Shown here: positions 1-48,580 of the stretch, piece after piece
Layout: every line of letters begins with the position of its first letter
Position numbering within the stretch: position 1 is the first letter of the stretch
Assembly: GCA_007126245.1 (NCBI GenBank)
Contig: SLBP01000069.1
Location: forward strand, 1 to 48,580
DNA length: 48,580 bases
From: Planctomycetales bacterium
GTDB taxonomy: Bacteria; Planctomycetota; Planctomycetia; Pirellulales; Thermoguttaceae
Direction of reading: 5' to 3'
Notes under the pieces: model-generated
Database searches by the model: none
Seen by the model: only the letters and a program-made list of their open reading frames with translations
Told to the model about the DNA's origin: nothing
Position numbers and translations under genes: made by a program

Positions 1-1425
1 CTCGTGGGTGAGCATGGAGAGGGGGTTCGTCTGGTCCACGACCTGGGAGAGCTCCCCCCGGCCGAAGAAGTACTCGATGGCCGCGGAAATGCTCTTCGGG
101 TTGACGAGGCTGCGGGGCGTCATGTCCTCGACGTCCTTGAGGCTCATCCGCTCCTGGACCGTGCGCCGCAGCTTGAGGAACCCCTTGCGGAGCTCGTCGC
201 AGGCCAGTTCGTCGATGGTCCGCAGCCGCCGGTTTCCGAGGTGGTCGATGTCATCCACCTCCACGCCGGGATCGTCGCTCCGCAGCCGCAGCAGGTAGCG
301 CATGGCGGCGATGAGATCCTCGGCCCGCAGCGTCATCTCCTCCTCGGAGACGTCCAGCCCCAGCTTGCGGTTGATGCGGAAGCGGCCCACCCGCCCCAGC
401 CGGTAGCGGTTCGTGTCGTAGAACTTCTCGTGGAAGAGGACTTTGGCCTTCTCCAGTTGCGGCGGATTCCCGGGGCGGAGCCGCTGGTAGATCCGCAGCA
501 GGGCCTCTTCGTGGCTCGCCGTGGGGTCTTCAGCAAGGGTGTTCAGGACGAGGAGGTTCTTCGTGTCGGGCATGACCTCTAGAGACCTCAGGCCCGAAGT
601 GCAGATCTGTTCGGCGGCGTTCTTGCTGATCTTCTGGCCGCACTCGACGATGATTTCCCCGGCGCGCTCGCTCTCCGGGGGGTAGACCACGTCGGTGACG
701 GCCCGCTTCCCTTCGACCTTGCTCACGCTGCGGCCATCGACGATGGCCTCCACGCTCGTCTCGTAGAAGGCGCGGATGATGTCGGCGTTCTGGCTGTAGG
801 CCGGGTCCATGGCCCGCAGCAGGGTCATCGCCGAGAACTTGCCGCTCTGGTCGATGCGGACGGTGAGGCTCTCCTTGCGGGTGACGTTCATCTCGATCCA
901 GCTTCCCCGCTCGGGGATGATCCGGCACCTGTGCATCCGCCGCCCGCCCGCGTCGGTGTCGAAAACAACGTCCACGCCGGGACTGCGGTGAAGCTGGCTG
1001 ACAATCACGCGCTCGGCGCCGTTGATGATGAATTCGCCGCCGCCCAGCATGATGGGGATGTCGCCCAGGTAGACCTCCTCCTCGACAGGTTGCTCCTTGA
1101 TCAGGCGGAGCAAGACCTTGAAGGGCCGCCCGTAGGTGAGCCGCAGCTGGCGGCACTCATTGGGTTCGTACCGGGGCTTGCCCAGTTCGTAGCGGACGAA
1201 CTCCAGGCGGAGCGACTTGTTGTAGCTCTCGATAGGGAAGATTTCCCGCAACACCCCTTCGATTCCCTGGTCCTTGCGCTTCTGCCAAGGGACATCCGAC
1301 TGGAGAAACTCCGCATAGAAGTGAGTCTGGATGGTCGTCAGACCCGGCAGCGGCATTGGAGGCCGAAGGCTGCCAAAGCGCCGGACATCCTCGACGACAA
1401 GGCGTCGCTGAGAAGAAATGGCCAT
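1..1425 (-). CDS. rpoB: DNA-directed RNA polymerase subunit beta, N-terminal 475 codons (gene continues beyond window start)
   Basis: Not in the supplied ORF track because no stop falls inside the window. Reverse-complement translation from ATG at 1425..1423 gives [20 protein letters not shown]... uninterrupted to position 1. It contains rpoB-typical stretches ([76 protein letters not shown]). GGAGG lies a few nt upstream of the ATG. Confidence 0.9.
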
Positions 1426-2375
1426 AACGTGTCATCCTCCGACGCATATCATGCTGTTACTTACCTTCCGACTCGGGTATTCCCGAGTCCCGCCGCCTCG
1501 AGCGACGATGCATGCCCTATGCCTCCTCACTCTCGATGCGGGACCGGACGTGCCCCCCCCAAATGGCCAGCGCAATGGACCGCGACCCTAGGCTGGGCTC
1601 GCCTGACTGCAGCCCAAGAATACCGGAATAATGGCCGCCCGCGGCTCTCGCTTGAGTCGCTCGTTGCCCTTTATCACTTCCTTGACCGGCCGTCTTGCGC
1701 GCCTGGTAGGGTGGCCACTATGTGCCAACTAGGCCCGGTCTCGTTGAGAATGGTAATCTCCGGCGATGCCACCCAGGCAGCGCCAGAATTGAGCCCGCGT
1801 GTAAACGTCTTCGACTTGGCGGCCCAACGCCTCCTTGTGCTCGATCAGCTCGCCGGAGTGAACACTGGGCATCCAAACCATTGATGTTCGCCAGAACAGC
1901 AAGACTCCCGGTGACGCCTCGGTCGCGTCACACCTCGTAGCGACCGCACACGCACGGGTCTGGGTCGCCCACTTAATTCCGCGAGTGGGTTTCTGGCGTG
2001 TCTTGCATAAGCGGCTCCCCTTGCATCGAGTTGGACCGCGCGGCGTGACGAATTGCACGCGATAGCGCGTCAGACTGCATTTCGCCTCTCCTCCCCAGCG
2101 GCCACTGATCATTCGAGTACACTCAATATAGCTTTTTGCCACCATTGGGCAATCCCACTTTGGGGCTAACATTAGGCAGCCCTTAGTGCGGGCAAAATTG
2201 GTCGATCGTAACCATTGGCAGACAATCGGACACGATGTTACACCCGACATCAGCCAACGTATGGCACAGATATGCTAGCTCCTTGGGCGGGAAACCTTGC
2301 CTTAATGGATTGTTACGTTATGATGAGTCGTCGATACTCGAGGACAGTCGACAACTCATGCAAGGAGGTGATCTC

Positions 2376-2621
2376 ATGGCGAGTTTACATCAAGCGGTAC
2401 GTTGCAAGCCCGCTCGCTCCCTCGTGGTAGAGTCAGCCCGTCGGCGTCTCAGTCGTAGCTGCTACCGGCAAATCCGGCAAGTTATCTGCCGTTACCATGA
2501 AGGTGTGCTTTTTCTTCATGGTCACCTCTCTTCCTACTATCTAAAGCAGCTCGCCCAGGAAGCTGTACAGGGTTTGGAGGGAGTGGAAGAGATCGTCAAT
2601 TGTATTGAGGTGGAGCGCTGA
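2376..2621 (+). CDS. small BON-domain (OsmY-like) protein, 81 aa
   Basis: Track ORF 2235..2621. A strong SD (AAGGAGGTGA) lies 5 nt before the in-frame ATG at 2376. The C-terminal ...GVLFLHGHLSSYYLKQLAQEAVQGLEGVEEIVNCIEV matches the BON-domain pattern. The gene sits in a local low-GC stretch. Confidence 0.45.
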   Translation: MASLHQAVRCKPARSLVVESARRRLSRSCYRQIRQVICRYHEGVLFLHGHLSSYYLKQLAQEAVQGLEGVEEIVNCIEVER

Positions 2622-2728
2622 TGGGACGGAAGGAGTCAGTTCCGTCGAATCACCGTGCGATATTGCTGTCGTAGGATTCAGGAGTTCTTGAAAGAGTGCC
2701 GTATGAAGGCAGCAGGAGGTGGCCGTAA

Positions 2729-3304
2729 GTGGAAGTACTGCTGACCTGTTTTGCGATCTTTACTGCCAAGGTTGCCCATGTCAGCCTCGCGACAATACGC
2801 ATCATCTATTTGACCAAGGCCAATGGCACGACGGCGGCGGTCATCGGTTTTGTTGAAACTATCGTGTACGTCATTGCCTTGAGCATGGTTTTGAGCAACC
2901 TCGACCGATGGGAAAACATCGTGTGCTACGGGTGCGGCTTTGCATCGGGAATTGTCGTGGGCAGCATGATTGAGGAGAAGATTGCTATTGGCACCGTTCA
3001 TGTTCAAATCGTAGCGCCGCAAAACGGCGGGCATGTTCAAGAAATGTTGCGTGAACATGGATTCGGTGTGACTTCGATTCCCTGCCAGGGGAAGACAGGA
3101 AAGCATCTGATCAACCATGTCATTATGAAACGAAAGAGGCTGGGGGAGCTATTCAAGCTAATACAAGATCATCACCCAGAAGCCTTTGTGTCGGTTCTTG
3201 ATGCCCGCCAGACCATGGGTGGCTACGAAGAAGGGGCGACTACGAGGCGGGGAACAGCGCTTGAGAGGGATGCTGTTGTCGAGGCCAGGGGGGACGCGAA
3301 ATAG
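2729..3304 (+). CDS. UPF0316/DUF2179-family membrane protein (YebE-like)
   Basis: Track ORF 2729..3304 with a GTG start and AGGAGG 9 nt upstream. It has N-terminal hydrophobic helices and the family-like motif ...VSLATIRIIYLTKANGTTAAVIGFVETIVYVIALSMVL...GFASGIVVGSMIEEKIAIG, followed by a soluble C-terminal domain. GC is about 50%, far below the surrounding DNA. Confidence 0.55.
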   Translation: MEVLLTCFAIFTAKVAHVSLATIRIIYLTKANGTTAAVIGFVETIVYVIALSMVLSNLDRWENIVCYGCGFASGIVVGSMIEEKIAIGTVHVQIVAPQNGGHVQEMLREHGFGVTSIPCQGKTGKHLINHVIMKRKRLGELFKLIQDHHPEAFVSVLDARQTMGGYEEGATTRRGTALERDAVVEARGDAK

Positions 3305-3322
3305 CAGAGCGCAGAGCTGCCC

Positions 3323-3364
3323 GGGAGGCACCTCCCGAGTTCGGCCCGGCAAAAATACCGGGCC
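3323..3364. terminator. two adjacent short GC hairpins (GGGAGG-CA-CCTCCC; GGCCCGG-caaaaata-CCGGGCC) between convergent genes
   Basis: Inverted repeats read directly at 3323-3336 and 3343-3364. They lie just downstream of the UPF0316 stop (3304) and downstream of the decayed 3' end of the giant minus-strand gene. There is no clear U-tract, so intrinsic-terminator function is tentative. Confidence 0.25.
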
Positions 3365-3486
3365 GCCGGTGGAGGTGCAGCAGGAGTCTCCCGGTGTTGC
3401 GGTTGAACTCGCGAGCTCTGGTCGGCTGCCGTCGTAGTGTCCTGCCTCCGCTTGAACTGCGAGAGCACGTAGCCGTTTTAACGCCC

Positions 3487-3751
3487 GCTGGATCGCTTCC
3501 TGGTCGGAGACCAATTGGAACACCGTCGTCCCATCCACGGCCTCCCGCCTCGCCGCCTGGCCCGAGGCTCGCTGGACGAGTGCGCAGAGGGCAGGGCCCT
3601 CAGTTTGCTCGGAGATGAAGTCGACGCTGCCATCTGCGAAGGCGGCGTGAAATCCGTTGCTGCAGAGGTCGCCCAGGTGGGCAAACGGGTCCTCCGGATC
3701 GAAGGAAAAATCACGCCTGGTCCACGGAACCTCCCGCTTGGCTTCGCCCAA
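3487..3751 (-). pseudogene. decayed C-terminal fragment of a sixth DUF1559 module (out of frame with the giant upstream ORF)
   Basis: The first 88 codons of track ORF 3158..3751 (AKREVPWTRRDFSFDPEDPFAHLGDLCSNGFHAAFADGSVDFISEQTEGPALCALVQRASGQAARREAVDGTTVFQLVSDQEAIQ) are nearly identical to the end of DUF1559 module 3 in the giant protein. The DNA at 3487-3760 is about 95% identical to 5575-5840. About 360 bp relative to 5850-6190 is missing near 3760, which breaks the frame. Confidence 0.6.
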
Positions 3752-4320
3752 AAGGATTGTGCTCCTCGCCGGGCCCCTGGAGAACGGCGGGTGGATAGCC
3801 GCGGCGGCTGTCGTGATACGAAGTCAGGCCAAATACGAGCTTGCGAAGGCGACTTGCCGTCTCCGAATCGGGCAGAGATGGGCGTTCGGCAGTCCAGCTC
3901 GTGATGTCGTCCGCGGTGCCGTCCTCCCCGTCGGGACCCAGCGACCAGATGAGCGGCTTCTCGCTGTCGGTGCCGCGGGTGGGCGGGTGTTCGTACCGGT
4001 ACTCGTTTCCCCAGGGGTCGCGGGGGACGACGTCGGACCGCACGTAGGGACCGTTCCAGGCCGCGTCTTCCGGCAGGCCGGCGGGCCGTTCGATCAGCGC
4101 ATGCAGGCCTTCCTCCGTGGTGGGATAACGGCCGCAGTCGAGCCGGAATAGCTCCAGGGCCTGCTGGAGATTCTGGATTTGCTTCTGGGTCGATATGTGC
4201 TCCTTGTCGGGCCGAACTGTCTGTTTGATGATTACCTCCACGCCCGCCTTGCTGAGTACATCGAGGAGCTCTCGAACTGACGTATAAGGGGTATCAGCTG
4301 AGGCCTCGACGATCGTTCGG
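3487..4320. repeat. intragenic segmental duplication, copy B (GspG-like domain 2 + truncated DUF1559 module 5 and remnant)
   Basis: See copy A. Matching runs include 3761-4180 vs 6161-6580 and 3487-3750 vs 5581-5840. Confidence 0.7.
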
Positions 4321-7300
4321 GCGGGCTGCCGGTCTTCGAGCAGTTGGCGTAACGCTACCAGGTCGTACCGCCGACCGTCGACGCGGATCGCCCCGCTGGC
4401 GTCGATCTCGATTACCGGCCAGTCTATCTCATCCACCGAAGAGCGCGGCGGCGCGGGAGGGGGAGCGGCCAATTCGAATTTCGTGGCGCCGTCGACGGTC
4501 TCCCGCTTCACCGGCTGGCCCGAGGCCCGCCGGAAGAGCACCGAGAGAGCGTCTCCTTCGGTCTTCTCGGAAACGAAGGAGACGCTGCCGTCGGCGAAGA
4601 GGGCATGGAAGCCACCGGGGAAGTAGCTGCCCAGCTCGGGCAACGGCTCGTCCGGATGGAAGGGGAGATCCCCCGGTTTCGTCCAGGGGACCTCCCGCTC
4701 TGCCTCGACCAGGAGGATAGTATTCGACGTGCCGTCAAAGAACGTGGTAATCGGTACTCCCTCGTTCTCCCGCTGAGCGGCATCCGCCGGAGGTGCAATA
4801 GACGCAGATCCGCTCATTCCCCCCATTTCCATAGGCCTCTGTTGGGGCGGCGACGGGTCCCAGGCGGTGCCCGGGCCAACAAGGGCGAACACCGAGGTAT
4901 TCGTCGACTCGTCCGTGTCCTGCGGGGAACGGTAGACTTCGGGCATCTGGTCAAGCAGCGCGAGATTGTGCGGGCTGTCCCAGGGCTCGTCGCGGCGGTA
5001 CTGCTCGTACAGGTCCGCGGCATCGAGGAACGGCAGGAGCGCTATCCGCCAACTGTAAGAGGTGTCGTTCGGCCCACGGAGGGTCGCAGGTGGGAACCTC
5101 CCGTGCATGTCGTGGTATTCGTGCAGCGCAATGCCGAGCTTCGCGAGACGCCCGGCTGCCTCCTGCCGGAGACTCGTCTCGGGAGAAAGGTCGGGCTGGC
5201 CGGCGGGAAACGACGGCGGCTTCGTTGCCGGTCCGACTCCGACGCGGCGCAAGTCCCAGACCTCATGGCGTCCGTCCCCCGCGGAGTCCATGGCGGCGGG
5301 CCGCTCCCTCCCCTCCGGGTCGATAGCAATCCGCAGGCGATGGAGGTCCAGTTCATAGATCGCCGCAAAACTGTGCTCCCGGCCACGAGACGTTGAGATC
5401 AGGTCGATCGCCTGCCGCTGGGGATCGAGCTCGAAGCGGCCGACGCGAATGGTATCTTGGCCGCGATCCCATTCCACCAACTCGTACCGGTCCTCTCGAA
5501 ACGTGACCGTTCGCGGTCCGGAACGGAGCTGGACCCGCTCCTGGCCACCGCGCATCACGGAAAGGAATTCCCAGGTCCCCTGGATCGCTTCCTGGTCGGA
5601 GACCAATTGGAACACCGTCGTCCCATCCACGGCCTCCCCCCTCGCCGCCTGGCCCGAGGCTCGCTGGACGAGTGCGCAGAGGGCAGGGCCTTCAGTTTGC
5701 TCGGAGATGAAGTCGACGCTGCCGTCCGCGAAGGCGGCGTGAAATCCGTTGCTGTAGAGACCGCCCAGGTGGGCAAACGGGTCCTCCGGATCGAAGGAAA
5801 TGTCGTCAGGTCGGGTCCACGGAACCTCCCGCTTCGCTTCGACCAGAAGGATCGTGTTCATCGCGCTGTCATGCATCAAGGGGAGGGGCACCCCCTGCGC
5901 AGGGGCTTCGTCCGCTGGGGGCACATTCAATCCGGCGTCCACGAGTTCTTCAGTGCACGGCGGGTCCCAGGCCGTGCCGGGACCCACGAGCGCAAAGACC
6001 GAAGTGTTTGTCGAGTCTTCCGCGTCTCGTGGGGAACGGTAGACCTCGGGCATCCTGTCCAGGAGGGCGAGGTTGTGGGGGCTGTCCCAGGGCTCGTCGC
6101 GGCGGTATTGGCTGTAGAGATCGCTCTCGCCGACCATGGGGAGCAGTGCCACCCGCCAACTGTAGGGTTCCTCGCCGGGCCCCTGGAGAACGGCGGGTGG
6201 AAAGCCGCGGCGGCTGTCGTGATACGAAGTCAGGCCAAATACGAGCTTGCGAAGGCGCCTTGCCGTCTCCGAATCGGGCAGAGACGGGCGTTCGGCAGTC
6301 GAGCTTGTGATGTCGTCCGCCGTGCCGTCTTCTCCATCCGGACCTGAGGACCAGAGAAGCGGCTTCTCGCTATCGGTGCCGCGGGTGTGCGGGTATTTGT
6401 ACCGATACTCGTTGCCCCAGGGATCGCGGGGGACGGCGTCGGACCGCACGTAGGGACCGTTCCAAGCGGCATTCTCCGGCAGGCTACTGGGCCGTTCGAT
6501 CAGCGCGTGCAGGCCTTCCTCCGTGGTGGGATAACGGCCGCAGTCGAGCCGGAAGAGCTCCAGTGCCTGCCGCAGGTTCTGGATTTGCGTCTGGGCCGAA
6601 ATGTGATCGATCTGATCCTTGTCAGGCTGAAGTGCCCGTCGTAAGAGAGTGACTTCCACGCGCATGCGGGTGAGTAGCTCGAGGATCTCCCTAATCGGCG
6701 CGTAAGGGGTATCGGGCGAGGCTCGGATGAGTGCTCGGCGAGGCCTCTGATCTTCAAGCAGTTGGCGAAACGCTACCAGGTCGTACTGTTCGCCGTCGAC
6801 GCGGATCGCCCCGCTGGCGTCGATCTCGATGACGGGCGGCGCACGCGGCCGCGCGGGAGGGGGAGCGAGCAGCTCGAATACAGTCGCGCCGTCGACGGTC
6901 TCCCGCTTCACCGGCAGGCCCGAGGCCCGCCGGAAGAGCGCCGAGAGAGCGTCTCCTTCGGTCCTCTCGGAAACAAAGGAGACGCTGCCGTCGGCGAAGA
7001 GGGCATGGAAGCCACCGGGGAAGTAGCCGCCCAGCTCGGGCAACGGCTCGTCCGGATGGAAGGGGTAATCCTCCGGTTTCGTCCAGGGGATCTCCCGCTC
7101 CGCCTCGACCAAGAGAATGGTATTCGATGTGCCGTCACGGATCTCTTGAATTGGCACTCCTTTGGCATCGGCCGGAAGCCCTCCCCCCATCGCCATTGTC
7201 ATCATTGCCCTTGTTGTAGCCGGGTCCCAGACAGTGCCGGGGCCGACGAGGGCGAAGACCGAGGTGTTGGTCGAGTCGTCGACGTCCTTTGGGGAACGGT

Positions 7301-10190
7301 AGACCTCGGGCATGCGATCGAGGAGCGCCAAGTTGTGGGGACTGTCCCAGGGCTGGTCGCGGCGGTATTGCTCGTAGAGGTCGGCTGCTTCCAGGAACGG
7401 CAGCAGCGCCACGCGCCAACTGTAGGGCGTCTCGCCGGGGCCGGTAAGGACTGGGGGCGGAAAGCTGTGATGGGCATCGTGATAGTTGTGCAGGGCGATG
7501 CCGATTCGCGCCAATCGCCTGCCCGCCTCCTGTCGGAGTTCAGCTTCCGGATCGAGCGGTTCCTCGCTACGCGGCACCGGATCGGGACCGGCGGCGCCGT
7601 AATCGAAACCCGCCGGCGGGCGTCGCGGCGCGCGAGGGGGACCGGCCAATTCGAATTTTGTCGCGCCGTCGACGGTCTCCCGCTTCACCGGCTGGCCCGA
7701 GGCCCGCTGGACGAGCGCCGAGAGGGCGGCTGCGTCGCTCCTCTCGGAAACAAAGGAGACGCTGCCGTCGGCGAAGAGGGCATGGAAGCCTCCGGGGAAG
7801 TAGCCGCCCAACTCGGGCAGCGGCTCCTCCGGATGGAAGGGGAGATCCTCCGGTTTCGTCCAGGGAACCTCCCGCTCCGCCTCGACCAGGAGGATGGTGT
7901 TCATCGTGCCGTCAGGGATCGCGGAAAATGGCACTCCGTCGAGTCCGTGCGGAGTGGTATAGGCCGAGTGTGCGGATCCCATCATCCCCGCGCCTCCCAT
8001 CATCCCCGCCCCCGACATCCCCATAGGCATCTGCCTGGGCGGGGACGGGTCCCAGGCGGTACCGGGGCCGACGAGGGCAAAGACCGAGGTGTTGGTCGAG
8101 TCGTCGGCGTCCTTGGGGGAACGGTAGACCTCGGGCATGCGATCGAGGAGCGCCAAGTTGTGGGGACTGTCCCAGGGCTGGTCACGGCGGTATTGCTCGT
8201 AGAGGTCGGCTGCTTCCAGGAACGGCAGCAGCGCCACGCGCCAACTGTAGGGCGTCCCGCCGGAGCCGGTAAGGACCGGGGGCGGAAAACTGCGATGGGC
8301 ATCGTGATAGTTATGCAGGGCGATGCCGATCTGCTGCAACCGCCTGGCCGCCTCCTGCCGGAGTTCGGCCTCCGGATCGAGCGGTTCCTCGCTGGGGGGC
8401 ACGACTTGGGGTGGCGTCTCCGGGGCAACGCGACGCAGTTGCAGGAAAAGTACCGCAGGCGCATCGGCGCGGGGCTCGACCGATGTAGGTCGCTCGCCAT
8501 CCTCCTGCTGTTGCAGCGCGAGACGGAGGTGGTCGTTCTCCAGCGCGTAGATCCCGCGTTTGATCATCTCTCGGCCATCGGACTCTACCTCGTGCATGTC
8601 GATCGCCTTGCGTTCGGGATCGAGCGTGAACACACCGACAATGACAATCGTCTCGGACCGGCCCTCCATCTCCTCGATCAACTCGAACCGGTCATCCCGA
8701 AAGACTAGCCTGGGCGAGGTGAAGATGATCGAGCCAAGCAGTTCCCGCTTGCCCTGGATCACCGACGTGGCCTCCCAGGTACCCTGGATCGCCTCCCGGT
8801 CGGGCATGGTGGTCGGAAGCGTTACCGTGACGTTCCCCTCCTCGTCCACCTGGGCGTGTGCCCCGGCGGGGACCTCGACGCGCGTGGCCTTGCCGTCACG
8901 CACGATGGTAATCACGATCCCCAAGGCAACGGCCGCAGCCACGCCGGCCAGCGCCAGGCCCACTGCCGTGAGCAGGCGCGAGGGGCGCCAGCGGACCGGC
9001 TGGGTCGCTCTTGGCGGCGCGGCCGAGGGCTCCTCCGCCTTCGCCCCTGCCGCAACGACTCCCGCCAGGTCGGCATCTACGGTGAAGGGCGCCAACGCCG
9101 CGGCCAGCTCGGCGGGCGTGGCGAAGCGGTCGGCGGGGTCTTTGGCCAGGAGCCGCTCGACGATGGCCGCTACGCCGGCGGGCACGTGCGGGGCCAGCCG
9201 GCGGAGCGGCGGGGCCGTGGCGTGGACGTGGGCGTGGAGCTTCTCCAGCGTCCCCGAGTGCTCGGGGGCCATGAAAGGGGCCCGCCCGGTGAGGAGCTTG
9301 TAGAGCGTGCAGCCGAGGCTGTAGAGGTCGGCGCGGATGTCGACGGTGTGGCTGTCGCGGACCTGCTCGGGGGCCATGTAGTCGGCGGTCCCCATGGCCT
9401 GGCCGGTGGAGGTCATCTCCTCACCGGCGGCCGCCTCGGCGTTGAGCAGCGCGAGGCCGAGATCGAGGAGCTTCACCTCGCCCGCCGTGCTGAGCATGAC
9501 GTTCGAGGGCTTCACGTCGCGGTGGACGAATCCATGTTCGTGGACGTAGTCGAGGGCCAGGGCCGCCCGCCGCACGATCTCGCAGGCATCGGCGAGGGCC
9601 AGCGGTCCTCGCCGCCGAAGCAACTCGGCCAGGTCGCAGCCCTCGACGAACTCCATCACCAGCAGCATCTCGCCGTCGATCTCGCGGGCGTCGTAGGCGT
9701 GGACGATGTTGGGGTGGTTCAGCCGGCCGACGGCCTTCATCTCGCGGGCGAAACGGGCCAGGGCCTGGGGGTCGTCGAGCCGGTGCTTGGGGAGGACCTT
9801 CAGGGCCACGACACGGTCCAGCCGCGTGTGGAGGGCCAGGTACACGCGGCCCATCCCCCCGCGGCCCAGTTCCTCGATGACCTCGTACTCTCCCAGCATG
9901 CGGCCGCCTGCCATGCCCGCTTCGGCCGTTTCCCCTTCCCTGCCACCCATTGCCCGCACCCGCGCCAGCGCCAACCGGCACTGCGACTCCCCCTCGAACG
10001 GGTCGGTTGCCCCCGGCTGCCGGAGCTGCTCGACGAAGGTATCGGCGGCATCGTCGATGGTGGCGATTTCGGCCTGGCAGTCGGGGCAGGTTTCGAGGTG
10101 CTCCGCCACGGCCTCGGCCGCCCGTTCGTCGATCTTCCCCACCGCGTAGGCATGGAGCGCTTCGCGCCGCGGGCAGGTGATGCTGTTCAT
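3711..10190 (-). CDS. giant multidomain protein: N-terminal anti-sigma-like zinc finger + Ser/Thr protein kinase + TM helix + beta-rich domain + tandem pseudopilin-like modules (5x DUF1559 core, 2x T2SS GspG-like, 2x ExbD/TolR-like)
   Basis: Single 2159-aa ORF. N-terminus: C-x13-H-x3-C-x2-C (CPRREALHAYAVGKIDERAAEAVAEHLETCPDCQ). Kinase motifs: LGRGGMGRVYLA, VALKVL, HRDVKPSNVML, DLGLA, GTADYMAPEQ. TM helix: LLTAVGLALAGVAAAVALGIVITIV. DUF1559 motifs occur five times: IGIALHNYHD..FPP, WRVALLPFLE, DSTNTSVFALVGPGTAWD, DGTSNTILLVEAEREVPWTKP, GGFHALFADGSVSFVSE. GspG C-terminal-like segments occur twice (QIQNL.QALELFRLDCGRYPTTEEGLHALIERP...PRDPWGNEYRY). ExbD-like segments occur twice (VIEIDASGAIRVDG..YDLVA.RQLLED). 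Confidence 0.85.
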   Translation of the reverse strand: MNSITCPRREALHAYAVGKIDERAAEAVAEHLETCPDCQAEIATIDDAADTFVEQLRQPGATDPFEGESQCRLALARVRAMGGREGETAEAGMAGGRMLGEYEVIEELGRGGMGRVYLALHTRLDRVVALKVLPKHRLDDPQALARFAREMKAVGRLNHPNIVHAYDAREIDGEMLLVMEFVEGCDLAELLRRRGPLALADACEIVRRAALALDYVHEHGFVHRDVKPSNVMLSTAGEVKLLDLGLALLNAEAAAGEEMTSTGQAMGTADYMAPEQVRDSHTVDIRADLYSLGCTLYKLLTGRAPFMAPEHSGTLEKLHAHVHATAPPLRRLAPHVPAGVAAIVERLLAKDPADRFATPAELAAALAPFTVDADLAGVVAAGAKAEEPSAAPPRATQPVRWRPSRLLTAVGLALAGVAAAVALGIVITIVRDGKATRVEVPAGAHAQVDEEGNVTVTLPTTMPDREAIQGTWEATSVIQGKRELLGSIIFTSPRLVFRDDRFELIEEMEGRSETIVIVGVFTLDPERKAIDMHEVESDGREMIKRGIYALENDHLRLALQQQEDGERPTSVEPRADAPAVLFLQLRRVAPETPPQVVPPSEEPLDPEAELRQEAARRLQQIGIALHNYHDAHRSFPPPVLTGSGGTPYSWRVALLPFLEAADLYEQYRRDQPWDSPHNLALLDRMPEVYRSPKDADDSTNTSVFALVGPGTAWDPSPPRQMPMGMSGAGMMGGAGMMGSAHSAYTTPHGLDGVPFSAIPDGTMNTILLVEAEREVPWTKPEDLPFHPEEPLPELGGYFPGGFHALFADGSVSFVSERSDAAALSALVQRASGQPVKRETVDGATKFELAGPPRAPRRPPAGFDYGAAGPDPVPRSEEPLDPEAELRQEAGRRLARIGIALHNYHDAHHSFPPPVLTGPGETPYSWRVALLPFLEAADLYEQYRRDQPWDSPHNLALLDRMPEVYRSPKDVDDSTNTSVFALVGPGTVWDPATTRAMMTMAMGGGLPADAKGVPIQEIRDGTSNTILLVEAEREIPWTKPEDYPFHPDEPLPELGGYFPGGFHALFADGSVSFVSERTEGDALSALFRRASGLPVKRETVDGATVFELLAPPPARPRAPPVIEIDASGAIRVDGEQYDLVAFRQLLEDQRPRRALIRASPDTPYAPIREILELLTRMRVEVTLLRRALQPDKDQIDHISAQTQIQNLRQALELFRLDCGRYPTTEEGLHALIERPSSLPENAAWNGPYVRSDAVPRDPWGNEYRYKYPHTRGTDSEKPLLWSSGPDGEDGTADDITSSTAERPSLPDSETARRLRKLVFGLTSYHDSRRGFPPAVLQGPGEEPYSWRVALLPMVGESDLYSQYRRDEPWDSPHNLALLDRMPEVYRSPRDAEDSTNTSVFALVGPGTAWDPPCTEELVDAGLNVPPADEAPAQGVPLPLMHDSAMNTILLVEAKREVPWTRPDDISFDPEDPFAHLGGLYSNGFHAAFADGSVDFISEQTEGPALCALVQRASGQAARGEAVDGTTVFQLVSDQEAIQGTWEFLSVMRGGQERVQLRSGPRTVTFREDRYELVEWDRGQDTIRVGRFELDPQRQAIDLISTSRGREHSFAAIYELDLHRLRIAIDPEGRERPAAMDSAGDGRHEVWDLRRVGVGPATKPPSFPAGQPDLSPETSLRQEAAGRLAKLGIALHEYHDMHGRFPPATLRGPNDTSYSWRIALLPFLDAADLYEQYRRDEPWDSPHNLALLDQMPEVYRSPQDTDESTNTSVFALVGPGTAWDPSPPQQRPMEMGGMSGSASIAPPADAAQRENEGVPITTFFDGTSNTILLVEAEREVPWTKPGDLPFHPDEPLPELGSYFPGGFHALFADGSVSFVSEKTEGDALSVLFRRASGQPVKRETVDGATKFELAAPPPAPPRSSVDEIDWPVIEIDASGAIRVDGRRYDLVALRQLLEDRQPARTIVEASADTPYTSVRELLDVLSKAGVEVIIKQTVRPDKEHISTQKQIQNLQQALELFRLDCGRYPTTEEGLHALIERPAGLPEDAAWNGPYVRSDVVPRDPWGNEYRYEHPPTRGTDSEKPLIWSLGPDGEDGTADDITSWTAERPSLPDSETASRLRKLVFGLTSYHDSRRGYPPAVLQGPGEEHNPFGRSQAGGSVDQA
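5575..6660. repeat. intragenic segmental duplication, copy A (GspG-like domain 1 + DUF1559 module 3)
   Basis: Aligned by eye to 3487-4320 at roughly 92-95% identity, apart from one ~360-bp gap in the other copy. Both copies encode the same GspG-like and DUF1559 segments. Confidence 0.7.
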
Positions 10191-10511
10191 GGTACGTTCC
10201 CCGTACTGGTTACCGGCCGGCTCTCAATATCCAGCCTACAAGAAGAACGCCCTGGTCTGACAGGAGTTTTGTGGTGGCCTGGAATGTGGCGCGTGCCCGC
10301 CCCTGGAGGGGGGTGGATGAGGGGGCAGGCGATCCCCCGTGGCACCGCCATGGCGTCCTTGGTGCGGATGGCGCGGAGGCGAGGCCACGAATTCGTAGCG
10401 ATTCCGGCCGTTCTTTCCCTGGCCGAGTTGGCGAGGCTGCGGCAGGGGCTGGACGTGCCGGTCGCAAGGGGCGTACCTACCTGAGGAACCGTGCCGCGCC
10501 TCCCGCCGGCG

Positions 10512-12119
10512 TCAAAATGGGATCCCGTCGTCCCAGGGCGGTTCGGCGCGCCAGCGAGTGAGGAGGTGGTCGAGCCGGGCTTCCAGGTCGGCGCAGCGGA
10601 GGGCGAGGGGAGCGTGGAGGGAAGCGACCTCGTGCAGGGCTTCTGTCAGTGAGTCCAGGGCCGATTCGGCACTCGGCAGCAAACCGTAGACGAGGGCGTA
10701 GCGTAGCTCGGTGAAATGGCTTCGTAGCGAACGGCCCCGCTGGGCGCCGTCGGAGAGCGACTTGAATTCCTCGCACACCTCTGCCAGATGGGCGGCGATG
10801 CCGAAGAGGAGGATGGGGAATGCCCGCGCGAAGGGCAGCTCGTCGAGCGCCTGGTGATCGGAAAAGCTCTGCGTCCAGAGGCGGCGATCCTCGTCGTTCG
10901 TCTCCAGGTATTCCTCCGCGGGGATCTCGCCTTCGACGAAGGCTCGCTTCCGCCGGAGTTTTTCGTCGAACTGCCGATTGAATTCCTCCTGGCGGCGCTG
11001 TTCCTCCTCCCATTCCTCGCAGGTCTCGTAGAACGAGAAGGCGAAGTCGTCGTCCATTTGGGAGCCGTCGAGGTGCCAGAACGTAGGGCCGAATGTCTCG
11101 TCGGCCATCATCTCGCAGAGGGGGCAGTCGGGATCGACGATCGGCTCGCCCGGTGCGCAGGCCTCCGGCAGCCGCCGGCGTTCCCGGTCGATGATCGACG
11201 CCGGGGTGCGGCCGATGTGGTCCTCGTTCGGCCCGTTCAGCCAGTCCTGCCGGTATCGCTGCAGATGGTCCGTCTCGGCGGCAAGGTCGGCGGCAGCGAT
11301 CGGCCGGACGAGAAAGCGGTGGAGACCCTCCCAGAGGAGCTCCCGAACCAGCTCGTAGTAGAGGACGACCTCGTGCCTGCCGAATCCGCCGAAGCGGTAG
11401 GCGTGCGACTTCCGCGGGATGCCGGGAGGCGCCGAGCGAACGAAAGACCAGCGATGCTGCTGGAATTCGAGATCCCGGATCACGTGCCGGTGCCGCGCGT
11501 CGATCATCACTTCCCGCGGCGTGCGGCCGGCGAGGTCATCGCGGGGAGTCATCAACCAGCGGGTGTGGAGATCGCGAACCAGTTGCTCGCTCCCGGCATC
11601 GTCGAGCTCCGCCAGGCCGTCCTGCCGCTCGTGGAGCTCGCGGGCGAGGAATGCCGGCAGCCGGCCATAGAGCACGGCCCGTTCATCGGCCGGATCCGCA
11701 GGCGGCTCGCGGTCCTCCCAGAGACGGCCCCAGGAGGCATCGTCGTGGTCGTGGATCACCCAGTCGTCGGCGAGGGAGTAGGGGAGCCCGATTTCGGTGT
11801 CGCAATGGCCGTTGTGCCAGGAGACGGTTCCTTCGCGGGCGCAGCAGGAGGCGGTCGACGTCCAGGCGATGCGGCGGCCGACCAGGTCGATGACGAAGAG
11901 CCCGGCATCGTAGGGCTTTTCGTTGAGGCCGTTGCGGAAGTGGGCGAAGGCGGTGCCGTCTTCGTCGATGTGACGGTAGCGGCCCACGGCGAGTGCGAGC
12001 TCTTCGATGGTTTGGGGATCGGATGCCAGCGCCGCGACGATGCGGTCTCCCTCGGACCAGTGCACGCAGCCGTGGATGGTCCTGTCCGCCGCCAGGAGAT
12101 TGAGCCTGATGTCGCTCAT
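10512..12119 (-). CDS. hypothetical protein (535 aa), acidic C-terminal half, no family recognised
   Basis: Track ORF 10512..12446. The likely start is the internal ATG at 12119 (MSDIRLNLLAADRTIHGC...), which is preceded by GGAGG. The upstream 109 codons look like non-coding translation. Codon usage is consistent with neighbouring genes. Confidence 0.5.
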   Translation of the reverse strand: MSDIRLNLLAADRTIHGCVHWSEGDRIVAALASDPQTIEELALAVGRYRHIDEDGTAFAHFRNGLNEKPYDAGLFVIDLVGRRIAWTSTASCCAREGTVSWHNGHCDTEIGLPYSLADDWVIHDHDDASWGRLWEDREPPADPADERAVLYGRLPAFLARELHERQDGLAELDDAGSEQLVRDLHTRWLMTPRDDLAGRTPREVMIDARHRHVIRDLEFQQHRWSFVRSAPPGIPRKSHAYRFGGFGRHEVVLYYELVRELLWEGLHRFLVRPIAAADLAAETDHLQRYRQDWLNGPNEDHIGRTPASIIDRERRRLPEACAPGEPIVDPDCPLCEMMADETFGPTFWHLDGSQMDDDFAFSFYETCEEWEEEQRRQEEFNRQFDEKLRRKRAFVEGEIPAEEYLETNDEDRRLWTQSFSDHQALDELPFARAFPILLFGIAAHLAEVCEEFKSLSDGAQRGRSLRSHFTELRYALVYGLLPSAESALDSLTEALHEVASLHAPLALRCADLEARLDHLLTRWRAEPPWDDGIPF

Positions 12120-12454
12120 CGTCCGCCTCCAGGTTGAGGGAGGGGGTTCCAGGGACGGAGGAAGAGCCGTCGTGGTTGCCCGCACGCGGGTAAAGCCCGA
12201 TAGGGCTGCGCTTGGGGACCTGCCATCCGCCGACCCGCCGATGCGGCCATTCGACCCCAACAGCGGGGAAAAATCAAGTATGCCGGTGCGGGAATCTCGC
12301 GTGGCGTCGCGGGGAGGAGCGGCTTTGGGGTCGGCGCGGCGAGCGCCGTTTGACGATGGGGAACAGCCGCGTCTACCATATCTGCACGGTCGAGGAACTG
12401 CCGCGGGCTTCAGGGCCGAGGGCTTCTCGCCGCTTGCTCCGCGCACGAGATGCC

Positions 12455-13096
12455 ATGAAACCCAGCAACGCCGAACCGATCACGATCACGTCCGATCAGG
12501 TTACGGCGGCCACAGCCACGCTGGCGCGGGCGTTCGCCGATTACCCGGTCTTCGCCTACGTCTTCCCCAATCCCGCGGAGCGGAGCCGGCTGCTGCCGCG
12601 GTGCATCGAGCCGATGATCCGACACGAGGTGCGCCGGGGGACTTTGCAGGCGAGCTCGCCAGGGATCGAGGGGGTGGCAATGTGGCTTCCGCCCGACGAT
12701 GGCTTTCCCACGATGTGGGGGTTCCTCCGTTCCGGTCTCCTCTTCGACTTTCTTTCGCTGGGAGTCGGTTGCTGCTACCGGCTGCTGCGGGTCGCCTGCC
12801 TCGCCGGCCGCCTTCGCGATCGCCATGCTCCGCAGCCCCACTGGTACCTGCAGATCCTCGGCGTAGCTCCCGAGCACCAGGGGCAAGGCCATGCAGCCCG
12901 CCTCCTCGAGCCGATGCTCGCCCGCTTCGACGCCGAGCAGGTCGCCTGCTGTCTCGATACCGAGACGGCCGAGAACGTTGCCTATTACGAGCGTTTCGGC
13001 TTCCAGACGGTGGGCCGAGCGGTCCTGCACGGCAGCGATCTGACCTTCTGGTTCATGACCCGCCACCCCGCCTCGCGGCCGCAACGGGGAGCTTAG
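12455..13096 (+). CDS. GNAT-family N-acetyltransferase
   Basis: Track ORF 12212..13096. GNAT-like core: YLQILGVAPEHQGQGHAARLLEPML...YYERFGFQ. An alternative start is the in-frame ATG at 12356. Confidence 0.65.
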   Translation: MKPSNAEPITITSDQVTAATATLARAFADYPVFAYVFPNPAERSRLLPRCIEPMIRHEVRRGTLQASSPGIEGVAMWLPPDDGFPTMWGFLRSGLLFDFLSLGVGCCYRLLRVACLAGRLRDRHAPQPHWYLQILGVAPEHQGQGHAARLLEPMLARFDAEQVACCLDTETAENVAYYERFGFQTVGRAVLHGSDLTFWFMTRHPASRPQRGA

Positions 13097-13974
13097 GGAA
13101 AGCGGACGTCGATCTGTTGGGGGCCCTCGTCCCCGTCGAGCGACCCAGTCTGCTGGTGGAACTGCACGAGGGTCGCAATCTTCTCGGAAGCGGTGGCCTC
13201 TCCCGGCGGCTCCATCCCGAGGGTGCGGCCCCACAGGACCTGGGTGCCGCCGCGCGTGTAGAGGGCGAAGGTGTGCTGGCTGGGCTGGACGAAATCGTCT
13301 GCCGCTAAGGGCACGATTTCCCGCAGTCCCAGGGCATCCCAGGTCTCGCCGAAGGCCGTGACGATTTCGGCGGCGGCCACGACGCGGGCGTCGCCCCAGC
13401 GCTCGCCGGCCGTGGAGACGGGAATGGTCTCGATGCCGAGCAGGCGGGGGTAGCGGCTGGCCTCGACCGAGGAGAAGTCGCCGGTGGGGAGGAGGATGCC
13501 CTTGGCGTCGACGGGGTACCAGCCGCCGGGGACCTTGACCATGAGCACCGGGCGGCGGTAGCTCAGCTCCACGGAGACCCGCGCCGGGTGATGCTTGACG
13601 ACGCGGTGGACCGCCTCGACCCACGGATGCAGGGCGAAAGCCCGCGCGATCCGTTCGGTGAGGGCCTCGTCCATGATCGACACCGCTCCGTCGAATCCGG
13701 CGTCCCGAAAGACCTCGGCACGGATGTCGCGGTGGATCCAGCGAGGGGGCGGGGAGACGTCGACCTTCTCGTACGTGAGCCAGTAGTCGGCCGAGGATAG
13801 AAGGTCGGCCTCCACCTGCCGCCAGACGGCCAACCAGGCAAGGAAGAGCCCCGCGGCCAGCAGCAACCCCAAGAACCACGGACGGCCGGGACCCGCCAGG
13901 AGGCCGAGAAGACGGACGGCGCGGGTGCGGAGCGGCGAGGCCGGCGGTTGGGCTGCACTCTTTTTGGCCGCCAT
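13093..13974 (-). CDS. ftsQ: FtsQ/DivIB-like cell-division protein (cytoplasmic N-tail, single TM, POTRA-like + beta domain)
   Basis: Track ORF. Features: a basic N-terminal tail, a TM helix (FLGLLLAAGLFLAWLAVW), then a periplasmic domain. Its position immediately downstream of ddl in a murC-murB-ddl string is the canonical ftsQ position. Sequence similarity to FtsQ is weak, so the call rests on context. Confidence 0.5.
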   Translation of the reverse strand: MAAKKSAAQPPASPLRTRAVRLLGLLAGPGRPWFLGLLLAAGLFLAWLAVWRQVEADLLSSADYWLTYEKVDVSPPPRWIHRDIRAEVFRDAGFDGAVSIMDEALTERIARAFALHPWVEAVHRVVKHHPARVSVELSYRRPVLMVKVPGGWYPVDAKGILLPTGDFSSVEASRYPRLLGIETIPVSTAGERWGDARVVAAAEIVTAFGETWDALGLREIVPLAADDFVQPSQHTFALYTRGGTQVLWGRTLGMEPPGEATASEKIATLVQFHQQTGSLDGDEGPQQIDVRFP

Positions 13975-14073
13975 GGGGAGTTAAGGCGCCTTAGTTGGTG
14001 TCTGGTAGTTGGGGCCCGCTCCCAGACACCCGTCTGGCAACGCCCCGCCGTGCCGCTCCGCGCGTTCCGGAAG

Positions 14074-15153
14074 CTAGGCGGCGAGGCGCCGGCGGGCCGT
14101 TCGCCCCAGGGCTTCGCGTAGCATCCAGCCGCACAATTCGGCAAGGTTCATCCCCGCGCGGGCCGCAGCCATGGGAGCGAGGCTGTTTGCCGTCATTCCC
14201 GGAAGGGTGTTGACCTCGAGCACCCAAGCGGCACCGCGGTGGTCGAGGCGAAGGTCGACGCGGACCAGCCCGGCCGTCTCCAGAACCTCGGCCGCCGCTA
14301 CGGCCACGTAGGGGAGCCTATGAGCGAGAATCGGCGGCAGCGGCGGGTCGAAGTGATACTGCGTCCCAGCGGCCCCATACTTGGCCTCATAGTCGAAGAC
14401 CGCCCCAGGCGCCACAACCTCCAGGAGCGGCAGGGGGCGACGATCCAGCAGAGATACCGTGAACTCGCGGCCCGCCACAAAACGCTCGATCAGCACCGTC
14501 GGACCATAGCGCAGAGCCGCCTCGACGGCCCTTCCCAGTCCGCCCGCATCCTCGGCGACGGAGACGGCCAGACTGGAACCCTGGCCGTCCGGCTTGACGA
14601 TCAAGGGATAGCCCAGCCTTTCGGCCGCGGCGACCAGGTGTGGCTGGTTCGGGTGGACGTGGCGCTGAGTACCGGGCCCCTGGGGCCACCCCTTCGGTGC
14701 CGCCGCCGGGAATTGGGGTCGCCCGCCGCTCGCCCGGGCCTCCCGCCCCGCGGCGGGGCTGCCAATTACACCCCAGCGGGCGTCAAAGACGAAGAAGGCG
14801 GGGGTCGGGACCCCCTGGCGGTGGAAGCACGCTTTGGCGAGGGACTTATGCATCGCCCGCTGCGACGGCGCCGCGCCGCTGCCGGTATAGACGACTCCCA
14901 GACGGTCGAGTCGCTGCTGCAAACGCCCGTCCTCGCCCGCCCCCCCGTGCAAGGAGAGGAAGCAGAGGTCGTACGCCCGCCAGTCGATCGATTCGACTGC
15001 TGTCTCGGCGGGGTCGATGCGGGTCACGCGGTGGCCGGCGGCCCGCAAGGCTTCGTCGACTCGGGCCCCGCTGGCCAGGCTCACCTCCCGTTCGGCCGAG
15101 GTCCCCCCGCACAACAATGCCACCCGCAGGCAATCGTGGTCCGGCCGTTCCAT
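14074..15153 (-). CDS. ddl: D-alanine--D-alanine ligase
   Basis: Track ORF 14074..15312. The start is taken at the internal ATG 15153 (MERPDHDCLRVALLCGGTSAEREVSLASG...), preceded by GGGAGG. ATP-grasp Ddl motifs: LCGG.S.E.EVSL, YPLIVKP, FDYEAKY, EVNTLPGMT. The protein carries a ~45-aa low-complexity insertion. Confidence 0.85.
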   Translation of the reverse strand: MERPDHDCLRVALLCGGTSAEREVSLASGARVDEALRAAGHRVTRIDPAETAVESIDWRAYDLCFLSLHGGAGEDGRLQQRLDRLGVVYTGSGAAPSQRAMHKSLAKACFHRQGVPTPAFFVFDARWGVIGSPAAGREARASGGRPQFPAAAPKGWPQGPGTQRHVHPNQPHLVAAAERLGYPLIVKPDGQGSSLAVSVAEDAGGLGRAVEAALRYGPTVLIERFVAGREFTVSLLDRRPLPLLEVVAPGAVFDYEAKYGAAGTQYHFDPPLPPILAHRLPYVAVAAAEVLETAGLVRVDLRLDHRGAAWVLEVNTLPGMTANSLAPMAAARAGMNLAELCGWMLREALGRTARRRLAA

Positions 15154-15280
15154 GGCGGTTCCTCCCGCGACATCCCGTCGCCATAACGATTCGGCCCCTG
15201 GGCCGCTCCCCGGAATGGCCTCTTCAATGCGGCGCCGCCACCGATGCGGCGGCGCGGGCCGGGGTTCGCGGCTGCCGAGG

Positions 15281-16159
15281 TTACCAGATTTCGATCTCGA
15301 GTTCCAGTTCAACCCCGAGGCGCTGCTGGACCTGGCCGCGAACCAGCTCGATCAACCGCAGCACGTCCTGGCTGGTACAATCGGGCTCGGCGACGATGAA
15401 GTTGGCGTGCCGCTCGTTGACCACTGCCCCGCCGATGCGCGTTCCCTTGAGCCCGGCCTCCTCGATCAGCTCGCCGGCGCTCATCCCCGTGGGGTTCTTG
15501 AAGATGCACCCGGCGCACTGGTGGCCCATCGGCTGGCTGGCCTTGCGGAGAATCCACTGCTTTTGGAGCCGCTTGGCGAGCAGTTTCGGGTCGTCGCGCT
15601 CGAGCTCCAGTCGGGCGGAGAGAATGACCAGTTCGTCGATGCTGCTGCGGCGGTAGGAAAAGACAAGGTCTTCGCGGTTGCGCTGCAAGACCTCACCCTG
15701 GTGGGTGACCACGACCGCTTGGCGAGTCCACTGGCCGATGTCTCCCCCCGGTGTCCCCGCGTTGCCGCGGAGCGCGCCGCCGAACGTCCCGGGGATCGCC
15801 ACGAGCATCTCCAGTCCGGCAAGGCCCTCGTGAACGGCGGTGGTTACCACCCGCCCCAGGCGGGCGCCCCCTCCTGCGGTGATCGAGGTGTCGTCCACCG
15901 CGATGTTCCGGAACTCGGGGGAGCTCAGGTGGACGACGACGCCGGGAACGCCCTCGTCGCGAACGAGGATGTTCGAACCGCGGCCCAAGGTGCGGACAGG
16001 GACCTCTTCCTCATAGCAGCGGCGCACCAGGGCGATCAGCTCGTCCAAATTCCGCGGCTCGGCGAAATAATCGGCCGGGCCGCCAAGCTGGAACCAGGTA
16101 TGCATCGCCAGGGGTTCACCCTGCCGCACGATCTTCTCGAATCCTTTGACGAAACTCAT
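15281..16159 (-). CDS. murB: UDP-N-acetylenolpyruvoylglucosamine reductase
   Basis: Track ORF. The FAD-binding region (LGRGSNILV...GVVV) and the C-terminal MurB domain (AGCIFKNP, GGAVVNERHANFIV) are present. Its start overlaps the murC end by 44 bp. Confidence 0.9.
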   Translation of the reverse strand: MSFVKGFEKIVRQGEPLAMHTWFQLGGPADYFAEPRNLDELIALVRRCYEEEVPVRTLGRGSNILVRDEGVPGVVVHLSSPEFRNIAVDDTSITAGGGARLGRVVTTAVHEGLAGLEMLVAIPGTFGGALRGNAGTPGGDIGQWTRQAVVVTHQGEVLQRNREDLVFSYRRSSIDELVILSARLELERDDPKLLAKRLQKQWILRKASQPMGHQCAGCIFKNPTGMSAGELIEEAGLKGTRIGGAVVNERHANFIVAEPDCTSQDVLRLIELVRGQVQQRLGVELELEIEIW

Positions 16160-17696
16160 CGGCGACCTTTCCTACATCCCCTGCTCCGAGGATCAGCAAT
16201 ACATCCCCTCGGCAAAGCCATCCCTCCAGCCCGCCGAGGATTTCCGGAATCTCGTGAACCGCGGGCACTTCCCGCCCCACGGCGCGGAGGCGCGCCGCCA
16301 GATCGGCTCCCCTGACGTCTCCCGATCGAGCCGGAGGCTCGCGGGCGCGAAAGACCTCGGCCAAGAGCACCTTGTCGGCATTTGACAGGCTGTCGGCCAG
16401 CTCGTCCAGTAACCGGGCCGTCCGGAGGGCCTGGTGGGGCTGAAAAAGGCACCAGAGGCGACGGCCCGGGTACATGGCGCGGACGGCAGAGAGCGCGCAG
16501 CGAATCTCGCCGGGTAGATGGGCGTAGTCGTCCACGATCGTCACCCCCCGCCAGACTCCCACCGGCTCCAGCCTGCGTCGCAGCCCGGGAAAGCTTGCCA
16601 GGGAATCGGCAATCCGGGCAGGGGAAACGCCCTCGTGCCACGCGATGGCGGCGGTAGCCAAGGCATTCTCTGCGTTATGCCTCCCGGGGAGGGGTAGGAC
16701 CACCTCGGTCAACGCTTCGCCCCCGTACACCAGCCGAAAACGATGCCTTCCGCCGCAGACCCCCAGGACGCGGCCCTGCCAATCCGCCTTGGCACCCACG
16801 GCGAACGTCTCGACGCGGCACGGGGCCGACGCAGCCATCCGGCGGACCCTCGGGCATCCGCCGGGGATCAAGAGCCGCCCGTCGCGCGGGAGCCGCGCGG
16901 CGAACGCGCAGAAGGCCGACTCGAGCTCTGCAACGGAGGGAAAACAGTCGAAGTGGTCGGGCTCGACGTTGAGGATGGCGGCCTGGCTGGGGGTCAGCAT
17001 CAGGAAGTGGCGGCGGTACTCGCAGGCTTCGACGACGACCGGTCCGTCGCCGCCGGCCATGCCGCCGCTACCCGCCCCGCGCGGAGCGGCCCCGCAGAAG
17101 ACGGTCGGCTCCCGGCCGTCGGCAGCCATGACGTGGGCCAGCATCGCCGTGGTGGTCGACTTCCCGTGCGTCCCGGCCACCGCCAACGTGCGGCGGCCGG
17201 CTGCGAGCAGGCCTACGGCCTCGAAGTAAGTCACTGCGGGCACCCCGCGGCGGCTGGCTGCGGAGACCTCGGGGTTCCCTGAGTTCACCGCCGCGGTGTG
17301 GACGAGCACGTCGAGCCGCTCCGGGAGGTGCGCCGCAGAGTGGCCCGGGAAGACGCGACGAACTCCTGCTCGCGGCCCCCAGTCGGCCGGGACGACGAGG
17401 TCGGAGCCGCTCACCGTCCACCCGCGGTCGGCCATCACCTCCGCCAGTGCCCTCATGCCCGCACCGCCGATGCCCACCAGATGCGCGGCGGGCGCCGCAG
17501 GCCCGGCCACATGGTGGCGGGCAAGCAGCTCGTGCAGGGAACAACCCCCCGGCGAAGCCCAGCTCCCCCTGAGCTCGGGACTCTGCGCGTGCTGTCTGGT
17601 GGTGGGGTTCATCCGGTGTGGTGGTCCAACGTTTTCCGGTCCCATTCGAATCTGCTGCGATGGGACAAGTCTTGCCGATGCGAAGGCCGGCAACAC
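16116..17696 (-). CDS. murC: UDP-N-acetylmuramate--L-alanine ligase
   Basis: Track ORF. Motifs: HLVGIGGAGM (Rossmann N-terminus), AVAGTHGKSTTTAML (P-loop), and the Mur ligase C-terminal domain. The true start is uncertain. In-frame ATGs at 17645 and 17612 would remove an atypical N-terminal extension. Confidence 0.85.
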   Translation of the reverse strand: MLPAFASARLVPSQQIRMGPENVGPPHRMNPTTRQHAQSPELRGSWASPGGCSLHELLARHHVAGPAAPAAHLVGIGGAGMRALAEVMADRGWTVSGSDLVVPADWGPRAGVRRVFPGHSAAHLPERLDVLVHTAAVNSGNPEVSAASRRGVPAVTYFEAVGLLAAGRRTLAVAGTHGKSTTTAMLAHVMAADGREPTVFCGAAPRGAGSGGMAGGDGPVVVEACEYRRHFLMLTPSQAAILNVEPDHFDCFPSVAELESAFCAFAARLPRDGRLLIPGGCPRVRRMAASAPCRVETFAVGAKADWQGRVLGVCGGRHRFRLVYGGEALTEVVLPLPGRHNAENALATAAIAWHEGVSPARIADSLASFPGLRRRLEPVGVWRGVTIVDDYAHLPGEIRCALSAVRAMYPGRRLWCLFQPHQALRTARLLDELADSLSNADKVLLAEVFRAREPPARSGDVRGADLAARLRAVGREVPAVHEIPEILGGLEGWLCRGDVLLILGAGDVGKVADEFRQRIREDRAAG

Positions 17697-17708
17697 GCCC
17701 TGGCCACC

Positions 17709-18440
17709 TTATCGGCCGTGGCCGAGTGAGACCATCGCAGCCAGGGCAACGGCGGCGGTTTCGGTGCGGAGGATGCGGCTGCCGAGATCGATCGGCGTCC
17801 ATCCGGCGGAGTGGGCCTCAACTACCTCGTCGGTGGTGAATCCCCCCTCCGGTCCCACGGAAAAGGCGATCATCGCATTTGCCTCCGACCCCGATAGCGA
17901 CAGCGACGCCAAGCTCGAAGCGGCGGGCTGGCCACCCGGATGGGCGAGGTAGCGGCGCTCGATGGCACTCGTCTCGGCAATCCACTCCCTCCAGGCCATT
18001 GGGGGAGCAATTTCCATGAGTCGGTTGCGGCCACACTGCTTGGCCGCCTCGATCCCCTGGCGGCGCAGCCGCTCGATAGCGGCTCCGCCGGCACGCGCCA
18101 CGGTGCGGGTTGCTTCCAAGGGAACGAGGCGGGAGACGCCCAGTTCCACCGCCTTCTCGACCAGCCATTTCTGGCGATCCCCTTTCGGAAGCGCTATGCC
18201 TAGTACGATGGCGACCGCCAGCTCCCGATCGATCGCCCGAGCGGCACCTACCGCCAGTTCGACCCGATTACGGGTCACGCGGGCGACCTCGGCAGGAAAC
18301 TCCACCCCACTACCATCGAAGAGGACCACCGGCGTACCCGCCTCGGCGCGCATTACATGGGCCATGTGATGCGCTTCTGCCCCAGAAATCTCCACGCGAG
18401 GGGGGCGGATCGGCGGCGGGACGAAGTAGCGGTCGGCCAT
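17709..18440 (-). CDS. rsmE: 16S rRNA (uracil1498-N3)-methyltransferase RsmE
   Basis: Track ORF. PUA-like N-terminus (RYFVPPP...VEISGAEAHHMAHVMR) and SPOUT C-terminus (GPEGGFT..E.......G..PISLGSRILRTETAAVAA-like). Confidence 0.8.
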   Translation of the reverse strand: MADRYFVPPPIRPPRVEISGAEAHHMAHVMRAEAGTPVVLFDGSGVEFPAEVARVTRNRVELAVGAARAIDRELAVAIVLGIALPKGDRQKWLVEKAVELGVSRLVPLEATRTVARAGGAAIERLRRQGIEAAKQCGRNRLMEIAPPMAWREWIAETSAIERRYLAHPGGQPAASSLASLSLSGSEANAMIAFSVGPEGGFTTDEVVEAHSAGWTPIDLGSRILRTETAAVALAAMVSLGHGR

Positions 18441-18717
18441 CGACGTGCGGGCGGGTCGTAGCGGCTAGGAAAGGTAAAGCCTTCCTGCGGATTCTACCGA
18501 AGAGCCTTCTAGGGCGGAACGTGCGCCGTGCCCGAAGGGGAACCCGGCTCTTCCCTGGCAACTCGTTTTATCGGAAGGAGGAAGAAGAGGAAAGTCAGGC
18601 CCGAGCACAGGGGCTTCATCCCTCCCTGTGTTATCCACTTTCTCTGCTTTCTGCGGCCCTTTCCCGAGACCCCGGGTGCGCGAGGGCTCGACAATATCGA
18701 CCGCTGGGGGGCGAGTC

Positions 18718-19521
18718 ATGTATCCCAATCCGTGGGGGCTCTGCGAAAGCCCTTTCCGTGTTTCGCTCGATGCTCGTTTCTTTTTCCAGAGTCCCATCCA
18801 CGAGGAGGCGCTGGCCCGGCTCCATTTTCTTGTCGAGCAGCGGCGGCGGTTGGGGGTCCTGCTCGGACCGGCGGGCAGCGGCAAGTCGCTCGTGCTGGAG
18901 TGTTTCGCGGCGCAGCTCCGCCGCCAGGGGGCAGCGGTCGCCCGGACGGACCTCGACGGGGTCGATCTGGAGGATATGCTGGCCGCTGTAGGCGTCGGAT
19001 GGGAGCTCAACCCCGATGGCGGTGCGCGGTCGCACGTGCTCTGGCGTCTCGTCGAGGACCGCATCAAGCAGTTTCGCTACGAGCAACGGGCGACCGTTCT
19101 CTTGGTCGACGACGCCCATTGTGGCGAGAAGGCCACGACCGCGGCCCTGATGCGTCTGGCCGAGTCGGATCTCTCCCCCGATTCGCGGCTGACCATCGTC
19201 CTGGCCGCCCGCTCGGAGTCGATCGCCCTGCTCGACCCGCGGTTTCTGGAGCTGGCCGAGCTGCGGATCGACCTGGAACCGTGGGATCAGAGCGACACTG
19301 CGGCCTACCTGGCCGCCTCCCTGGCGGCGGTGGGGCGGGGGGAGCCGCTCTTCGACGGGGCGGCGGCCACTCGCCTGCACGAGTTGGCAGGGGGCGTCCC
19401 GCGGCGGGTCAGCCTGTTGGCCGACTTGGCGCTGTTGGCGGCGGCGGGCGAGAACCGGGAGACCATCGATGCCCACATCGTCGAGTCGGCCTACCGGGGA
19501 CTGGGACTGGTGGAGGTGTGA
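18718..19521 (+). CDS. ExeA/GspA-like AAA+ ATPase (AAA domain only)
   Basis: Track ORF 18628..19521, with the start taken at the internal ATG 18718 (MYPNPWGLCESPF...). N-terminal PF/FF motif and Walker A GPAGSGKS. ExeA-like layout: HEEALARL.FLVEQRRRLGVLLGPAGSGKSLVL ... LLVDDAH. Confidence 0.65.
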   Translation: MYPNPWGLCESPFRVSLDARFFFQSPIHEEALARLHFLVEQRRRLGVLLGPAGSGKSLVLECFAAQLRRQGAAVARTDLDGVDLEDMLAAVGVGWELNPDGGARSHVLWRLVEDRIKQFRYEQRATVLLVDDAHCGEKATTAALMRLAESDLSPDSRLTIVLAARSESIALLDPRFLELAELRIDLEPWDQSDTAAYLAASLAAVGRGEPLFDGAAATRLHELAGGVPRRVSLLADLALLAAAGENRETIDAHIVESAYRGLGLVEV

Positions 19522-19655
19522 CGACTGTCCCCTTCGCCAGGCACGCCGCGGCAGGGTAAGGGGACAGGTCCATTTTTCGGGTATCGGCGGTCGCTAAAGA
19601 CAGGGGCTATTGGCCGAAAAATGGACCAGTTCCCGCCCGGCCGTGAACGGTTACC
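19522..19655. repeat. truncated copy of a palindromic MITE-like intergenic element (right hairpin + right terminal inverted repeat GTGAACGGTTAC)
   Basis: The stretch 19529-19655 aligns at roughly 85% to 30143-30274. Hairpin arms: GGGGACAGGTCCATTTTTCGG (19560-19580) and CCGAAAAATGGACCAGTTCCC (19613-19633). The right-end motif GTGAACGGTTAC lies at 19643-19654. The left half is absent. The element abuts the stop of the upstream + gene and sits 40 bp before the sulfatase ATG. Confidence 0.5.
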
Positions 19656-19694
19656 TCCCGTCGTGTCCCAGAGGACCCTACACGGAGAAGACCC

Positions 19695-21218
19695 ATGAAC
19701 GCCCTCCGCTTCAGCTCGTTGGTGCTGTTGCTCTTCACGTGCGGGATGGGGCGGGCTTCGGCCGACGTGTTGCCGGCTCCGCCCGACATCCTGGTGATCA
19801 TGCCGGATCAGATGCGGGGCGACTGCCTCTCGATCCTGGACCATCCGGCCGTCCGCACGCCCCAGATGGACGAGCTGGCCCGCGGGGGCGCGCTGTTCCG
19901 GCGAGCCTACGCCACGGTGCCCTCGTGCATCCCGGCGCGGTATGCGATGCTCACAGGGCTTCACCCGCAGACGAGCGGCGTGGTTGGCTTTCGGCAGAGG
20001 CCGGTGACGCCCCCCACGATGCCCCAGGTTTTCCGCGACGCCGGCTACCTGACGGCCTTGGTGGGCCGATCGATGCACCAGGCCGATGGTCCCGAGGCCT
20101 TGGGATACGAGGTGGCCATCCGGGGCTCGACGTACGTGGAGGACGACGACTACGTCGACTTCCTCAAGGGGGTGCTGCCCCCACAGACGCCGCTGGGCAA
20201 GGCCCTGCACCGGGACGGCATCCGGGCGATGGTGACTGCCATGGGGTTGACCTACAACCATTGGCAAGCCGGGCCCTGGCCGTTGGACGACGACTGGCAT
20301 CCGACCTCCTGGATTGTCCGCAAGGCCCATCGGTTCGTCGACGAGGCCCCGACCGACCGGCCGCTTTTTCTGACCGCCTCGTTCTACGCCCCCCACCCGC
20401 CCCTCTTCCCGCCGCAGCGCCACTTTGATACCTATTGGTCCATGGAGCTGCCGCAGCCGGCGCGGGGCGAGTGGGTCCACTGGGACGAGCTGACCCCCGA
20501 GGGGAGCCACGGCGGCAGCCGCGTCCTGCTGGAAGGGGAGACGCTCCAGCGGGCCCAGGCCGGCTATTTTGGTTTGATCGAACACCTGGACGAGGCGATC
20601 GCCCCGCTGATCGCGGCCTTCCAAGACCGCAGCGAACGGGCGGGGCGGCGCTGGGTGATCCTCGTGACCTCCGACCACGGCGAGATGCTGGGCGACCACG
20701 GTTACTTCCGCAAGTGCGAACCTTATGAAGGGTCGGCGAACGTGCCTTTCATCGTCGGCGGCTCGGCGGACTGGGGCTTCCGCCGCGGTCTGCGGTCGTA
20801 CCGGCCGGTCTGCCTGGAGGACGTCATGCCGACGCTTGCCGAGCTTGCCGGAATCGCCTGCCCGCCGGTGGATGGCGTCAGCCTGGTGCCGCTGCTGCGG
20901 GGAGACGAGCCGTCGGTCCGCCCCTGGCTGCACCTGGAACATTCCCCCATCTATAGCGATGCCCAGGGCTTTCACTCGCTGACCGACGGGCGAATCAAGT
21001 ACATCTGGCGGCCCGCGGACGGGAGCGAACAGCTCTTCGATCTCAACGACGACCCCCGCGAAGAGCGCGACCTTTCCCGGGACCCGGGCCATAAGGACGC
21101 GCTCGAGCTCTGGCGAGGCCGGCTCATCGAGCGGTTGGCGCCGCGGCCCGAGGGGTTTTCGGACGGCGAACGGCTCATTCCCGGCCGGCCCTACCGTCCC
21201 TTGCAGCCGGGCGCCTAG
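19695..21218 (+). CDS. sulfatase (formylglycine-dependent arylsulfatase family) with signal peptide
   Basis: Track ORF. Signal peptide MNALRFSSLVLLLFTCGMGRASA. PDQMRGD motif. C-x-P-x-R signature in SCIPARYAMLTG. VTSDHGEMLGDHG in the C-terminal region. Confidence 0.85.
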   Translation: MNALRFSSLVLLLFTCGMGRASADVLPAPPDILVIMPDQMRGDCLSILDHPAVRTPQMDELARGGALFRRAYATVPSCIPARYAMLTGLHPQTSGVVGFRQRPVTPPTMPQVFRDAGYLTALVGRSMHQADGPEALGYEVAIRGSTYVEDDDYVDFLKGVLPPQTPLGKALHRDGIRAMVTAMGLTYNHWQAGPWPLDDDWHPTSWIVRKAHRFVDEAPTDRPLFLTASFYAPHPPLFPPQRHFDTYWSMELPQPARGEWVHWDELTPEGSHGGSRVLLEGETLQRAQAGYFGLIEHLDEAIAPLIAAFQDRSERAGRRWVILVTSDHGEMLGDHGYFRKCEPYEGSANVPFIVGGSADWGFRRGLRSYRPVCLEDVMPTLAELAGIACPPVDGVSLVPLLRGDEPSVRPWLHLEHSPIYSDAQGFHSLTDGRIKYIWRPADGSEQLFDLNDDPREERDLSRDPGHKDALELWRGRLIERLAPRPEGFSDGERLIPGRPYRPLQPGA

Positions 21219-23029
21219 CCGACGGAGATCGGCTGTCCCGCCGCCGAGGTGGCGTCGGGGTGCTCGGCCACCGCAGCGGGACGGTGCGTCGTGACGGAGT
21301 GGCAGAGGGCGGCCTCGGGGTGGTCGTCGCAGGCGGCATTGCGCTCGTAGAAGGTGGGCGGCTCGTAGGTCCATCCCTGGGCCAGCCGCCGCTCTTCCTG
21401 GCGGATCTTCCGCAGCACATAAAGCCCGCCGACCCCCGAGGCCAGTCGCGACTTGAGTCCGAACTCGGCGTGCAGGTCGGCGAGGATGCGGGCGATCTTC
21501 TCGTGCATCGCCGGGTTCTTCCGGTAATACCGCCGCGCGGCACCCAGGAGGGCGGAGAACTGCACGGGAAGGTCGCGGGCCTCCCAGGCGAAGCGGTCGC
21601 GGATCCGCGCGTCGGGGTGGTTTTTGTAACGCTTCCAGCCGGCCAGCGTGGTTCGCACGATCCGCATCACGCTGGGCCCGTTGACTTCGAAGTCCCGGGT
21701 GAAGGCGCGGACCATCATCTCCGCCTCGGCCTTGGGAGGGATGTGCGGGTGGCGGTAGTTGAGGTACTCTTGGCCGTGGATGTCGCCGTGCTCGAATTCG
21801 GCGGGATCTTTCATCCGCCCTTCGGCCGAGAGCCGGGCATAGAGGGGGGTGCCGGGAATCGGTGTGTAGAGCATGAACTGGTGGAAGTCCGTGTCGTAGG
21901 CCGCGGCGTAGTCGATCACCCGATCGATGTTTTCCGGGGTGTGCTCGTCCAGAGCGATGATCGAGGAGCCGAGGACGCGGATGCCGTGCGACTGGAGTTT
22001 CCGGACCAGCGCCGGCACGTCGATGCCGTGGAGCTTGCGGTACTGGCTGTTCTCTCCTTCCAGGCCCATCCAGACCCAGGATACGCCCAAGCGGACCAAC
22101 TCGTCGACGCTGTACGAGGTGAGCACGTTCGCGGAGCTGAAGACGTATAACGACCAGGGCTTGTTCTCCCGCTCCATGAGCTCCATCAGCCGTAGGGCCC
22201 GCTTGCGGTGCAGGAGGAAGTTCTCGTCCATCATGAAGAAGGAGCGGACCTGCATCCGCGCTGCGAGCTGCTCCATGATCTCGAAGAGCTCGTCGCCGCT
22301 GGAATAGAAGTCCACGAACTTTCCCTTGCCGCCGAACATGGCCGAGGTGGAGCAGAAATCGCACCCCAAGGGGCAGCCGACCGAGGGGATCACGGTCGCG
22401 GCCACGTCGCCGGGTTTTTCGGGGCAAGTGATGCCCGAATTGCGGGTGCCGTGGCCGGAGATGATCGCCGGATGGCGGACCGGCTGCTTCGTCTCCTCGC
22501 CCAAGTACCGGCGGAACCAGCGGACCCCTTCACCCTTGACGACGAAATCGGCGTCGACCTGCTCGTGGATGTCGGGCAAGTTAGCGACGTGCCCGCCGAT
22601 GACGATCTTGGCCCGCGGCAGGTAGCGGCGGACCAGGGCGCACATCTTCCGCACCTTGCCGACGTTGGGGATGATGGAGCTGATGCCTACCACGTCGTAG
22701 TCGTTGTCGCGGATCTCCTGGATGAAGCGGTCCATCGTGGGGAAGTCGAGCAGCACACAGGGGGCGGCGATGTTTGCCTGGATGAGCATCAGGCCCCAGC
22801 TGCGGTGGAACATCCGCAAGGAGAAGGGGCCCTGCACGCGGGTGACCTGGTTGTGGTACAGCTCCATGGGGTTCATCGCCCGGCCGCCGTACTCGTCGTC
22901 CTGCGCGTAGGGGCCGAAGACGCTGCTGAGCAGGACCTTGGCCTGCGAGCCCAACGGGTGCGGGGCAGCGGAAGCCTCAGCGGCAGGCGCGGAAGGGACG
23001 ACCGGTAGCTCGTGGTGGTTGGCGATCAT
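21215..23029 (-). CDS. B12-binding-domain radical SAM protein (class B rSAM)
   Basis: Track ORF 21215..23347, with the start taken at the internal ATG 23029 (MIANHHELPV...). N-terminal cobalamin-binding-like Rossmann region (KVLLSSVFGPY...DVVGISSII...KIVIGGHVA). CxxxCxxC motif (CPLGCDFCS). ~250-aa C-terminal extension. Confidence 0.75.
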   Translation of the reverse strand: MIANHHELPVVPSAPAAEASAAPHPLGSQAKVLLSSVFGPYAQDDEYGGRAMNPMELYHNQVTRVQGPFSLRMFHRSWGLMLIQANIAAPCVLLDFPTMDRFIQEIRDNDYDVVGISSIIPNVGKVRKMCALVRRYLPRAKIVIGGHVANLPDIHEQVDADFVVKGEGVRWFRRYLGEETKQPVRHPAIISGHGTRNSGITCPEKPGDVAATVIPSVGCPLGCDFCSTSAMFGGKGKFVDFYSSGDELFEIMEQLAARMQVRSFFMMDENFLLHRKRALRLMELMERENKPWSLYVFSSANVLTSYSVDELVRLGVSWVWMGLEGENSQYRKLHGIDVPALVRKLQSHGIRVLGSSIIALDEHTPENIDRVIDYAAAYDTDFHQFMLYTPIPGTPLYARLSAEGRMKDPAEFEHGDIHGQEYLNYRHPHIPPKAEAEMMVRAFTRDFEVNGPSVMRIVRTTLAGWKRYKNHPDARIRDRFAWEARDLPVQFSALLGAARRYYRKNPAMHEKIARILADLHAEFGLKSRLASGVGGLYVLRKIRQEERRLAQGWTYEPPTFYERNAACDDHPEAALCHSVTTHRPAAVAEHPDATSAAGQPISVG

Positions 23030-23505
23030 CAAGGTACCTGTGGTGCGAGTCGGTTCAGGAGAGCAGCAGCACACCGTCCGGGACACGCTGCGCGCGTCCC
23101 CGTGTGCCGGCTCTCGGATTATACGACTCCTCGGCTCCCGACCAGCGCCCACTCTGTTTGCGCCGCGTAAAGGATGGGTAATACTTCCGTGCGTATCACC
23201 CGTAGGAGTGGTTCTGCGGCACCCTGGTCGGATTAGTCTGCGGTTGTTTTGGGGGAGGTGCGGTGCGACACGGAGAGCGTTTCCGCCGCGCCGGAGGGCC
23301 GACGGCAGCCAGGATTCCGAAAACGGCTGCCCCTTCGCAGAAGCCACTCCCGGCCCCCGAGCTGGCTCGATATCGAGTACCTCGGCCGTCCCTTGGATCT
23401 GAGGGGAAACGAGAGCAAAGGGCGCGATGGAGGGAGCGATGCGGCGCGAATGGAAAGGAAACAGGATGGGGGGCTGCCCGGCGGGCTATCGCCTGCCGTC
23501 GTCTT

Positions 23506-24051
23506 CTAGGAGCGTTCCGTCTCGCGGCGGGTCTGCTGAAGGTACTGCTCGAGGATGACGGGGACGCGGTCGGGCGTCACCTGGGCATGGACGTCGTCGT
23601 CTACGGTCATTACGGGAGCCAGCCCGCAGGCGCCGATGCACCGCGAGGCCTCCAGCGAGAAGACGCCGTCGGTGCTCGTCTCGCCGAAGGTGATCCCCAG
23701 CTCGTCGCGGAGCTTCTGGGCCACGCGGTCGGCCCCCTTGACGTAACAGGCCGTTCCCAGGCAAACGTTGATGAGGAACCGCCCCCGAGGCTGGAGGCGG
23801 TAGTAGTGGTAGAAGCTGGCCACCCCGGCGACCTTGGCGGCGGGGACCTGGAGGAGTTGGGCCACGGCGTCGAGGTGGGCGGCGCCCAGGTAGCCGAAGT
23901 GGCCCTGGACCTTGTGGAGGACGGCGATCAGGTGACTGGCGGGCTCGTCGCCGGTGCGGCATCCGCCGATGAAAGCGGCCAGCTCTTCGCCGAGGATCTC
24001 TCGGCTTTGCCCCTCGACCTCGTGCCAGTTGTCGGTGCTGTGACAGCTCAT
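23506..24051 (-). CDS. NuoE-like [2Fe-2S] thioredoxin-fold subunit of multimeric [FeFe]-hydrogenase (HydC/HndA-type)
   Basis: Track ORF 23506..24303, with the start at ATG 24051 (MSCHSTDNWHEV...). That ATG overlaps the HydA stop (ATGA) and is preceded by GAGGT. NuoE-type Cys pattern: C..C...(CLGTC)...C (GGCRTG..., NVCLGTACYVKG, CIGACGLAPV). Confidence 0.8.
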   Translation of the reverse strand: MSCHSTDNWHEVEGQSREILGEELAAFIGGCRTGDEPASHLIAVLHKVQGHFGYLGAAHLDAVAQLLQVPAAKVAGVASFYHYYRLQPRGRFLINVCLGTACYVKGADRVAQKLRDELGITFGETSTDGVFSLEASRCIGACGLAPVMTVDDDVHAQVTPDRVPVILEQYLQQTRRETERS

Positions 24052-25808
24052 CGAATACCTCGCGGCAGTTTGGCCTGGTAGCGGGTGTGCAGGAGTTGGT
24101 GGGCCTTTTCCGAGCCGGGCTCGCCGAGGAAGTTCTCGTAGAGCTCGGCGATGGCGGGGTTCTCGTAGGATTCGCGGAGGGTCTTGCCCTCGTCGATCTG
24201 GTAGAGAGCGCCCCCCCGCTTGCGGAGCAAGTCGGGATCGAGGACCTTCACGCCCCGCGGCGGGTAGGGCTGGCCGCCGCCGCCGACGCAGCCGCCCGGG
24301 CACGCCATGACCTCGATGACGTGGTATTTCTTTGCGCCCGAGGCCACCTGGTCGAGGAGGACCTTGGCGTTTGTCAGGCCGTTGGCCACGCCCACGTGGA
24401 CGTTGTGCTCGCCGATGGCCACGTAGGTCTCGCGAAGCCCTTCCACGGCGCGGACCTCAGTGAACTCGATTCGGGGGCCGGGCTTGCCGGTGATCAGGCG
24501 GCTGGCAGCCCGCAGCGTAGCCTCCATGACGCCTCCCGTGGTGCCGAAGATGTCGCCGGCCCCGCTGGCCGTCCCCAGCGGCGAGTCGAACTCCCCGTCG
24601 GGCAAGGCGCGGAAGCCGACGCCGTAGCACTGGATCATCCAGGTCAGCTCGCGGGTGGTGAGCACGGCGTCGGTGTAAGGGATGCCGGTCTCGTCCACGT
24701 GCTCCTGGCGGGCGGCCTCGTACTTCTTGGCCACGCAGGGCATGACGGCGACCATGAAGACGCGCTTGGGGTCGATCCCCTTTTGCCGGGCGTAATAGGT
24801 TTTGGCGAGCACCGAGAGCATGCTCATCGGCGACTTGCAGGTGGAGGCGTGGGGGACCAGATCGGGGTAGAACTTCTCCAGAAAGTTGATCCATCCGGGA
24901 GAGCAGGAGGTGATCATCGGCAGCGGCCCCTCCTTGAGCCGAGCCAGAAATTCGTGCGCCTCCTCGACGATGGTCAGGTCGGCGCCGAGGTCGGTGTCGA
25001 AGACGGCGTCGAAACCCAGGCGGCGCAGGGCGGTGACCATCTTACCCGTGGCGGGCGTTCCCGGCGCCAGGCCGAAGCCTTCGCCGATGGCCGCGCGGAT
25101 CGAGGGGGCCGTCTGCACGACGACGTGCAGGGCGGGGTCCGCCAGGGCCTGCCAGATGCGTTCCGTGCTGCTCTTTTCCAGGAAGGCGGCCGTGGGGCAG
25201 ACGTTGATGCACTGCCCGCACTGGATGCAGACCGATTCGTCCATCGGCGACAGAGCGGCCGGCCCCACCACGGTCGTGAAGCCGCGGCCGTGCTGGCTCA
25301 AGTTGTAGACCCCCTGCACCTCGGCGCAGACGCGGACGCACCGCCCGCAGAGGATGCACTTCTCCGCGTTGCGGACGACCGAGGCGCTCGAGTCCTCGAG
25401 GGGGAACTGCTTGCGGCGGCCCTCGAAGAGCCGCTCGCGGACGCCCATCGTGTAGGCCATGTTCTGCAGCTCGCAGTTGCCGTCGCGCTCGCAGGTCTGG
25501 CAGTCCTTGGGGTGGTTGTCCAGGATCAGCTCGACGACGTCGCGCCGCGCCTGGCGGATTACCGGGGAGGTCGTCTGCACCTCCATCCCCTCCCAGACCG
25601 CCTGGCTGCACGAGGCCATGAAGTGGCCCATGCCCTTGACGTCGACGATGCAGACCCGGCAGGAGCCGGCTAGGCTCAGGTCGGGGTGGTAGCAGAGGCG
25701 GGGGATGTAGATACCGAGCTGCTCGGCGGCCTCCATGATCGTGGTGCCGGCGGGGACGGTGAGCTCGGTTTCGTCGATCGTGACGCGCACTTGTTGTTTC
25801 TGGGACAT
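24048..25808 (-). CDS. hydA: [FeFe]-hydrogenase catalytic subunit HydA (M3 architecture: 2Fe-2S + His-ligated 4Fe-4S + 2x 4Fe-4S + H-domain)
   Basis: Track ORF. H-cluster motifs: L2 MPCVAKKYE and L3 EVMACPGGCVGGGGQP are canonical. L1 reads TSCSPGW rather than TSCCPxW. N-terminal 2Fe-2S ferredoxin (C..C..C), HPKDCQTCERDGNCELQ, and two CxxCxxCxxxCP motifs are present. Confidence 0.9.
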   Translation of the reverse strand: MSQKQQVRVTIDETELTVPAGTTIMEAAEQLGIYIPRLCYHPDLSLAGSCRVCIVDVKGMGHFMASCSQAVWEGMEVQTTSPVIRQARRDVVELILDNHPKDCQTCERDGNCELQNMAYTMGVRERLFEGRRKQFPLEDSSASVVRNAEKCILCGRCVRVCAEVQGVYNLSQHGRGFTTVVGPAALSPMDESVCIQCGQCINVCPTAAFLEKSSTERIWQALADPALHVVVQTAPSIRAAIGEGFGLAPGTPATGKMVTALRRLGFDAVFDTDLGADLTIVEEAHEFLARLKEGPLPMITSCSPGWINFLEKFYPDLVPHASTCKSPMSMLSVLAKTYYARQKGIDPKRVFMVAVMPCVAKKYEAARQEHVDETGIPYTDAVLTTRELTWMIQCYGVGFRALPDGEFDSPLGTASGAGDIFGTTGGVMEATLRAASRLITGKPGPRIEFTEVRAVEGLRETYVAIGEHNVHVGVANGLTNAKVLLDQVASGAKKYHVIEVMACPGGCVGGGGQPYPPRGVKVLDPDLLRKRGGALYQIDEGKTLRESYENPAIAELYENFLGEPGSEKAHQLLHTRYQAKLPRGIR

Positions 25809-26032
25809 CTTGAGTTATTCGAGAGCGGGTGTCTGCTGCCGATCTTGTTATCCGATCATTCCTTGGCCTCGCCTGGCAAGCCGTTTCAGGTTGTTGATCC
25901 AGGAAGCAAAATGGGGACAAGCCTCGCAAATGCCATGCAGGCCAACCACGTGAGTGGCCGGCGGCCCCACGGCGACCTTCGATCCTGGAAATGCCGGCAA
26001 TGCCCGAATGATTCGTTTCGAGGGAGTCCTCC

Positions 26033-28240
26033 TCAAGTCCGCAGCACCGCGTCGAAGCGGCAGACCTCGAAGCAGCGGCCGCACTTGATGCAGCGGTCCT
26101 GGTCGATGACGTGGACCTCGCGGCGGTTGCCGTCGATGCAGTCCACCGGGCAGTTCTTCGCGCAGACGGTGCAGCCGACGCACTTCTCTTCGCTGATCTC
26201 GTAGTGGATCAGGGCCACGCACTTTCGCGAGGGACACCGCTTGTCGACGACGTGTGCCCGGAATTCCTCCCGGAAGTGCTCCAGCGTGCTCAGCACGGGA
26301 TTGGGCGCCGCACGCCCCAGCCCGCAGAGGGAGGCGTTCTTCACCAGGCGGGCCAGCCTCTCCAGTCGATCGAGGTCCTCCTCGGTGCCCTGCCCCCCCG
26401 TGATCCGTTCGAGCATCTCCAGCATCCGCGTAGTTCCCTCCCGGCAGGGAGTGCATTTGCCGCACGACTCGTCCTCGGAGAAGGTGATGAAGAACTTGGC
26501 GATGTCCACCATGCAGTCGTCTTCGTCCAAGGCGATCATGCCCCCGCTGCCCATGATGGAGCCGGCTTGGGCCAGGGTGTCGAAGTCGATGGAGGTGTCG
26601 AGCCAGGCGGCGGGGATGCAGCCGCCCGCCGGGCCCCCTGTCTGCACTGCCTTGAGCTGCTTGCCGTCGGCCATTCCCCCGCCGATCTCGTAGATCACCT
26701 CCCGCAGCGTGGTGCCGATGGGCACCTCGATGAGCCCGGTGTGTCGGATCTTGCCGGCCAAGGCGAAGACCTTCGTCCCCCCGCTCCGTTCGCTCCCCAG
26801 GCGGCTGAACCAGCCGGCGCCGTAGTTGATCACGGCGGTGGCGTTGGCGAAGGTCTCCACGTTGTTGATCACGGTGGGCTTGCCCCAGAGGCCGACCTCG
26901 GTCGGGTAGGGGGGGCGTACTCGCGGCTGGCCGCGCTCGCCCTCGATGGAGTGAATCAGCGCCGTCTCCTCGCCGCACACGAAGGCCCCCGCCCCGAGGC
27001 GGATCTCCAGGTCGAAATCGAACCCGGAGCCGAGGATGTTCTTACCCAGCAACCCCCATTCACGGCATGCCTCGATGGCTCGGCCAATCCGCTCGATGGC
27101 CAAAGGATACTCGGCACGGATATAGAAGAAGCCCCGCCGGGCGCCGATCGCAAAGCCGCCGATGATCATCCCCTCGATGACGTTCAAGGGATCCGACTCG
27201 AGCATGCTCCGGTCCATGAAGGCGCCGGGATCTCCTTCGTCGGCGTTGCAGATGATGTACCGGGTCTTCTCCGGCGCGGCAGCCGCCATGGACCATTTGG
27301 TGCCCGTCGGATATCCCCCGCCGCCTCGTCCGCGGAGGCGAGAGCGGGTGATCTCGTCGATGACCCACTTGGGATCGTTCTTCTCCAGCACGTGAGCCAA
27401 CGCCTGGAAGCCGCGGAAATGAAAGTATTCTTCGATGCTTGTCGGGTCGAGGACGCCGTTGTGACGCAGGGCTACCCGCGTCTGACGGTTGAAGAAGGCC
27501 ACGTCGCCGTAGAGCTCGAAGAATTTCCGGCCCACGGTCTTCTCGGCCACCTTGAGCCGATCGACAATCCTCCCCTTCTCCACGTGCTCATCGAGGATTT
27601 CGTCCAAGTCCGCGCGGTCGGTGATGCGATACAGGACTTTGTCGGGGCGAACCAGCAGGTGGGCCGTACGGCCCATCTCCGCCATGCCGCAGGCGCCGAA
27701 GCAGCTTGCCGGCGTAACGCGGACATCCCCCGGCGAGACCCCCCTCTCGCGGAGCTTCTCTTTGAGTACCTGGCGGAACGGCTCCGGGTCGGCCCAGCCA
27801 CAGCGGTGGCTTCCACAGGAGAGAAGCTCGTAGCGGGCGACCCCCTCGATCGGACCATCGAGCACATGGTCCAGAAGCGGTTCCCCCGCCAGGACGTGGC
27901 GCGTAAAGATCGGGTGCACCAGCTCGCGATCGACCAGTTCATACTTCACCGGCATCTTCCCCGGCATGAAGACGGAGACGATCGGCTCCCGGCTGCAGCG
28001 CCCCGTGCAGCCGGTCTGGTGAAGGACGATATCTTCCCGCCCGGAGGCGGCGATGTGCTTGCGGAACTCCTCGAAGACCGTCCGCGAGCCGGCGGCGTGC
28101 TCGCAGGTGGCTGAGCCGACCTGGACGACGATCTTCTCGGAGAGGGCACGCTGGCGGCGGTATTCGCCGGCACGAGCGAGCAGGGATTCGTATTGTTGAA
28201 CGACGGTACTGGTCACCTCGGCCCTCTCGGAAAGAGACAC
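26033..28240 (-). CDS. NuoF-like NAD(P)H-binding flavoprotein subunit of multimeric [FeFe]-hydrogenase (HydB/HndC-type) with extra N-terminal thioredoxin-like domains and C-terminal 2x[4Fe-4S]
   Basis: Track ORF with a GTG start. Motifs: GRGGGGYPTG (FMN/NADH), ESCGKCTPCREG (N3 cluster), C-terminal CVGCTVCAKNCP and CIKCGRCFEVC. Confidence 0.9.
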   Translation of the reverse strand: MSLSERAEVTSTVVQQYESLLARAGEYRRQRALSEKIVVQVGSATCEHAAGSRTVFEEFRKHIAASGREDIVLHQTGCTGRCSREPIVSVFMPGKMPVKYELVDRELVHPIFTRHVLAGEPLLDHVLDGPIEGVARYELLSCGSHRCGWADPEPFRQVLKEKLRERGVSPGDVRVTPASCFGACGMAEMGRTAHLLVRPDKVLYRITDRADLDEILDEHVEKGRIVDRLKVAEKTVGRKFFELYGDVAFFNRQTRVALRHNGVLDPTSIEEYFHFRGFQALAHVLEKNDPKWVIDEITRSRLRGRGGGGYPTGTKWSMAAAAPEKTRYIICNADEGDPGAFMDRSMLESDPLNVIEGMIIGGFAIGARRGFFYIRAEYPLAIERIGRAIEACREWGLLGKNILGSGFDFDLEIRLGAGAFVCGEETALIHSIEGERGQPRVRPPYPTEVGLWGKPTVINNVETFANATAVINYGAGWFSRLGSERSGGTKVFALAGKIRHTGLIEVPIGTTLREVIYEIGGGMADGKQLKAVQTGGPAGGCIPAAWLDTSIDFDTLAQAGSIMGSGGMIALDEDDCMVDIAKFFITFSEDESCGKCTPCREGTTRMLEMLERITGGQGTEEDLDRLERLARLVKNASLCGLGRAAPNPVLSTLEHFREEFRAHVVDKRCPSRKCVALIHYEISEEKCVGCTVCAKNCPVDCIDGNRREVHVIDQDRCIKCGRCFEVCRFDAVLRT

Positions 28241-28536
28241 GGCCGAATTGAAGGGCCGTGGCAGAATCGCTCGAACTCAACGTTGCCCCCCTCTCGCGGG
28301 GGTTCGCCAAGCGACGGCCACCCTTCCAAGGGGGTGGGGCTGAATGCACCTGCATCCGCGCCCCACGCACGCCCTCGGGATAGTCCAGGACAACGCCATT
28401 GAAACCCCATTTCAACAGTTCCGCTCTTATTTGCAAGCCCCACTGACAAAGAAGGCGGTCGCCATCACGATCGAGGGCAAGAAACCACCAGCCGGGAGGA
28501 AGCGTGGGAGGAAACCCGGATGGGGGGATGAGACGG

Positions 28537-28887
28537 TCATCGACATGGTCCTGCACCTTCCTCCTTCTCGCCGAGCATGTTGCGATCGGTGGTGGGGCGG
28601 AGACGCGTCGGCAGGTAGTCGCTGCCCAGGTTGTGAACGTGAACGTGCTCGCCGGGCGCGATCGCCCGGGTGGCCGATCCGATCGCGGCGGCGTGCTTGA
28701 GGACCTTCTCCCCGGCCGCAATAGGCCGCAGCGCGATCTTGTGGCCGCTGGGGATCGGCTCGACCGCCGTAACCGCGGTTCGGCCGACCTTTAGCTTCTC
28801 ACCGGGCGCGAGGGCCCGCACGGCCACTCCCACGTTGTCTTCGGCCGCCAGGTGGACGAGGGGGGCGGGTGAGGTTGATCGGTTCAT
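28537..28887 (-). CDS. SAF-domain protein resembling the N-terminal/small subunit of UxaA-family (altronate/galactarate) dehydratases
   Basis: Track ORF. The core VHLAAEDNVGVAVRALAPGEKL...AVEPIPSGHKIALRPIAAGEKVLKHAAAIGSATRAIAPGEHVHVHN matches the SAF/UxaA N-domain pattern. No large-subunit partner is adjacent. Confidence 0.55.
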   Translation of the reverse strand: MNRSTSPAPLVHLAAEDNVGVAVRALAPGEKLKVGRTAVTAVEPIPSGHKIALRPIAAGEKVLKHAAAIGSATRAIAPGEHVHVHNLGSDYLPTRLRPTTDRNMLGEKEEGAGPCR

Positions 28888-28974
28888 CGAAACGGTGAAG
28901 GGAAAGGGGGCGCGGCCATCGTCACCGCTCTTCCGCCTTGTCTCTCCGCCCTCGGCGCGTTGCGCTTGGGGCAG

Positions 28975-29820
28975 TCAGGCGATCAGTTCGCGGAGAAAGC
29001 GGACGCTCTGGCGGATGTTCTCGTCGGCGCCGTAGCACTCGATGGATAGAACGCCGTCCCAGTCGGTAACCTTGAGATACTCGATGCACTGGCGGATGTT
29101 CTCGGCGTTTACGCCCCCACCGATGGGCACCTCGCTGGTGGCGATACCCGTCTCCTCGCCGCGGACGGCGGCGGCGAGCTGGGGGCTGACGTCCTTGATA
29201 TGGGCATGGGAGAGGTACTTGCGGAAGCGCTTGAGATACTCGAGCGGGTCGTTGCCCGAGATGAACGTGTTGCCGGTGTCGAAGTTGAATCGCAGGTGGG
29301 GAGATTCGAAGTGGGCAAAGAGGCGTTCGAGGAAATCGCCGTTGGTGGTGTAGGGGCCGTGGGTCTCGACGTTGACAATCACATCGTAGTCTTCGGCCCA
29401 GGCGAGGCACTGGCGGTAGTTGTCCACAGTGATCCGAAAGACCTCCTCGTCGGAGTAGCCTTCGGTCTTCATGGCTCCGTCGGTGGTGTCCACGATGGGG
29501 CAACCGATTTCGGCGGCGAAGCGGATGGCCTGCTGCACGTAGGGGACCGCCCAGCTCGACCCTTCCGGCCCCATCATCGGGAAGGCGGCGTCGATCTGCG
29601 AGACGTTCAGGCCTTTTTCGTCGAGAAGGCGGCGGAGCCGGCGGGGGTTGGAGAAGAGAGAGACGGACGGGTCGTAGCCCAGTCCGTGGACGAAGTACTG
29701 GCCGTAGATGACGCCGAATTCGATGTGTTTCAGGGCGTTCTGGAGTGCGGAATCGACGGCCGCCTGGAAATTCCCGCTGAGCGTCCGCCAATTGTCGGTA
29801 TGCATGCCCAGTTCGATCAT
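28975..29820 (-). CDS. sugar phosphate isomerase/epimerase (xylose-isomerase-like TIM barrel)
   Basis: Track ORF. GGGAGA SD upstream. TIM-barrel metal-site pattern: VETHGPYTTNG, FNFDTGN, HIKD. Confidence 0.75.
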   Translation of the reverse strand: MIELGMHTDNWRTLSGNFQAAVDSALQNALKHIEFGVIYGQYFVHGLGYDPSVSLFSNPRRLRRLLDEKGLNVSQIDAAFPMMGPEGSSWAVPYVQQAIRFAAEIGCPIVDTTDGAMKTEGYSDEEVFRITVDNYRQCLAWAEDYDVIVNVETHGPYTTNGDFLERLFAHFESPHLRFNFDTGNTFISGNDPLEYLKRFRKYLSHAHIKDVSPQLAAAVRGEETGIATSEVPIGGGVNAENIRQCIEYLKVTDWDGVLSIECYGADENIRQSVRFLRELIA

Positions 29821-30058
29821 CGTCGCTTCTCCCTGCGTTGAGTTTCGCCCCGAATCGGGAAACCGCCACCTGCCGCCCCGACCGCCTCTTAAGATAACAA
29901 TCCCCCCCTCCCGCGCCCACGGGAGCCCGGTGAGGCGGGCATCGGAGGCCGACTTCTCCGGTTCGCCGCCGTTTCCGCGCCGTGGCCCAGCCGCTGGTCG
30001 ACCGCCCTGAGAGACGATTGGCGGTCCAGCGATGCGCGGATACGCAGCGAGCCGCCCG

Positions 30059-30274
30059 GTAACCGTTCACGGGGGACCGTCCCGGTTTTCGCGGCCTAGA
30101 GAGTATTCCTCGTGGACAACGCGATTCGGCCGCGAAAATGGGACTGTCCCCTTCGCCCGGTCGCCGCGGCACGGTAGGGGGACGGGTCCATTTTTCGGGC
30201 GTCGGCGGTCGCTAAAGGCAGGGTCTATTGGCCGAAAAATGGACCCGTCCCCGGCCGGCGCGTGAACGGTTACG
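30059..30274. mobile_element. 216-bp MITE-like element: 12-13 bp terminal inverted repeats (GGTAACCGTTCAC / GTGAACGGTTAC) enclosing two long hairpins; flanked by GCCGCCC direct repeat
   Basis: Read directly. Left inverted repeat 30059-30071, right inverted repeat 30263-30274. Hairpin A: 30073-30096 pairs with 30128-30150, imperfectly. Hairpin B: 30177-30199 (GGGGACGGGTCCATTTTTCGG) pairs with 30231-30251 (CCGAAAAATGGACCCGTCCCC), around a ~31-nt loop. GCCGCCC occurs at 30052-30058 and again at 30275-30281. A related partial copy lies at 19522-19655. Confidence 0.5.
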
Positions 30275-30311
30275 CCGCCCGGTCGATTTGACATATTGGT
30301 GGAGACTTCCC

Positions 30312-30542
30312 ATGATAGATGGTTGTCGCTCCGTTGGGGGGCGGGATTCGGCAGCGTTGATCCTTAGCCGGCGGGCTGTTGAAGTTGCGGCGGCGTTGGA
30401 GCGCAAGATTGATCGCGGTGTGTCGAATCCTCCCTTGGACGAGCATATGGGGCCCGAGACCGCAATCCCCGTTGGCAGTGGGGGCTTCGCCCGGTTCGGC
30501 GCGTGCCGAGCCGGCGGGGTTTCGTGGAAGGTGAAGCGATGA
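30312..30542 (+). CDS. possible small ORF (76 aa) translationally coupled to the NfeD gene
   Basis: In-frame ATG inside track ORF 30228..30542. Its stop overlaps the NfeD start in an ATGA arrangement. It has no recognisable domain, and its third-position GC is lower than in neighbouring genes. This is a speculative call. Confidence 0.2.
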   Translation: MIDGCRSVGGRDSAALILSRRAVEVAAALERKIDRGVSNPPLDEHMGPETAIPVGSGGFARFGACRAGGVSWKVKR

Positions 30543-31150
30543 CGACCATATTCCTGATTTGCGCGGTTGTGGGGGGCACCGTTCTGGTCGCCCAGTTCGT
30601 GATGACGCTCATCGGACTCGGCGGCGACGCCCTGGGGGTCGACTTGCCGGGCGATCTGGACGGCGAGCCCGACTCGGTCTTTTCGGGAGACGGCTTGGCG
30701 GGAGCCCAGGGGGATCCAGGGGCGATCTTCCGGATCCTCTCGTTTCGAACCGTGGTAGCCGCCCTGGCCTTCTTCGGCATCGGCGGGCTGGCCGCGGATT
30801 CGATCGGCGCCTCACCGGCGGCGACTCTCCTCGTGGCCACCGGCAGCGGGGCGCTGGCCCTTGTGGCAGTCTACTGGCTCATGCGAGGGGTATGCTCGTT
30901 GAAATCCGACGGCACGGCGCGGATCGAGCGGACCGTCGGGCGGCACGGTACGGTCTACGTGAGCATCCCCGCCAGACGGGACGGCTCCGGGAAGATCCAG
31001 ATGAACCTGCAGAACCGGACCATGGAGTTCGATGCGGTGACGGACGGCGCCCGGCTTGTTCCGGGAGCTAAAGTTATGGTGGTCGACGTGGTCACCCCCT
31101 CCACCGTCGCCGTGGAACCGATCGAAGCGCGCGAAAGGAACGAGGTATGA
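30539..31150 (+). CDS. NfeD-family membrane protein (flotillin partner; TM helices + C-terminal OB-fold)
   Basis: Track ORF 30503..31150, with the start at ATG 30539 (MTTIFLICAVVGGTVLVAQFVMTLIGLGG). Hydrophobic helices, then a beta-rich C-terminus (GTVYVSIPARRDGSGKIQMNLQNRTMEFDAVTDG..KVMVVDV). Its stop overlaps the flotillin start (ATGA). Confidence 0.7.
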   Translation: MTTIFLICAVVGGTVLVAQFVMTLIGLGGDALGVDLPGDLDGEPDSVFSGDGLAGAQGDPGAIFRILSFRTVVAALAFFGIGGLAADSIGASPAATLLVATGSGALALVAVYWLMRGVCSLKSDGTARIERTVGRHGTVYVSIPARRDGSGKIQMNLQNRTMEFDAVTDGARLVPGAKVMVVDVVTPSTVAVEPIEARERNEV

Positions 31151-32778
31151 GTGTCGTTGCAAATCTTGCTCTGGTGCCGGGCCTCTCGGCGTTCCAGTTC
31201 TGGATGGCCGTGGGGCTCGTGCTGGTGGTGATCGTGGTCCTGGGGACCGTGCTGTTCGTTGCCCAGCAGTACAAGCGCTGTCCGAGCAACCGGGTGCTCG
31301 TCGTCTTCGGGAAGACGCGGAAGTCCGACGCGGCCGAGTGCGTCCACGGGGGGGCCCGGTTCGTTTGGCCGTTGATCCAGGACTACTCCTGGCTGAGCCT
31401 GGAGCCGATGCAGATCGAGATTCCCCTGCGCGGGGCGCTCTCGATGGAGAATATCCGCGTCAACGTCCCCAGTGTCTTTACGGTGGCCGTGGGGACCACC
31501 ACGGAGCTGATGCAGAATGGGGCTATTCGCCTATTGGGGCTGTCCGGAGCGGAGATCCGCAAGCAGGCCGAGGACATCATCTTCGGCCAGCTCCGCCAGG
31601 TGATCGCTTCGATGAACATCGAGGATATCAACCGCGACCGCGACCTCTTCCTCTCCAACATCCAGTCCTCGCTGGAGCCGGAGCTGCGGAAGATCGGCCT
31701 GGTGCTGATCAACGTGAACATCACGGACATCACCGACGAGTCGGGCTACATCGAGGCCATCGGGCAGAAGGCGGCCTCGCAGGCCATCCAGAAGGCCCGC
31801 GGCGACGTGGCCGAGAACGAGAAGATGGGCGAGATCGCCGTCGCCGAGGCGGAGCGCGAGAAGTACGTCAGCGTGGCCAATGCCAACAAGGTCCGCGAGA
31901 TCGGCACCCGCGAGGCGCAGCGCGACCAGGCGATCCGGGTGGCAGAGATGGACCGCGATCAGAAAGTGGCCGAGGAGCGCGCCGCCCTGGTCCGCGACGC
32001 CCAGGTGAAGGAGTCCGAGCGCGATACCCGCGTGCAGATGGCCGATGCCGAAGCTCGGGCCATCGAGGGGGAAAACACCGCCCAGGGCGACATCGCCGCT
32101 TCGCAGGCTACGCTTCAGGTGAAGCGCGCCGAGGCCTTCGAGGTGGGCGAGACGCGCAAGGCCCAGGCCGAGGCCTCCGTGCTCGAGGCGGGGCACCTGG
32201 CCCAGACGCGGGCCGCCGTGGCCGAGGCCCAACGGATCGAGGCCGAACGCCGCGCCGAGCTGGAAGCCCCCGCCAAGGCCGAACGGGCCAAGATCGAGGT
32301 CGAGGCCGAGGCGGAGGCCGCCAAATGCCGCATCGAGGCCGAGGGCGAGGCCCAGGCCATCTTCGCCCGTCTCGATGCCGAGGCCCGCGGCCAGTACGAG
32401 GTTCTCGCCAAGAAGGGCGACGGCCTGCAGCGGATCATCGATGCCTGCGGGGGCGCCGAACCGGCCTTCAAGATGCTGCTGCTGGAACACTTCGATCACC
32501 TGGTCGACGCCTCGGCCAAGGCGATTTCGAACATCCGCTTCGATAAGGTCGTCGTCTGGGACGCCGCCGGGACCAACGGCAACAGCAGCACGGCGAGCTT
32601 CCTCCACAACATGGCCCGCACGCTGCCGCCGATGATGCAGGTCCTCAAGGACGTTGGCGGAGTCGATATCCCCGAAACGCTGGTGGACTTCAATCTCAAG
32701 TCCGGGGGTGACGCTGCCGCCAAGACGAGTGAGGACGCCGCCAAGCAAAGTGCGGAGGCCGAGGCGCCGAATCCGTAA
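31147..32778 (+). CDS. flotillin-like SPFH/band-7 protein
   Basis: Track ORF. N-terminal TM helix, SPFH domain, and a long coiled-coil rich in AEAE/EAQ repeats typical of flotillins. Confidence 0.9.
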   Translation: MSVVANLALVPGLSAFQFWMAVGLVLVVIVVLGTVLFVAQQYKRCPSNRVLVVFGKTRKSDAAECVHGGARFVWPLIQDYSWLSLEPMQIEIPLRGALSMENIRVNVPSVFTVAVGTTTELMQNGAIRLLGLSGAEIRKQAEDIIFGQLRQVIASMNIEDINRDRDLFLSNIQSSLEPELRKIGLVLINVNITDITDESGYIEAIGQKAASQAIQKARGDVAENEKMGEIAVAEAEREKYVSVANANKVREIGTREAQRDQAIRVAEMDRDQKVAEERAALVRDAQVKESERDTRVQMADAEARAIEGENTAQGDIAASQATLQVKRAEAFEVGETRKAQAEASVLEAGHLAQTRAAVAEAQRIEAERRAELEAPAKAERAKIEVEAEAEAAKCRIEAEGEAQAIFARLDAEARGQYEVLAKKGDGLQRIIDACGGAEPAFKMLLLEHFDHLVDASAKAISNIRFDKVVVWDAAGTNGNSSTASFLHNMARTLPPMMQVLKDVGGVDIPETLVDFNLKSGGDAAAKTSEDAAKQSAEAEAPNP

Positions 32779-32889
32779 CGGCCGCGAGGATTTCCCGGAC
32801 GAGGGACCCTGCCGCTCCCCCGGACGCGGCCGCACGCGACTTGCCCGCGAACCGGGCCGAGGCATCAGGTGGCCGGAGCCGACCCGGCG

Positions 32890-34236
32890 TCAGGCTAACT
32901 GTTCCCGATGCTCGTAGACCTTGACCACGGCGTCGGCGATGTCGTCCATGTCCTCCCGGGTGCCCAGGAGCAGATTCTGGAAGAGACAGACGGCCTGTTC
33001 GCAGAGCGCGTCGTTATCGGGGCACTCGTTCATTTCCCGGCAGTGATCGAGCTGCGCGCGCGAATACATCCGCTGGAAGTTGCGCGAGTTCAGCGTGTTC
33101 TCGAAGAAGGGTTCCCGGTTCAGGCGGCCGTAGCCTCCGGAGCAGGGGATGCCCTCGGCCCGCAGCGCTTCCAGGAATCTGGCCCGCGACACCCCGCCGA
33201 ACTCGTCCTCATGATAACGCAGCGGGTAGATGTGGTAGGCGGCGCGGGTGACGCCGTCGTACAGCTTGTGGGGCGTGATTCCGGGGATCCCCTGGAGTTT
33301 CGAGGTCAGGTAATTGGCATTTTCCCAGCGGCGCCGGGTCTGCTCCTCGAGACGCGTCATCTGGGCCAGGAGGATGGCCGCCTGGAACTCCGCCATGCGG
33401 CACTTGGTCCCCAGGCGGACGTTCCCCGACGGCCATCGCTCGGTTTCCTGGTAGGGGCGGCCGAAGTCGTGGTATGAGAAGGCGCGGTTCATCACCCTGT
33501 CGTCGTCGCCCAGCAAGGCGCCCCCTTCGCCGCAGGTGAGGTGCTTGGAGTTCTGGAAGCTGAAACAGCCCAGATCGCCCAGTGCGCCGCACTTCTTCCC
33601 CTTCCACTCCGCCAGCCACGCCTGGCAGGCGTCTTCCACAACGAGGAGATCGTGCTTCCGGGCCAGGGCGTTGATCCGGTCCATGTCGGCCGGCAGCCCG
33701 TAGATGTGCACGGGCAGGATGGCGCGGGTACGGGGGGTGATCTTGGCCTCCATGCGGTCCGGATTGACCTGGAAGGTCTCCGGATCGGTATCGACCATGA
33801 TGGGCAAGGCGCCGGCAAGGAAGATGGCGTCGAGGGTGGCGACGAACGTGTAGGGGCCCACGAGGACCTCGTCGCCCACGCCGATCTCGAGGGCGTTGAG
33901 CGCCGTAACGAGCGCCATGGTGCCGTTGGTGGTGGCCAGGCAGCGCTTCGTGCCGATCAGCTCCGCATATCTTTTCTCGAACTCCGCGACCACGTGGGAC
34001 CGCGACCAGACGCCGCTGCGGAGCACCTCGAGGACCTGCGCCTCGTCGTGCTGGCGATCCCAGAGGGGCCAACGGGAAAAGCCCGCACTTCGCACCGGCT
34101 TGCCGCCGTGGACCGCCAGGGGGCTCGGGGCGCGGCGGACGCTCGCCTTCGCCGCGGTCGCCCCGGCGACCGTGGCCACCGTGCCGACCGACGTTGCCGC
34201 TACGAACTGCCGCCGAGTCAAACGGGAGGGTTTCAT
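32890..34236 (-). CDS. DegT/DnrJ/EryC1/StrS-family PLP-dependent aminotransferase with twin-arginine signal peptide
   Basis: Track ORF. Tat motif TRRQFVAATSVGTVATVAG. Fold-type-I sugar-aminotransferase pattern: GDEVLVGPYTFVAT, FSFQNSKHLTCGEGGAL. Confidence 0.8.
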   Translation of the reverse strand: MKPSRLTRRQFVAATSVGTVATVAGATAAKASVRRAPSPLAVHGGKPVRSAGFSRWPLWDRQHDEAQVLEVLRSGVWSRSHVVAEFEKRYAELIGTKRCLATTNGTMALVTALNALEIGVGDEVLVGPYTFVATLDAIFLAGALPIMVDTDPETFQVNPDRMEAKITPRTRAILPVHIYGLPADMDRINALARKHDLLVVEDACQAWLAEWKGKKCGALGDLGCFSFQNSKHLTCGEGGALLGDDDRVMNRAFSYHDFGRPYQETERWPSGNVRLGTKCRMAEFQAAILLAQMTRLEEQTRRRWENANYLTSKLQGIPGITPHKLYDGVTRAAYHIYPLRYHEDEFGGVSRARFLEALRAEGIPCSGGYGRLNREPFFENTLNSRNFQRMYSRAQLDHCREMNECPDNDALCEQAVCLFQNLLLGTREDMDDIADAVVKVYEHREQLA

Positions 34237-34332
34237 CTCGGGCCCTTTCCTGAATGATTGGGGAGGGGGCGGTGTCCGCGGTTCTCGCGCGGCGCACCCC
34301 GAAGGTGGGACCGGTTGCGGGATCGCCGGAAC

Positions 34333-35295
34333 TCAGGCCGCCGGCGCGCCCAGCTCGCGGGTGTACTGCGCGTTGGCGCCCACCTCGTCGAAATACCAGG
34401 GGAACATCCCCACGATCACGCCGTCGCTCGGTTTGATGTTCTCGAAAGCGAATCGGAAGGCCGTGCGGACCTTCTCCTGGTTCGAGCAGAGCCGTCCGCC
34501 GGCAAGGATCTTGAAGGCCAGGCAGGGCTGCTCCACCTCCCGGAGGACTGCTGCCATGACCTGGGGGTCGTCGCGGAAAAACGGGTAATCGATCTCCAGC
34601 GTGGGGAGGGTCGTCTGCCGGTTGGCCACTCGGCGCGTGAGGAAATAGAAGCTCGCCATGAAGAAATCAACGTCCCAACCCTCGTCGGCGATCCGGCGGA
34701 CGCAGTCTGGGTTGTGCGCGGAGACGCCGGCCAACAGGCCGCGGTCTCGAACCGCCTTGACGTAATCGTGTACGCTCTGGGAATGGCCCTCGGCGAACAA
34801 CCGGTCGGTGACGCCGCCATGGTGGGCGACGGCGATGGGCCGCGTTGCCTCGATCGCTTCGTCGAGCCCGTCACGCTGGGAGTGCAGGGCGATCAGTCGC
34901 AGGGGCGATTCCCGCTCCTCGAGCCGTCGCAGGTATTCCACCGACTGATCCGAGTAGCCGAACTGGTGGGCCGTGATTCCCGCCGCGGCGCAGTCTTCGA
35001 GGAAGCCGACGGCTCGCTCCGTGGTGAAGTACTCCCGCATGTGCCGGTCCGTGTGCGGCCCCATGTAGGAGTAGCCCATGATGGTATTCGAGCCGGCGAT
35101 CAGCCGGCTGACGCGGTGGGGGCCCAGGGCGATCGTCGGCAGTGGGCCGCCCCCTTCCTCACCGGTCGCGGCGGCGCCCGAGGCACCCCCGCCCATCAGG
35201 CCGGCGGTTGCCGCCGCCGAGAGCATGGCGAGGAATTCCCTTCGTCCCCTCGCATGATCGCCCGATTGGGTTAGGGACACGGCGTCATCCTCCAT
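34333..35295 (-). CDS. hypothetical protein with twin-arginine signal peptide
   Basis: Track ORF. Tat motif GRREFLAMLSAAATAGL. No family recognised with confidence. Confidence 0.45.
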   Translation of the reverse strand: MEDDAVSLTQSGDHARGRREFLAMLSAAATAGLMGGGASGAAATGEEGGGPLPTIALGPHRVSRLIAGSNTIMGYSYMGPHTDRHMREYFTTERAVGFLEDCAAAGITAHQFGYSDQSVEYLRRLEERESPLRLIALHSQRDGLDEAIEATRPIAVAHHGGVTDRLFAEGHSQSVHDYVKAVRDRGLLAGVSAHNPDCVRRIADEGWDVDFFMASFYFLTRRVANRQTTLPTLEIDYPFFRDDPQVMAAVLREVEQPCLAFKILAGGRLCSNQEKVRTAFRFAFENIKPSDGVIVGMFPWYFDEVGANAQYTRELGAPAA

Positions 35296-35551
35296 TCGGT
35301 GTGCGGCTTGCCCGGGAAGGGCCGGCCCGCGTGGACCCGGGGCCTTCCCGCTTCGCCGACCATTCTAGACCTGCCAGCACGGTCTCTGCAAGCACAATAC
35401 GCCCCCGCAGCCGTGGCATCTCCCCAGGGAGCCGGGGGAGTATGTGTCGCCGCTTCGGCGATCGCCCCTACGAGCCGCGGCTAGGGCCCTGCCTTGCCAG
35501 TAGACCGCCATGGCGTTCCAATAGCGGTTTTTCCCTTGGCAGGAGGCGATC

Positions 35552-36643
35552 ATGGACCGCTACCTTGGTCGGCGCGACCGTCTCCGCCGCGGCATGCGGC
35601 GGGCGGGGGCGGAGGCGCTTCTGGTGACGGACTTCACCAACGTCACGTACCTGACGGGCTTCAGCGGCGACGACAGCTATCTGCTCGTGCGCCAGGATGG
35701 TGAAGTGATCCTCAGCGACCCGCGCTACGCCACGCAAATCGCCGAGGAATGTCCCGGTCTCGAGGCGCACGTCCGCCCGCCGGGCCAGTCGATGCTCAAG
35801 ACGATCGTGAAAACGGTGGGGGCCTCCCGGACGCAGCGGCTGGGTATCGAGGGGGACTCGATGACCGTGGCGCTGCGCGACCGCATCGCCGCCGAACTCC
35901 CCCGCGTGACGCTGGAGACCACCAGTGGGCTGGTGGAGCGCCTGCGGCAGGTCAAGGACCGCGAAGAAGTGGCGGCCATCCGCCAAGCGGTCTGGTACGC
36001 GGAAAAGGCCTTCGCCGTGGTACGGGCCCTGCTTCGGCCGGAGAAGACGGAGAAGGCCGTGGCCGATGAGCTGGAGATGCAGATCAGGTCTTTCGGGGCC
36101 GTGGGGTGCAGTTTTCCCGCGATCGTGGGCGTCGGTGCCCGCGCAGCACTGCCCCACGCGAAGGCCACGGATCAGCCGATCGGAGCCGCGGATTTCGTGC
36201 TCATCGACTGGGGGGCCAACGGGGGACTCTACAAGAGCGACTTGACGCGTGTTCTGGTGACGGCTAGAATCTCGCCCAAACTCGAGCGGGTGTATAGAGT
36301 TGTGCTCAAGGCACAGAAGGCGGCGATTGCCGCGATCCGGCCGGGCGTTGCGGCGAGCGAGGTCGACCGGGCGGCGCGGCAGGTCATTGCCGAGGCGGGG
36401 TACGGGCGGAGCTTCGGGCACGGTCTGGGTCACGGTCTGGGCCTGATGGTCCATGAGGCTCCGCGGCTGTCGGCCGATTCGCCGACGGTGCTCAAAGCGG
36501 GGATGGTGATGACCGTCGAACCGGGCATCTACCTTCCGGGGTGGGGCGGGGTCCGCATTGAAGACGACGTGCTGGTGACCCGTGAGGGGTGCGAAGTCCT
36601 CACGTCGGTCCCCAAAGAGTTGGACGACGCCCTGGTGCGATAG
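35552..36643 (+). CDS. pepP: M24-family Xaa-Pro aminopeptidase (PepP/YqhT-like)
   Basis: Track ORF, with AGGAGG SD. Creatinase N-domain, then the pita-bread fold with metal ligands (D..D...HGLGHGLG..HE...E). Confidence 0.85.
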   Translation: MDRYLGRRDRLRRGMRRAGAEALLVTDFTNVTYLTGFSGDDSYLLVRQDGEVILSDPRYATQIAEECPGLEAHVRPPGQSMLKTIVKTVGASRTQRLGIEGDSMTVALRDRIAAELPRVTLETTSGLVERLRQVKDREEVAAIRQAVWYAEKAFAVVRALLRPEKTEKAVADELEMQIRSFGAVGCSFPAIVGVGARAALPHAKATDQPIGAADFVLIDWGANGGLYKSDLTRVLVTARISPKLERVYRVVLKAQKAAIAAIRPGVAASEVDRAARQVIAEAGYGRSFGHGLGHGLGLMVHEAPRLSADSPTVLKAGMVMTVEPGIYLPGWGGVRIEDDVLVTREGCEVLTSVPKELDDALVR

Positions 36644-36757
36644 CGCGGCGGCGTCTGCGGGAACCCGGTGTCGGCACGAGAGGTGACGGCGCACCCCGCC
36701 CTATGGTGCGTGGGGTCCCATCCTAGTTCGATCGCGAGGCGACTTGGAGATTACGGC

Positions 36758-37240
36758 ATGGGCGCTTCGTCCAACCAGGACGTGTTCGACATACGGCGGA
36801 TCCGCCGCCTCGTGGAGCTTATGAAGGAATTCGATCTCAGCCAGATCGACCTGCAGCAGGGTGAGACGCGCGTGCAGCTCCGGCGCGGCGGGGAGGTGGC
36901 GGCGCCGGTGCCGCCGGCAGCGGCACCGCCTCCGGCCCCGGCGGCCGAGGTCATGAAACCACCGGTCGTCACCCCGGCTCCCGAGGCGGCCGACCGCGCC
37001 GTGCTGATCCGCAGCCCCATCGTGGGGACCTTCTATACCGCTTCGGACCCGGAATCGCCCCCCTTCGTGAAGGTGGGCGACCACGTCGGACCGGAGACGA
37101 CGGTGTGCATTGTGGAGGCGATGAAGGTCTTCAACGAGATACCGGCCGAAGTCTCCGGGAAGGTGGCGGCGGTGCTTGTCGAAAACGGCGAGCCGGTGGA
37201 ATACGGCCAGCCCCTGTTCAAGGTCGACCCCGACCAGTAG
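36758..37240 (+). CDS. accB: acetyl-CoA carboxylase biotin carboxyl carrier protein
   Basis: Track ORF 36668..37240, with the start at ATG 36758 (GGAGA SD). Pro/Ala-rich linker and biotinylation motif EAMKVFNEI. Confidence 0.85.
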
Positions 37241-37305
37241 ATGCTCCAGGACTCGGCTAGGCAGCCGCTCGAGGCGCGGCCGCCCATCTCTTGTAGCGGC
37301 AAACC

Positions 37306-38658
37306 ATGTTCAAACGCATTCTGGTAGCCAACCGCGGCGAGATCGCCCTGCGCATCTTCCGCGCCTGCCGCGAGTTGGGCATCGAGGTGGTGGGCATCTT
37401 CAGCGAGGCCGACCGTGGGGCGACCTACCTGGACCTGGCCGATGAGCGATACTGCGTGGGGCCGGCAAAGGCGGCGGACAGCTACCTGAAGATCGACCGC
37501 GTGATCAGTGCCGCCGAGGTAGGGAACGTGCAGGCCATCCACCCCGGCTACGGTTTTCTCGCCGAGAATGCCCATTTCGCCGAGGTCTGCCGGAGCTGCA
37601 ACATCGAGTTCATCGGCCCTTCGCACGAAGCCATGGCCATGCTGGGCGACAAGAACACCGCCCGGCGGCTGGCCCGCGAGGCCGACGTGCCCACGGTTCC
37701 CGGGAGCGAGGGGCTGGTACAGAGCGAGGCCGAGGCCATCGCCGTGGCCCACAAGATCGGCTTCCCCGTGCTCATCAAGGCCTCCGCAGGGGGCGGGGGA
37801 CGTGGCATGCGCGTCGCGCTGAACGATCTGGCCCTCAAATCGGCGCTCCAGCAGGCGATGGCCGAGGCCGAGGCCGCCTTCGGCAACGGCGACCTGTACA
37901 TCGAGAAATACGTCGAGCGGCCCCGGCACGTCGAGGTGCAGGTGATCGCCGATCACCACGGCAACGTCGTCCACCTCTGGGAACGCGATTGCTCCGTCCA
38001 GCGGCGGCACCAGAAGCTCGTCGAAGAGAGCCCCGCCCCCAACCTCCCCGAGGCCACGCGGCTGGCCATGTGCGAGGCGGCCGTACGCCTGGTGAAGAAC
38101 GCCAATTACACGAACGCCGGCACTTGCGAATTCATCGTCGATACCGAGGGGCACTACTATTTCATCGAGCTCAACGCCCGCATCCAGGTGGAGCACCCCG
38201 TGACGGAGATGGTCACGGGCATCGATCTGATCAAGGCCCAGCTCCAGGTTGCCGCGGGCGAACGGCTCCCCTTCCGCCAGGAGGACATCCACCACCAGGG
38301 CGCGGCGATCGAGTGCCGCATCAACGCCGAGGACACCGAGCACAACTTTCGGCCCAGCCCGGGCAAGATCGAACACCTCGTCGTTCCTGGGGGCTTTGGC
38401 GTCCGCTTCGACTCCCACGTCCATGCCGGCTACACCATCTCGCCGCATTACGATTCGATGATCGCCAAGCTCATCGTCCACCAGCCCACCCGCGCCGAGG
38501 CCATCGCCTCCATGCAGCGGGCCCTGGCCGAGCTGACCATCGAAGGGGTGAAGACGACCGTCCCCTTAGAGCGTAGAATACTCTCGCATTCGGCTTTCGC
38601 CGAGGGGCAAATCGACACGACCTTCATCGAAAGGTCGATTCTCAGTCCAAGCCGATAG
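37306..38658 (+). CDS. accC: acetyl-CoA carboxylase biotin carboxylase subunit
   Basis: Track [23 protein letters not shown]-grasp, [22 protein letters not shown]-like motif. Confidence 0.95.
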
Positions 38659-38771
38659 GCATTCCAGCACCCTCCGTTTCGGGGAGCGGTAGACCGAAGT
38701 ACCGGTATGGCGGTATAATGCTCGCACGAGGCGGCGGCGCACATGATCGAGACGGAGAACGAGGTCCTGCC

Positions 38772-39317
38772 ATGCACCGACTGCTGCTGGCCTTTCGCGC
38801 CTTCTTCCGTATACTCTTCAATCGGGCGCTGGCGGAGCAGATCGAGCCGCTGCTGATCGCCGGGCCCGAGGCCCCTCCGGCCGAGCCGAAACCGGCCCCG
38901 AAGCCGAAACCGCCGCCCAAGCCGGCGGCCCCGGCGCGGAGCGAGGCACTGACGCTGCTGGCCTCGCTCCAGCGCGAAGCCCGCTTCGTCGACTTCCTCC
39001 GCGAATCGCTGGACGATTATGCGGACGCCCAGGTGGGTGCCGCGGCCCGCGACGTCCACCGCGGCTGTGCGGCGGTCGTCGAGCGGTTCTTTGCCCTGCG
39101 GCCGCTCGTCGACGGAGAAGAAGGCAAGGAGATCGAGGTGCCCGGGGGCTTCGATCCGGGGCGCTTCCGCCTGACGGGTAACGTCGCCGGCAGTCCCCCT
39201 TTCCGGGGCCGCATCGTCCATCACGGCTGGGAGGCCACTGCGTGCAACGTGCCCGAATGGACCGGTGGCGAGGCGGCGGCCCGCGTCGTGGCGCCGGCGG
39301 AGGTGGAATTGCCATGA
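38772..39317 (+). CDS. DUF2760-like protein (N-terminal amphipathic/hydrophobic helix, Pro/Lys/Ala-rich linker, conserved C-domain)
   Basis: Track ORF 38718..39317, with the start at ATG 38772 (MHRLLLAFRAFFRILF...). The DUF2760 assignment is from memory of that family's pattern (LAFRAFF...; ...LLASLQREARFVDFL..E......DAQVGAAAR.VH.GC). It should be confirmed by HMM. Confidence 0.55.
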   Translation: MHRLLLAFRAFFRILFNRALAEQIEPLLIAGPEAPPAEPKPAPKPKPPPKPAAPARSEALTLLASLQREARFVDFLRESLDDYADAQVGAAARDVHRGCAAVVERFFALRPLVDGEEGKEIEVPGGFDPGRFRLTGNVAGSPPFRGRIVHHGWEATACNVPEWTGGEAAARVVAPAEVELP

Positions 39318-39342
39318 ACGGAGGCAGCTCGAGGAACGAGGG

Positions 39343-41139
39343 ATGACGAAATCCGGATCCCAGTACGTCATCGGCATCGATCTGGGGACGACGAACTGCG
39401 TGTTGGCCTACGCCCCGCTTACCGAGGAGGCGCCTCGGATCGAGCTACTCCCTGCCCCTCAGTTGGTGGCGGCGGGGACCGTCGAGGCGCGGACCGGCCT
39501 GCCGTCGTTCACTTACCTGGCCAGCCCGCACGAAACCGGCGGCGGGGCCCTCGACCTGCCGTGGGCCGCGGGTCGGGACTTCGCCGTGGGCGAATACGCA
39601 CGCCGGCAAGGCGCCGAGGTCCCGGACCGCACCGTGGGCGCCGCCAAGTCGTGGCTCTGCTACAGCAAGGTCGACCGCCATCAACCGATCCTGCCTTGGA
39701 ACGCCCCGGCGGAGGTACCGAAGATCTCACCGGTGACGGCCTCGACGCACTACCTCGCGCATCTCGTGGCGGCGTGGGAGGCGGCCTTTCCGGATGCCCC
39801 CTTGGCCCGTCAGAAGGTCGTGCTCACCGTCCCCGCCTCCTTCGATGCTGCCGCCCGCGAGCTGACGCGCGAGGCCGCCCTCGCCGCCGGCCTGCCCGAG
39901 GGACTCGTCCTCATCGAGGAGCCCCAGTCGGCCGTCTACGCCTGGCTGGCGGCGATGGGCGACCGTTGGCGGCGCCGCCTGACCGTGGACAACACGCTGC
40001 TGGTCTGCGACGTCGGCGGCGGAACGACCGACCTGACACTCGTCCGCGTTGGCGAGGAAGGGGGCGAATTGGTCCTCGACCGCATGGCGGTGGGGAACCA
40101 CCTCCTCGTGGGCGGCGACAACATGGACTTGGCCCTGGCCCATTTCGTGGCCGGCCTCTTCGCCGAAAAGGGCGTGACGCTGGATCCATGGCAGTCCGTG
40201 GCCCTGTGGCACTCGTGCCGGGCGGCCAAAGAGGCGCTCTTCGCTGCCCACGGCCCCGAAACCCACACCATCTCCGTGCTCGGCCGGGGGAGCAAACTCG
40301 TCGGGGGTACGGTCTCCGTGGAGGTCGACCGCGCGGCAGTCGGCGAGTTGCTCCTGGAGGGTTTCTTTCCGCAGTGCACCTTGGGTGAACGGCCCGTCCG
40401 GCGGCGGGTCAGCGGCTTCGCGGAGATCGGCCTCCCCTTCGAGTCCGACACGGCCGTGACCCGTCACCTGGCGACCTTCCTCTCCGCGCACGGCGAAGAC
40501 GGCGGGGCCGTCTACCCCAGCCATGTCCTCTTCAACGGGGGGGTCTTCAAAGCGGCGCGGCTCCGCGAGCGGCTCCTGGCCACGCTCGCCGGTTGGTTTT
40601 CCGGAGAAGAAGCTCCCGCCGTTCTCGATCCGGCTGCCGATCTGGACCATGCCGTGGCCCGGGGGGCCGCCTACTACGCCTGGGCCAAGGAGGCCGGGGG
40701 TGTGCGGATCCGGGGCGGAACCGCACGGGCCTACTACGTGGGCATCGAGACCTCGGGGCTGGCCATTCCCGGAGCGCCCCGCCCCTTGCGCGCCCTGTGC
40801 GTCGTTCCCTTCGGGATGGAAGAGGGAACGGAAGTGGAGGTCCCTTCTCAGGAGATCGGGCTGGTGGTCGGCGAGCCTGCCCATTTCCGCTTCTTCAGCT
40901 CCCCGACCCGCAAGCAGGATCGTCCCGGCAACCTGCTCCCCACGTGCGCCGAGCTGGAGGAGACCGACTCGATGGAGACCACGTTGCCCGCCGACGAGGA
41001 CATCGAGGAACCCTACGTGCCGGTGCGCTTCCAAAGCCGAATCACGGAGCTGGGAATGTTCGAGCTCTGGTGCGCGGGGACCCAGACCGACAAGCGGTGG
41101 AAGCTGGAATTCAGTGTCCGCGAGGAGGGGGAGGGGTAG
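39343..41139 (+). CDS. Hsp70-family (actin-fold ATPase) protein, short paralog (598 aa)
   Basis: Track ORF 39265..41139, with the start at ATG 39343. Phosphate-1 motif IGIDLGTTNCVLA, EPQSAVYAW, phosphate-2 motif DVGGGTTDLTL, GGDNMDLALA. Confidence 0.85.
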   Translation: MTKSGSQYVIGIDLGTTNCVLAYAPLTEEAPRIELLPAPQLVAAGTVEARTGLPSFTYLASPHETGGGALDLPWAAGRDFAVGEYARRQGAEVPDRTVGAAKSWLCYSKVDRHQPILPWNAPAEVPKISPVTASTHYLAHLVAAWEAAFPDAPLARQKVVLTVPASFDAAARELTREAALAAGLPEGLVLIEEPQSAVYAWLAAMGDRWRRRLTVDNTLLVCDVGGGTTDLTLVRVGEEGGELVLDRMAVGNHLLVGGDNMDLALAHFVAGLFAEKGVTLDPWQSVALWHSCRAAKEALFAAHGPETHTISVLGRGSKLVGGTVSVEVDRAAVGELLLEGFFPQCTLGERPVRRRVSGFAEIGLPFESDTAVTRHLATFLSAHGEDGGAVYPSHVLFNGGVFKAARLRERLLATLAGWFSGEEAPAVLDPAADLDHAVARGAAYYAWAKEAGGVRIRGGTARAYYVGIETSGLAIPGAPRPLRALCVVPFGMEEGTEVEVPSQEIGLVVGEPAHFRFFSSPTRKQDRPGNLLPTCAELEETDSMETTLPADEDIEEPYVPVRFQSRITELGMFELWCAGTQTDKRWKLEFSVREEGEG

Positions 41140-41280
41140 CGGCTGGTGGCTGGTGGACGGTGACTGGATTGGGAGTGGCACGTCCCCGAGTGCCATGGGT
41201 GGGAGTGGCTGGCGTCTGGGCATACGCCACGCTCCAGCCGCCGGTGCAATCGGTAATCCTCTGGTAGACGGACTCTTGGC

Positions 41281-44145
41281 GTGGCAGACATCGCAACCAA
41301 CGGCGAGGCCCCGAGCCGCTTCGTGATCGGCTTCGACCTGGGAACGACGAACTCGGCGGTGACCTTCGTCGACAGCCAGCGGCAGCCCTGGCGGATCGAG
41401 ACCTTCCCCGTGCCGCAACTGGTGGCCGCCGGGCAGGTCGAGGCCCGGGAGACGCTGCCTTCGTTCCATTATGAACCGGCGGAGGGGGAGTTCTCTCCCC
41501 GCATGCTGCAGCTCGCTTTCCACGATGAGCCACCGGGCTACGTGGTGGGGTTCTTGGCACGCGACCAGGGCACCCTCGTGCCCGGGCGGCTGATCGCCTC
41601 GGCGAAGTCGTGGCTTTGTCACACCGGGGTGGACCGCACCGCGGCCATCCTCCCCTGGCAGGGGGCGGCCGACGTCATGCGGCTCTCTCCGGTCGAGGTC
41701 AGCGCCCGCTATCTGGGCCACGTGCGGGCGGCTTGGGACGCGGCGTTCCCCGAACACCCCATGGCGGAGCAGGACATCATCCTCACCCTCCCCGCCTCCT
41801 TCGACGAGGTGGCCCGCGAGCTCACCGTCAAGGCGGCGGCCCAGGCAGGACTCCCCCGCATCGTCCTCATCGAGGAGCCGCAGGCGGCCTTCTATGCCTG
41901 GATCTACAAGCACCGCGACGATTGGAGCGAACGCGTCACGGCCGGGCAGAAGATACTCGTCTGCGACGTCGGCGGCGGCACCTCCGACTTCACCCTGATC
42001 CGCGTCCGCCGCACGGACGACGATCGCGTGCAGTTCCACCGCGTGGCCGTGGGCAATCATCTGATCCTCGGCGGCGACAACTTCGATCTGGCCTTGGCCC
42101 GCCACATCGAAGAGCGCCTCGTCGGCGAAGGGGGGCTCGAGCCGCGGCAGTGGGCGGTCCTCGTCCGTAGCTGCCGGCACGTCAAAGAGGTCCTCCTCGG
42201 CGAGAACGCCCCGGAGAGCTACAGAGCCCACCTTCCGGGGAGCGGGGCGCGGCTCGTAGGCGGCGGCATGCAGGTCGAGGTGAGCCGCGGAGAGGTCCGC
42301 GACCTGATCGTCGAGGGCTTCCTGCCTGGGATCGCACTCGACGAGAAGCCGCTCCGCCGCCAGAGCGGCTTTCAGGAGTTCGGGCTGCCCTATGCAGCCG
42401 ACCCGGCGATTACCCGTCACCTGGCGGCGTTCCTCTCCGCGCACCGCCACGTGGCCCTCGACGACGCCGAGGCGGCACCTGCCGAAGGCATCGACCCGGC
42501 GCGGCCCGACGTGCTCCTCTTCAACGGCGGCGTGTTTGCCTCGCCCCAACTGCGGGATCGCCTCGTAACGGCCCTTTCGCGCTGGTTCGCCGGCGAGGGC
42601 GAAGCTGCCTGGCGGCCGATCGTCCTGGACCACGACCGGCTCGACCTGGCGGTGGCCCGCGGCGCGGCCTACTACGGGATGGTCCGCCGCGGCGAGGGGG
42701 TGCGGATCGCCGCCGGCCTGGCGCGGACGTATTACATAGGGGTCGAAGCGGCGCCGGGCGAGGTCGCAGCCCCGGCCACTGCCGAACCCCAGCCCACAGC
42801 CCTCTGCGTCGTGCCCGCAGGCGTCGAACCGGGGGGCGAGGTCGACCTGACGGAGCGGGCTTTCGACCTGGTGACCTCTGAGCCGGTGGAGTTCCCCCTC
42901 TTCGTCTCGAGCACGCGGCTCACCGACCGTCCCGGCGAGTTGATTCCCTTCGACCGCGAGCAGATGACCGCGCTGCCGCCGCTGCGGACGGTGCTCCGCA
43001 CCCGCAAGAGAAGCGATTCCCCCTTGGCACGGGTCGACCTCCACGCCCGGCTCACGGAGATCGGAACGCTCGATCTCTGGCTCAGCGAGAAGGCCGGGCG
43101 GCGGACGTGGCGCCTGCAGTTCGACGTCCGTTCGGCCACGCAAACGGACATTGCCGCGCGGGAGACGACTGCGGAGCGCGAGGGGGTGGTCGACGAGGCC
43201 ACATGGGAAGCCGCCGAGACACTGATCCGGGAGGCCTTCGCCCCCGGGGGGCGGGGGCGTCCGGAGTCGTTGGCCAAGGCGCTGACGCGGGCATTGGGAA
43301 GCAGCCGCCAGGAGTGGCCTACGTCGCTGCTGCGGCGGATCTGGGAGGCGCTCATGGACGTGGAGTCCGGCCGCCGCCAAAGCGCCGTCCACGAGGCCCG
43401 CTGGCTGAACCTGGTGGGCTTCGCCCTGCGCCCGGGCTACGGGCTGGCGGTGGACGACTGGCGGGTGGCGCAGACCTGGCGGCGGCTGTACGGGAAGCTG
43501 GTCCACCCCACCCCCATGTGCCGCGCCGAGTGGTGGATCCTCTGGCGGCGGATCGCCGGCGGCCTCTTAGCCGGTTGGCAGCAAACCCTGGCCGACCCTC
43601 TGCTGGCCTCGCTCCGCGGACTGCACCGCCAGGCGAGGGGCAAAGGGCGCGGCGGCGAGATGGCCTTCGGCTCGCACGAGCTGGCCGAGGTGTGGCGGCT
43701 CCTCGGTTCCCTTGAGCTGCTGCCGGTGCCCGTCAAGCACGAGTTGGGAACCATGCTCCTCGACCTGGCCGGGCGGCCGAAGTTGGAGCCGGTTCGCGGG
43801 GCGATCCTCTGGGCCGTGGGGCGGATCGGCGCGCGGCAGCCGGTCTACGGTCCCCTGAACACGGTCGTGCCCGCCGAAACCGCGGCCCGCTGGCTGGCCG
43901 CGCTGCTGAAGTCCGAGTTCGACGAGCCGCTGCTCCCGTTCGCCGTGCTCCTGTTGGCCCGCCGCACCGGCGACCGCTACCGGGATCTCGACGAGCGGAC
44001 CCGCGAGAGGGCGCTCGCCTGGCTGGCCCGCCGCGAGGCCCCCGCCCACTTCGCCGCGCTCATCGCCGAGGTGGGCCAGCTCGACGCCGAGGAGCAAGGG
44101 CTGGCTTTCGGGGAGTCGCTACCCAAGGGTCTGCGCATCCCTTGA
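41281..44145 (+). CDS. Hsp70-family protein, long paralog (954 aa) with ~450-aa helical C-terminal extension
   Basis: Track ORF with a GTG start. IGFDLGTTNSAV, EPQAAFYAW, DVGGGTSDFTLI, GGDNFDLALA. The C-terminal extension is Arg/Leu/Trp-rich and predicted helical. Confidence 0.85.
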   Translation: MADIATNGEAPSRFVIGFDLGTTNSAVTFVDSQRQPWRIETFPVPQLVAAGQVEARETLPSFHYEPAEGEFSPRMLQLAFHDEPPGYVVGFLARDQGTLVPGRLIASAKSWLCHTGVDRTAAILPWQGAADVMRLSPVEVSARYLGHVRAAWDAAFPEHPMAEQDIILTLPASFDEVARELTVKAAAQAGLPRIVLIEEPQAAFYAWIYKHRDDWSERVTAGQKILVCDVGGGTSDFTLIRVRRTDDDRVQFHRVAVGNHLILGGDNFDLALARHIEERLVGEGGLEPRQWAVLVRSCRHVKEVLLGENAPESYRAHLPGSGARLVGGGMQVEVSRGEVRDLIVEGFLPGIALDEKPLRRQSGFQEFGLPYAADPAITRHLAAFLSAHRHVALDDAEAAPAEGIDPARPDVLLFNGGVFASPQLRDRLVTALSRWFAGEGEAAWRPIVLDHDRLDLAVARGAAYYGMVRRGEGVRIAAGLARTYYIGVEAAPGEVAAPATAEPQPTALCVVPAGVEPGGEVDLTERAFDLVTSEPVEFPLFVSSTRLTDRPGELIPFDREQMTALPPLRTVLRTRKRSDSPLARVDLHARLTEIGTLDLWLSEKAGRRTWRLQFDVRSATQTDIAARETTAEREGVVDEATWEAAETLIREAFAPGGRGRPESLAKALTRALGSSRQEWPTSLLRRIWEALMDVESGRRQSAVHEARWLNLVGFALRPGYGLAVDDWRVAQTWRRLYGKLVHPTPMCRAEWWILWRRIAGGLLAGWQQTLADPLLASLRGLHRQARGKGRGGEMAFGSHELAEVWRLLGSLELLPVPVKHELGTMLLDLAGRPKLEPVRGAILWAVGRIGARQPVYGPLNTVVPAETAARWLAALLKSEFDEPLLPFAVLLLARRTGDRYRDLDERTRERALAWLARREAPAHFAALIAEVGQLDAEEQGLAFGESLPKGLRIP

Positions 44146-44156
44146 TCGGCGGCTGA

Positions 44157-46058
44157 TCAAGGGAAGCGCGCGGCGGCGGAGCTGTCGAGCCCGAGCTCGT
44201 CGAGGACGTGGCCCAAGGCCCAGCGGATGAACAGGGGATAGTCGCCTTCGGCGGCGAGCTCGCGGGTCACCGCCTCTTGGATCTGGGGCAGGACGGGCTC
44301 GGCCAGTTCGCCCAAGGCGGAGAGGGTCACGGCGGCGTAGAGCCGCACGTAGGGGTTATCGCTTTCCAGGCCCGCGGCAACGACGGTCAGTGCCTCGTCG
44401 GGCTCGCCGAGGCGCGTGAGGGCCTCGGCGGCGGTGAAACGGACCTCGGGAGCCGGATCGGCCAGTGCCGCGTCGAGCTCTTCGCGGTAGGGCAATGCCC
44501 GCTCCCCCGCCGCGAGCAGCCCCACGGCGGCCCAGAAGCGCACCGCGGCGTCGTGGTCGAGCAGCATGGCAAGGCGCGGCTCGAGCGCGCTGCGAGGCAG
44601 GGCAGCGTCGAGAAGCCGCTCGTCGAAGCCGCCGGGCTGCCGCGCCATGGTGTAGGGGGCGTCGTCGCCGCTGCGGCGGAACATCTCCGGCTCGGGGAAC
44701 AGCCCCAGATCGTTGGTCTGGCGCATCCAATCGAAGAGGGCGTCGCGGAGGCGGACGAAGGACGCAGGAGGCGGTGCATCGCCCGCGGCAAGGTTGTCGA
44801 GCTCGTGGGGATCGCGGCTGAGGTCGAAAAACTCGATGGGCGGCTTCGTGGGGGCCGTGAACTCGGCGGCGGGGCCCTCGAGCTCGCCGGCGGCGCGGAG
44901 GCGGCGGAGCTCCTGCCGCGTGGCAGTGATCTCCGAGAAGGTGCTCCGGGGCATCATGGGGCGGTGGGGCATGAAGTGGATGATCAGCTTGTACCGCCCG
45001 TCGGTGACCGCCCGGCTCATGTCGTAGACCTCGTCGACGCGGTCGGCGTAGGCGAAGACGTACGGCTGCGGCAGTCCCTCTTGCGGCCCGAGGAAGGCCC
45101 GCCCCTCGATGATCTCCGGCACCTCGACGCCGGCAAGGCTCAGGACGGTAGGGGCGAAATCCACGAAGCTCACCAGCCGGTCGACCGACTCGCCGGGTGC
45201 GGCCGGGGCGAGGTGCCGGTACTTCTCCGGGAAGTGGACGATCAGAGGGACGTGGATGCCCCCCTCGTAAAGCCAGCGCTTGTGCCGCGGCAGGCCGGTG
45301 CCGTGGTCGGAATAGAAGAAGACGATGGTGTCCTCGGCCAGCCCCTCCTCTTCCAGCTCGGCGAGGAAGTCGCCCACCAGGTAGTCCATGGCCGTGGTGA
45401 GGTCGTAGAGCCGCGCCAGGTCCTCCCGGACGGCGGGGGTGTCGGGATAATACGGGGGGACGACCATTGCCGCCGGATGGTGCCGCTCCTCGGGACCGAG
45501 CCGGGCCAGTTCGGGGATGTCCTCTTCGGCGAAGCGGATGCGGCTCTGATGCGTCGTCATGATGTTGAAGACGGCGAAGAAGGGCATCTCCGGGTCGGGG
45601 CGGTTCCGCCAGTGGGCGGTGGTGCTCGACTCGTCCCACGTCTCCGGCGGCGTGATGAACTGGTAATCCTCCTTGACGTTGTTGGTGCAGTAGTAGCCGG
45701 CCTCGCGGAGGTACATGGGGAAGGGCCGCACCTCCGGCGGCAGGGTGATGACGGTGCGGAGGTGCTGCCCGCCGAGGCTGGTGGCGTACATGCCGGTGAT
45801 GAGCGTATTCCGCGCCGGGCTGCAGACGCTGGCGTTGGCGTAGGCGCGGGTGTAGCGGACTCCTTCGGCGGCCAGCCGGTCGATGTGGGGTGTGCGTGCC
45901 TGCGGATCGCCGTAGCAGCCGAGTACGGCACTCAAGTCCTCGGCGGTGATCCAGAGGATGTTGGGGCGCTCGTCAGCGAGTGCTGTGCTCCCCCACACGG
46001 CCGAGGAGAGCAGCAGGACAATCGGCAGGGCGAGGCGGAGACCACTCGGGCGGCACAT
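44157..46058 (-). CDS. sulfatase (C-x-P-x-R) fused to a C-terminal HEAT-repeat region, with signal peptide
   Basis: Track ORF 44157..46238, with the start at ATG 46058 (GAGGAG SD). Signal peptide MCRPSGLRLALPIVLLLSSAVWGSTALA. Motifs: VCSPARNTLITGM, FFYSDHG. The C-terminal ~200 aa carry repeated A.VR..AA.AL..LG units (PBS-lyase/HEAT-like). Confidence 0.85.
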   Translation of the reverse strand: MCRPSGLRLALPIVLLLSSAVWGSTALADERPNILWITAEDLSAVLGCYGDPQARTPHIDRLAAEGVRYTRAYANASVCSPARNTLITGMYATSLGGQHLRTVITLPPEVRPFPMYLREAGYYCTNNVKEDYQFITPPETWDESSTTAHWRNRPDPEMPFFAVFNIMTTHQSRIRFAEEDIPELARLGPEERHHPAAMVVPPYYPDTPAVREDLARLYDLTTAMDYLVGDFLAELEEEGLAEDTIVFFYSDHGTGLPRHKRWLYEGGIHVPLIVHFPEKYRHLAPAAPGESVDRLVSFVDFAPTVLSLAGVEVPEIIEGRAFLGPQEGLPQPYVFAYADRVDEVYDMSRAVTDGRYKLIIHFMPHRPMMPRSTFSEITATRQELRRLRAAGELEGPAAEFTAPTKPPIEFFDLSRDPHELDNLAAGDAPPPASFVRLRDALFDWMRQTNDLGLFPEPEMFRRSGDDAPYTMARQPGGFDERLLDAALPRSALEPRLAMLLDHDAAVRFWAAVGLLAAGERALPYREELDAALADPAPEVRFTAAEALTRLGEPDEALTVVAAGLESDNPYVRLYAAVTLSALGELAEPVLPQIQEAVTRELAAEGDYPLFIRWALGHVLDELGLDSSAAARFP

Positions 46059-46225
46059 CAGGTTTTCTCCTCGTCGGGATGCGTGCGGGGGGGAGGAAGA
46101 CGCCCCACCAGCATACCCGCCTCCGCCAACCGTCCGCAACACAATCCGCGGTATTCGCCCTGCGGATCCCGCAGGAGGCGCTTCCCCCCCCGCCGGCGCG
46201 CAATAGCGCCAGCACCACCGGGAAC

Positions 46226-47704
46226 TTAGAGATGCCACCCTTTCCGATACACGTATCCCAGGGCGGCGTCGGCCTCGGCATGGTTCTCGATCGAGCCGTG
46301 CAGCGGGTTGTAGTCCAACGGGCCCTCGAACCGGGTGGCGACGTTGGCAAGCATGAGAAACTCGCTGAGAGGGGCGGCGTAGTCGAAGGCGGCCCAGGGC
46401 GGCGGGCCGCCGCGGCAGGCCGCCAGCCAGTCGACGTAATGCCCGCGGGATGCGGGGAGCGACGTCGGCCCGTCCTGTTCGACGTCGCGGAACCGCTCCT
46501 CAGGGAGCAGGGTGAAATCGACGTTGTGGTCGTCGCTGACCATGGCACCCTCGCTGCCGAGGATCAGCGCCCCCGCGGTCCGCAGCAGGCGGGCCCGCTC
46601 GTTCCGGGAAACACCGTGCTCCTCCAGGAGACTCTCAATCACGGTGCGGGAGCCGGGGCTCAGCTCTGGGGCGGGGCCCTGGTGCCAGGTGAAGGTGACG
46701 GGTGGGAGCCCGGCTCGTGCGGGGACTTCCCAACGGACGCGTTCCCATAGCGGGAAAGAGAGGTGGTTGATGCCCGAGCACTCGGCCTCGACCCGGATCG
46801 CCGCCGGCGTGGCATCGTGGGCCGCCGGCTCCCACAACGCGTGGACCTTCAGTCCCATGAAGGCGAGGTTGGCCGCGTGCGGGCCGAAGGTGCCGATGCC
46901 GCCGTTGGAGAAGTCGCGCCACTGGGCATAGGCCATCCACGCCGGGTGGTAGGGCCGCCAGGCGGCAGGACCCAGCCACAGGTCCCAGTGCAGCCGCTCC
47001 GGCACGGGGTGCTCATCCTGCGGCGGCTGCCGGTGGTCGGCGCCGCCGCGGGGGAACCAGACGTGGACCTCGCGGATCGGTCCGAGCGTCCCTTCCCGGA
47101 TCAGCTCGACGCCGCGGCGGAAGCGGCCGCTGGCGTTGCCCGGATTGCGGATCGAGGTGGCCACCCCCTGGCGTGCCGCCAGGTCCCGCAGCGCCCGCGA
47201 CTCGCGCGGCCTCAGCCCCAGCGGCCGCTCGCAGAAGACGTGCTTGCCGGCCCGCATCGCCGCCCCGCAGACGACGCCGTGCAGATGGTCGAAGACGGAG
47301 GTCACCACCGCATCGATGCCGTCGCCCCGGGTGTCGAGCATGCGGCGGAAGTCGGCGAAAACCGGCGGCGGATGGTCGGCCAGCCGCCGGTAGTAGTCGG
47401 CCGCGCGCCGCTCCCCGGCATCGGCGGCTCCCGCTCCCGCGTCGGCACGTTGCCGCCACGCCGCCAGCATCTCCGCCGGTTTCCGCTCGTCGGTATGGCA
47501 CAGGGCCGCGATCTCCAAGCCGTCGTAGGCATGCCCCGCGGAGAAAAAGTGCCCGGCGACGTACATGTCGCCCACGATCGCCAGACGGAGGCGTTCGTTG
47601 GCCTGGTAGCTCCAGGCCGACCGCGCCGAGGGGAGGATCACCATCCCGGCGCCACCGAGCATGCCGCGGGCCAGGAAGCTGCGGCGGGACACGGAGGGTT
47701 TCAC
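46226..47704 (-). CDS. Gfo/Idh/MocA-family oxidoreductase with twin-arginine signal peptide
   Basis: Track ORF. Tat motif SRRSFLARGMLGGAGMVIL. Rossmann LRLAIVGDM. Confidence 0.75.
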   Translation of the reverse strand: MKPSVSRRSFLARGMLGGAGMVILPSARSAWSYQANERLRLAIVGDMYVAGHFFSAGHAYDGLEIAALCHTDERKPAEMLAAWRQRADAGAGAADAGERRAADYYRRLADHPPPVFADFRRMLDTRGDGIDAVVTSVFDHLHGVVCGAAMRAGKHVFCERPLGLRPRESRALRDLAARQGVATSIRNPGNASGRFRRGVELIREGTLGPIREVHVWFPRGGADHRQPPQDEHPVPERLHWDLWLGPAAWRPYHPAWMAYAQWRDFSNGGIGTFGPHAANLAFMGLKVHALWEPAAHDATPAAIRVEAECSGINHLSFPLWERVRWEVPARAGLPPVTFTWHQGPAPELSPGSRTVIESLLEEHGVSRNERARLLRTAGALILGSEGAMVSDDHNVDFTLLPEERFRDVEQDGPTSLPASRGHYVDWLAACRGGPPPWAAFDYAAPLSEFLMLANVATRFEGPLDYNPLHGSIENHAEADAALGYVYRKGWHL

Positions 47705-47748
47705 GGCGGGCTCCTTGCATTCGTGGAACGATCGGCGGAGAGTCGGCA

Positions 47749-47776
47749 GCGATCGGGGCGCCCCCGATCGGGGCGC
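47749..47776. promoter_or_regulatory. tandem direct repeat CGATCGGGGCGCC x2 in the upstream region of the Tat oxidoreductase gene
   Basis: Read directly: 47749-47761 and 47764-47776, each containing the palindrome CGATCG. They lie 45-72 bp upstream of the minus-strand ATG at 47704. Confidence 0.25.
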
Positions 47777-48233
47777 CTACCAACGTACGACAAAACCGCC
47801 GCTCATTCCACGTGGTCGCGTGCGTCCGCCGGAGCAGCCGTTCGCAGGCTGCACGAGACTGCCCGCGGTGCCGGGAGAATGCCACGGCGTCCGGTAATCG
47901 CCGCGCCATGCCATCTGCCTCGCAGAATTTGCTCCTTCCCTCCCCTCCAGCACCATTCGTCGCATTCGTGTTATTCAACAGTCATGAACCGCCACCCGCC
48001 GGCCAAGCGGCAGAGCGCCCGCCGCCGGGGGAGTTGGGGAGCCGGGCGCTTGACAAAGCCCAGTACCGCGGCGAAGATCAAGGGCTTCAGGCTGCTGCCG
48101 TTGGGGGGCCGGGGACGGCGACGCACGCGCCTTCCCCGTGGGATCGGACCAATCGAGGCCCCGGTTCGTCCGGCGCCGCGTCCTTTGCCGCGGCGCTGTT
48201 TTCTTTGGGCCACCCCGCGTAAAGGAGGTTCGT

Positions 48234-48580
48234 TTGATCATCAAGTTGTCCGACGGCAGAGACCTGCCCATCGAGATGTACAAGGCGCGCGTCGTGCAGA
48301 AGACGACGCTGCCCCCCATCGCCCAGCGGCTCCGCGCCATCGAAGAGGCCGGCTACAACACCTTCCTGTTGTGGACCAAGGACATCTTCATCGACATGCT
48401 CACCGACAGCGGCACCAACGCGATGAGCGACAACCAGTTGGCTGCCATGATGGTCTCGGACGACGCCTACGCCGGCGGCGAGAGCTACCGCAAGCTGGGG
48501 GCCGCCGTCAAAGAGATCCTCGGCTTCGAGTATTACGTGCCCGCCCACCAGGGCCGCGCCGCCGAACACCTCCTGGCCAA
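48234..48580 (+). CDS. beta-eliminating lyase (tryptophanase / tyrosine phenol-lyase family), N-terminal 115 codons (continues beyond window end)
   Basis: Not in the ORF track because no stop falls in the window. TTG start 5 nt after AAGGAGG. Translation LIIKLSDGRDLPIEMYKARVVQKTTLPPIAQRLRAIEEAGYNTFLLWTKDIFIDMLTDSGTNAMSDNQLAAMMVSDDAYAGGESYRKLGAAVKEILGFEYYVPAHQGRAAEHLLA aligns along its whole length with the tryptophanase N-terminus. Confidence 0.8.
   Translation, partial: MIIKLSDGRDLPIEMYKARVVQKTTLPPIAQRLRAIEEAGYNTFLLWTKDIFIDMLTDSGTNAMSDNQLAAMMVSDDAYAGGESYRKLGAAVKEILGFEYYVPAHQGRAAEHLLA

Follow-up and report, generated by a model that had tools for sequence, protein, structure and literature searches.

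The L1 motif of [FeFe]-hydrogenases, canonically TSCCPxW, contains two adjacent cysteines with different duties. In the algal enzyme CrHydA1 the cysteine that precedes the proline, C170, is one of the four ligands of the cubane, the [4Fe-4S] part of the H-cluster (Kertess 2017, PMC5855289). The same assignment has been made for CpIII, whose motif reads TSC221C222C223P: the cysteine next to the proline coordinates [4Fe-4S]H and the one before it is the proton-transfer cysteine (PMC12138974). In the HydABC hydrogenases the position has been named Cys299Tk/Ser301Aw, a ligand position of cluster A1, as the H-cluster [4Fe-4S] is called in that work (Katsyv 2023, PMC10021017). The second of these names records a natural exception: in the HydABC of A. 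woodii Ser301 replaces one of the cysteine ligands, and this electron-bifurcating complex is active and displays normal FTIR signatures (Katsyv 2023, PMC10021017).

The same exchange has been engineered. The C170S variant of CrHydA1 shows wild-type-like [4Fe-4S] occupancy and takes up the [2Fe] subsite slowly; after long maturation its H2 evolution reaches at most 231 µmol/min/mg, compared with 728 µmol/min/mg for the wild type. C170A fails to take up the [2Fe] subsite, whereas both C170S and C170D accept it (Kertess 2017, PMC5855289). A further natural occurrence of TSCSPGW was described in two trimeric, confurcating-type hydrogenases of the Melainabacteria ACD20 (Di Rienzi et al. 2013). This was the sole match in a hydrogenase context when the literature was searched for the string TSCSP, and a phrase search for more reports of serine replacement found none. 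With regard to the lineage considered below, Thermogutta terrifontis, which belongs to the Thermoguttaceae and has been cultured, produces H2 by fermentation and possesses [FeFe]-hydrogenase genes (PMC5673643).

A planctomycete hydABC operon and its L1 motif

The DNA analysed here, referred to as the window, is a stretch of 48,580 nucleotides with a GC content of 67% from a Planctomycetales bacterium (GCA_007126245.1, SLBP01000069.1:1-48580). Its minus strand carries hydA (24048..25808), identified by Pfam, NCBIfam and PDB matches as the gene for an [FeFe]-hydrogenase catalytic subunit of 586 amino acids. The product comprises an N-terminal [2Fe-2S] domain, a NuoG-type [4Fe-4S] domain, a ferredoxin domain with two [4Fe-4S] clusters, the H-domain and a C-terminal tail that resembles the small subunit. 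The Pfam matches, Fe_hyd_lg_C (2.7e-91), Fe_hyd_SSU, Fer2_4 and NADH-G_4Fe-4S_3, are confined to Fe-S, H-domain and small-subunit domains, with no PAS or signalling domain among them. The protein scores 813.9 bits against the NCBIfam model NF040763, 'NADH-dependent [FeFe] hydrogenase, group A6', above the cut-off of 765; with the clostridial ferredoxin-hydrogenase model (cut-off 900) it attains 570.9 bits, and with TIGR04105, the model for monomeric B1 enzymes (cut-off 450), 183 bits. The latter score, together with an L1 motif that lacks a third cysteine, led to the rejection of membership in group B, the TSCCCP type exemplified by CpIII. The top PDB match is A. woodii HydA1 (7q4v_A, E=8.9e-173, residues 7-580).

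The gene is flanked by two partners on the same strand. Upstream lies hydB (26033..28216), which encodes a NuoF-like flavoprotein of 727 amino acids from the called GTG start, within a frame that stays open to 28240. HydB harbours [2Fe-2S] domains at its N terminus, a module for FMN and NAD(H) and, at its C terminus, a region for two [4Fe-4S] clusters, the last marked by two CxxCxxCxxxC motifs at residues 679 and 709; it matches the Pfam families Complex1_51K, NADH_4Fe-4S and Fer4, and its top PDB match is A. woodii HydB (7q4v_B, E=3.1e-216). Downstream, hydC (23506..24051) specifies a NuoE-like, thioredoxin-like [2Fe-2S] subunit of 181 amino acids (Pfam 2Fe-2S_thioredx, 7e-47), whose PDB matches are the HydC subunits of T. 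kivui (8a6t_C) and A. woodii (7q4v_C), with E values of about 1e-36. The start of hydC overlaps the stop of hydA (ATGA). The order hydB-hydA-hydC recurs in 59 of 80 related loci, the other 21 containing a partial operon, possibly on account of short contigs. In all likelihood, therefore, the hydA product is the catalytic subunit of a HydABC-type hydrogenase (NuoE/NuoF-coupled, group A3/'A6') from a Thermoguttaceae-like planctomycete, a judgement that was formed jointly with that on the L1 serine discussed below.

Genes for the maturation factors hydE, hydF and hydG were sought and none was found within the 48.6-kb window. A radical SAM gene at 21215..23347 was considered and discarded, both as a maturase and as a component of the hydABC system: it is of the B12-binding type and its HpnJ/BchE-like matches are weak and far below cut-offs, the best being HpnJ with 73 bits where the cut-off is 578, and it adjoins hydABC in none of the 80 related loci.

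The L1 motif is located at 24891..24911 on the minus strand. Direct translation from 24911 to 24891 gives ACC TCC TGC TCT CCC GGA TGG, that is T300 S301 C302 S303 P304 G305 W306, in agreement with a sequence-only reading of the window, which had noted TSCSPGW with serine in place of the second cysteine. Ser303 is encoded by TCT at complement(24900..24902) and is preceded by Cys302, encoded by TGC (24903..24905, minus strand). As that reading had also pointed out, position 24901 holds G on the plus strand, and C in its place would yield TGT, a cysteine codon. The remaining two motifs, which it had described as canonical, are indeed so. L2, MPCVAKKYE (residues 356-364; 24717..24743, minus strand), includes Met356, Cys358 and Lys361, and L3, EVMACPGGCVGGGGQP (residues 499-514; 24267..24314, minus strand), includes Cys503 and Cys507.

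The register of these residues was taken from phmmer alignments to enzymes of solved structure, with which a four-way MAFFT alignment agrees. In the L1 region the query LPMITSCSPGWINF aligns without gaps with FPMFTSCCPGWVRQ of CpI (C299, C300), with FPMFTSCCPSWILA of T. kivui (C298, C299) and with LPMITSCSPGWIKF of A. woodii (C300, S301), and Pro304 and Trp306 fall on P301 and W303 of CpI. Cys302 thus corresponds to the proton-relay cysteine Cys299 of CpI. Ser303 occupies the [4Fe-4S]H ligand position, equivalent to CpI Cys300, CrHydA1 Cys170, T. kivui Cys299 and A. woodii Ser301. The sequence-only reading had proposed a comparison with reference enzymes; the roles it had assigned, proton relay for the first cysteine and cluster ligand for the second, are borne out by the alignments and by three publications (PMC5855289, PMC12138974, PMC10021017). 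In the MAFFT alignment C358, C503 and C507 match CpI C355, a cubane ligand, C499 and C503, the last of which bridges to the [2Fe] subsite; likewise, K361, M356 and M501 match K358, M353 and M497. The proton pathway aligns in full: C302, E283, S322, E286 and R290 are equivalent to CpI C299, E279, S319, E282 and R286. The cubane-ligand positions of HydA are taken by cysteines at L2 (Cys358) and L3 (Cys503 and Cys507), and by serine instead of cysteine at L1. Since A. woodii HydA1, an accepted member of the family, has this serine too, a rule that demands cysteine at every ligand position does not mark a true limit of the family. Read from translation and alignment, then, L1 of this HydA is a motif in which the relay cysteine is kept and the ligand cysteine is replaced by serine.

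A different register might be envisaged, in which the only cysteine left in the motif, Cys302, ligates the cubane and the relay position is either vacant or taken by Ser301, making the enzyme relay-less. The L1 loop has been described as flexible (PMC5855289), which lends this proposal some room. It is nonetheless highly improbable: the L1 alignments contain no gaps and hold Pro304 and Trp306 in step with CpI, the A. woodii structure puts Ser301 and not Cys300 at the ligand position, and neither a co-varying indel nor a compensating residue separates serine-type from cysteine-type sequences. The related suggestion that a shifted motif might leave all four cluster cysteines present fails on the same ungapped alignments, as Ser303 stays at the ligand position.

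A search for compensation was conducted by computing mutual information over the H-domain of 16 serine-type and 100 cysteine-type sequences. In this set no substitute cysteine or coupled column was found, the best other column reaching 0.21 bits compared with 0.58 bits at the site itself. Cys324 was examined as a compensating cysteine and set aside as not specific, cysteine being present there in 75% of serine-type and 55% of cysteine-type sequences; the query and A. woodii share Cys at this position, where T. kivui and CpI have Ala. At position 299 there is a weak bias towards Ile in serine-type and Phe in cysteine-type sequences. Met328, at the position of CpI Gln325, was inspected as a second oddity and proved ordinary, since 30 of 158 aligned sequences have Met there.

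Conservation and spread of the serine form

Two surveys of close relatives addressed the standing of Ser303. The best 120 database homologues, drawn from NCBI, ENA, JGI and Logan assemblies and 77-100% identical to the query, all contain TSCSPGW. When one genome was scanned for each GTDB species, 80 loci with 71-82% identity were obtained, and the motif is again TSCSPGW in every one; these loci are labelled mostly Thermoguttaceae, Pirellulales and Planctomycetaceae, with single bins of Hydrogenedentota, BRC1 and Phycisphaerae. At the nucleotide level the serine codon is TCG in 77 of the 80 loci and TCA in the other three, whereas the window has TCT. Both TCG and TCA lie a single step from tryptophan or stop codons and not from cysteine codons, which indicates that serine is the state of the clade and that the TCT of the window is a synonymous variant.

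These data bear directly on a suspicion raised by the sequence-only reading, namely that a single-base sequencing or assembly error conceals a true TGT codon and a motif TSCCPGW. TCT is indeed one transversion away from TGT. However, serine is found in all 120 homologues and in 80 loci that encode it by TCG or TCA, so that a base error is in practice excluded; its probability can be regarded as negligible. Moreover, an identical gene with TCT is present in GCA_007119795.1 (SKOZ01000050.1) and in ENA ERZ27301262, and the characterised A. woodii enzyme carries TSCSPGW. Ser303 is thus very probably a genuine residue kept by selection, an assessment made together with those on the HydABC type of the protein and on the cubane-ligand position.

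Across the 120 close homologues 237 of the 586 columns are invariant, and among them are Cys302, Cys358, Cys503, Cys507, Glu283, Ser322, Glu286, Arg290, Lys361, Met356 and Met501. This pattern is pertinent to another proposal of the sequence-only reading, a non-catalytic or sensory paralog, HydS-like or degenerate, in which the loss of a ligand would equal the loss of turnover. One of the four cubane cysteines is certainly absent, and the Melainabacteria pair with TSCSPGW also lacks an L3 cysteine (Di Rienzi 2013). In the planctomycete protein, by contrast, the relay cysteine, the glutamates, arginine and serine of the pathway, Lys361, both methionines and both L3 cysteines are intact as well as invariant. 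In sensory enzymes such as HydS (groups C/D) the relay cysteine is exchanged, the proton pathway is not maintained and the C-terminus bears a PAS or signalling domain; a role of this kind is at odds with the retention of the relay cysteine and pathway and with the lack of a PAS or signalling domain. The conserved hydB-hydA-hydC operon with NuoF/NuoE-type partners and the functional TSCSPGW of A. woodii argue in the same direction. A non-catalytic or sensory paralog is accordingly a very unlikely description of this protein.

The distribution of the serine form was explored further by an HMMER search through all 1.84 billion representatives clustered at 50% identity, which yielded 2860 proteins at E<=1e-30. 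Among the best 150 of these 2860, L1 reads TSCSPGW in 20, TSCSPAW in two and SSCSPGW in one, while 102 have CC before the proline. When the count is restricted to representatives near the query that are complete at all five key positions, the combination C-S-C-C-C occurs 14 times and C-C-C-C-C 98 times, so that the serine form accounts for approximately one in eight (∼12%). Named serine-type examples include Natronincola peptidivorans, one Clostridia MAG and one Actinomycetota MAG. Five serine-type representatives score 811-881 bits on the A6 model (with one at 747), as against 753-775 bits for five cysteine-type representatives. Small as this five-versus-five sample is, it suggests that the top scorers of NCBIfam A6 typically carry serine. 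Together with them, the serine-type sequences appear to make up a sub-family with representatives in Planctomycetota, Bacillota, Actinomycetota, Melainabacteria and other groups. A neighbour-joining tree built from 144 H-domains has a star-like shape and places the serine type on several branches; it is too weak for switches between cysteine and serine to be counted. The serine form is a known natural variant present across several phyla and not a rarity.

Serine as the probable fourth ligand: proposed mechanism and implications

Taken as a whole, the observations are best explained, with a high degree of confidence, by a HydABC-type HydA with a genuine Ser303 at the fourth cubane-ligand position, as in A. 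woodii. By analogy with that homologue, the cubane would have as ligands three cysteines, namely Cys358, Cys503 and Cys507 (the bridging one), and, in the manner of A. woodii Ser301, the O-gamma of Ser303. The [2Fe] subsite would be where H2 is formed or cleaved, just as it is in ordinary group A enzymes. Protons would travel by way of Cys302, Glu283, Ser322, Glu286 and Arg290, and electrons would reach the FMN of HydB through the accessory clusters of HydA. Flavin-based electron bifurcation or confurcation is the probable means by which the HydABC complex links H2 to NAD(H) and ferredoxin, the alternative being an enzyme that simply depends on NADH. For the window enzyme, ligation by the serine oxygen, activity and bifurcation are all inferred from the A. 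woodii homologue, and bifurcation also from the T. kivui complex.

The sequence-only reading had spoken of an unusual O-ligated cubane. Oxygen ligation gains credibility from the precedent of A. woodii Ser301; the epithet 'unusual' has to be abandoned, given that serine is found in about 12% of the complete near representatives. Alternatively, Ser303 may merely line the site, with the cubane anchored by three cysteines and the unique iron bound by water, hydroxide or another residue. Such an arrangement has some backing: C170A keeps about 60% [4Fe-4S] occupancy, for which coordination by solvent has been discussed (Kertess 2017, PMC5855289), and cryo-EM at ∼3 Å may not separate ligation by the serine oxygen from nearby solvent. 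Against it, the failure of C170A to accept the [2Fe] subsite that C170S and C170D accept indicates that an oxygen-donor side chain matters, the clade is strictly Ser and never Ala, Gly or Thr, and the authors of the A. woodii structure call Ser301 a ligand (PMC10021017). A serine that does not coordinate is therefore unlikely, and ligation by Ser303 is the reading retained here.

Whether the serine does more than substitute for cysteine is a separate matter. The impairment of the engineered C170S variant implies that serine is not automatically neutral, and the fact that more than 80 species strictly retain the residue, with three synonymous codons in use, is consistent with selection for serine. 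It is conceivable, although on balance doubtful, that serine ligation is an adaptive, lineage-defining trait of a HydABC sub-family as opposed to a neutral substitution. If it were adaptive, serine would serve to adjust either the potential of [4Fe-4S]H or the catalytic bias, for instance toward H2 evolution, the direction favoured by the engineered C170 variants, and would do so free of the penalty on maturation and activity seen in those variants.

Automated motif checks that demand TSCCPxW would wrongly call many HydABC hydrogenases defective, and the set flagged in error would include essentially all the sampled HydABC enzymes of Thermoguttaceae-like planctomycetes. The serine ligand of A. 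woodii is not a one-off: entire clades have the residue as a fixed feature, and it turns up in about one in eight of the complete near-family clusters. Natural pairs of serine and cysteine enzymes, A. woodii or the window enzyme on one side and T. kivui on the other, offer a ready system to study the effects of an O-for-S ligand exchange on potential, maturation and bias. The discovery itself is modest, because both the chemistry and a working example have already been published.

Comparison with described hydrogenases

Of the systems described to date, A. woodii HydABC(D) (PDB 7q4v, 7q4w, 8a5e) is the closest counterpart. The segment PMITSCSPGWI of its HydA1 is identical to that of the query, its L2 and L3 cysteines and proton pathway are the same, and its HydB and HydC are the best or near-best matches of the corresponding window proteins. 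The two organisms belong to different phyla, Bacillota and Planctomycetota, and the identity between the HydA proteins is in the mid-50s per cent at best, as judged from the closest 50%-identity representative (55%). The window further departs from A. woodii in its gene order, hydB-hydA-hydC, in that hydD was not seen, and in a HydB with an extra N-terminal stretch of about 135 amino acids that includes a thioredoxin-like [2Fe-2S] domain.

The bifurcating HydABC enzymes of T. kivui (HydA1, 8a6t; E=1.2e-171 to the query) and T. maritima (HydA, 7p5h) share the domain architecture and the type of complex. T. kivui HydA1 differs at the position of interest: its motif is the canonical TSCCPSW, in which Cys299 serves as the ligand where the query has Ser303. 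CpI of C. pasteurianum (E ∼1e-136) exhibits the same layout of F-domain and H-domain, and its H-cluster and proton-pathway positions align one to one with those of the query; it is, however, a monomeric, ferredoxin-dependent enzyme with TSCCPGW and Cys300, in contrast to the HydABC-type query with Ser303. The Melainabacteria ACD20 pair has TSCSPGW in common with the planctomycete protein, but there an L3 cysteine is changed to Ile as well, whereas the query keeps both.

CrHydA1 C170S reproduces the change from cysteine to serine at the very ligand position of the query, and demonstrates that the chemistry of serine can sustain binding of the cubane, insertion of [2Fe] and turnover. The variant is an artificial one of a minimal algal enzyme, with slow and partial maturation, lower activity and a bias to H2 evolution; the natural serine-type enzyme of A. 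woodii, on the contrary, is reported to be normal.

Residue 328 of HydA and a predicted protein with seven H-domain copies

Met328 of HydA (24825..24827, minus strand) adjoins the H-cluster and aligns to Gln325 of CpI, the hydrogenase of Clostridium pasteurianum. Methionine occupies this position in all 120 of the closest HydA database matches and, because it is also carried by 30 of 158 wider relatives, Met328 looks like ordinary family variation in these alignments. Outside the window, the representative library (protein representatives at 50% identity) contains P0121, a predicted protein of 4122 amino acids. This protein harbours seven copies of the HydA H-domain, six of which follow an exact 444-residue period, and its L1 motif reads TSCCASW, alanine replacing the motif proline. 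Two explanations are considered for P0121, a tandem poly-hydrogenase and an artefact of assembly.

Two large open reading frames

A single ORF of 2159 amino acids (3711..10190, minus strand) encodes an unusual fusion of a Ser/Thr protein kinase to repeated planctomycete pseudopilin-like modules. Besides the kinase domain, it displays a zf-HC2 (anti-sigma-like) motif at the N-terminus, four DUF1559 stretches, two stretches resembling type II secretion pseudopilin G and one ExbD-like stretch. On the plus strand, the 954-residue product predicted from 41281..44145 matches Hsp70-type chaperones (HscA/DnaK) solely over its first ∼300 residues, with scores far under the cut-offs; its sequence marks it as an Hsp70-like ATPase whose long C-terminal part lies outside the chaperone match.

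Gene spacing and the neighbour of hydC

The hydA stop and hydC start codons share the tetranucleotide ATGA (24048..24051, minus strand), an overlap that suggests translational coupling of the two genes. In contrast, hydB and hydA are separated by 224 nt. Directly downstream of hydC lies a B12-binding radical SAM gene (21215..23347, minus strand), whose identification as a HydE or HydG maturase was rejected: its matches are instead HpnJ/BchE/P-methyltransferase-like, weak and far under the family cut-offs. This gene adjoins hydABC in none of the 80 related loci from a scan of one genome per GTDB species.

The N-terminal extension of HydB

HydB (26033..28240, minus strand) is longer at its N-terminus than the Acetobacterium woodii subunit by ∼130 amino acids. 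Residues 1 to about 135 include an extra thioredoxin-like [2Fe-2S] ferredoxin-type domain, matched by Pfam 2Fe-2S_thioredx (residues 35–90) and by an NCBIfam 2Fe-2S ferredoxin model (residues 48–126), and therefore HydB may carry one cluster more than in the solved complexes. The alignment with 7q4v_B, the HydB chain of the A. woodii HydABC structure, starts by pairing residue 136 of the HydB encoded here with residue 5 of that chain.

What the first reader, a model, noticed from the sequence alone, without database searches (positions are those of the whole stretch)
30059..30274. 216-bp double-hairpin element with terminal inverted repeats and a flanking 7-bp direct repeat (MITE-like)
GGTAACCGTTCAC at 30059-30071 and GTGAACGGTTAC at 30263-30274 bracket two long imperfect hairpins with ~20-bp stems. 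GCCGCCC lies immediately outside both ends, which would fit a target-site duplication. No transposase gene is present, so this is a non-autonomous element or a structured RNA module. Protein-like conservation between the two copies in the track ORFs (GSIFRPIDPAFSDRR.PKNGPVPLPCRG) is just the translated nucleotide repeat.
Basis: seen in the sequence. Interest (0 to 1): 0.6.

Follow-up and report, generated by a model that had tools for sequence, protein, structure and literature searches.

The report
IS66-type MITE carrying two hairpins
This is a 215-bp non-coding hitch-hiker transposon (a MITE) of a planctomycete, moved by IS66-family transposases; it is an ordinary kind of element, except that its two internal hairpins survive intact long after the transposon ends have decayed.

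Summary
Window 30059-30273 is bounded by a perfect 13-bp terminal inverted repeat (GTAACCGTTCACG). It is flanked by an 8-bp, not 7-bp, direct repeat (GCCGCCCG) and contains two related hairpins.

The MITE reading is supported. I found 93 related copies in the window and in about 20 Planctomycetota MAGs. Of 26 TIR pairs, 7 have identical 8-bp flanking duplications of differing sequence and 5 more match 7/8; none of 208 shifted controls reached 8/8. One copy is nested inside another MITE.

GTAA-starting ends with an 8-bp duplication mark the IS66 family. A metagenome scan with the 15-mer end found 14 complete 1.5-2.8 kb elements bounded by that end and encoding DDE_Tnp_IS66 transposases. One has a perfect 8-bp duplication. 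A partner in the same genome was not shown.

One feature goes beyond a routine MITE. The hairpin stems are nearly invariant, while the loops vary and the ends erode. Erosion never enters the stems. End-less copies cluster just downstream of stop codons (Fisher p=0.0016). This suggests, but does not prove, REP-like retention of the hairpins. I file it as a new member of a known kind, of moderate interest.

The parts
30051..30058 (.). Left copy of the 8-bp target-site duplication, GCCGCCCG
   Evidence: Sequence and direct repeat D12. The same 8-bp pattern recurs at other insertions with other sequences.
30059..30071 (+). Left terminal inverted repeat, GTAACCGTTCACG (an IS66-family type end)
   Evidence: Inverted repeat I8, 13 nt, 100% complementary. 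The same 12-15 nt bound 14 IS66-family elements.
30071..30151 (+). Hairpin H1. The 5' arm is GGGGGACCGTCCCGGTTTTCGCGGCC, the loop is about 31 nt, and the 3' arm is GGCCGCGAAAATGGGACTGTCCCC. Each arm carries the near-palindrome GGGACNGTCCC.
   Evidence: Repeats I13, D1 and D4 and folds. Across 23 H1 copies the arms are almost invariant and the loops vary.
30152..30177 (+). Linker between the two hairpins (TTCGCCCGGTCGCCGCGGCACGGTAG). It is longer here than in most family members (TTCGGCCGGTAA).
   Evidence: Sequence and comparison with other dimer copies.
30178..30252 (+). Hairpin H2, with 21-bp perfect arms GGGGACGGGTCCATTTTTCGG and CCGAAAAATGGACCCGTCCCC and a 33-nt loop
   Evidence: Inverted repeat I2. 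In alignment A1 of 82 copies the stems are invariant and the loops vary.
30253..30260 (+). Right linker, GGCCGGCG
   Evidence: Sequence. The family consensus is GGCCGGCC(C), 50-80% conserved.
30261..30273 (-). Right terminal inverted repeat, CGTGAACGGTTAC
   Evidence: Inverted repeat I8.
30274..30281 (.). Right copy of the 8-bp target-site duplication, GCCGCCCG
   Evidence: Sequence and direct repeat D12.
19523..19656 (+). Second family copy, single-hairpin form. It has the G-box GACTGTCCCC, a linker, H2 (arms 19560-19580 and 19614-19634) and the right TIR (GTGAACGGTTACC, 19643-19655). There is no left TIR. It starts 1 nt after the TGA of the AAA-ATPase ORF 18628-19521.
   Evidence: nhmmer E = 2.3e-25 against the 30051-30281 element. 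Context.

Best explanation
The element is a non-autonomous DNA transposon, a MITE of the IS66 family. I place it closest to the single-ORF, ISBst12-like branch.

A DDE transposase encoded elsewhere recognises the two GTAACCGTTCACG ends. It moves the 215-bp segment and inserts it with an 8-bp staggered cut, which repair turns into the GCCGCCCG duplication. This insertion landed in the 720-bp divergent intergenic region between a xylose-isomerase-like gene and an unknown ORF followed by an SPFH gene.

The cargo is two diverged copies of an ~80-nt hairpin module. Single-hairpin forms of the family look like deletions between the GGGACTGTCCC copies that sit in both arms of H1.

What is shown:
- The anatomy of the element.
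- That it is multi-copy with unrelated flanks.
- The 8-bp duplications and one nested insertion.
- That the same ends bound IS66-family transposase genes.

What is inferred:
- That such a transposase acts in trans on this copy.
- The chemistry of the move.
- Any role of the hairpins. They are conserved in sequence like the ends. They are probably either needed by the element or kept by the host as REP-like hairpins at the 3' ends of genes.
For: 1. Anatomy: a perfect 13-bp TIR and an abutting 8-bp direct repeat.

2. Copy number. A genome-collection scan with the inner H2 palindrome returned 82 loci. Nearly all are Planctomycetota MAGs, with about 24 loci in SKJM01 and about 23 in JAPLNP01. nhmmer with the window element found 93 non-overlapping copies with unrelated flanks.

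3. Target-site duplications. Of 26 TIR pairs, the 8-bp flanks are identical in 7 and match 7/8 in 5. In shifted controls, 0 of 208 reached 8/8 and 2 of 208 reached 7/8. The duplicated sequences all differ: GCCGCCCG, GGTTCATT, GGGCCATG, CGAACTTG, CCGATAGG, GGACGGGA, CCTGGGGC.

4. Nested insertion. In L015, a MITE at 2222-2422 with duplication GGGCCATG sits inside another TIR-bounded element at 2113-2460.

5. Family assignment from the literature:
- IS66 makes 8-bp duplications (PMC6778807).
- Published IS66-family ends are GTAAGCGTCCGG... and GTAACCGTCCGGGCA (PMC12888890).
- ISDge4 of the ISBst12 group has the end GTAACTGCTCAGCA, an 8-bp repeat and a single 449-aa transposase (PMC12898284).

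6. Autonomous partners. A metagenome scan with GTAACCGTTCACGGG returned 120 loci.
- 16-18 of these carry an IS66-family transposase homologue next to the match.
- 14 are complete 1.46-2.84 kb elements bounded by the same end on both sides.
- Pfam gives PF03050 DDE_Tnp_IS66 at E = 1e-46 for L140 and 2e-39 for L151.
- L109 has a perfect 8-bp duplication, CTTGACCC.

7. Rfam has no match.
Against: No autonomous element with these ends was found in the window or in any MITE-bearing MAG locus. The only IS66-family ORF in such a MAG (L009 216-1886, PF03050) lacks the GTAACCGTTCAC end.

The named relatives of the transposases are from Myxococcota, Chloroflexota and other phyla, none from Planctomycetota. 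Only 1 of the 14 complete elements shows a duplication. These are metagenome assemblies, where flanks of repeats are often chimeric.

No empty site was found for the window insertion. The same locus is 99.98-100% identical in two other assemblies. The next relatives of the flanking gene are 80-82% identical and not syntenic.

The hairpins were not found inside the sampled IS66 elements, so their origin is unexplained.

About half of the hairpin copies have no recognisable TIR (36 of 81 keep the right one). TIR-based transposition alone does not explain why those persist.
Confidence: 0.87

Rival explanations
1. The hairpins, not the TIR-bounded unit, are the real entity. On this view they are REP/REPIN-like palindromes, either spread by an unidentified structure-specific enzyme such as a RAYT-type tyrosine transposase, or kept by the host as hairpins at the 3' ends of genes (transcript stabiliser or terminator). 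The IS66-type ends are only one vehicle that picked them up.
For: - Stems are nearly invariant in sequence across roughly 20 MAGs, while loops vary.
- In TIR-bearing copies, mean pairwise identity is 0.95-0.96 for the stem arms that were not part of the search pattern, against 0.58 for the loops.
- Of 47 copies truncated on the right, none ends inside the outer arm. Five end exactly at the hairpin base and the rest end at scattered points in the linker or TIR.
- 25 of 37 TIR-less copies lie within 30 nt of a stop codon and only 3 of 37 lie in divergent regions. For TIR-bearing copies the figures are 9 of 32 and 11 of 32 (Fisher p = 0.0016).
- Orientation downstream of stop codons is 27 opposite to 13 same (p = 0.04).
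- Each arm holds its own short near-palindrome, as REPs do.
Against: - No RAYT or other recombinase lies between or beside paired copies; the nine ORFs tested there are ordinary genes.
- The hairpins have no GTAG or CGTC head, and at ~80 nt they are longer than classic REPs.
- There is no U-tract after the stem, and the terminator scan finds nothing at the main copy.
- The boundaries of TIR-less copies are ragged and keep pieces of the MITE linker and TIR. This fits erosion of MITEs better than a unit with fixed ends.
- Gene calls were made with a crude composition-based caller. TIR status is confounded with genome of origin. The p-values are uncorrected.
Confidence: 0.35
2. It is a structured non-coding RNA gene or cis-regulatory RNA that happens to be repeated.
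For: Both strands fold far better than shuffles (z = -6.1 and -5.2). One compensatory pair change is seen in H1 of L059 (GCAGC...GCTGC). The mismatched position in H2 is filled by A-T or G-C pairs in a few copies.
Against: No Rfam family matches at the gathering threshold, and only noise appears at E up to 10. None of the 19 predicted H2 pairs shows a both-sides change in 82 copies, and the covariation term is -0.01. Copies occur in both orientations and in every intergenic context. Terminal inverted repeats with 8-bp duplications are properties of DNA transposition, not of RNA genes.
Confidence: 0.07
3. It is a chance palindrome-rich intergenic sequence or an assembly artefact.
For: None beyond the generally high G+C content, which raises background pairing.
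Against: The same locus is present at 99.98-100% identity in two independent assemblies. There are 93 family copies in the sequence held here, in about 20 MAGs. None of 200 shuffles folds as well.
Confidence: 0.01

Closest known systems
IS66 family insertion sequences, single-ORF ISBst12-like members (for example ISDge4)
   Same: The ends start with GTAA. GTAACCGT is shared with the published ISPa75/ISPsy43 end GTAACCGTCCGGGCA (PMC12888890). The target duplication is 8 bp (PMC6778807, PMC12898284). Elements bounded by exactly this end encode DDE_Tnp_IS66 transposases of 440-560 aa in 1.5-2.8 kb.
   Different: The window element is 215 bp, encodes nothing and has unrelated internal sequence. 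It is a passenger of that family rather than a member with a transposase.
Bacterial MITEs with long internal hairpins that affect transcripts (Correia/NEMIS of Neisseria, ERIC, RUP; listed as MITEs in PMC3733652)
   Same: It is small (70-300 bp) and non-coding, with TIRs, a target duplication, many intergenic copies and strong stem-loop potential. Like them, it may matter at the RNA level after insertion.
   Different: The sequence, host phylum and parent IS family are different. Here the conserved part is two internal hairpins distinct from the TIRs, and no effect on transcripts has been measured.
REP / REPIN elements mobilised by RAYTs
   Same: Two conserved inverted arms of about 21-25 nt surround a less conserved spacer. 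The elements are extragenic, often just after genes. They occur as singlets and doublets, and each arm is itself a short near-palindrome.
   Different: No RAYT was found near copies. There is no GTAG or CGTC head. Many copies have DDE-type TIRs and 8-bp duplications, which REPINs do not make.
Integron attC sites
   Same: They are imperfect hairpins of similar length, with conserved arms, a variable centre and conserved unpaired bases.
   Different: The R''/R' core (RYYYAAC...GTTRRRY) is absent. There is no cassette array and no integrase context. Copies are scattered singly in intergenic DNA.

Membership tests
[quoted passage not shown] | Terminal inverted repeats at both ends | tested here: met
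   13-nt perfect TIR at 30059-30071 and 30261-30273. The same TIR is found at both ends of 26 pairs in other loci.
[quoted passage not shown] | Target-site duplication of fixed length and variable sequence | tested here: met
   The 8-bp flanks are identical in 7 of 26 pairs and match 7/8 in 5 more. In shifted controls, 0 of 208 reached 8/8. All duplicated sequences differ.
[quoted passage not shown] | Small size and no coding capacity | tested here: inconclusive
   The size criterion is met at 215 bp. The only ORFs are 75-77 aa frames that run through the hairpins on both strands, and they were not scanned against protein families. A transposase cannot fit in 215 bp.
[quoted passage not shown] | Multiple copies at unrelated sites | tested here: met
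   93 copies in the window plus 82 genome loci. Two copies are in this window.
[quoted passage not shown] | Polymorphic presence or absence (an empty site) | tested here: inconclusive
   Two other assemblies of the same species carry the insertion. More distant relatives are not syntenic. A nested insertion in L015 is indirect evidence of mobility.
IS66 family (as the source of the ends) | Ends beginning GTAA, similar to known IS66-family inverted repeats | tested here: met
   GTAACCGTTCACG compared with published GTAACCGTCCGGGCA and GTAAGCGTCCGG... (PMC12888890) and GTAACTGCTCAGCA (PMC12898284). A GTAAGCGTTCACGG variant occurs in L083.
IS66 family (as the source of the ends) | 8-bp target duplication | tested here: met
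   for the MITEs and for the autonomous element in L109. Literature value from PMC6778807.
IS66 family (as the source of the ends) | Autonomous elements with the same ends encode a DDE_Tnp_IS66 transposase | tested here: met
   14 complete elements. PF03050 at E = 1e-46 and 2e-39. 16-18 of 120 loci chosen only by the 15-mer carry a homologue.
IS66 family (as the source of the ends) | Cognate transposase present in the same genome as the MITE | tested here: inconclusive
   Only 8-kb loci of the MAGs could be read. L009 has a PF03050 ORF but no matching end. Whole genomes could not be scanned.
REP / REPIN-RAYT system | Associated RAYT (Y1 HUH transposase) gene flanked by the repeats | tested here: not met
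   Nine ORFs lying between paired copies are ordinary genes: ferredoxin, glycosyltransferase, Tad, BNR, CAP. Whole genomes were not scanned.
REP / REPIN-RAYT system | Conserved GTAG or CGTC head on a 20-40 nt palindrome | tested here: not met
   The bases before the arms vary (TAA, GAA, CAG, ACG...) and the hairpins are about 75-81 nt. The criterion is from PMC3733652.
Known RNA families (Rfam 15) | A match at the family's gathering score | tested here: not met
   0 matches in the whole window. Only microRNA or snoRNA noise at E of 0.58 or higher in 29800-30560.
Integron attC | R''/R' core sites and a cassette or integrase context | tested here: not met
   The hairpin base is GGGGAC...GTCCCC, not RYYYAAC...GTTRRRY. 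Copies are single and intergenic. The core-site consensus is from my own knowledge.

The most novel reading that the evidence does not exclude
The ~80-nt hairpin module is a functional unit in its own right: a REP-like element of Planctomycetota that IS66-type MITEs distribute. Once it lands downstream of a gene, it is kept by selection while the transposon ends rot away. A weaker variant is that a still unknown structure-specific enzyme copies it. On this reading the MITE is a delivery vehicle for a host-useful hairpin at the 3' ends of genes, acting as a terminator, RNA stabiliser or protein-binding palindrome GGGGACNGTCCCC. The evidence does not exclude this: the stems are invariant with variable loops, erosion stops at the hairpin base, and TIR-less copies are enriched after stop codons with a weak orientation bias.
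Probability: 0.3. Interest if true: 0.6.

Novelty: new member of a known kind. Interest (0 to 1): 0.38.

Why it matters
For annotation, the element explains two intergenic hairpin regions in this window and dozens in related MAGs. These would otherwise invite spurious ORF or RNA calls, and they probably fragment the assemblies of these MAGs.

It links a planctomycete MITE family to IS66-type (ISBst12-like) transposases through shared ends. I found no description of this sequence in the searchable literature.

The more interesting point is evolutionary. Within one family one can see young copies with intact ends in all intergenic contexts, and old copies in which only the hairpin survives, mostly right after stop codons. 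If that pattern reflects selection, it is a clean natural example of a mobile element seeding REP-like hairpins at the 3' ends of genes, in a phylum where transcription termination and RNA stability signals are poorly known.

Tried and rejected
1. Rfam gave nothing, both for the whole window at gathering thresholds and for the region at E up to 10.

2. Empty-site search failed. The flanking gene's exact protein gave only near-identical assemblies that carry the insertion. Homologues at 80-82% identity sit in different gene neighbourhoods.

3. An all-against-all BLAST of the loci for long repeats found no IS-sized repeat among the genome loci. It found only a few orthologous stretches. The L018/L059 and L055/L084 pairs gave no usable empty site because the intergenic DNA is not alignable.

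4. I tried to fetch a reference IS66 transposase from E. coli pO157. That record has no IS66-family gene, and accession NC_002142 is not held. The route was abandoned.

5. I tried to place the transposases in Planctomycetota through protein names and cluster members. No planctomycete label appeared, and the two NCBI contigs I looked up belong to other assemblies.

6. A covariation test of the H2 stem found no compensatory changes, so it gives no RNA-structure support.

7. GGGACNGTCCC is not enriched elsewhere in the window (7 found, 5.5 expected). I therefore dropped the idea that it is a general operator motif.

8. A literature search for the exact sequences returned only unrelated primer matches.

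9. attC and CRISPR-like readings were rejected on anatomy and context.

Full report
**What is in the window**

- The terminal inverted repeat is GTAACCGTTCACG at 30059-30071 and CGTGAACGGTTAC at 30261-30273. It is 13 nt and perfectly complementary.
- The 8 bp immediately outside both ends are GCCGCCCG (30051-30058 and 30274-30281). The element is therefore 215 bp with an 8-bp direct repeat, not 7 bp.
- Hairpin H2 has 21-bp perfect arms (30178-30198 and 30232-30252) and a 33-nt loop.
- Hairpin H1 (about 30071-30151) is an imperfect relative of H2, offset by 101-106 nt.
- Both strands fold far better than dinucleotide shuffles, with z = -6.06 and -5.18 and 0 of 200 shuffles as good.
- Rfam has no match.

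The element lies in a 720-bp divergent intergenic region. On one side is a xylose-isomerase-like TIM-barrel gene (28975-29820, minus strand). On the other is an unannotated ORF (30503-31150) followed by an SPFH/Band-7 gene. A sigma-70-like TTGACA-17-CATGAT sits at 30288-30316, 7 nt beyond the right duplication.

It has only H2 and the right end, and it begins one base after the stop codon of an AAA-ATPase ORF.

**It is a repeat family of Planctomycetota**

The identical locus occurs in GCA_007135285.1 and in an ENA assembly at 99.98-100% identity, so it is not an assembly artefact.

One scan of the species-representative genome collection with the inner H2 palindrome (CCATTTTTCGG, 25-45 nt, CCGAAAAATGG) returned 82 loci. 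Nearly all are from Planctomycetota MAGs. About 24 are in SKJM01, about 23 in JAPLNP01, and others are in PWXP01, SKZG01 and MAGs labelled Pirellulales and Thermoguttaceae.

Four Myxococcota loci matched only the inner palindrome and have different outer stems. One Verrucomicrobiota locus also matched the pattern; it gave no nhmmer hit to the window element.

nhmmer with the window element found 93 non-overlapping copies with unrelated flanks. They fall into four forms:
- Two-hairpin copies like the one in the window.
- H2-only copies of about 135 nt. In these the left end is followed by a single GGGGACTGTCCCC, as expected from a deletion between the two GGGACTGTCCC copies in the arms of H1.
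- H1-only copies.
- Copies with no recognisable ends.

**It transposes**

I took every pair of GTAACCGTTCAC-like ends (up to 2 mismatches) lying 60-400 bp apart and compared the 8 bp outside them.

| 8-bp flank match | TIR pairs (n = 26) | Shifted controls (n = 208) |
|---|---|---|
| 8/8 | 7 | 0 |
| 7/8 | 5 | 2 |
| 6/8 | 2 | 2 |

The duplicated sequences all differ, so they are target-site duplications and not part of the element. In L015 one copy with its own duplication (GGGCCATG) sits inside another element bounded by the same ends. Other short elements with the same ends but different interiors exist (L055 1291-1414 and L083 3052-3192), as expected if a transposase recognises only the ends.

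No empty site could be found for the window insertion.

**Which transposase**

Ends starting GTAA together with an 8-bp duplication point to the IS66 family. That lead came from memory, and I then checked it.
- PMC6778807 reports 8-bp duplications for IS66.
- PMC12888890 gives IS66-family ends GTAAGCGTCCGGCGAACTCACCTT and GTAACCGTCCGGGCA. The latter shares its first 8 nt with the end here.
- PMC12898284 describes ISDge4 of the single-ORF ISBst12 group, with GTAACTGCTCAGCA ends and an 8-bp repeat.

- 16-18 of these loci, chosen only by the 15-mer, carry an IS66-family transposase homologue beside the match.
- 14 are complete elements bounded by the same sequence on both sides.
- Those of 1.46-1.62 kb have one ORF of about 440-490 aa. 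Those of 2.46-2.84 kb have an additional ORF.
- Pfam gives DDE_Tnp_IS66 at E = 1e-46 (L140) and 2e-39 (L151), plus DUF6444 and a weak zf-IS66 match.
- L109 (1573 bp, in a contig of 69% G+C) has a perfect 8-bp duplication, CTTGACCC.

The ends of the window element are therefore those of a widespread IS66-family lineage.

A partner in the same genome is not shown. The transposase relatives that carry names are from other phyla. The one IS66-family ORF in a MITE-bearing MAG locus (L009) has no matching end. Only 8-kb pieces of the MAGs could be read.

**The hairpins behave differently from ordinary cargo**

- In 82 H2 copies the stem is almost invariant and shows no compensatory changes, while the loop varies.
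- The same holds for 23 H1 copies, which were not part of the collection pattern. One compensatory pair change appears in L059.
- An A-A mismatch (GACAGG opposite CCAGTC) is retained in most copies. It arises because each arm carries the near-palindrome GGGGACNGTCCCC.
- Among 38 copies that keep the right end, mean pairwise identity is 0.95-0.96 for the outer stem arms (not used for ascertainment), 0.92 for the end itself, 0.67 for the linker and 0.58 for the loop.
- Only 36 of 81 H2 copies keep a recognisable right end.
- In the 47 that do not, similarity to the consensus stops at scattered points in the linker or end, and five times exactly at the hairpin base. It never stops inside the outer arm. 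If the endpoints were spread evenly, my estimate is that about 14 would fall inside the arm.

Using a simple composition-based gene caller, almost all copies are intergenic: 42 tandem, 14 divergent, 13 convergent and 6 possibly in ORFs.

| Copy type | Within 30 nt of a stop codon | In divergent regions |
|---|---|---|
| TIR-less (n = 37) | 25 | 3 |
| TIR-bearing (n = 32) | 9 | 11 |

The stop-codon difference gives Fisher p = 0.0016. Downstream of stop codons, the orientation is 27 opposite to 13 same (p = 0.04).

These numbers are suggestive only. The gene calls are crude, end status is confounded with genome of origin, and the tests are uncorrected.

Two readings fit. In the first, the stems are needed for transposition and are kept at the level of the element. 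In the second, the hairpin is retained in place as a REP-like structure at the 3' ends of genes. The second reading better explains end-less old copies with diverged loops and perfect stems. It currently lacks any expression evidence, any U-tract and any associated RAYT.

**Unexplained**

About 10 of 87 copies, mostly lacking one or both ends, are flanked by direct repeats scoring 14-29, which are 14-33 bp long. The maximum control score was 12 in 520 comparisons.
- Some include a gene's stop codon (L018, L046).
- Some repeat the duplication plus the first bases of an end (L063, L071).
- L042 is a tandem array of elements sharing the spacer AACGATT.

Unequal recombination, tandem element dimers, or replication slippage at the hairpin could produce these. 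I could not decide between them.

**Verdict**

This is an IS66-family (ISBst12-like) MITE of a planctomycete, with 13-bp ends and an 8-bp duplication, carrying two copies of a conserved hairpin module. I found no description of it in Rfam or in the searchable literature. It is a new member of a known kind.

The aspect worth following up is the apparent long-term retention of the hairpins after the transposon ends decay.

Noticed in passing
window 19523-19656: A second, single-hairpin copy of the same family. It has no left TIR and starts 1 nt after the TGA of the AAA-ATPase ORF 18628-19521, 38 nt upstream of a sulfatase gene. The leftover GACTGTCCCC can pair with the 5' arm of H2 (inverted repeat 19525-19545 / 19547-19567), giving an alternative hairpin.
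   Followed up: partly
window 30288-30316: A sigma-70-like TTGACA-17-CATGAT (10 of 12 matches) lies 7 nt beyond the right target duplication and points at the ORF starting 30503/30541. The MITE therefore landed just upstream of a putative promoter. This is a consensus match only.
   Followed up: no
L016 1124-1231, L059 3743-3951, L020 2699-2804, L046 3649-3739, L018 889-992, L082, L025, L071, L063: About 10 of 87 copies are flanked by direct repeats of 14-33 bp, far beyond the 8-bp duplication (scores 14-29, against a control maximum of 12). These copies often lack one TIR, and the repeats sometimes contain a gene's stop codon. The mechanism is unknown.
   Followed up: partly
L151 118-999, with homologous 2.5-2.8 kb elements in L161, L135, L152 and L130: The longer IS66-family elements with the same ends carry an extra upstream ORF. 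In L151 it matches the Druantia DruA domain (PF14236, E = 9e-35), an odd companion for a transposase.
   Followed up: no
L160 635-3288 and L172 298-1920: In low-GC metagenome contigs the same 15-mer end is part of inverted repeats of 60 nt or more (GTAACCGTTCACGGGGGGGTACATCATGCGCATAAACG...). These bracket ordinary genes (hydantoinase B; MCP-like sensor plus AAA_35). They look like pairs of another MITE type, or a composite transposon.
   Followed up: partly
L005, L007, L013, L044 (Myxococcota MAG CBDCGT01), e.g. L007 107-191: A different multi-copy ~85-nt palindrome (GGTGTCAGGAGACCATTTTTCGG ... CCGAAAAATGGTCTCCTGACACC) shares only the inner CCATTTTTCGG / CCGAAAAATGG core with the planctomycete hairpin. 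Whether this is convergence or a distant relationship is unknown.
   Followed up: no
window 1900-3700: A low-G+C stretch (0.53 against 0.65-0.72 elsewhere) without long ORFs. The longest plausible ORF is 2729-3304 (191 aa, membrane-like). It is possibly foreign DNA.
   Followed up: no
window 3711-10190 (minus strand): A 2159-aa ORF with an N-terminal kinase-like region and several internal repeats of about 1 kb at 82-94% DNA identity. The repeats carry planctomycete-typical '...SFPPPVL...FADGSV' modules. GGGACTGTCCC occurs twice inside these coding repeats.
   Followed up: no
L009 216-1886: An IS66-family transposase ORF (PF03050, E = 6e-33) lies 1.1 kb from a hairpin copy in the JAPLNP01 Planctomycetia MAG. 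It has no GTAACCGTTCAC ends and shows only about 25% identity to the L140 transposase.
   Followed up: partly
L045 455-582 and L050 1531-1665: This is the only orthologous pair of insertions found (SKJM01 versus PWXP01, flanks 89.5% identical over 2.4 kb). By my reading of the sequences, the stems differ at 1 of 42 positions, the loop at about 6 of 33 and the right linker plus TIR at about 5 of 21.
   Followed up: partly

Follow-up and report, generated by a model that had tools for sequence, protein, structure and literature searches.

The locus and its genes

Three genes, referred to here as A, B and C, follow one another on the forward strand of the window, i.e. of the whole 48.6-kb stretch of DNA that was analysed (Table 1). 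They encode a DUF2760 protein and two Hsp70-like ATPases and are separated by 25 bp (A-B) and 141 bp (B-C). The coordinates, strand, sizes and gaps listed in the first-pass annotation proved exact on recheck, and the public gene calls yield the same protein lengths. A GGAG/GAGG-rich stretch precedes the ATG of gene A, and a candidate for a sigma-70-like promoter lies farther upstream. It agrees with the consensus at 10 of 12 positions, and 9.2 kb contained two such sites against 0.4 expected, but it is a consensus match only and planctomycete promoters are poorly defined. Neither between the three genes nor 3' of C was a terminator-like site found, and searches of the window for Rfam families and tRNAs yielded none. 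The G+C content is uniform at the locus. The trio is flanked here by pepP, accB, accC, a sulfatase and an oxidoreductase gene; the flanking genes are unrelated to the trio and mostly housekeeping. The lack of an adjacent dnaJ, noted at first reading, extends to the entire window, in which no J-domain protein and no Hsp70 other than B and C is encoded.

Table 1. Positions of the genes, protein regions and promoter candidate in the window
Feature	Position	Strand	Characteristics
Sigma-70-like promoter candidate TAGACC-18-TATAAT	38690..38719	+	accC-A intergenic region, ~50 bp 5' of the A start codon
Gene A, DUF2760 protein, 181 aa	38772..39317	+	PF10816 match; >5000 homologues; homologue alignments back the MHRLLLAF start
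A residues 2-29, basic amphipathic helix (HRLLLAFRAFFRILFNRA...), putative membrane-binding element	38775..38858	+	Helices 2-16 and 18-29; hydrophobic moment 0.46
A residues 30-56, Pro/Ala/Lys-rich low-complexity linker	38859..38939	+	pLDDT <50 for 31-36; no secondary structure over 30-57
A residues 57-181, conserved DUF2760 alpha/beta domain	38940..39314	+	Invariant Q67, R71, D74, G136, H150, G152, W153
Gene B, lidless Hsp70-like ATPase, 598 aa	39343..41139	+	Hsp70 ATPase-domain match; catalytic residues kept
Gene C, Hsp70-like ATPase with C-terminal solenoid, 954 aa	41281..44145	+	HSP70 and DUF3731 matches
C residues 483-615, predicted beta-rich domain, Hsp70 substrate-binding-like	42727..43125	+	Nine strands, pLDDT ~64-85 (AlphaFold2)
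C residues 639-953, ARM/HEAT-like alpha-solenoid (Pfam DUF3731)	43195..44139	+	Invariant Trp, Arg, Gly, e.g. WLN..GF.LRPGYG...DDWRV

Gene A, a DUF2760 protein

Pfam HMM annotation bears out the DUF2760-like pattern first seen by eye in the protein encoded by gene A. The match to PF10816 (E 5.9e-47, 159 bits, cutoff 25) covers positions 3-124 of the 124 in the profile and is thus a full-length family match. No structural match of the DUF2760 domain to any PDB chain was found. Planctomycete-type homologues keep the N-terminal motif M-x-R-L-x-L-A-F-x-x-F-F, and the linker that follows varies in length and sequence among homologues. In several homologues the amphipathic N-terminus is replaced by a clear transmembrane helix, with KD19 values of at least 1.6 in 74 of 249 N-terminal parts. 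As basic residues come after the transmembrane helix, the domain is expected to be cytoplasmic. From these features, A is probably tethered to the membrane via an N-terminal amphipathic or transmembrane helix; alternatively, the amphipathic helix could serve as a pseudo-substrate or in partner binding. Domain fusions were considered as hints to function, but among the 10 longer homologues scanned there was a single MarR fusion and the others showed nothing beyond longer N-termini, in some of which a transmembrane-like stretch was present. The N-terminus of the Bradyrhizobium A copies, judged by eye, is also transmembrane-like.

Two divergent Hsp70-like ATPases

B and C match PF00012 (HSP70) with E values of 6.3e-15 (54.8 bits) and 4.2e-17 (62 bits), respectively, at a cutoff of 20.6 bits, and in both the match ends near profile position 300. 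B is 47% identical, across its entire length, to residues 12-617 of C; the two proteins are paralogues. The phosphate-1 and phosphate-2 motifs by which they had been recognized are kept as VIGIDLGTTN and CDVGGGTTDLT in B and as VIGFDLGTTN and CDVGGGTSDFT in C. Residues D8, K70, E171, D194, T199 and D201 of DnaK and the GGG loop are retained in B, in C and in homologues from three phyla, by which both ATPases are predicted to be catalytically competent across phyla.

The same residues bear on the possibility that the ATPases are non-chaperone proteins of the actin/Hsp70 fold, functioning either as a regulatory switch, the presumed role of Ssz1 and of StkA of Myxococcus, or as a membrane-associated filament or scaffold, with A as the membrane receptor and the solenoid of C as an interaction platform. 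Weak, sub-threshold matches of B and C to MreB/Mbl and BeeR would fit such a role, as would the signalling by some bacterial Hsp70 paralogues, e.g. StkA (PMC4319316), and the regulation of the probable orthologous operon VC1375-1373 of V. cholerae, which is directly activated by HapR in quorum sensing and repressed in biofilms (PMC10328515, PMC9201469). Arguing against this possibility, which we regard as improbable, is our finding that B and C retain the catalytic residues of Hsp70 (K70, E171, T199) and not those of actin or MreB. In addition, the matches to actin-like families are all below the cutoffs, and the region after the ATPase domain resembles the substrate-binding domain of Hsp70.

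The high divergence from DnaK that had been remarked upon amounts to an identity of only 25-28%, limited to the ATPase domain. In neighbor-joining trees, B and C together form a separate clade outside DnaK, HscA, HscC and YegD (99 of 100 bootstraps), within which the B clade has a support of 89/100. The best NCBIfam scores of B and C are 76-78 bits for HscA (cutoffs 620-708), 65 bits for DnaK (cutoff 822) and 26-29 bits for PRK11678 (cutoff 331). By their own clade and by scores far below every NCBIfam equivalog cutoff, the two ATPases fall outside these characterised Hsp70 subfamilies. The initial proposal of a dedicated, non-canonical Hsp70 system, as opposed to a housekeeping DnaK, is supported by this clade and by the co-conserved gene order described below. 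The B part and the C part of the tree look broadly alike in their lineage groupings, suggesting joint inheritance of B and C. According to the tree, the two arose by a bacterial duplication separate from that of Hsp110.

Published DnaK genetics and the DnaK-DnaJ structure identify R167, N170 and T173 of DnaK as contacts of the J-domain and DVLLLD as the hydrophobic interdomain linker. Such features of DnaK-type coupling are lost in the copies of B and C, where R167 is mostly replaced by V, I or T (two C copies have R), N170 by E and T173 by Q; in addition, R71 of DnaK is exchanged for S, and R-I-x-G-G stands in place of DVLLLD. The three contact residues are retained in the same alignment by DnaK, HscA and HscC, all of which have J partners.

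The regions following the ATPase domains

In B, the ATPase domain (residues ~1-447) is followed by the linker GVRIRGG and a beta domain (residues ~455-598). The first-pass statement that neither protein has an obvious substrate-binding beta-sandwich holds for the sequence only; AlphaFold2 predicts a nine-strand beta domain after the ATPase domain. In a Foldseek search with the beta domain of C, the top PDB matches, making up most of the top 50, were isolated Hsp70 substrate-binding domains, among them BiP 5e86 (E 1.9e-3, probability 1.0), DnaK 4r5l and 1dkz, and HSP70 4po2. The similarity is weak, with E values of 2e-3 to 2e-2, probabilities of 0.9-1.0 and a TM score of ~0.3. Sequence homology between the beta domain and Hsp70 substrate-binding domains was not detected by hhalign (probability 0.1), and in a profile search true substrate-binding domains scored no better than 4,000 shuffled sequences. 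The structural prediction suggests that both ATPases probably carry a divergent substrate-binding domain of the Hsp70 type, that of B being assigned by homology to the modelled region of C.

The helical lid of Hsp70 is absent: B ends at the last beta strand, and C has an ARM/HEAT-like solenoid in its place. The C-terminal extension of C, originally estimated at ~450 aa, is helical as described, but its C-specific part is shorter, at ~335 aa (residues 618-954), of which ~300 aa form the solenoid in the AlphaFold2 model. This tail matches PF12531 (DUF3731, 'DNA-K related protein') over profile positions 1-248 of 248 (E 1e-76, 258.5 bits, cutoff 25).

Conservation of gene order

Neighbourhood analysis showed the trio to be co-conserved, with the order A-B-C recurring across phyla. 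It was found in Planctomycetota, Alpha- and Betaproteobacteria, Fibrobacterota and Verrucomicrobiota, in the same orientation and with unrelated flanks. Burkholderia and Bradyrhizobium carry the module, and annotated A-B-C loci are present in Bradyrhizobium (on two plasmids) and in Comamonadaceae. Among 68 informative planctomycete-type loci, 30 contain A-B-C, 25 only A-B and 13 A alone; the fully informative loci of the proteobacteria-type metagenome set comprise 16 with A-B-C and two with A-B. A-B is the tightest pair. In the annotated proteobacterial copies A and B overlap by 4 bp, and gaps or overlaps of 27-32 bp lie between B and C. In many planctomycete genomes C, and sometimes A, is located elsewhere, and C may stand alone amid housekeeping genes; hence the proteins do not have to be produced in stoichiometric amounts. 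Since some systems seem to be without C altogether, C may be accessory. All-against-all clustering of 1,577 ORFs from ~160 loci revealed no fourth conserved gene, and a Pfam census of 144 neighbour genes revealed no recurrent neighbour family, the top family being represented by three of the 144.

The gene neighbourhoods also bear on an explanation that we consider unlikely, in which B and C are not an autonomous machine but auxiliary co-chaperones of canonical DnaK, docking on it ATPase domain to ATPase domain as Hsp110-like exchange factors or disaggregation boosters, with A as a regulator or localiser. Hsp110 can act as an exchange factor without hydrolysis, and the full catalytic sets kept in both B and C argue against such a role. 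It is likewise disfavoured by the lack of consistent linkage to dnaK, dnaJ or grpE in the ~160 loci, and by the retention, apparently over a very long time, of two paralogues together with a dedicated third protein, which suggests that A, B and C act on one another. Pointing the other way are one planctomycete locus at which a gene for a canonical DnaK-like protein lies within a few kb of the trio and groES/groEL just downstream of the trio on a Bradyrhizobium plasmid. A recent review (2026) proposes a role of this kind for bacterial paralogues containing a DnaK-like ATPase domain and notes that they are confined to genomes with a true DnaK (PMC13580251).

Mobile elements and defence

Homologues of C are 63-70% identical over their full length across Pirellulales and Thermoguttaceae, the planctomycete families show 60-70% identity among homologues, and the housekeeping flanks of the trio differ between genomes. 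The trio had no match in 50,697 phage records or among the 2.9 million viral contigs of IMG/VR; gene A was found on only 11 of 72,556 plasmids, mostly megaplasmids or chromids. The trio is best read as old, largely vertically inherited and belonging to the core rather than to the mobile gene pool.

The absence from phage and viral collections and the rarity on plasmids make a defence role unlikely. Such a role, with the trio as an anti-phage or other conflict system and the Hsp70-like ATPases as sensors or effectors, might be suggested by a Thiodictyon plasmid on which A-B lies within a defence island with PLD-helicase, DUF1156, VapC and TIR genes, by two Bradyrhizobium copies on conjugative plasmids, and by a weak resemblance of B and C to the PADLOC candidate PDC-M61B (E ~1e-3). 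In PADLOC-DB 2.0, A has no match and B and C match only PDC-M61B, at 16-17 bits, a level that reflects generic similarity of the Hsp70 fold. The defence-model matches among the 144 neighbour genes appear to come from a handful of proteins, above all the PLD-helicase of Thiodictyon and a generic kinase. The conserved unit is without a nuclease, protease, TIR or pore-type effector, in many genomes its components lie apart, as is unusual for defence cassettes, and in Planctomycetota it combines very high sequence conservation with housekeeping neighbours. As the PADLOC scans of the trio and its 144 neighbours show no systematic association, and a defence island occurs at the single Thiodictyon locus only, this role, very improbable in our estimation, was rejected.

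A model for the action of the three proteins

The reading we prefer, with a probability of roughly 0.45, is that the trio forms a self-contained two-Hsp70 machine that operates independently of DnaJ and GrpE and is recruited to the membrane by A. The N-terminal helix, which in some lineages is truly transmembrane, would anchor A at the inner membrane on the cytoplasmic side. The DUF2760 domain of A would recruit or activate the ATPases and thereby do for them what J-proteins do for DnaK in targeting and activation. B and C would act as a pair, comparable to Hsp70 with Hsp110/Grp170: one partner, or the solenoid of C, may drive nucleotide exchange or hold a specific client on which the other partner cycles via its divergent substrate-binding domain. 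Rather than in general folding, the task would probably lie in remodelling, extracting or assembling one particular client close to the membrane. We infer the interactions of A with the ATPases and of B with C from linkage only.

A literature search across 8 million full texts retrieved no functional study of the trio, in agreement with the earlier remark that no characterised function was known. 'DUF2760', 'DUF3731', 'PF10816' and 'PF12531' were not found in the full-text literature, and 'DnaK-related protein' appeared only in gene lists. As Pfam already lists the component families as DUFs and NCBI annotates them as a matter of routine, the trio is a 'known unknown', not an unseen entity. 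To our knowledge, all Hsp70 systems characterised so far are driven by a J-domain protein. If the preferred model is true, the Hsp70 cycle would have a second mode of operation, by a widespread, strongly conserved two-Hsp70 module that is devoid of the J-contact residues and whose partner is a different small protein without a structural match in the PDB. The trio would also provide a direct test of what bacterial DnaK paralogues do, a question raised recently (PMC13580251), and the presence of the module in the tractable Burkholderia and Bradyrhizobium, and probably in Vibrio cholerae (VC1373-1375), makes experiments feasible.

Comparison with known systems

Like DnaK-DnaJ-GrpE, the trio is a multi-component system with the same ATPase fold and the same succession of ATPase domain, linker and, as predicted, a substrate-binding-like beta domain. 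DnaK has the DVLLLD linker, R167/N170/T173 and the helical lid, none of which is present in B and C, and the third component here is a DUF2760 protein, with no J-domain partner detected in the window. The HscA-HscB, HscC-DjlC and YegD systems of E. coli are also specialised paralogues beside dedicated cofactors, with shortened or missing lids, and YegD resembles B and C in missing R167, N170 and T173. HscA and HscC, in contrast to B and C, use J-proteins, YegD consists of the ATPase domain only, and none of the three is paired with a second Hsp70 or a DUF2760 protein. StkABC of Myxococcus xanthus likewise comprises three genes, the first of them for an Hsp70 homologue that is not a heat-shock protein and has a regulatory phenotype. 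It was rejected as a characterised equivalent since its proteins are different: there is a single Hsp70 of 540 aa, StkB is SCP2-like, StkC is PhaE-like, and neither DUF2760 nor DUF3731 is present.

The armadillo-type nucleotide exchange factors HspBP1, Fes1 and Sil1 count among the closest known systems. Functionally, the closest analogue of the A/B/C layout is Hsp70-Hsp110/Grp170, as in Ssa1-Sse1 and in BiP-Lhs1 with the membrane-bound Sec63. There too, two paralogous ATPases of unequal length are combined, the longer with an enlarged helical C-terminus, and in the ER pair BiP-Lhs1 a membrane-anchored cofactor, Sec63, positions the pair. That membrane cofactor is a J-protein, unlike A, and the C-terminal extension of Hsp110 is an elongated lid bundle, whereas that of C is an ARM/HEAT solenoid; the likeness of B-C to these pairs is an architectural one. 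Hsp110 has been reported to be specific to eukaryotes (PMC13580251). A doubtful though conceivable reading is that the trio represents a bacterial, independently evolved counterpart of the eukaryotic Hsp70-Hsp110 pair, in which two dedicated Hsp70 paralogues would form a heterodimer, one of them contributing an ARM/HEAT client or nucleotide-exchange module, and the membrane-tethered DUF2760 protein would turn the pair on and position it in place of the J-domain, in the service of a specific membrane-proximal client.

Organization of the gene trio

A, a DUF2760 gene, is followed on the same strand by B and C, which encode paralogous Hsp70-like ATPases (see the table). The ORF table reproduced exactly the coordinates, common orientation and spacers (25 bp between A and B, 141 bp between B and C) that the first-pass annotation had read from the sequence, and its recognition of the first gene as DUF2760-like was borne out by Pfam (PF10816, E 5.9e-47). 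The starts of all three genes are the same in public gene calls for identical proteins, and homologue alignments agree with them. B and C both match the Pfam HSP70 family (E 6.3e-15 and 4.2e-17, respectively), and residues 701-953 of C match DUF3731, 'DNA-K related protein' (PF12531, E 1e-76).

The window has a planctomycete appearance: its G+C content is ~67-70% and does not shift at the trio, DUF1559 genes are present, and the nearest homologues carry the labels Pirellulales, Thermoguttaceae or Planctomycetaceae. Upstream of the trio, on the same strand, lie pepP, accB and accC; the two genes downstream of it, for a sulfatase-HEAT protein and a Gfo/Idh/MocA oxidoreductase, are oriented convergently toward it. 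The sulfatase-HEAT fusion has no relation to the trio; that sulfatases and Gfo/Idh/MocA oxidoreductases are repeatedly found close to planctomycete trios simply reflects the great size of both families in this phylum. The 141-bp spacer, within which a short inverted repeat is found, is not conserved, as B and C abut or overlap in many other genomes. The whole 48.6-kb window encodes neither a J-domain protein nor a further Hsp70, in keeping with the earlier remark that no dnaJ is adjacent, and it contains no tRNAs or Rfam families. Elsewhere in the window, a 2,159-aa ORF joins a zf-HC2 anti-sigma-like finger to a Ser/Thr kinase domain, four prepilin-like stretches (DUF1559/T2SS-G) and an ExbD-like segment, and represents either a mosaic protein of unusual size or a read-through across several in-frame genes.

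Features of the window and of homologous loci
Feature	Sequence	Position	Strand	Remarks
A	window	38772-39317	+	181 aa (ORF table)
B	window	39343-41139	+	598 aa (ORF table)
C	window	41281-44145	+	954 aa (ORF table)
Promoter-like site TAGACC-18-TATAAT	window	113-bp accC-A spacer	+	consensus match; planctomycete promoters are poorly defined
Inverted repeat GGCAC-N8-GTGCC	window	41170-41200		without T-run
Sulfatase with C-terminal HEAT repeats	window	44157-46064	-	
2,159-aa ORF	window	3711-10190	-	
978-aa ORF	window	19491-22427	-	no Pfam match at E <= 1e-5
MarR gene	L082, Bradyrhizobium plasmid pCC829_3	8321-8605		directly upstream of A
A-B in apparent defense island	L083, Candidatus Thiodictyon syntrophicum plasmid pTs485	1-15100		without C
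C homologue	L038, 'Candidatus Multivoradales'	13335-18212		stop-to-stop ORF of 1,625 aa
groES-groEL pair	L093, Bradyrhizobium sp. CB82 plasmid pCB82_1	14228-16272		

ATPase domains of B and C

B aligns with residues 12-617 of C (47% identity, E 4e-164), so that C amounts to B plus a tail of ~335 aa, and not of ~450 aa as first estimated. When aligned with DnaK, HscA, HscC and YegD of E. coli MG1655, both proteins retain the DnaK positions D8, T11, K70, E171, D194, G196-198, T199, D201 and G341-342, and the same set is retained in B and C homologues of Planctomycetota and Alpha-, Beta- and Gammaproteobacteria. Given these conserved catalytic residues, B and C should both be able to bind and hydrolyze ATP.

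Features typical of J-dependent Hsp70s are absent. R167, N170 and T173 of DnaK line the contact with the J domain, and stimulation by J-proteins is relayed through the hydrophobic linker. In B and C, by contrast, the NEPT motif of DnaK is changed to EEPQ (N170E, T173Q) and R71 to S, most copies have V, I or T instead of R167, and R-I-x-G-G takes the place of the DVLLLD linker. The absence of R167, N170, T173 and the hydrophobic linker fits a putative J-independent cycle.

That the ATPases are highly diverged from DnaK was confirmed: identity to DnaK, HscA, HscC and YegD is 25-31%, over the ATPase domain only, and NCBIfam scores lie an order of magnitude under every equivalog cutoff. In a neighbor-joining tree of 590 columns, 99 of 100 bootstraps place B and C in a single clade and 89 of 100 support B as monophyletic. 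The groupings of lineages look broadly alike among the B and the C sequences, which indicates that the duplication predates the split of the sampled lineages and that the two genes appear to have traveled together in evolution.

A 2026 review proposes that many uncharacterized bacterial DnaK derivatives are Hsp110-like co-chaperones of DnaK (PMC13580251); the A-B-C trio is not described there, and we consider it unlikely that B and C serve DnaK in this way. In the literature searched, neither DUF2760 nor DUF3731 nor their accession numbers were mentioned, 'DnaK-related protein' occurred in gene lists only, and no characterized function of the trio was found, as the first-pass annotation had supposed. 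In Vibrio cholerae, VC1373 and VC1374 are named 'DnaK-related protein' and belong to the predicted three-gene operon VC1375-1373. HapR, a quorum-sensing regulator, binds the promoter of this operon and activates it both in vivo and in vitro (PMC10328515), and the operon was reported as repressed in biofilms (PMC9201469). The layout matches that of the trio, and VC1375-1373 is a putative counterpart of A-B-C, a lead and not a result. The stkABC genes of Myxococcus were rejected as an equivalent since they constitute a different system.

Regions following the ATPase domain

An AlphaFold2 model of residues 397-954 of C (70 homologues, mean pLDDT 77.5) begins with the last helices of the ATPase domain and a poorly defined linker, followed by a predicted nine-strand beta domain (residues 483-615) and a helical domain (residues 639-942, pLDDT mostly ~90 or above). 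In the model the latter forms a solenoid, in which numerous Trp, Arg and Gly residues are invariant. In a Foldseek search of 350,542 PDB chains, the top matches were isolated Hsp70 substrate-binding domains, which made up most of the first 50 and included BiP 5e86 (E 1.9e-3, prob 1.0), DnaK 4r5l and 1dkz, and HSP70 4po2. Since the E-values and TM-scores (~0.3) for the beta domain are weak and no sequence-level similarity to Hsp70 substrate-binding domains was found, it is likely, but not proven, that this domain is a divergent substrate-binding domain. The earlier statement that the ATPases lack an obvious beta-sandwich thus holds for the sequence but not for the model. B is a lidless Hsp70, and C, according to the model, is an Hsp70 in which a solenoid of ~300 aa replaces the lid. 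A non-chaperone role, regulatory or as a scaffold, is quite improbable.

The DUF2760 protein

A has a membrane-type N-terminus, consisting of a conserved basic amphipathic helix (M-x-R-L-x-L-A-F-R-x-F-F-x-x-L-F, hydrophobic moment 0.46). Several homologues have a clear transmembrane helix in its place: the threshold KD19 >= 1.6 is passed by 74 of 249 N-terminal parts, and Bradyrhizobium copies, judged by eye, are also transmembrane-like. A variable Pro/Ala-rich linker leads to a ~125-aa domain with invariant Q67, R71, D74, G136, H150, G152 and W153. In two homologues among the matches listed, basic residues follow the transmembrane helix, which by the positive-inside rule would place the rest of A on the cytoplasmic side. 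One homologue (P0336) carries a MarR winged-helix DNA-binding domain fused to its N-terminus, and a separate MarR gene precedes A on pCC829_3. Both arrangements hint at regulation by ligands or stress in certain lineages, and some copies of the operon may be under the control of a MarR-type regulator.

Conservation of the A-B-C arrangement

Relatives of A number more than 5,000 in a 90%-clustered collection, and clustering at 50% identity yields 1,908 clusters (E <= 1e-3). A one-genome-per-species collection contains at least 586 confirmed matches, from which 80 loci were examined, mostly of Planctomycetota with some Fibrobacterota, Verrucomicrobiota, Acidobacteriota and Phycisphaerae. Among the 68 loci long enough to judge, 30 have A-B-C (including one frameshifted long-read assembly), 25 have A-B with no C within 10 kb, and 13 have A alone. 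C can also stand by itself between thyX, murJ and ribD. A-B-C was also found on three further planctomycete contigs with wholly different flanks. A second scan, seeded with proteobacterial A sequences, covered 80 metagenome loci; those long enough comprised 16 with A-B-C and 2 with A-B without C, and in 27 more B follows A and the contig ends before C would be visible. A-B-C is annotated on two Bradyrhizobium plasmids and one Comamonadaceae replicon, where A and B share a 4-bp overlap or stand 115 bp from each other and B and C are 27-32 bp apart or overlap. Linkage of the three genes is conserved, and no fourth gene recurs beside them in ~160 loci.

In several long-read metagenome-assembled genomes (L002, L006, L034, L036, L040, L056, L061), B or C is broken into two to four ORFs, probably owing to frameshifts that the assemblies acquired in homopolymers and not because the genes are pseudogenes. 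The long C homologue of L038, located ~1 kb from B, may have an extra N-terminal region or be an ORF-calling artefact. On pCB82_1, the groES-groEL pair lies ~1 kb after the trio.

Mobility and defense

The Thiodictyon plasmid, which carries A-B only, provides the sole defense-type context among the ~160 loci; its apparent island encodes DUF3780, DUF1156, a VapC toxin, a PLD-like anti-phage helicase, a Uma2 endonuclease and a TIR-domain protein. The listed defense-model matches among neighbors of the trio appear to stem from few proteins, mainly of this island, and the neighbors are heterogeneous, largely metabolic or housekeeping genes. PADLOC gave no significant matches, 50,697 phage records and IMG/VR gave none at all, and A occurs on only 11 of 72,556 plasmids, most of the 11 being megaplasmids or chromids. 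Identity across planctomycete families is high (60-68% for A, 63-70% for C), and the trio genes are dispersed in many genomes. Taken together, these results are more in line with a stable role in the cell than with a defense cassette; the trio is probably not a mobile or defense element, and a role in defense is very improbable.

Proposed function and relation to known Hsp70 systems

The finding is real, and its interpretation as a dedicated, non-canonical Hsp70 system stands, with corrections as to the beta domain and the tail length. In the model that we favor, at a probability of about 0.45 for the whole, A would be anchored on the inner side of the membrane and would take over from a J-protein the recruitment or activation of B and C. 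The solenoid of C would serve specific client binding or nucleotide exchange. B and C would form a working pair comparable to Hsp70 and Hsp110/Grp170, or to the system of BiP, Lhs1 and Sec63. The component families already have DUF entries and are annotated as a matter of routine, so that the window contributes one more typical member rather than a new entity. Taken as a whole system, the trio is unlike every characterized Hsp70 machine.
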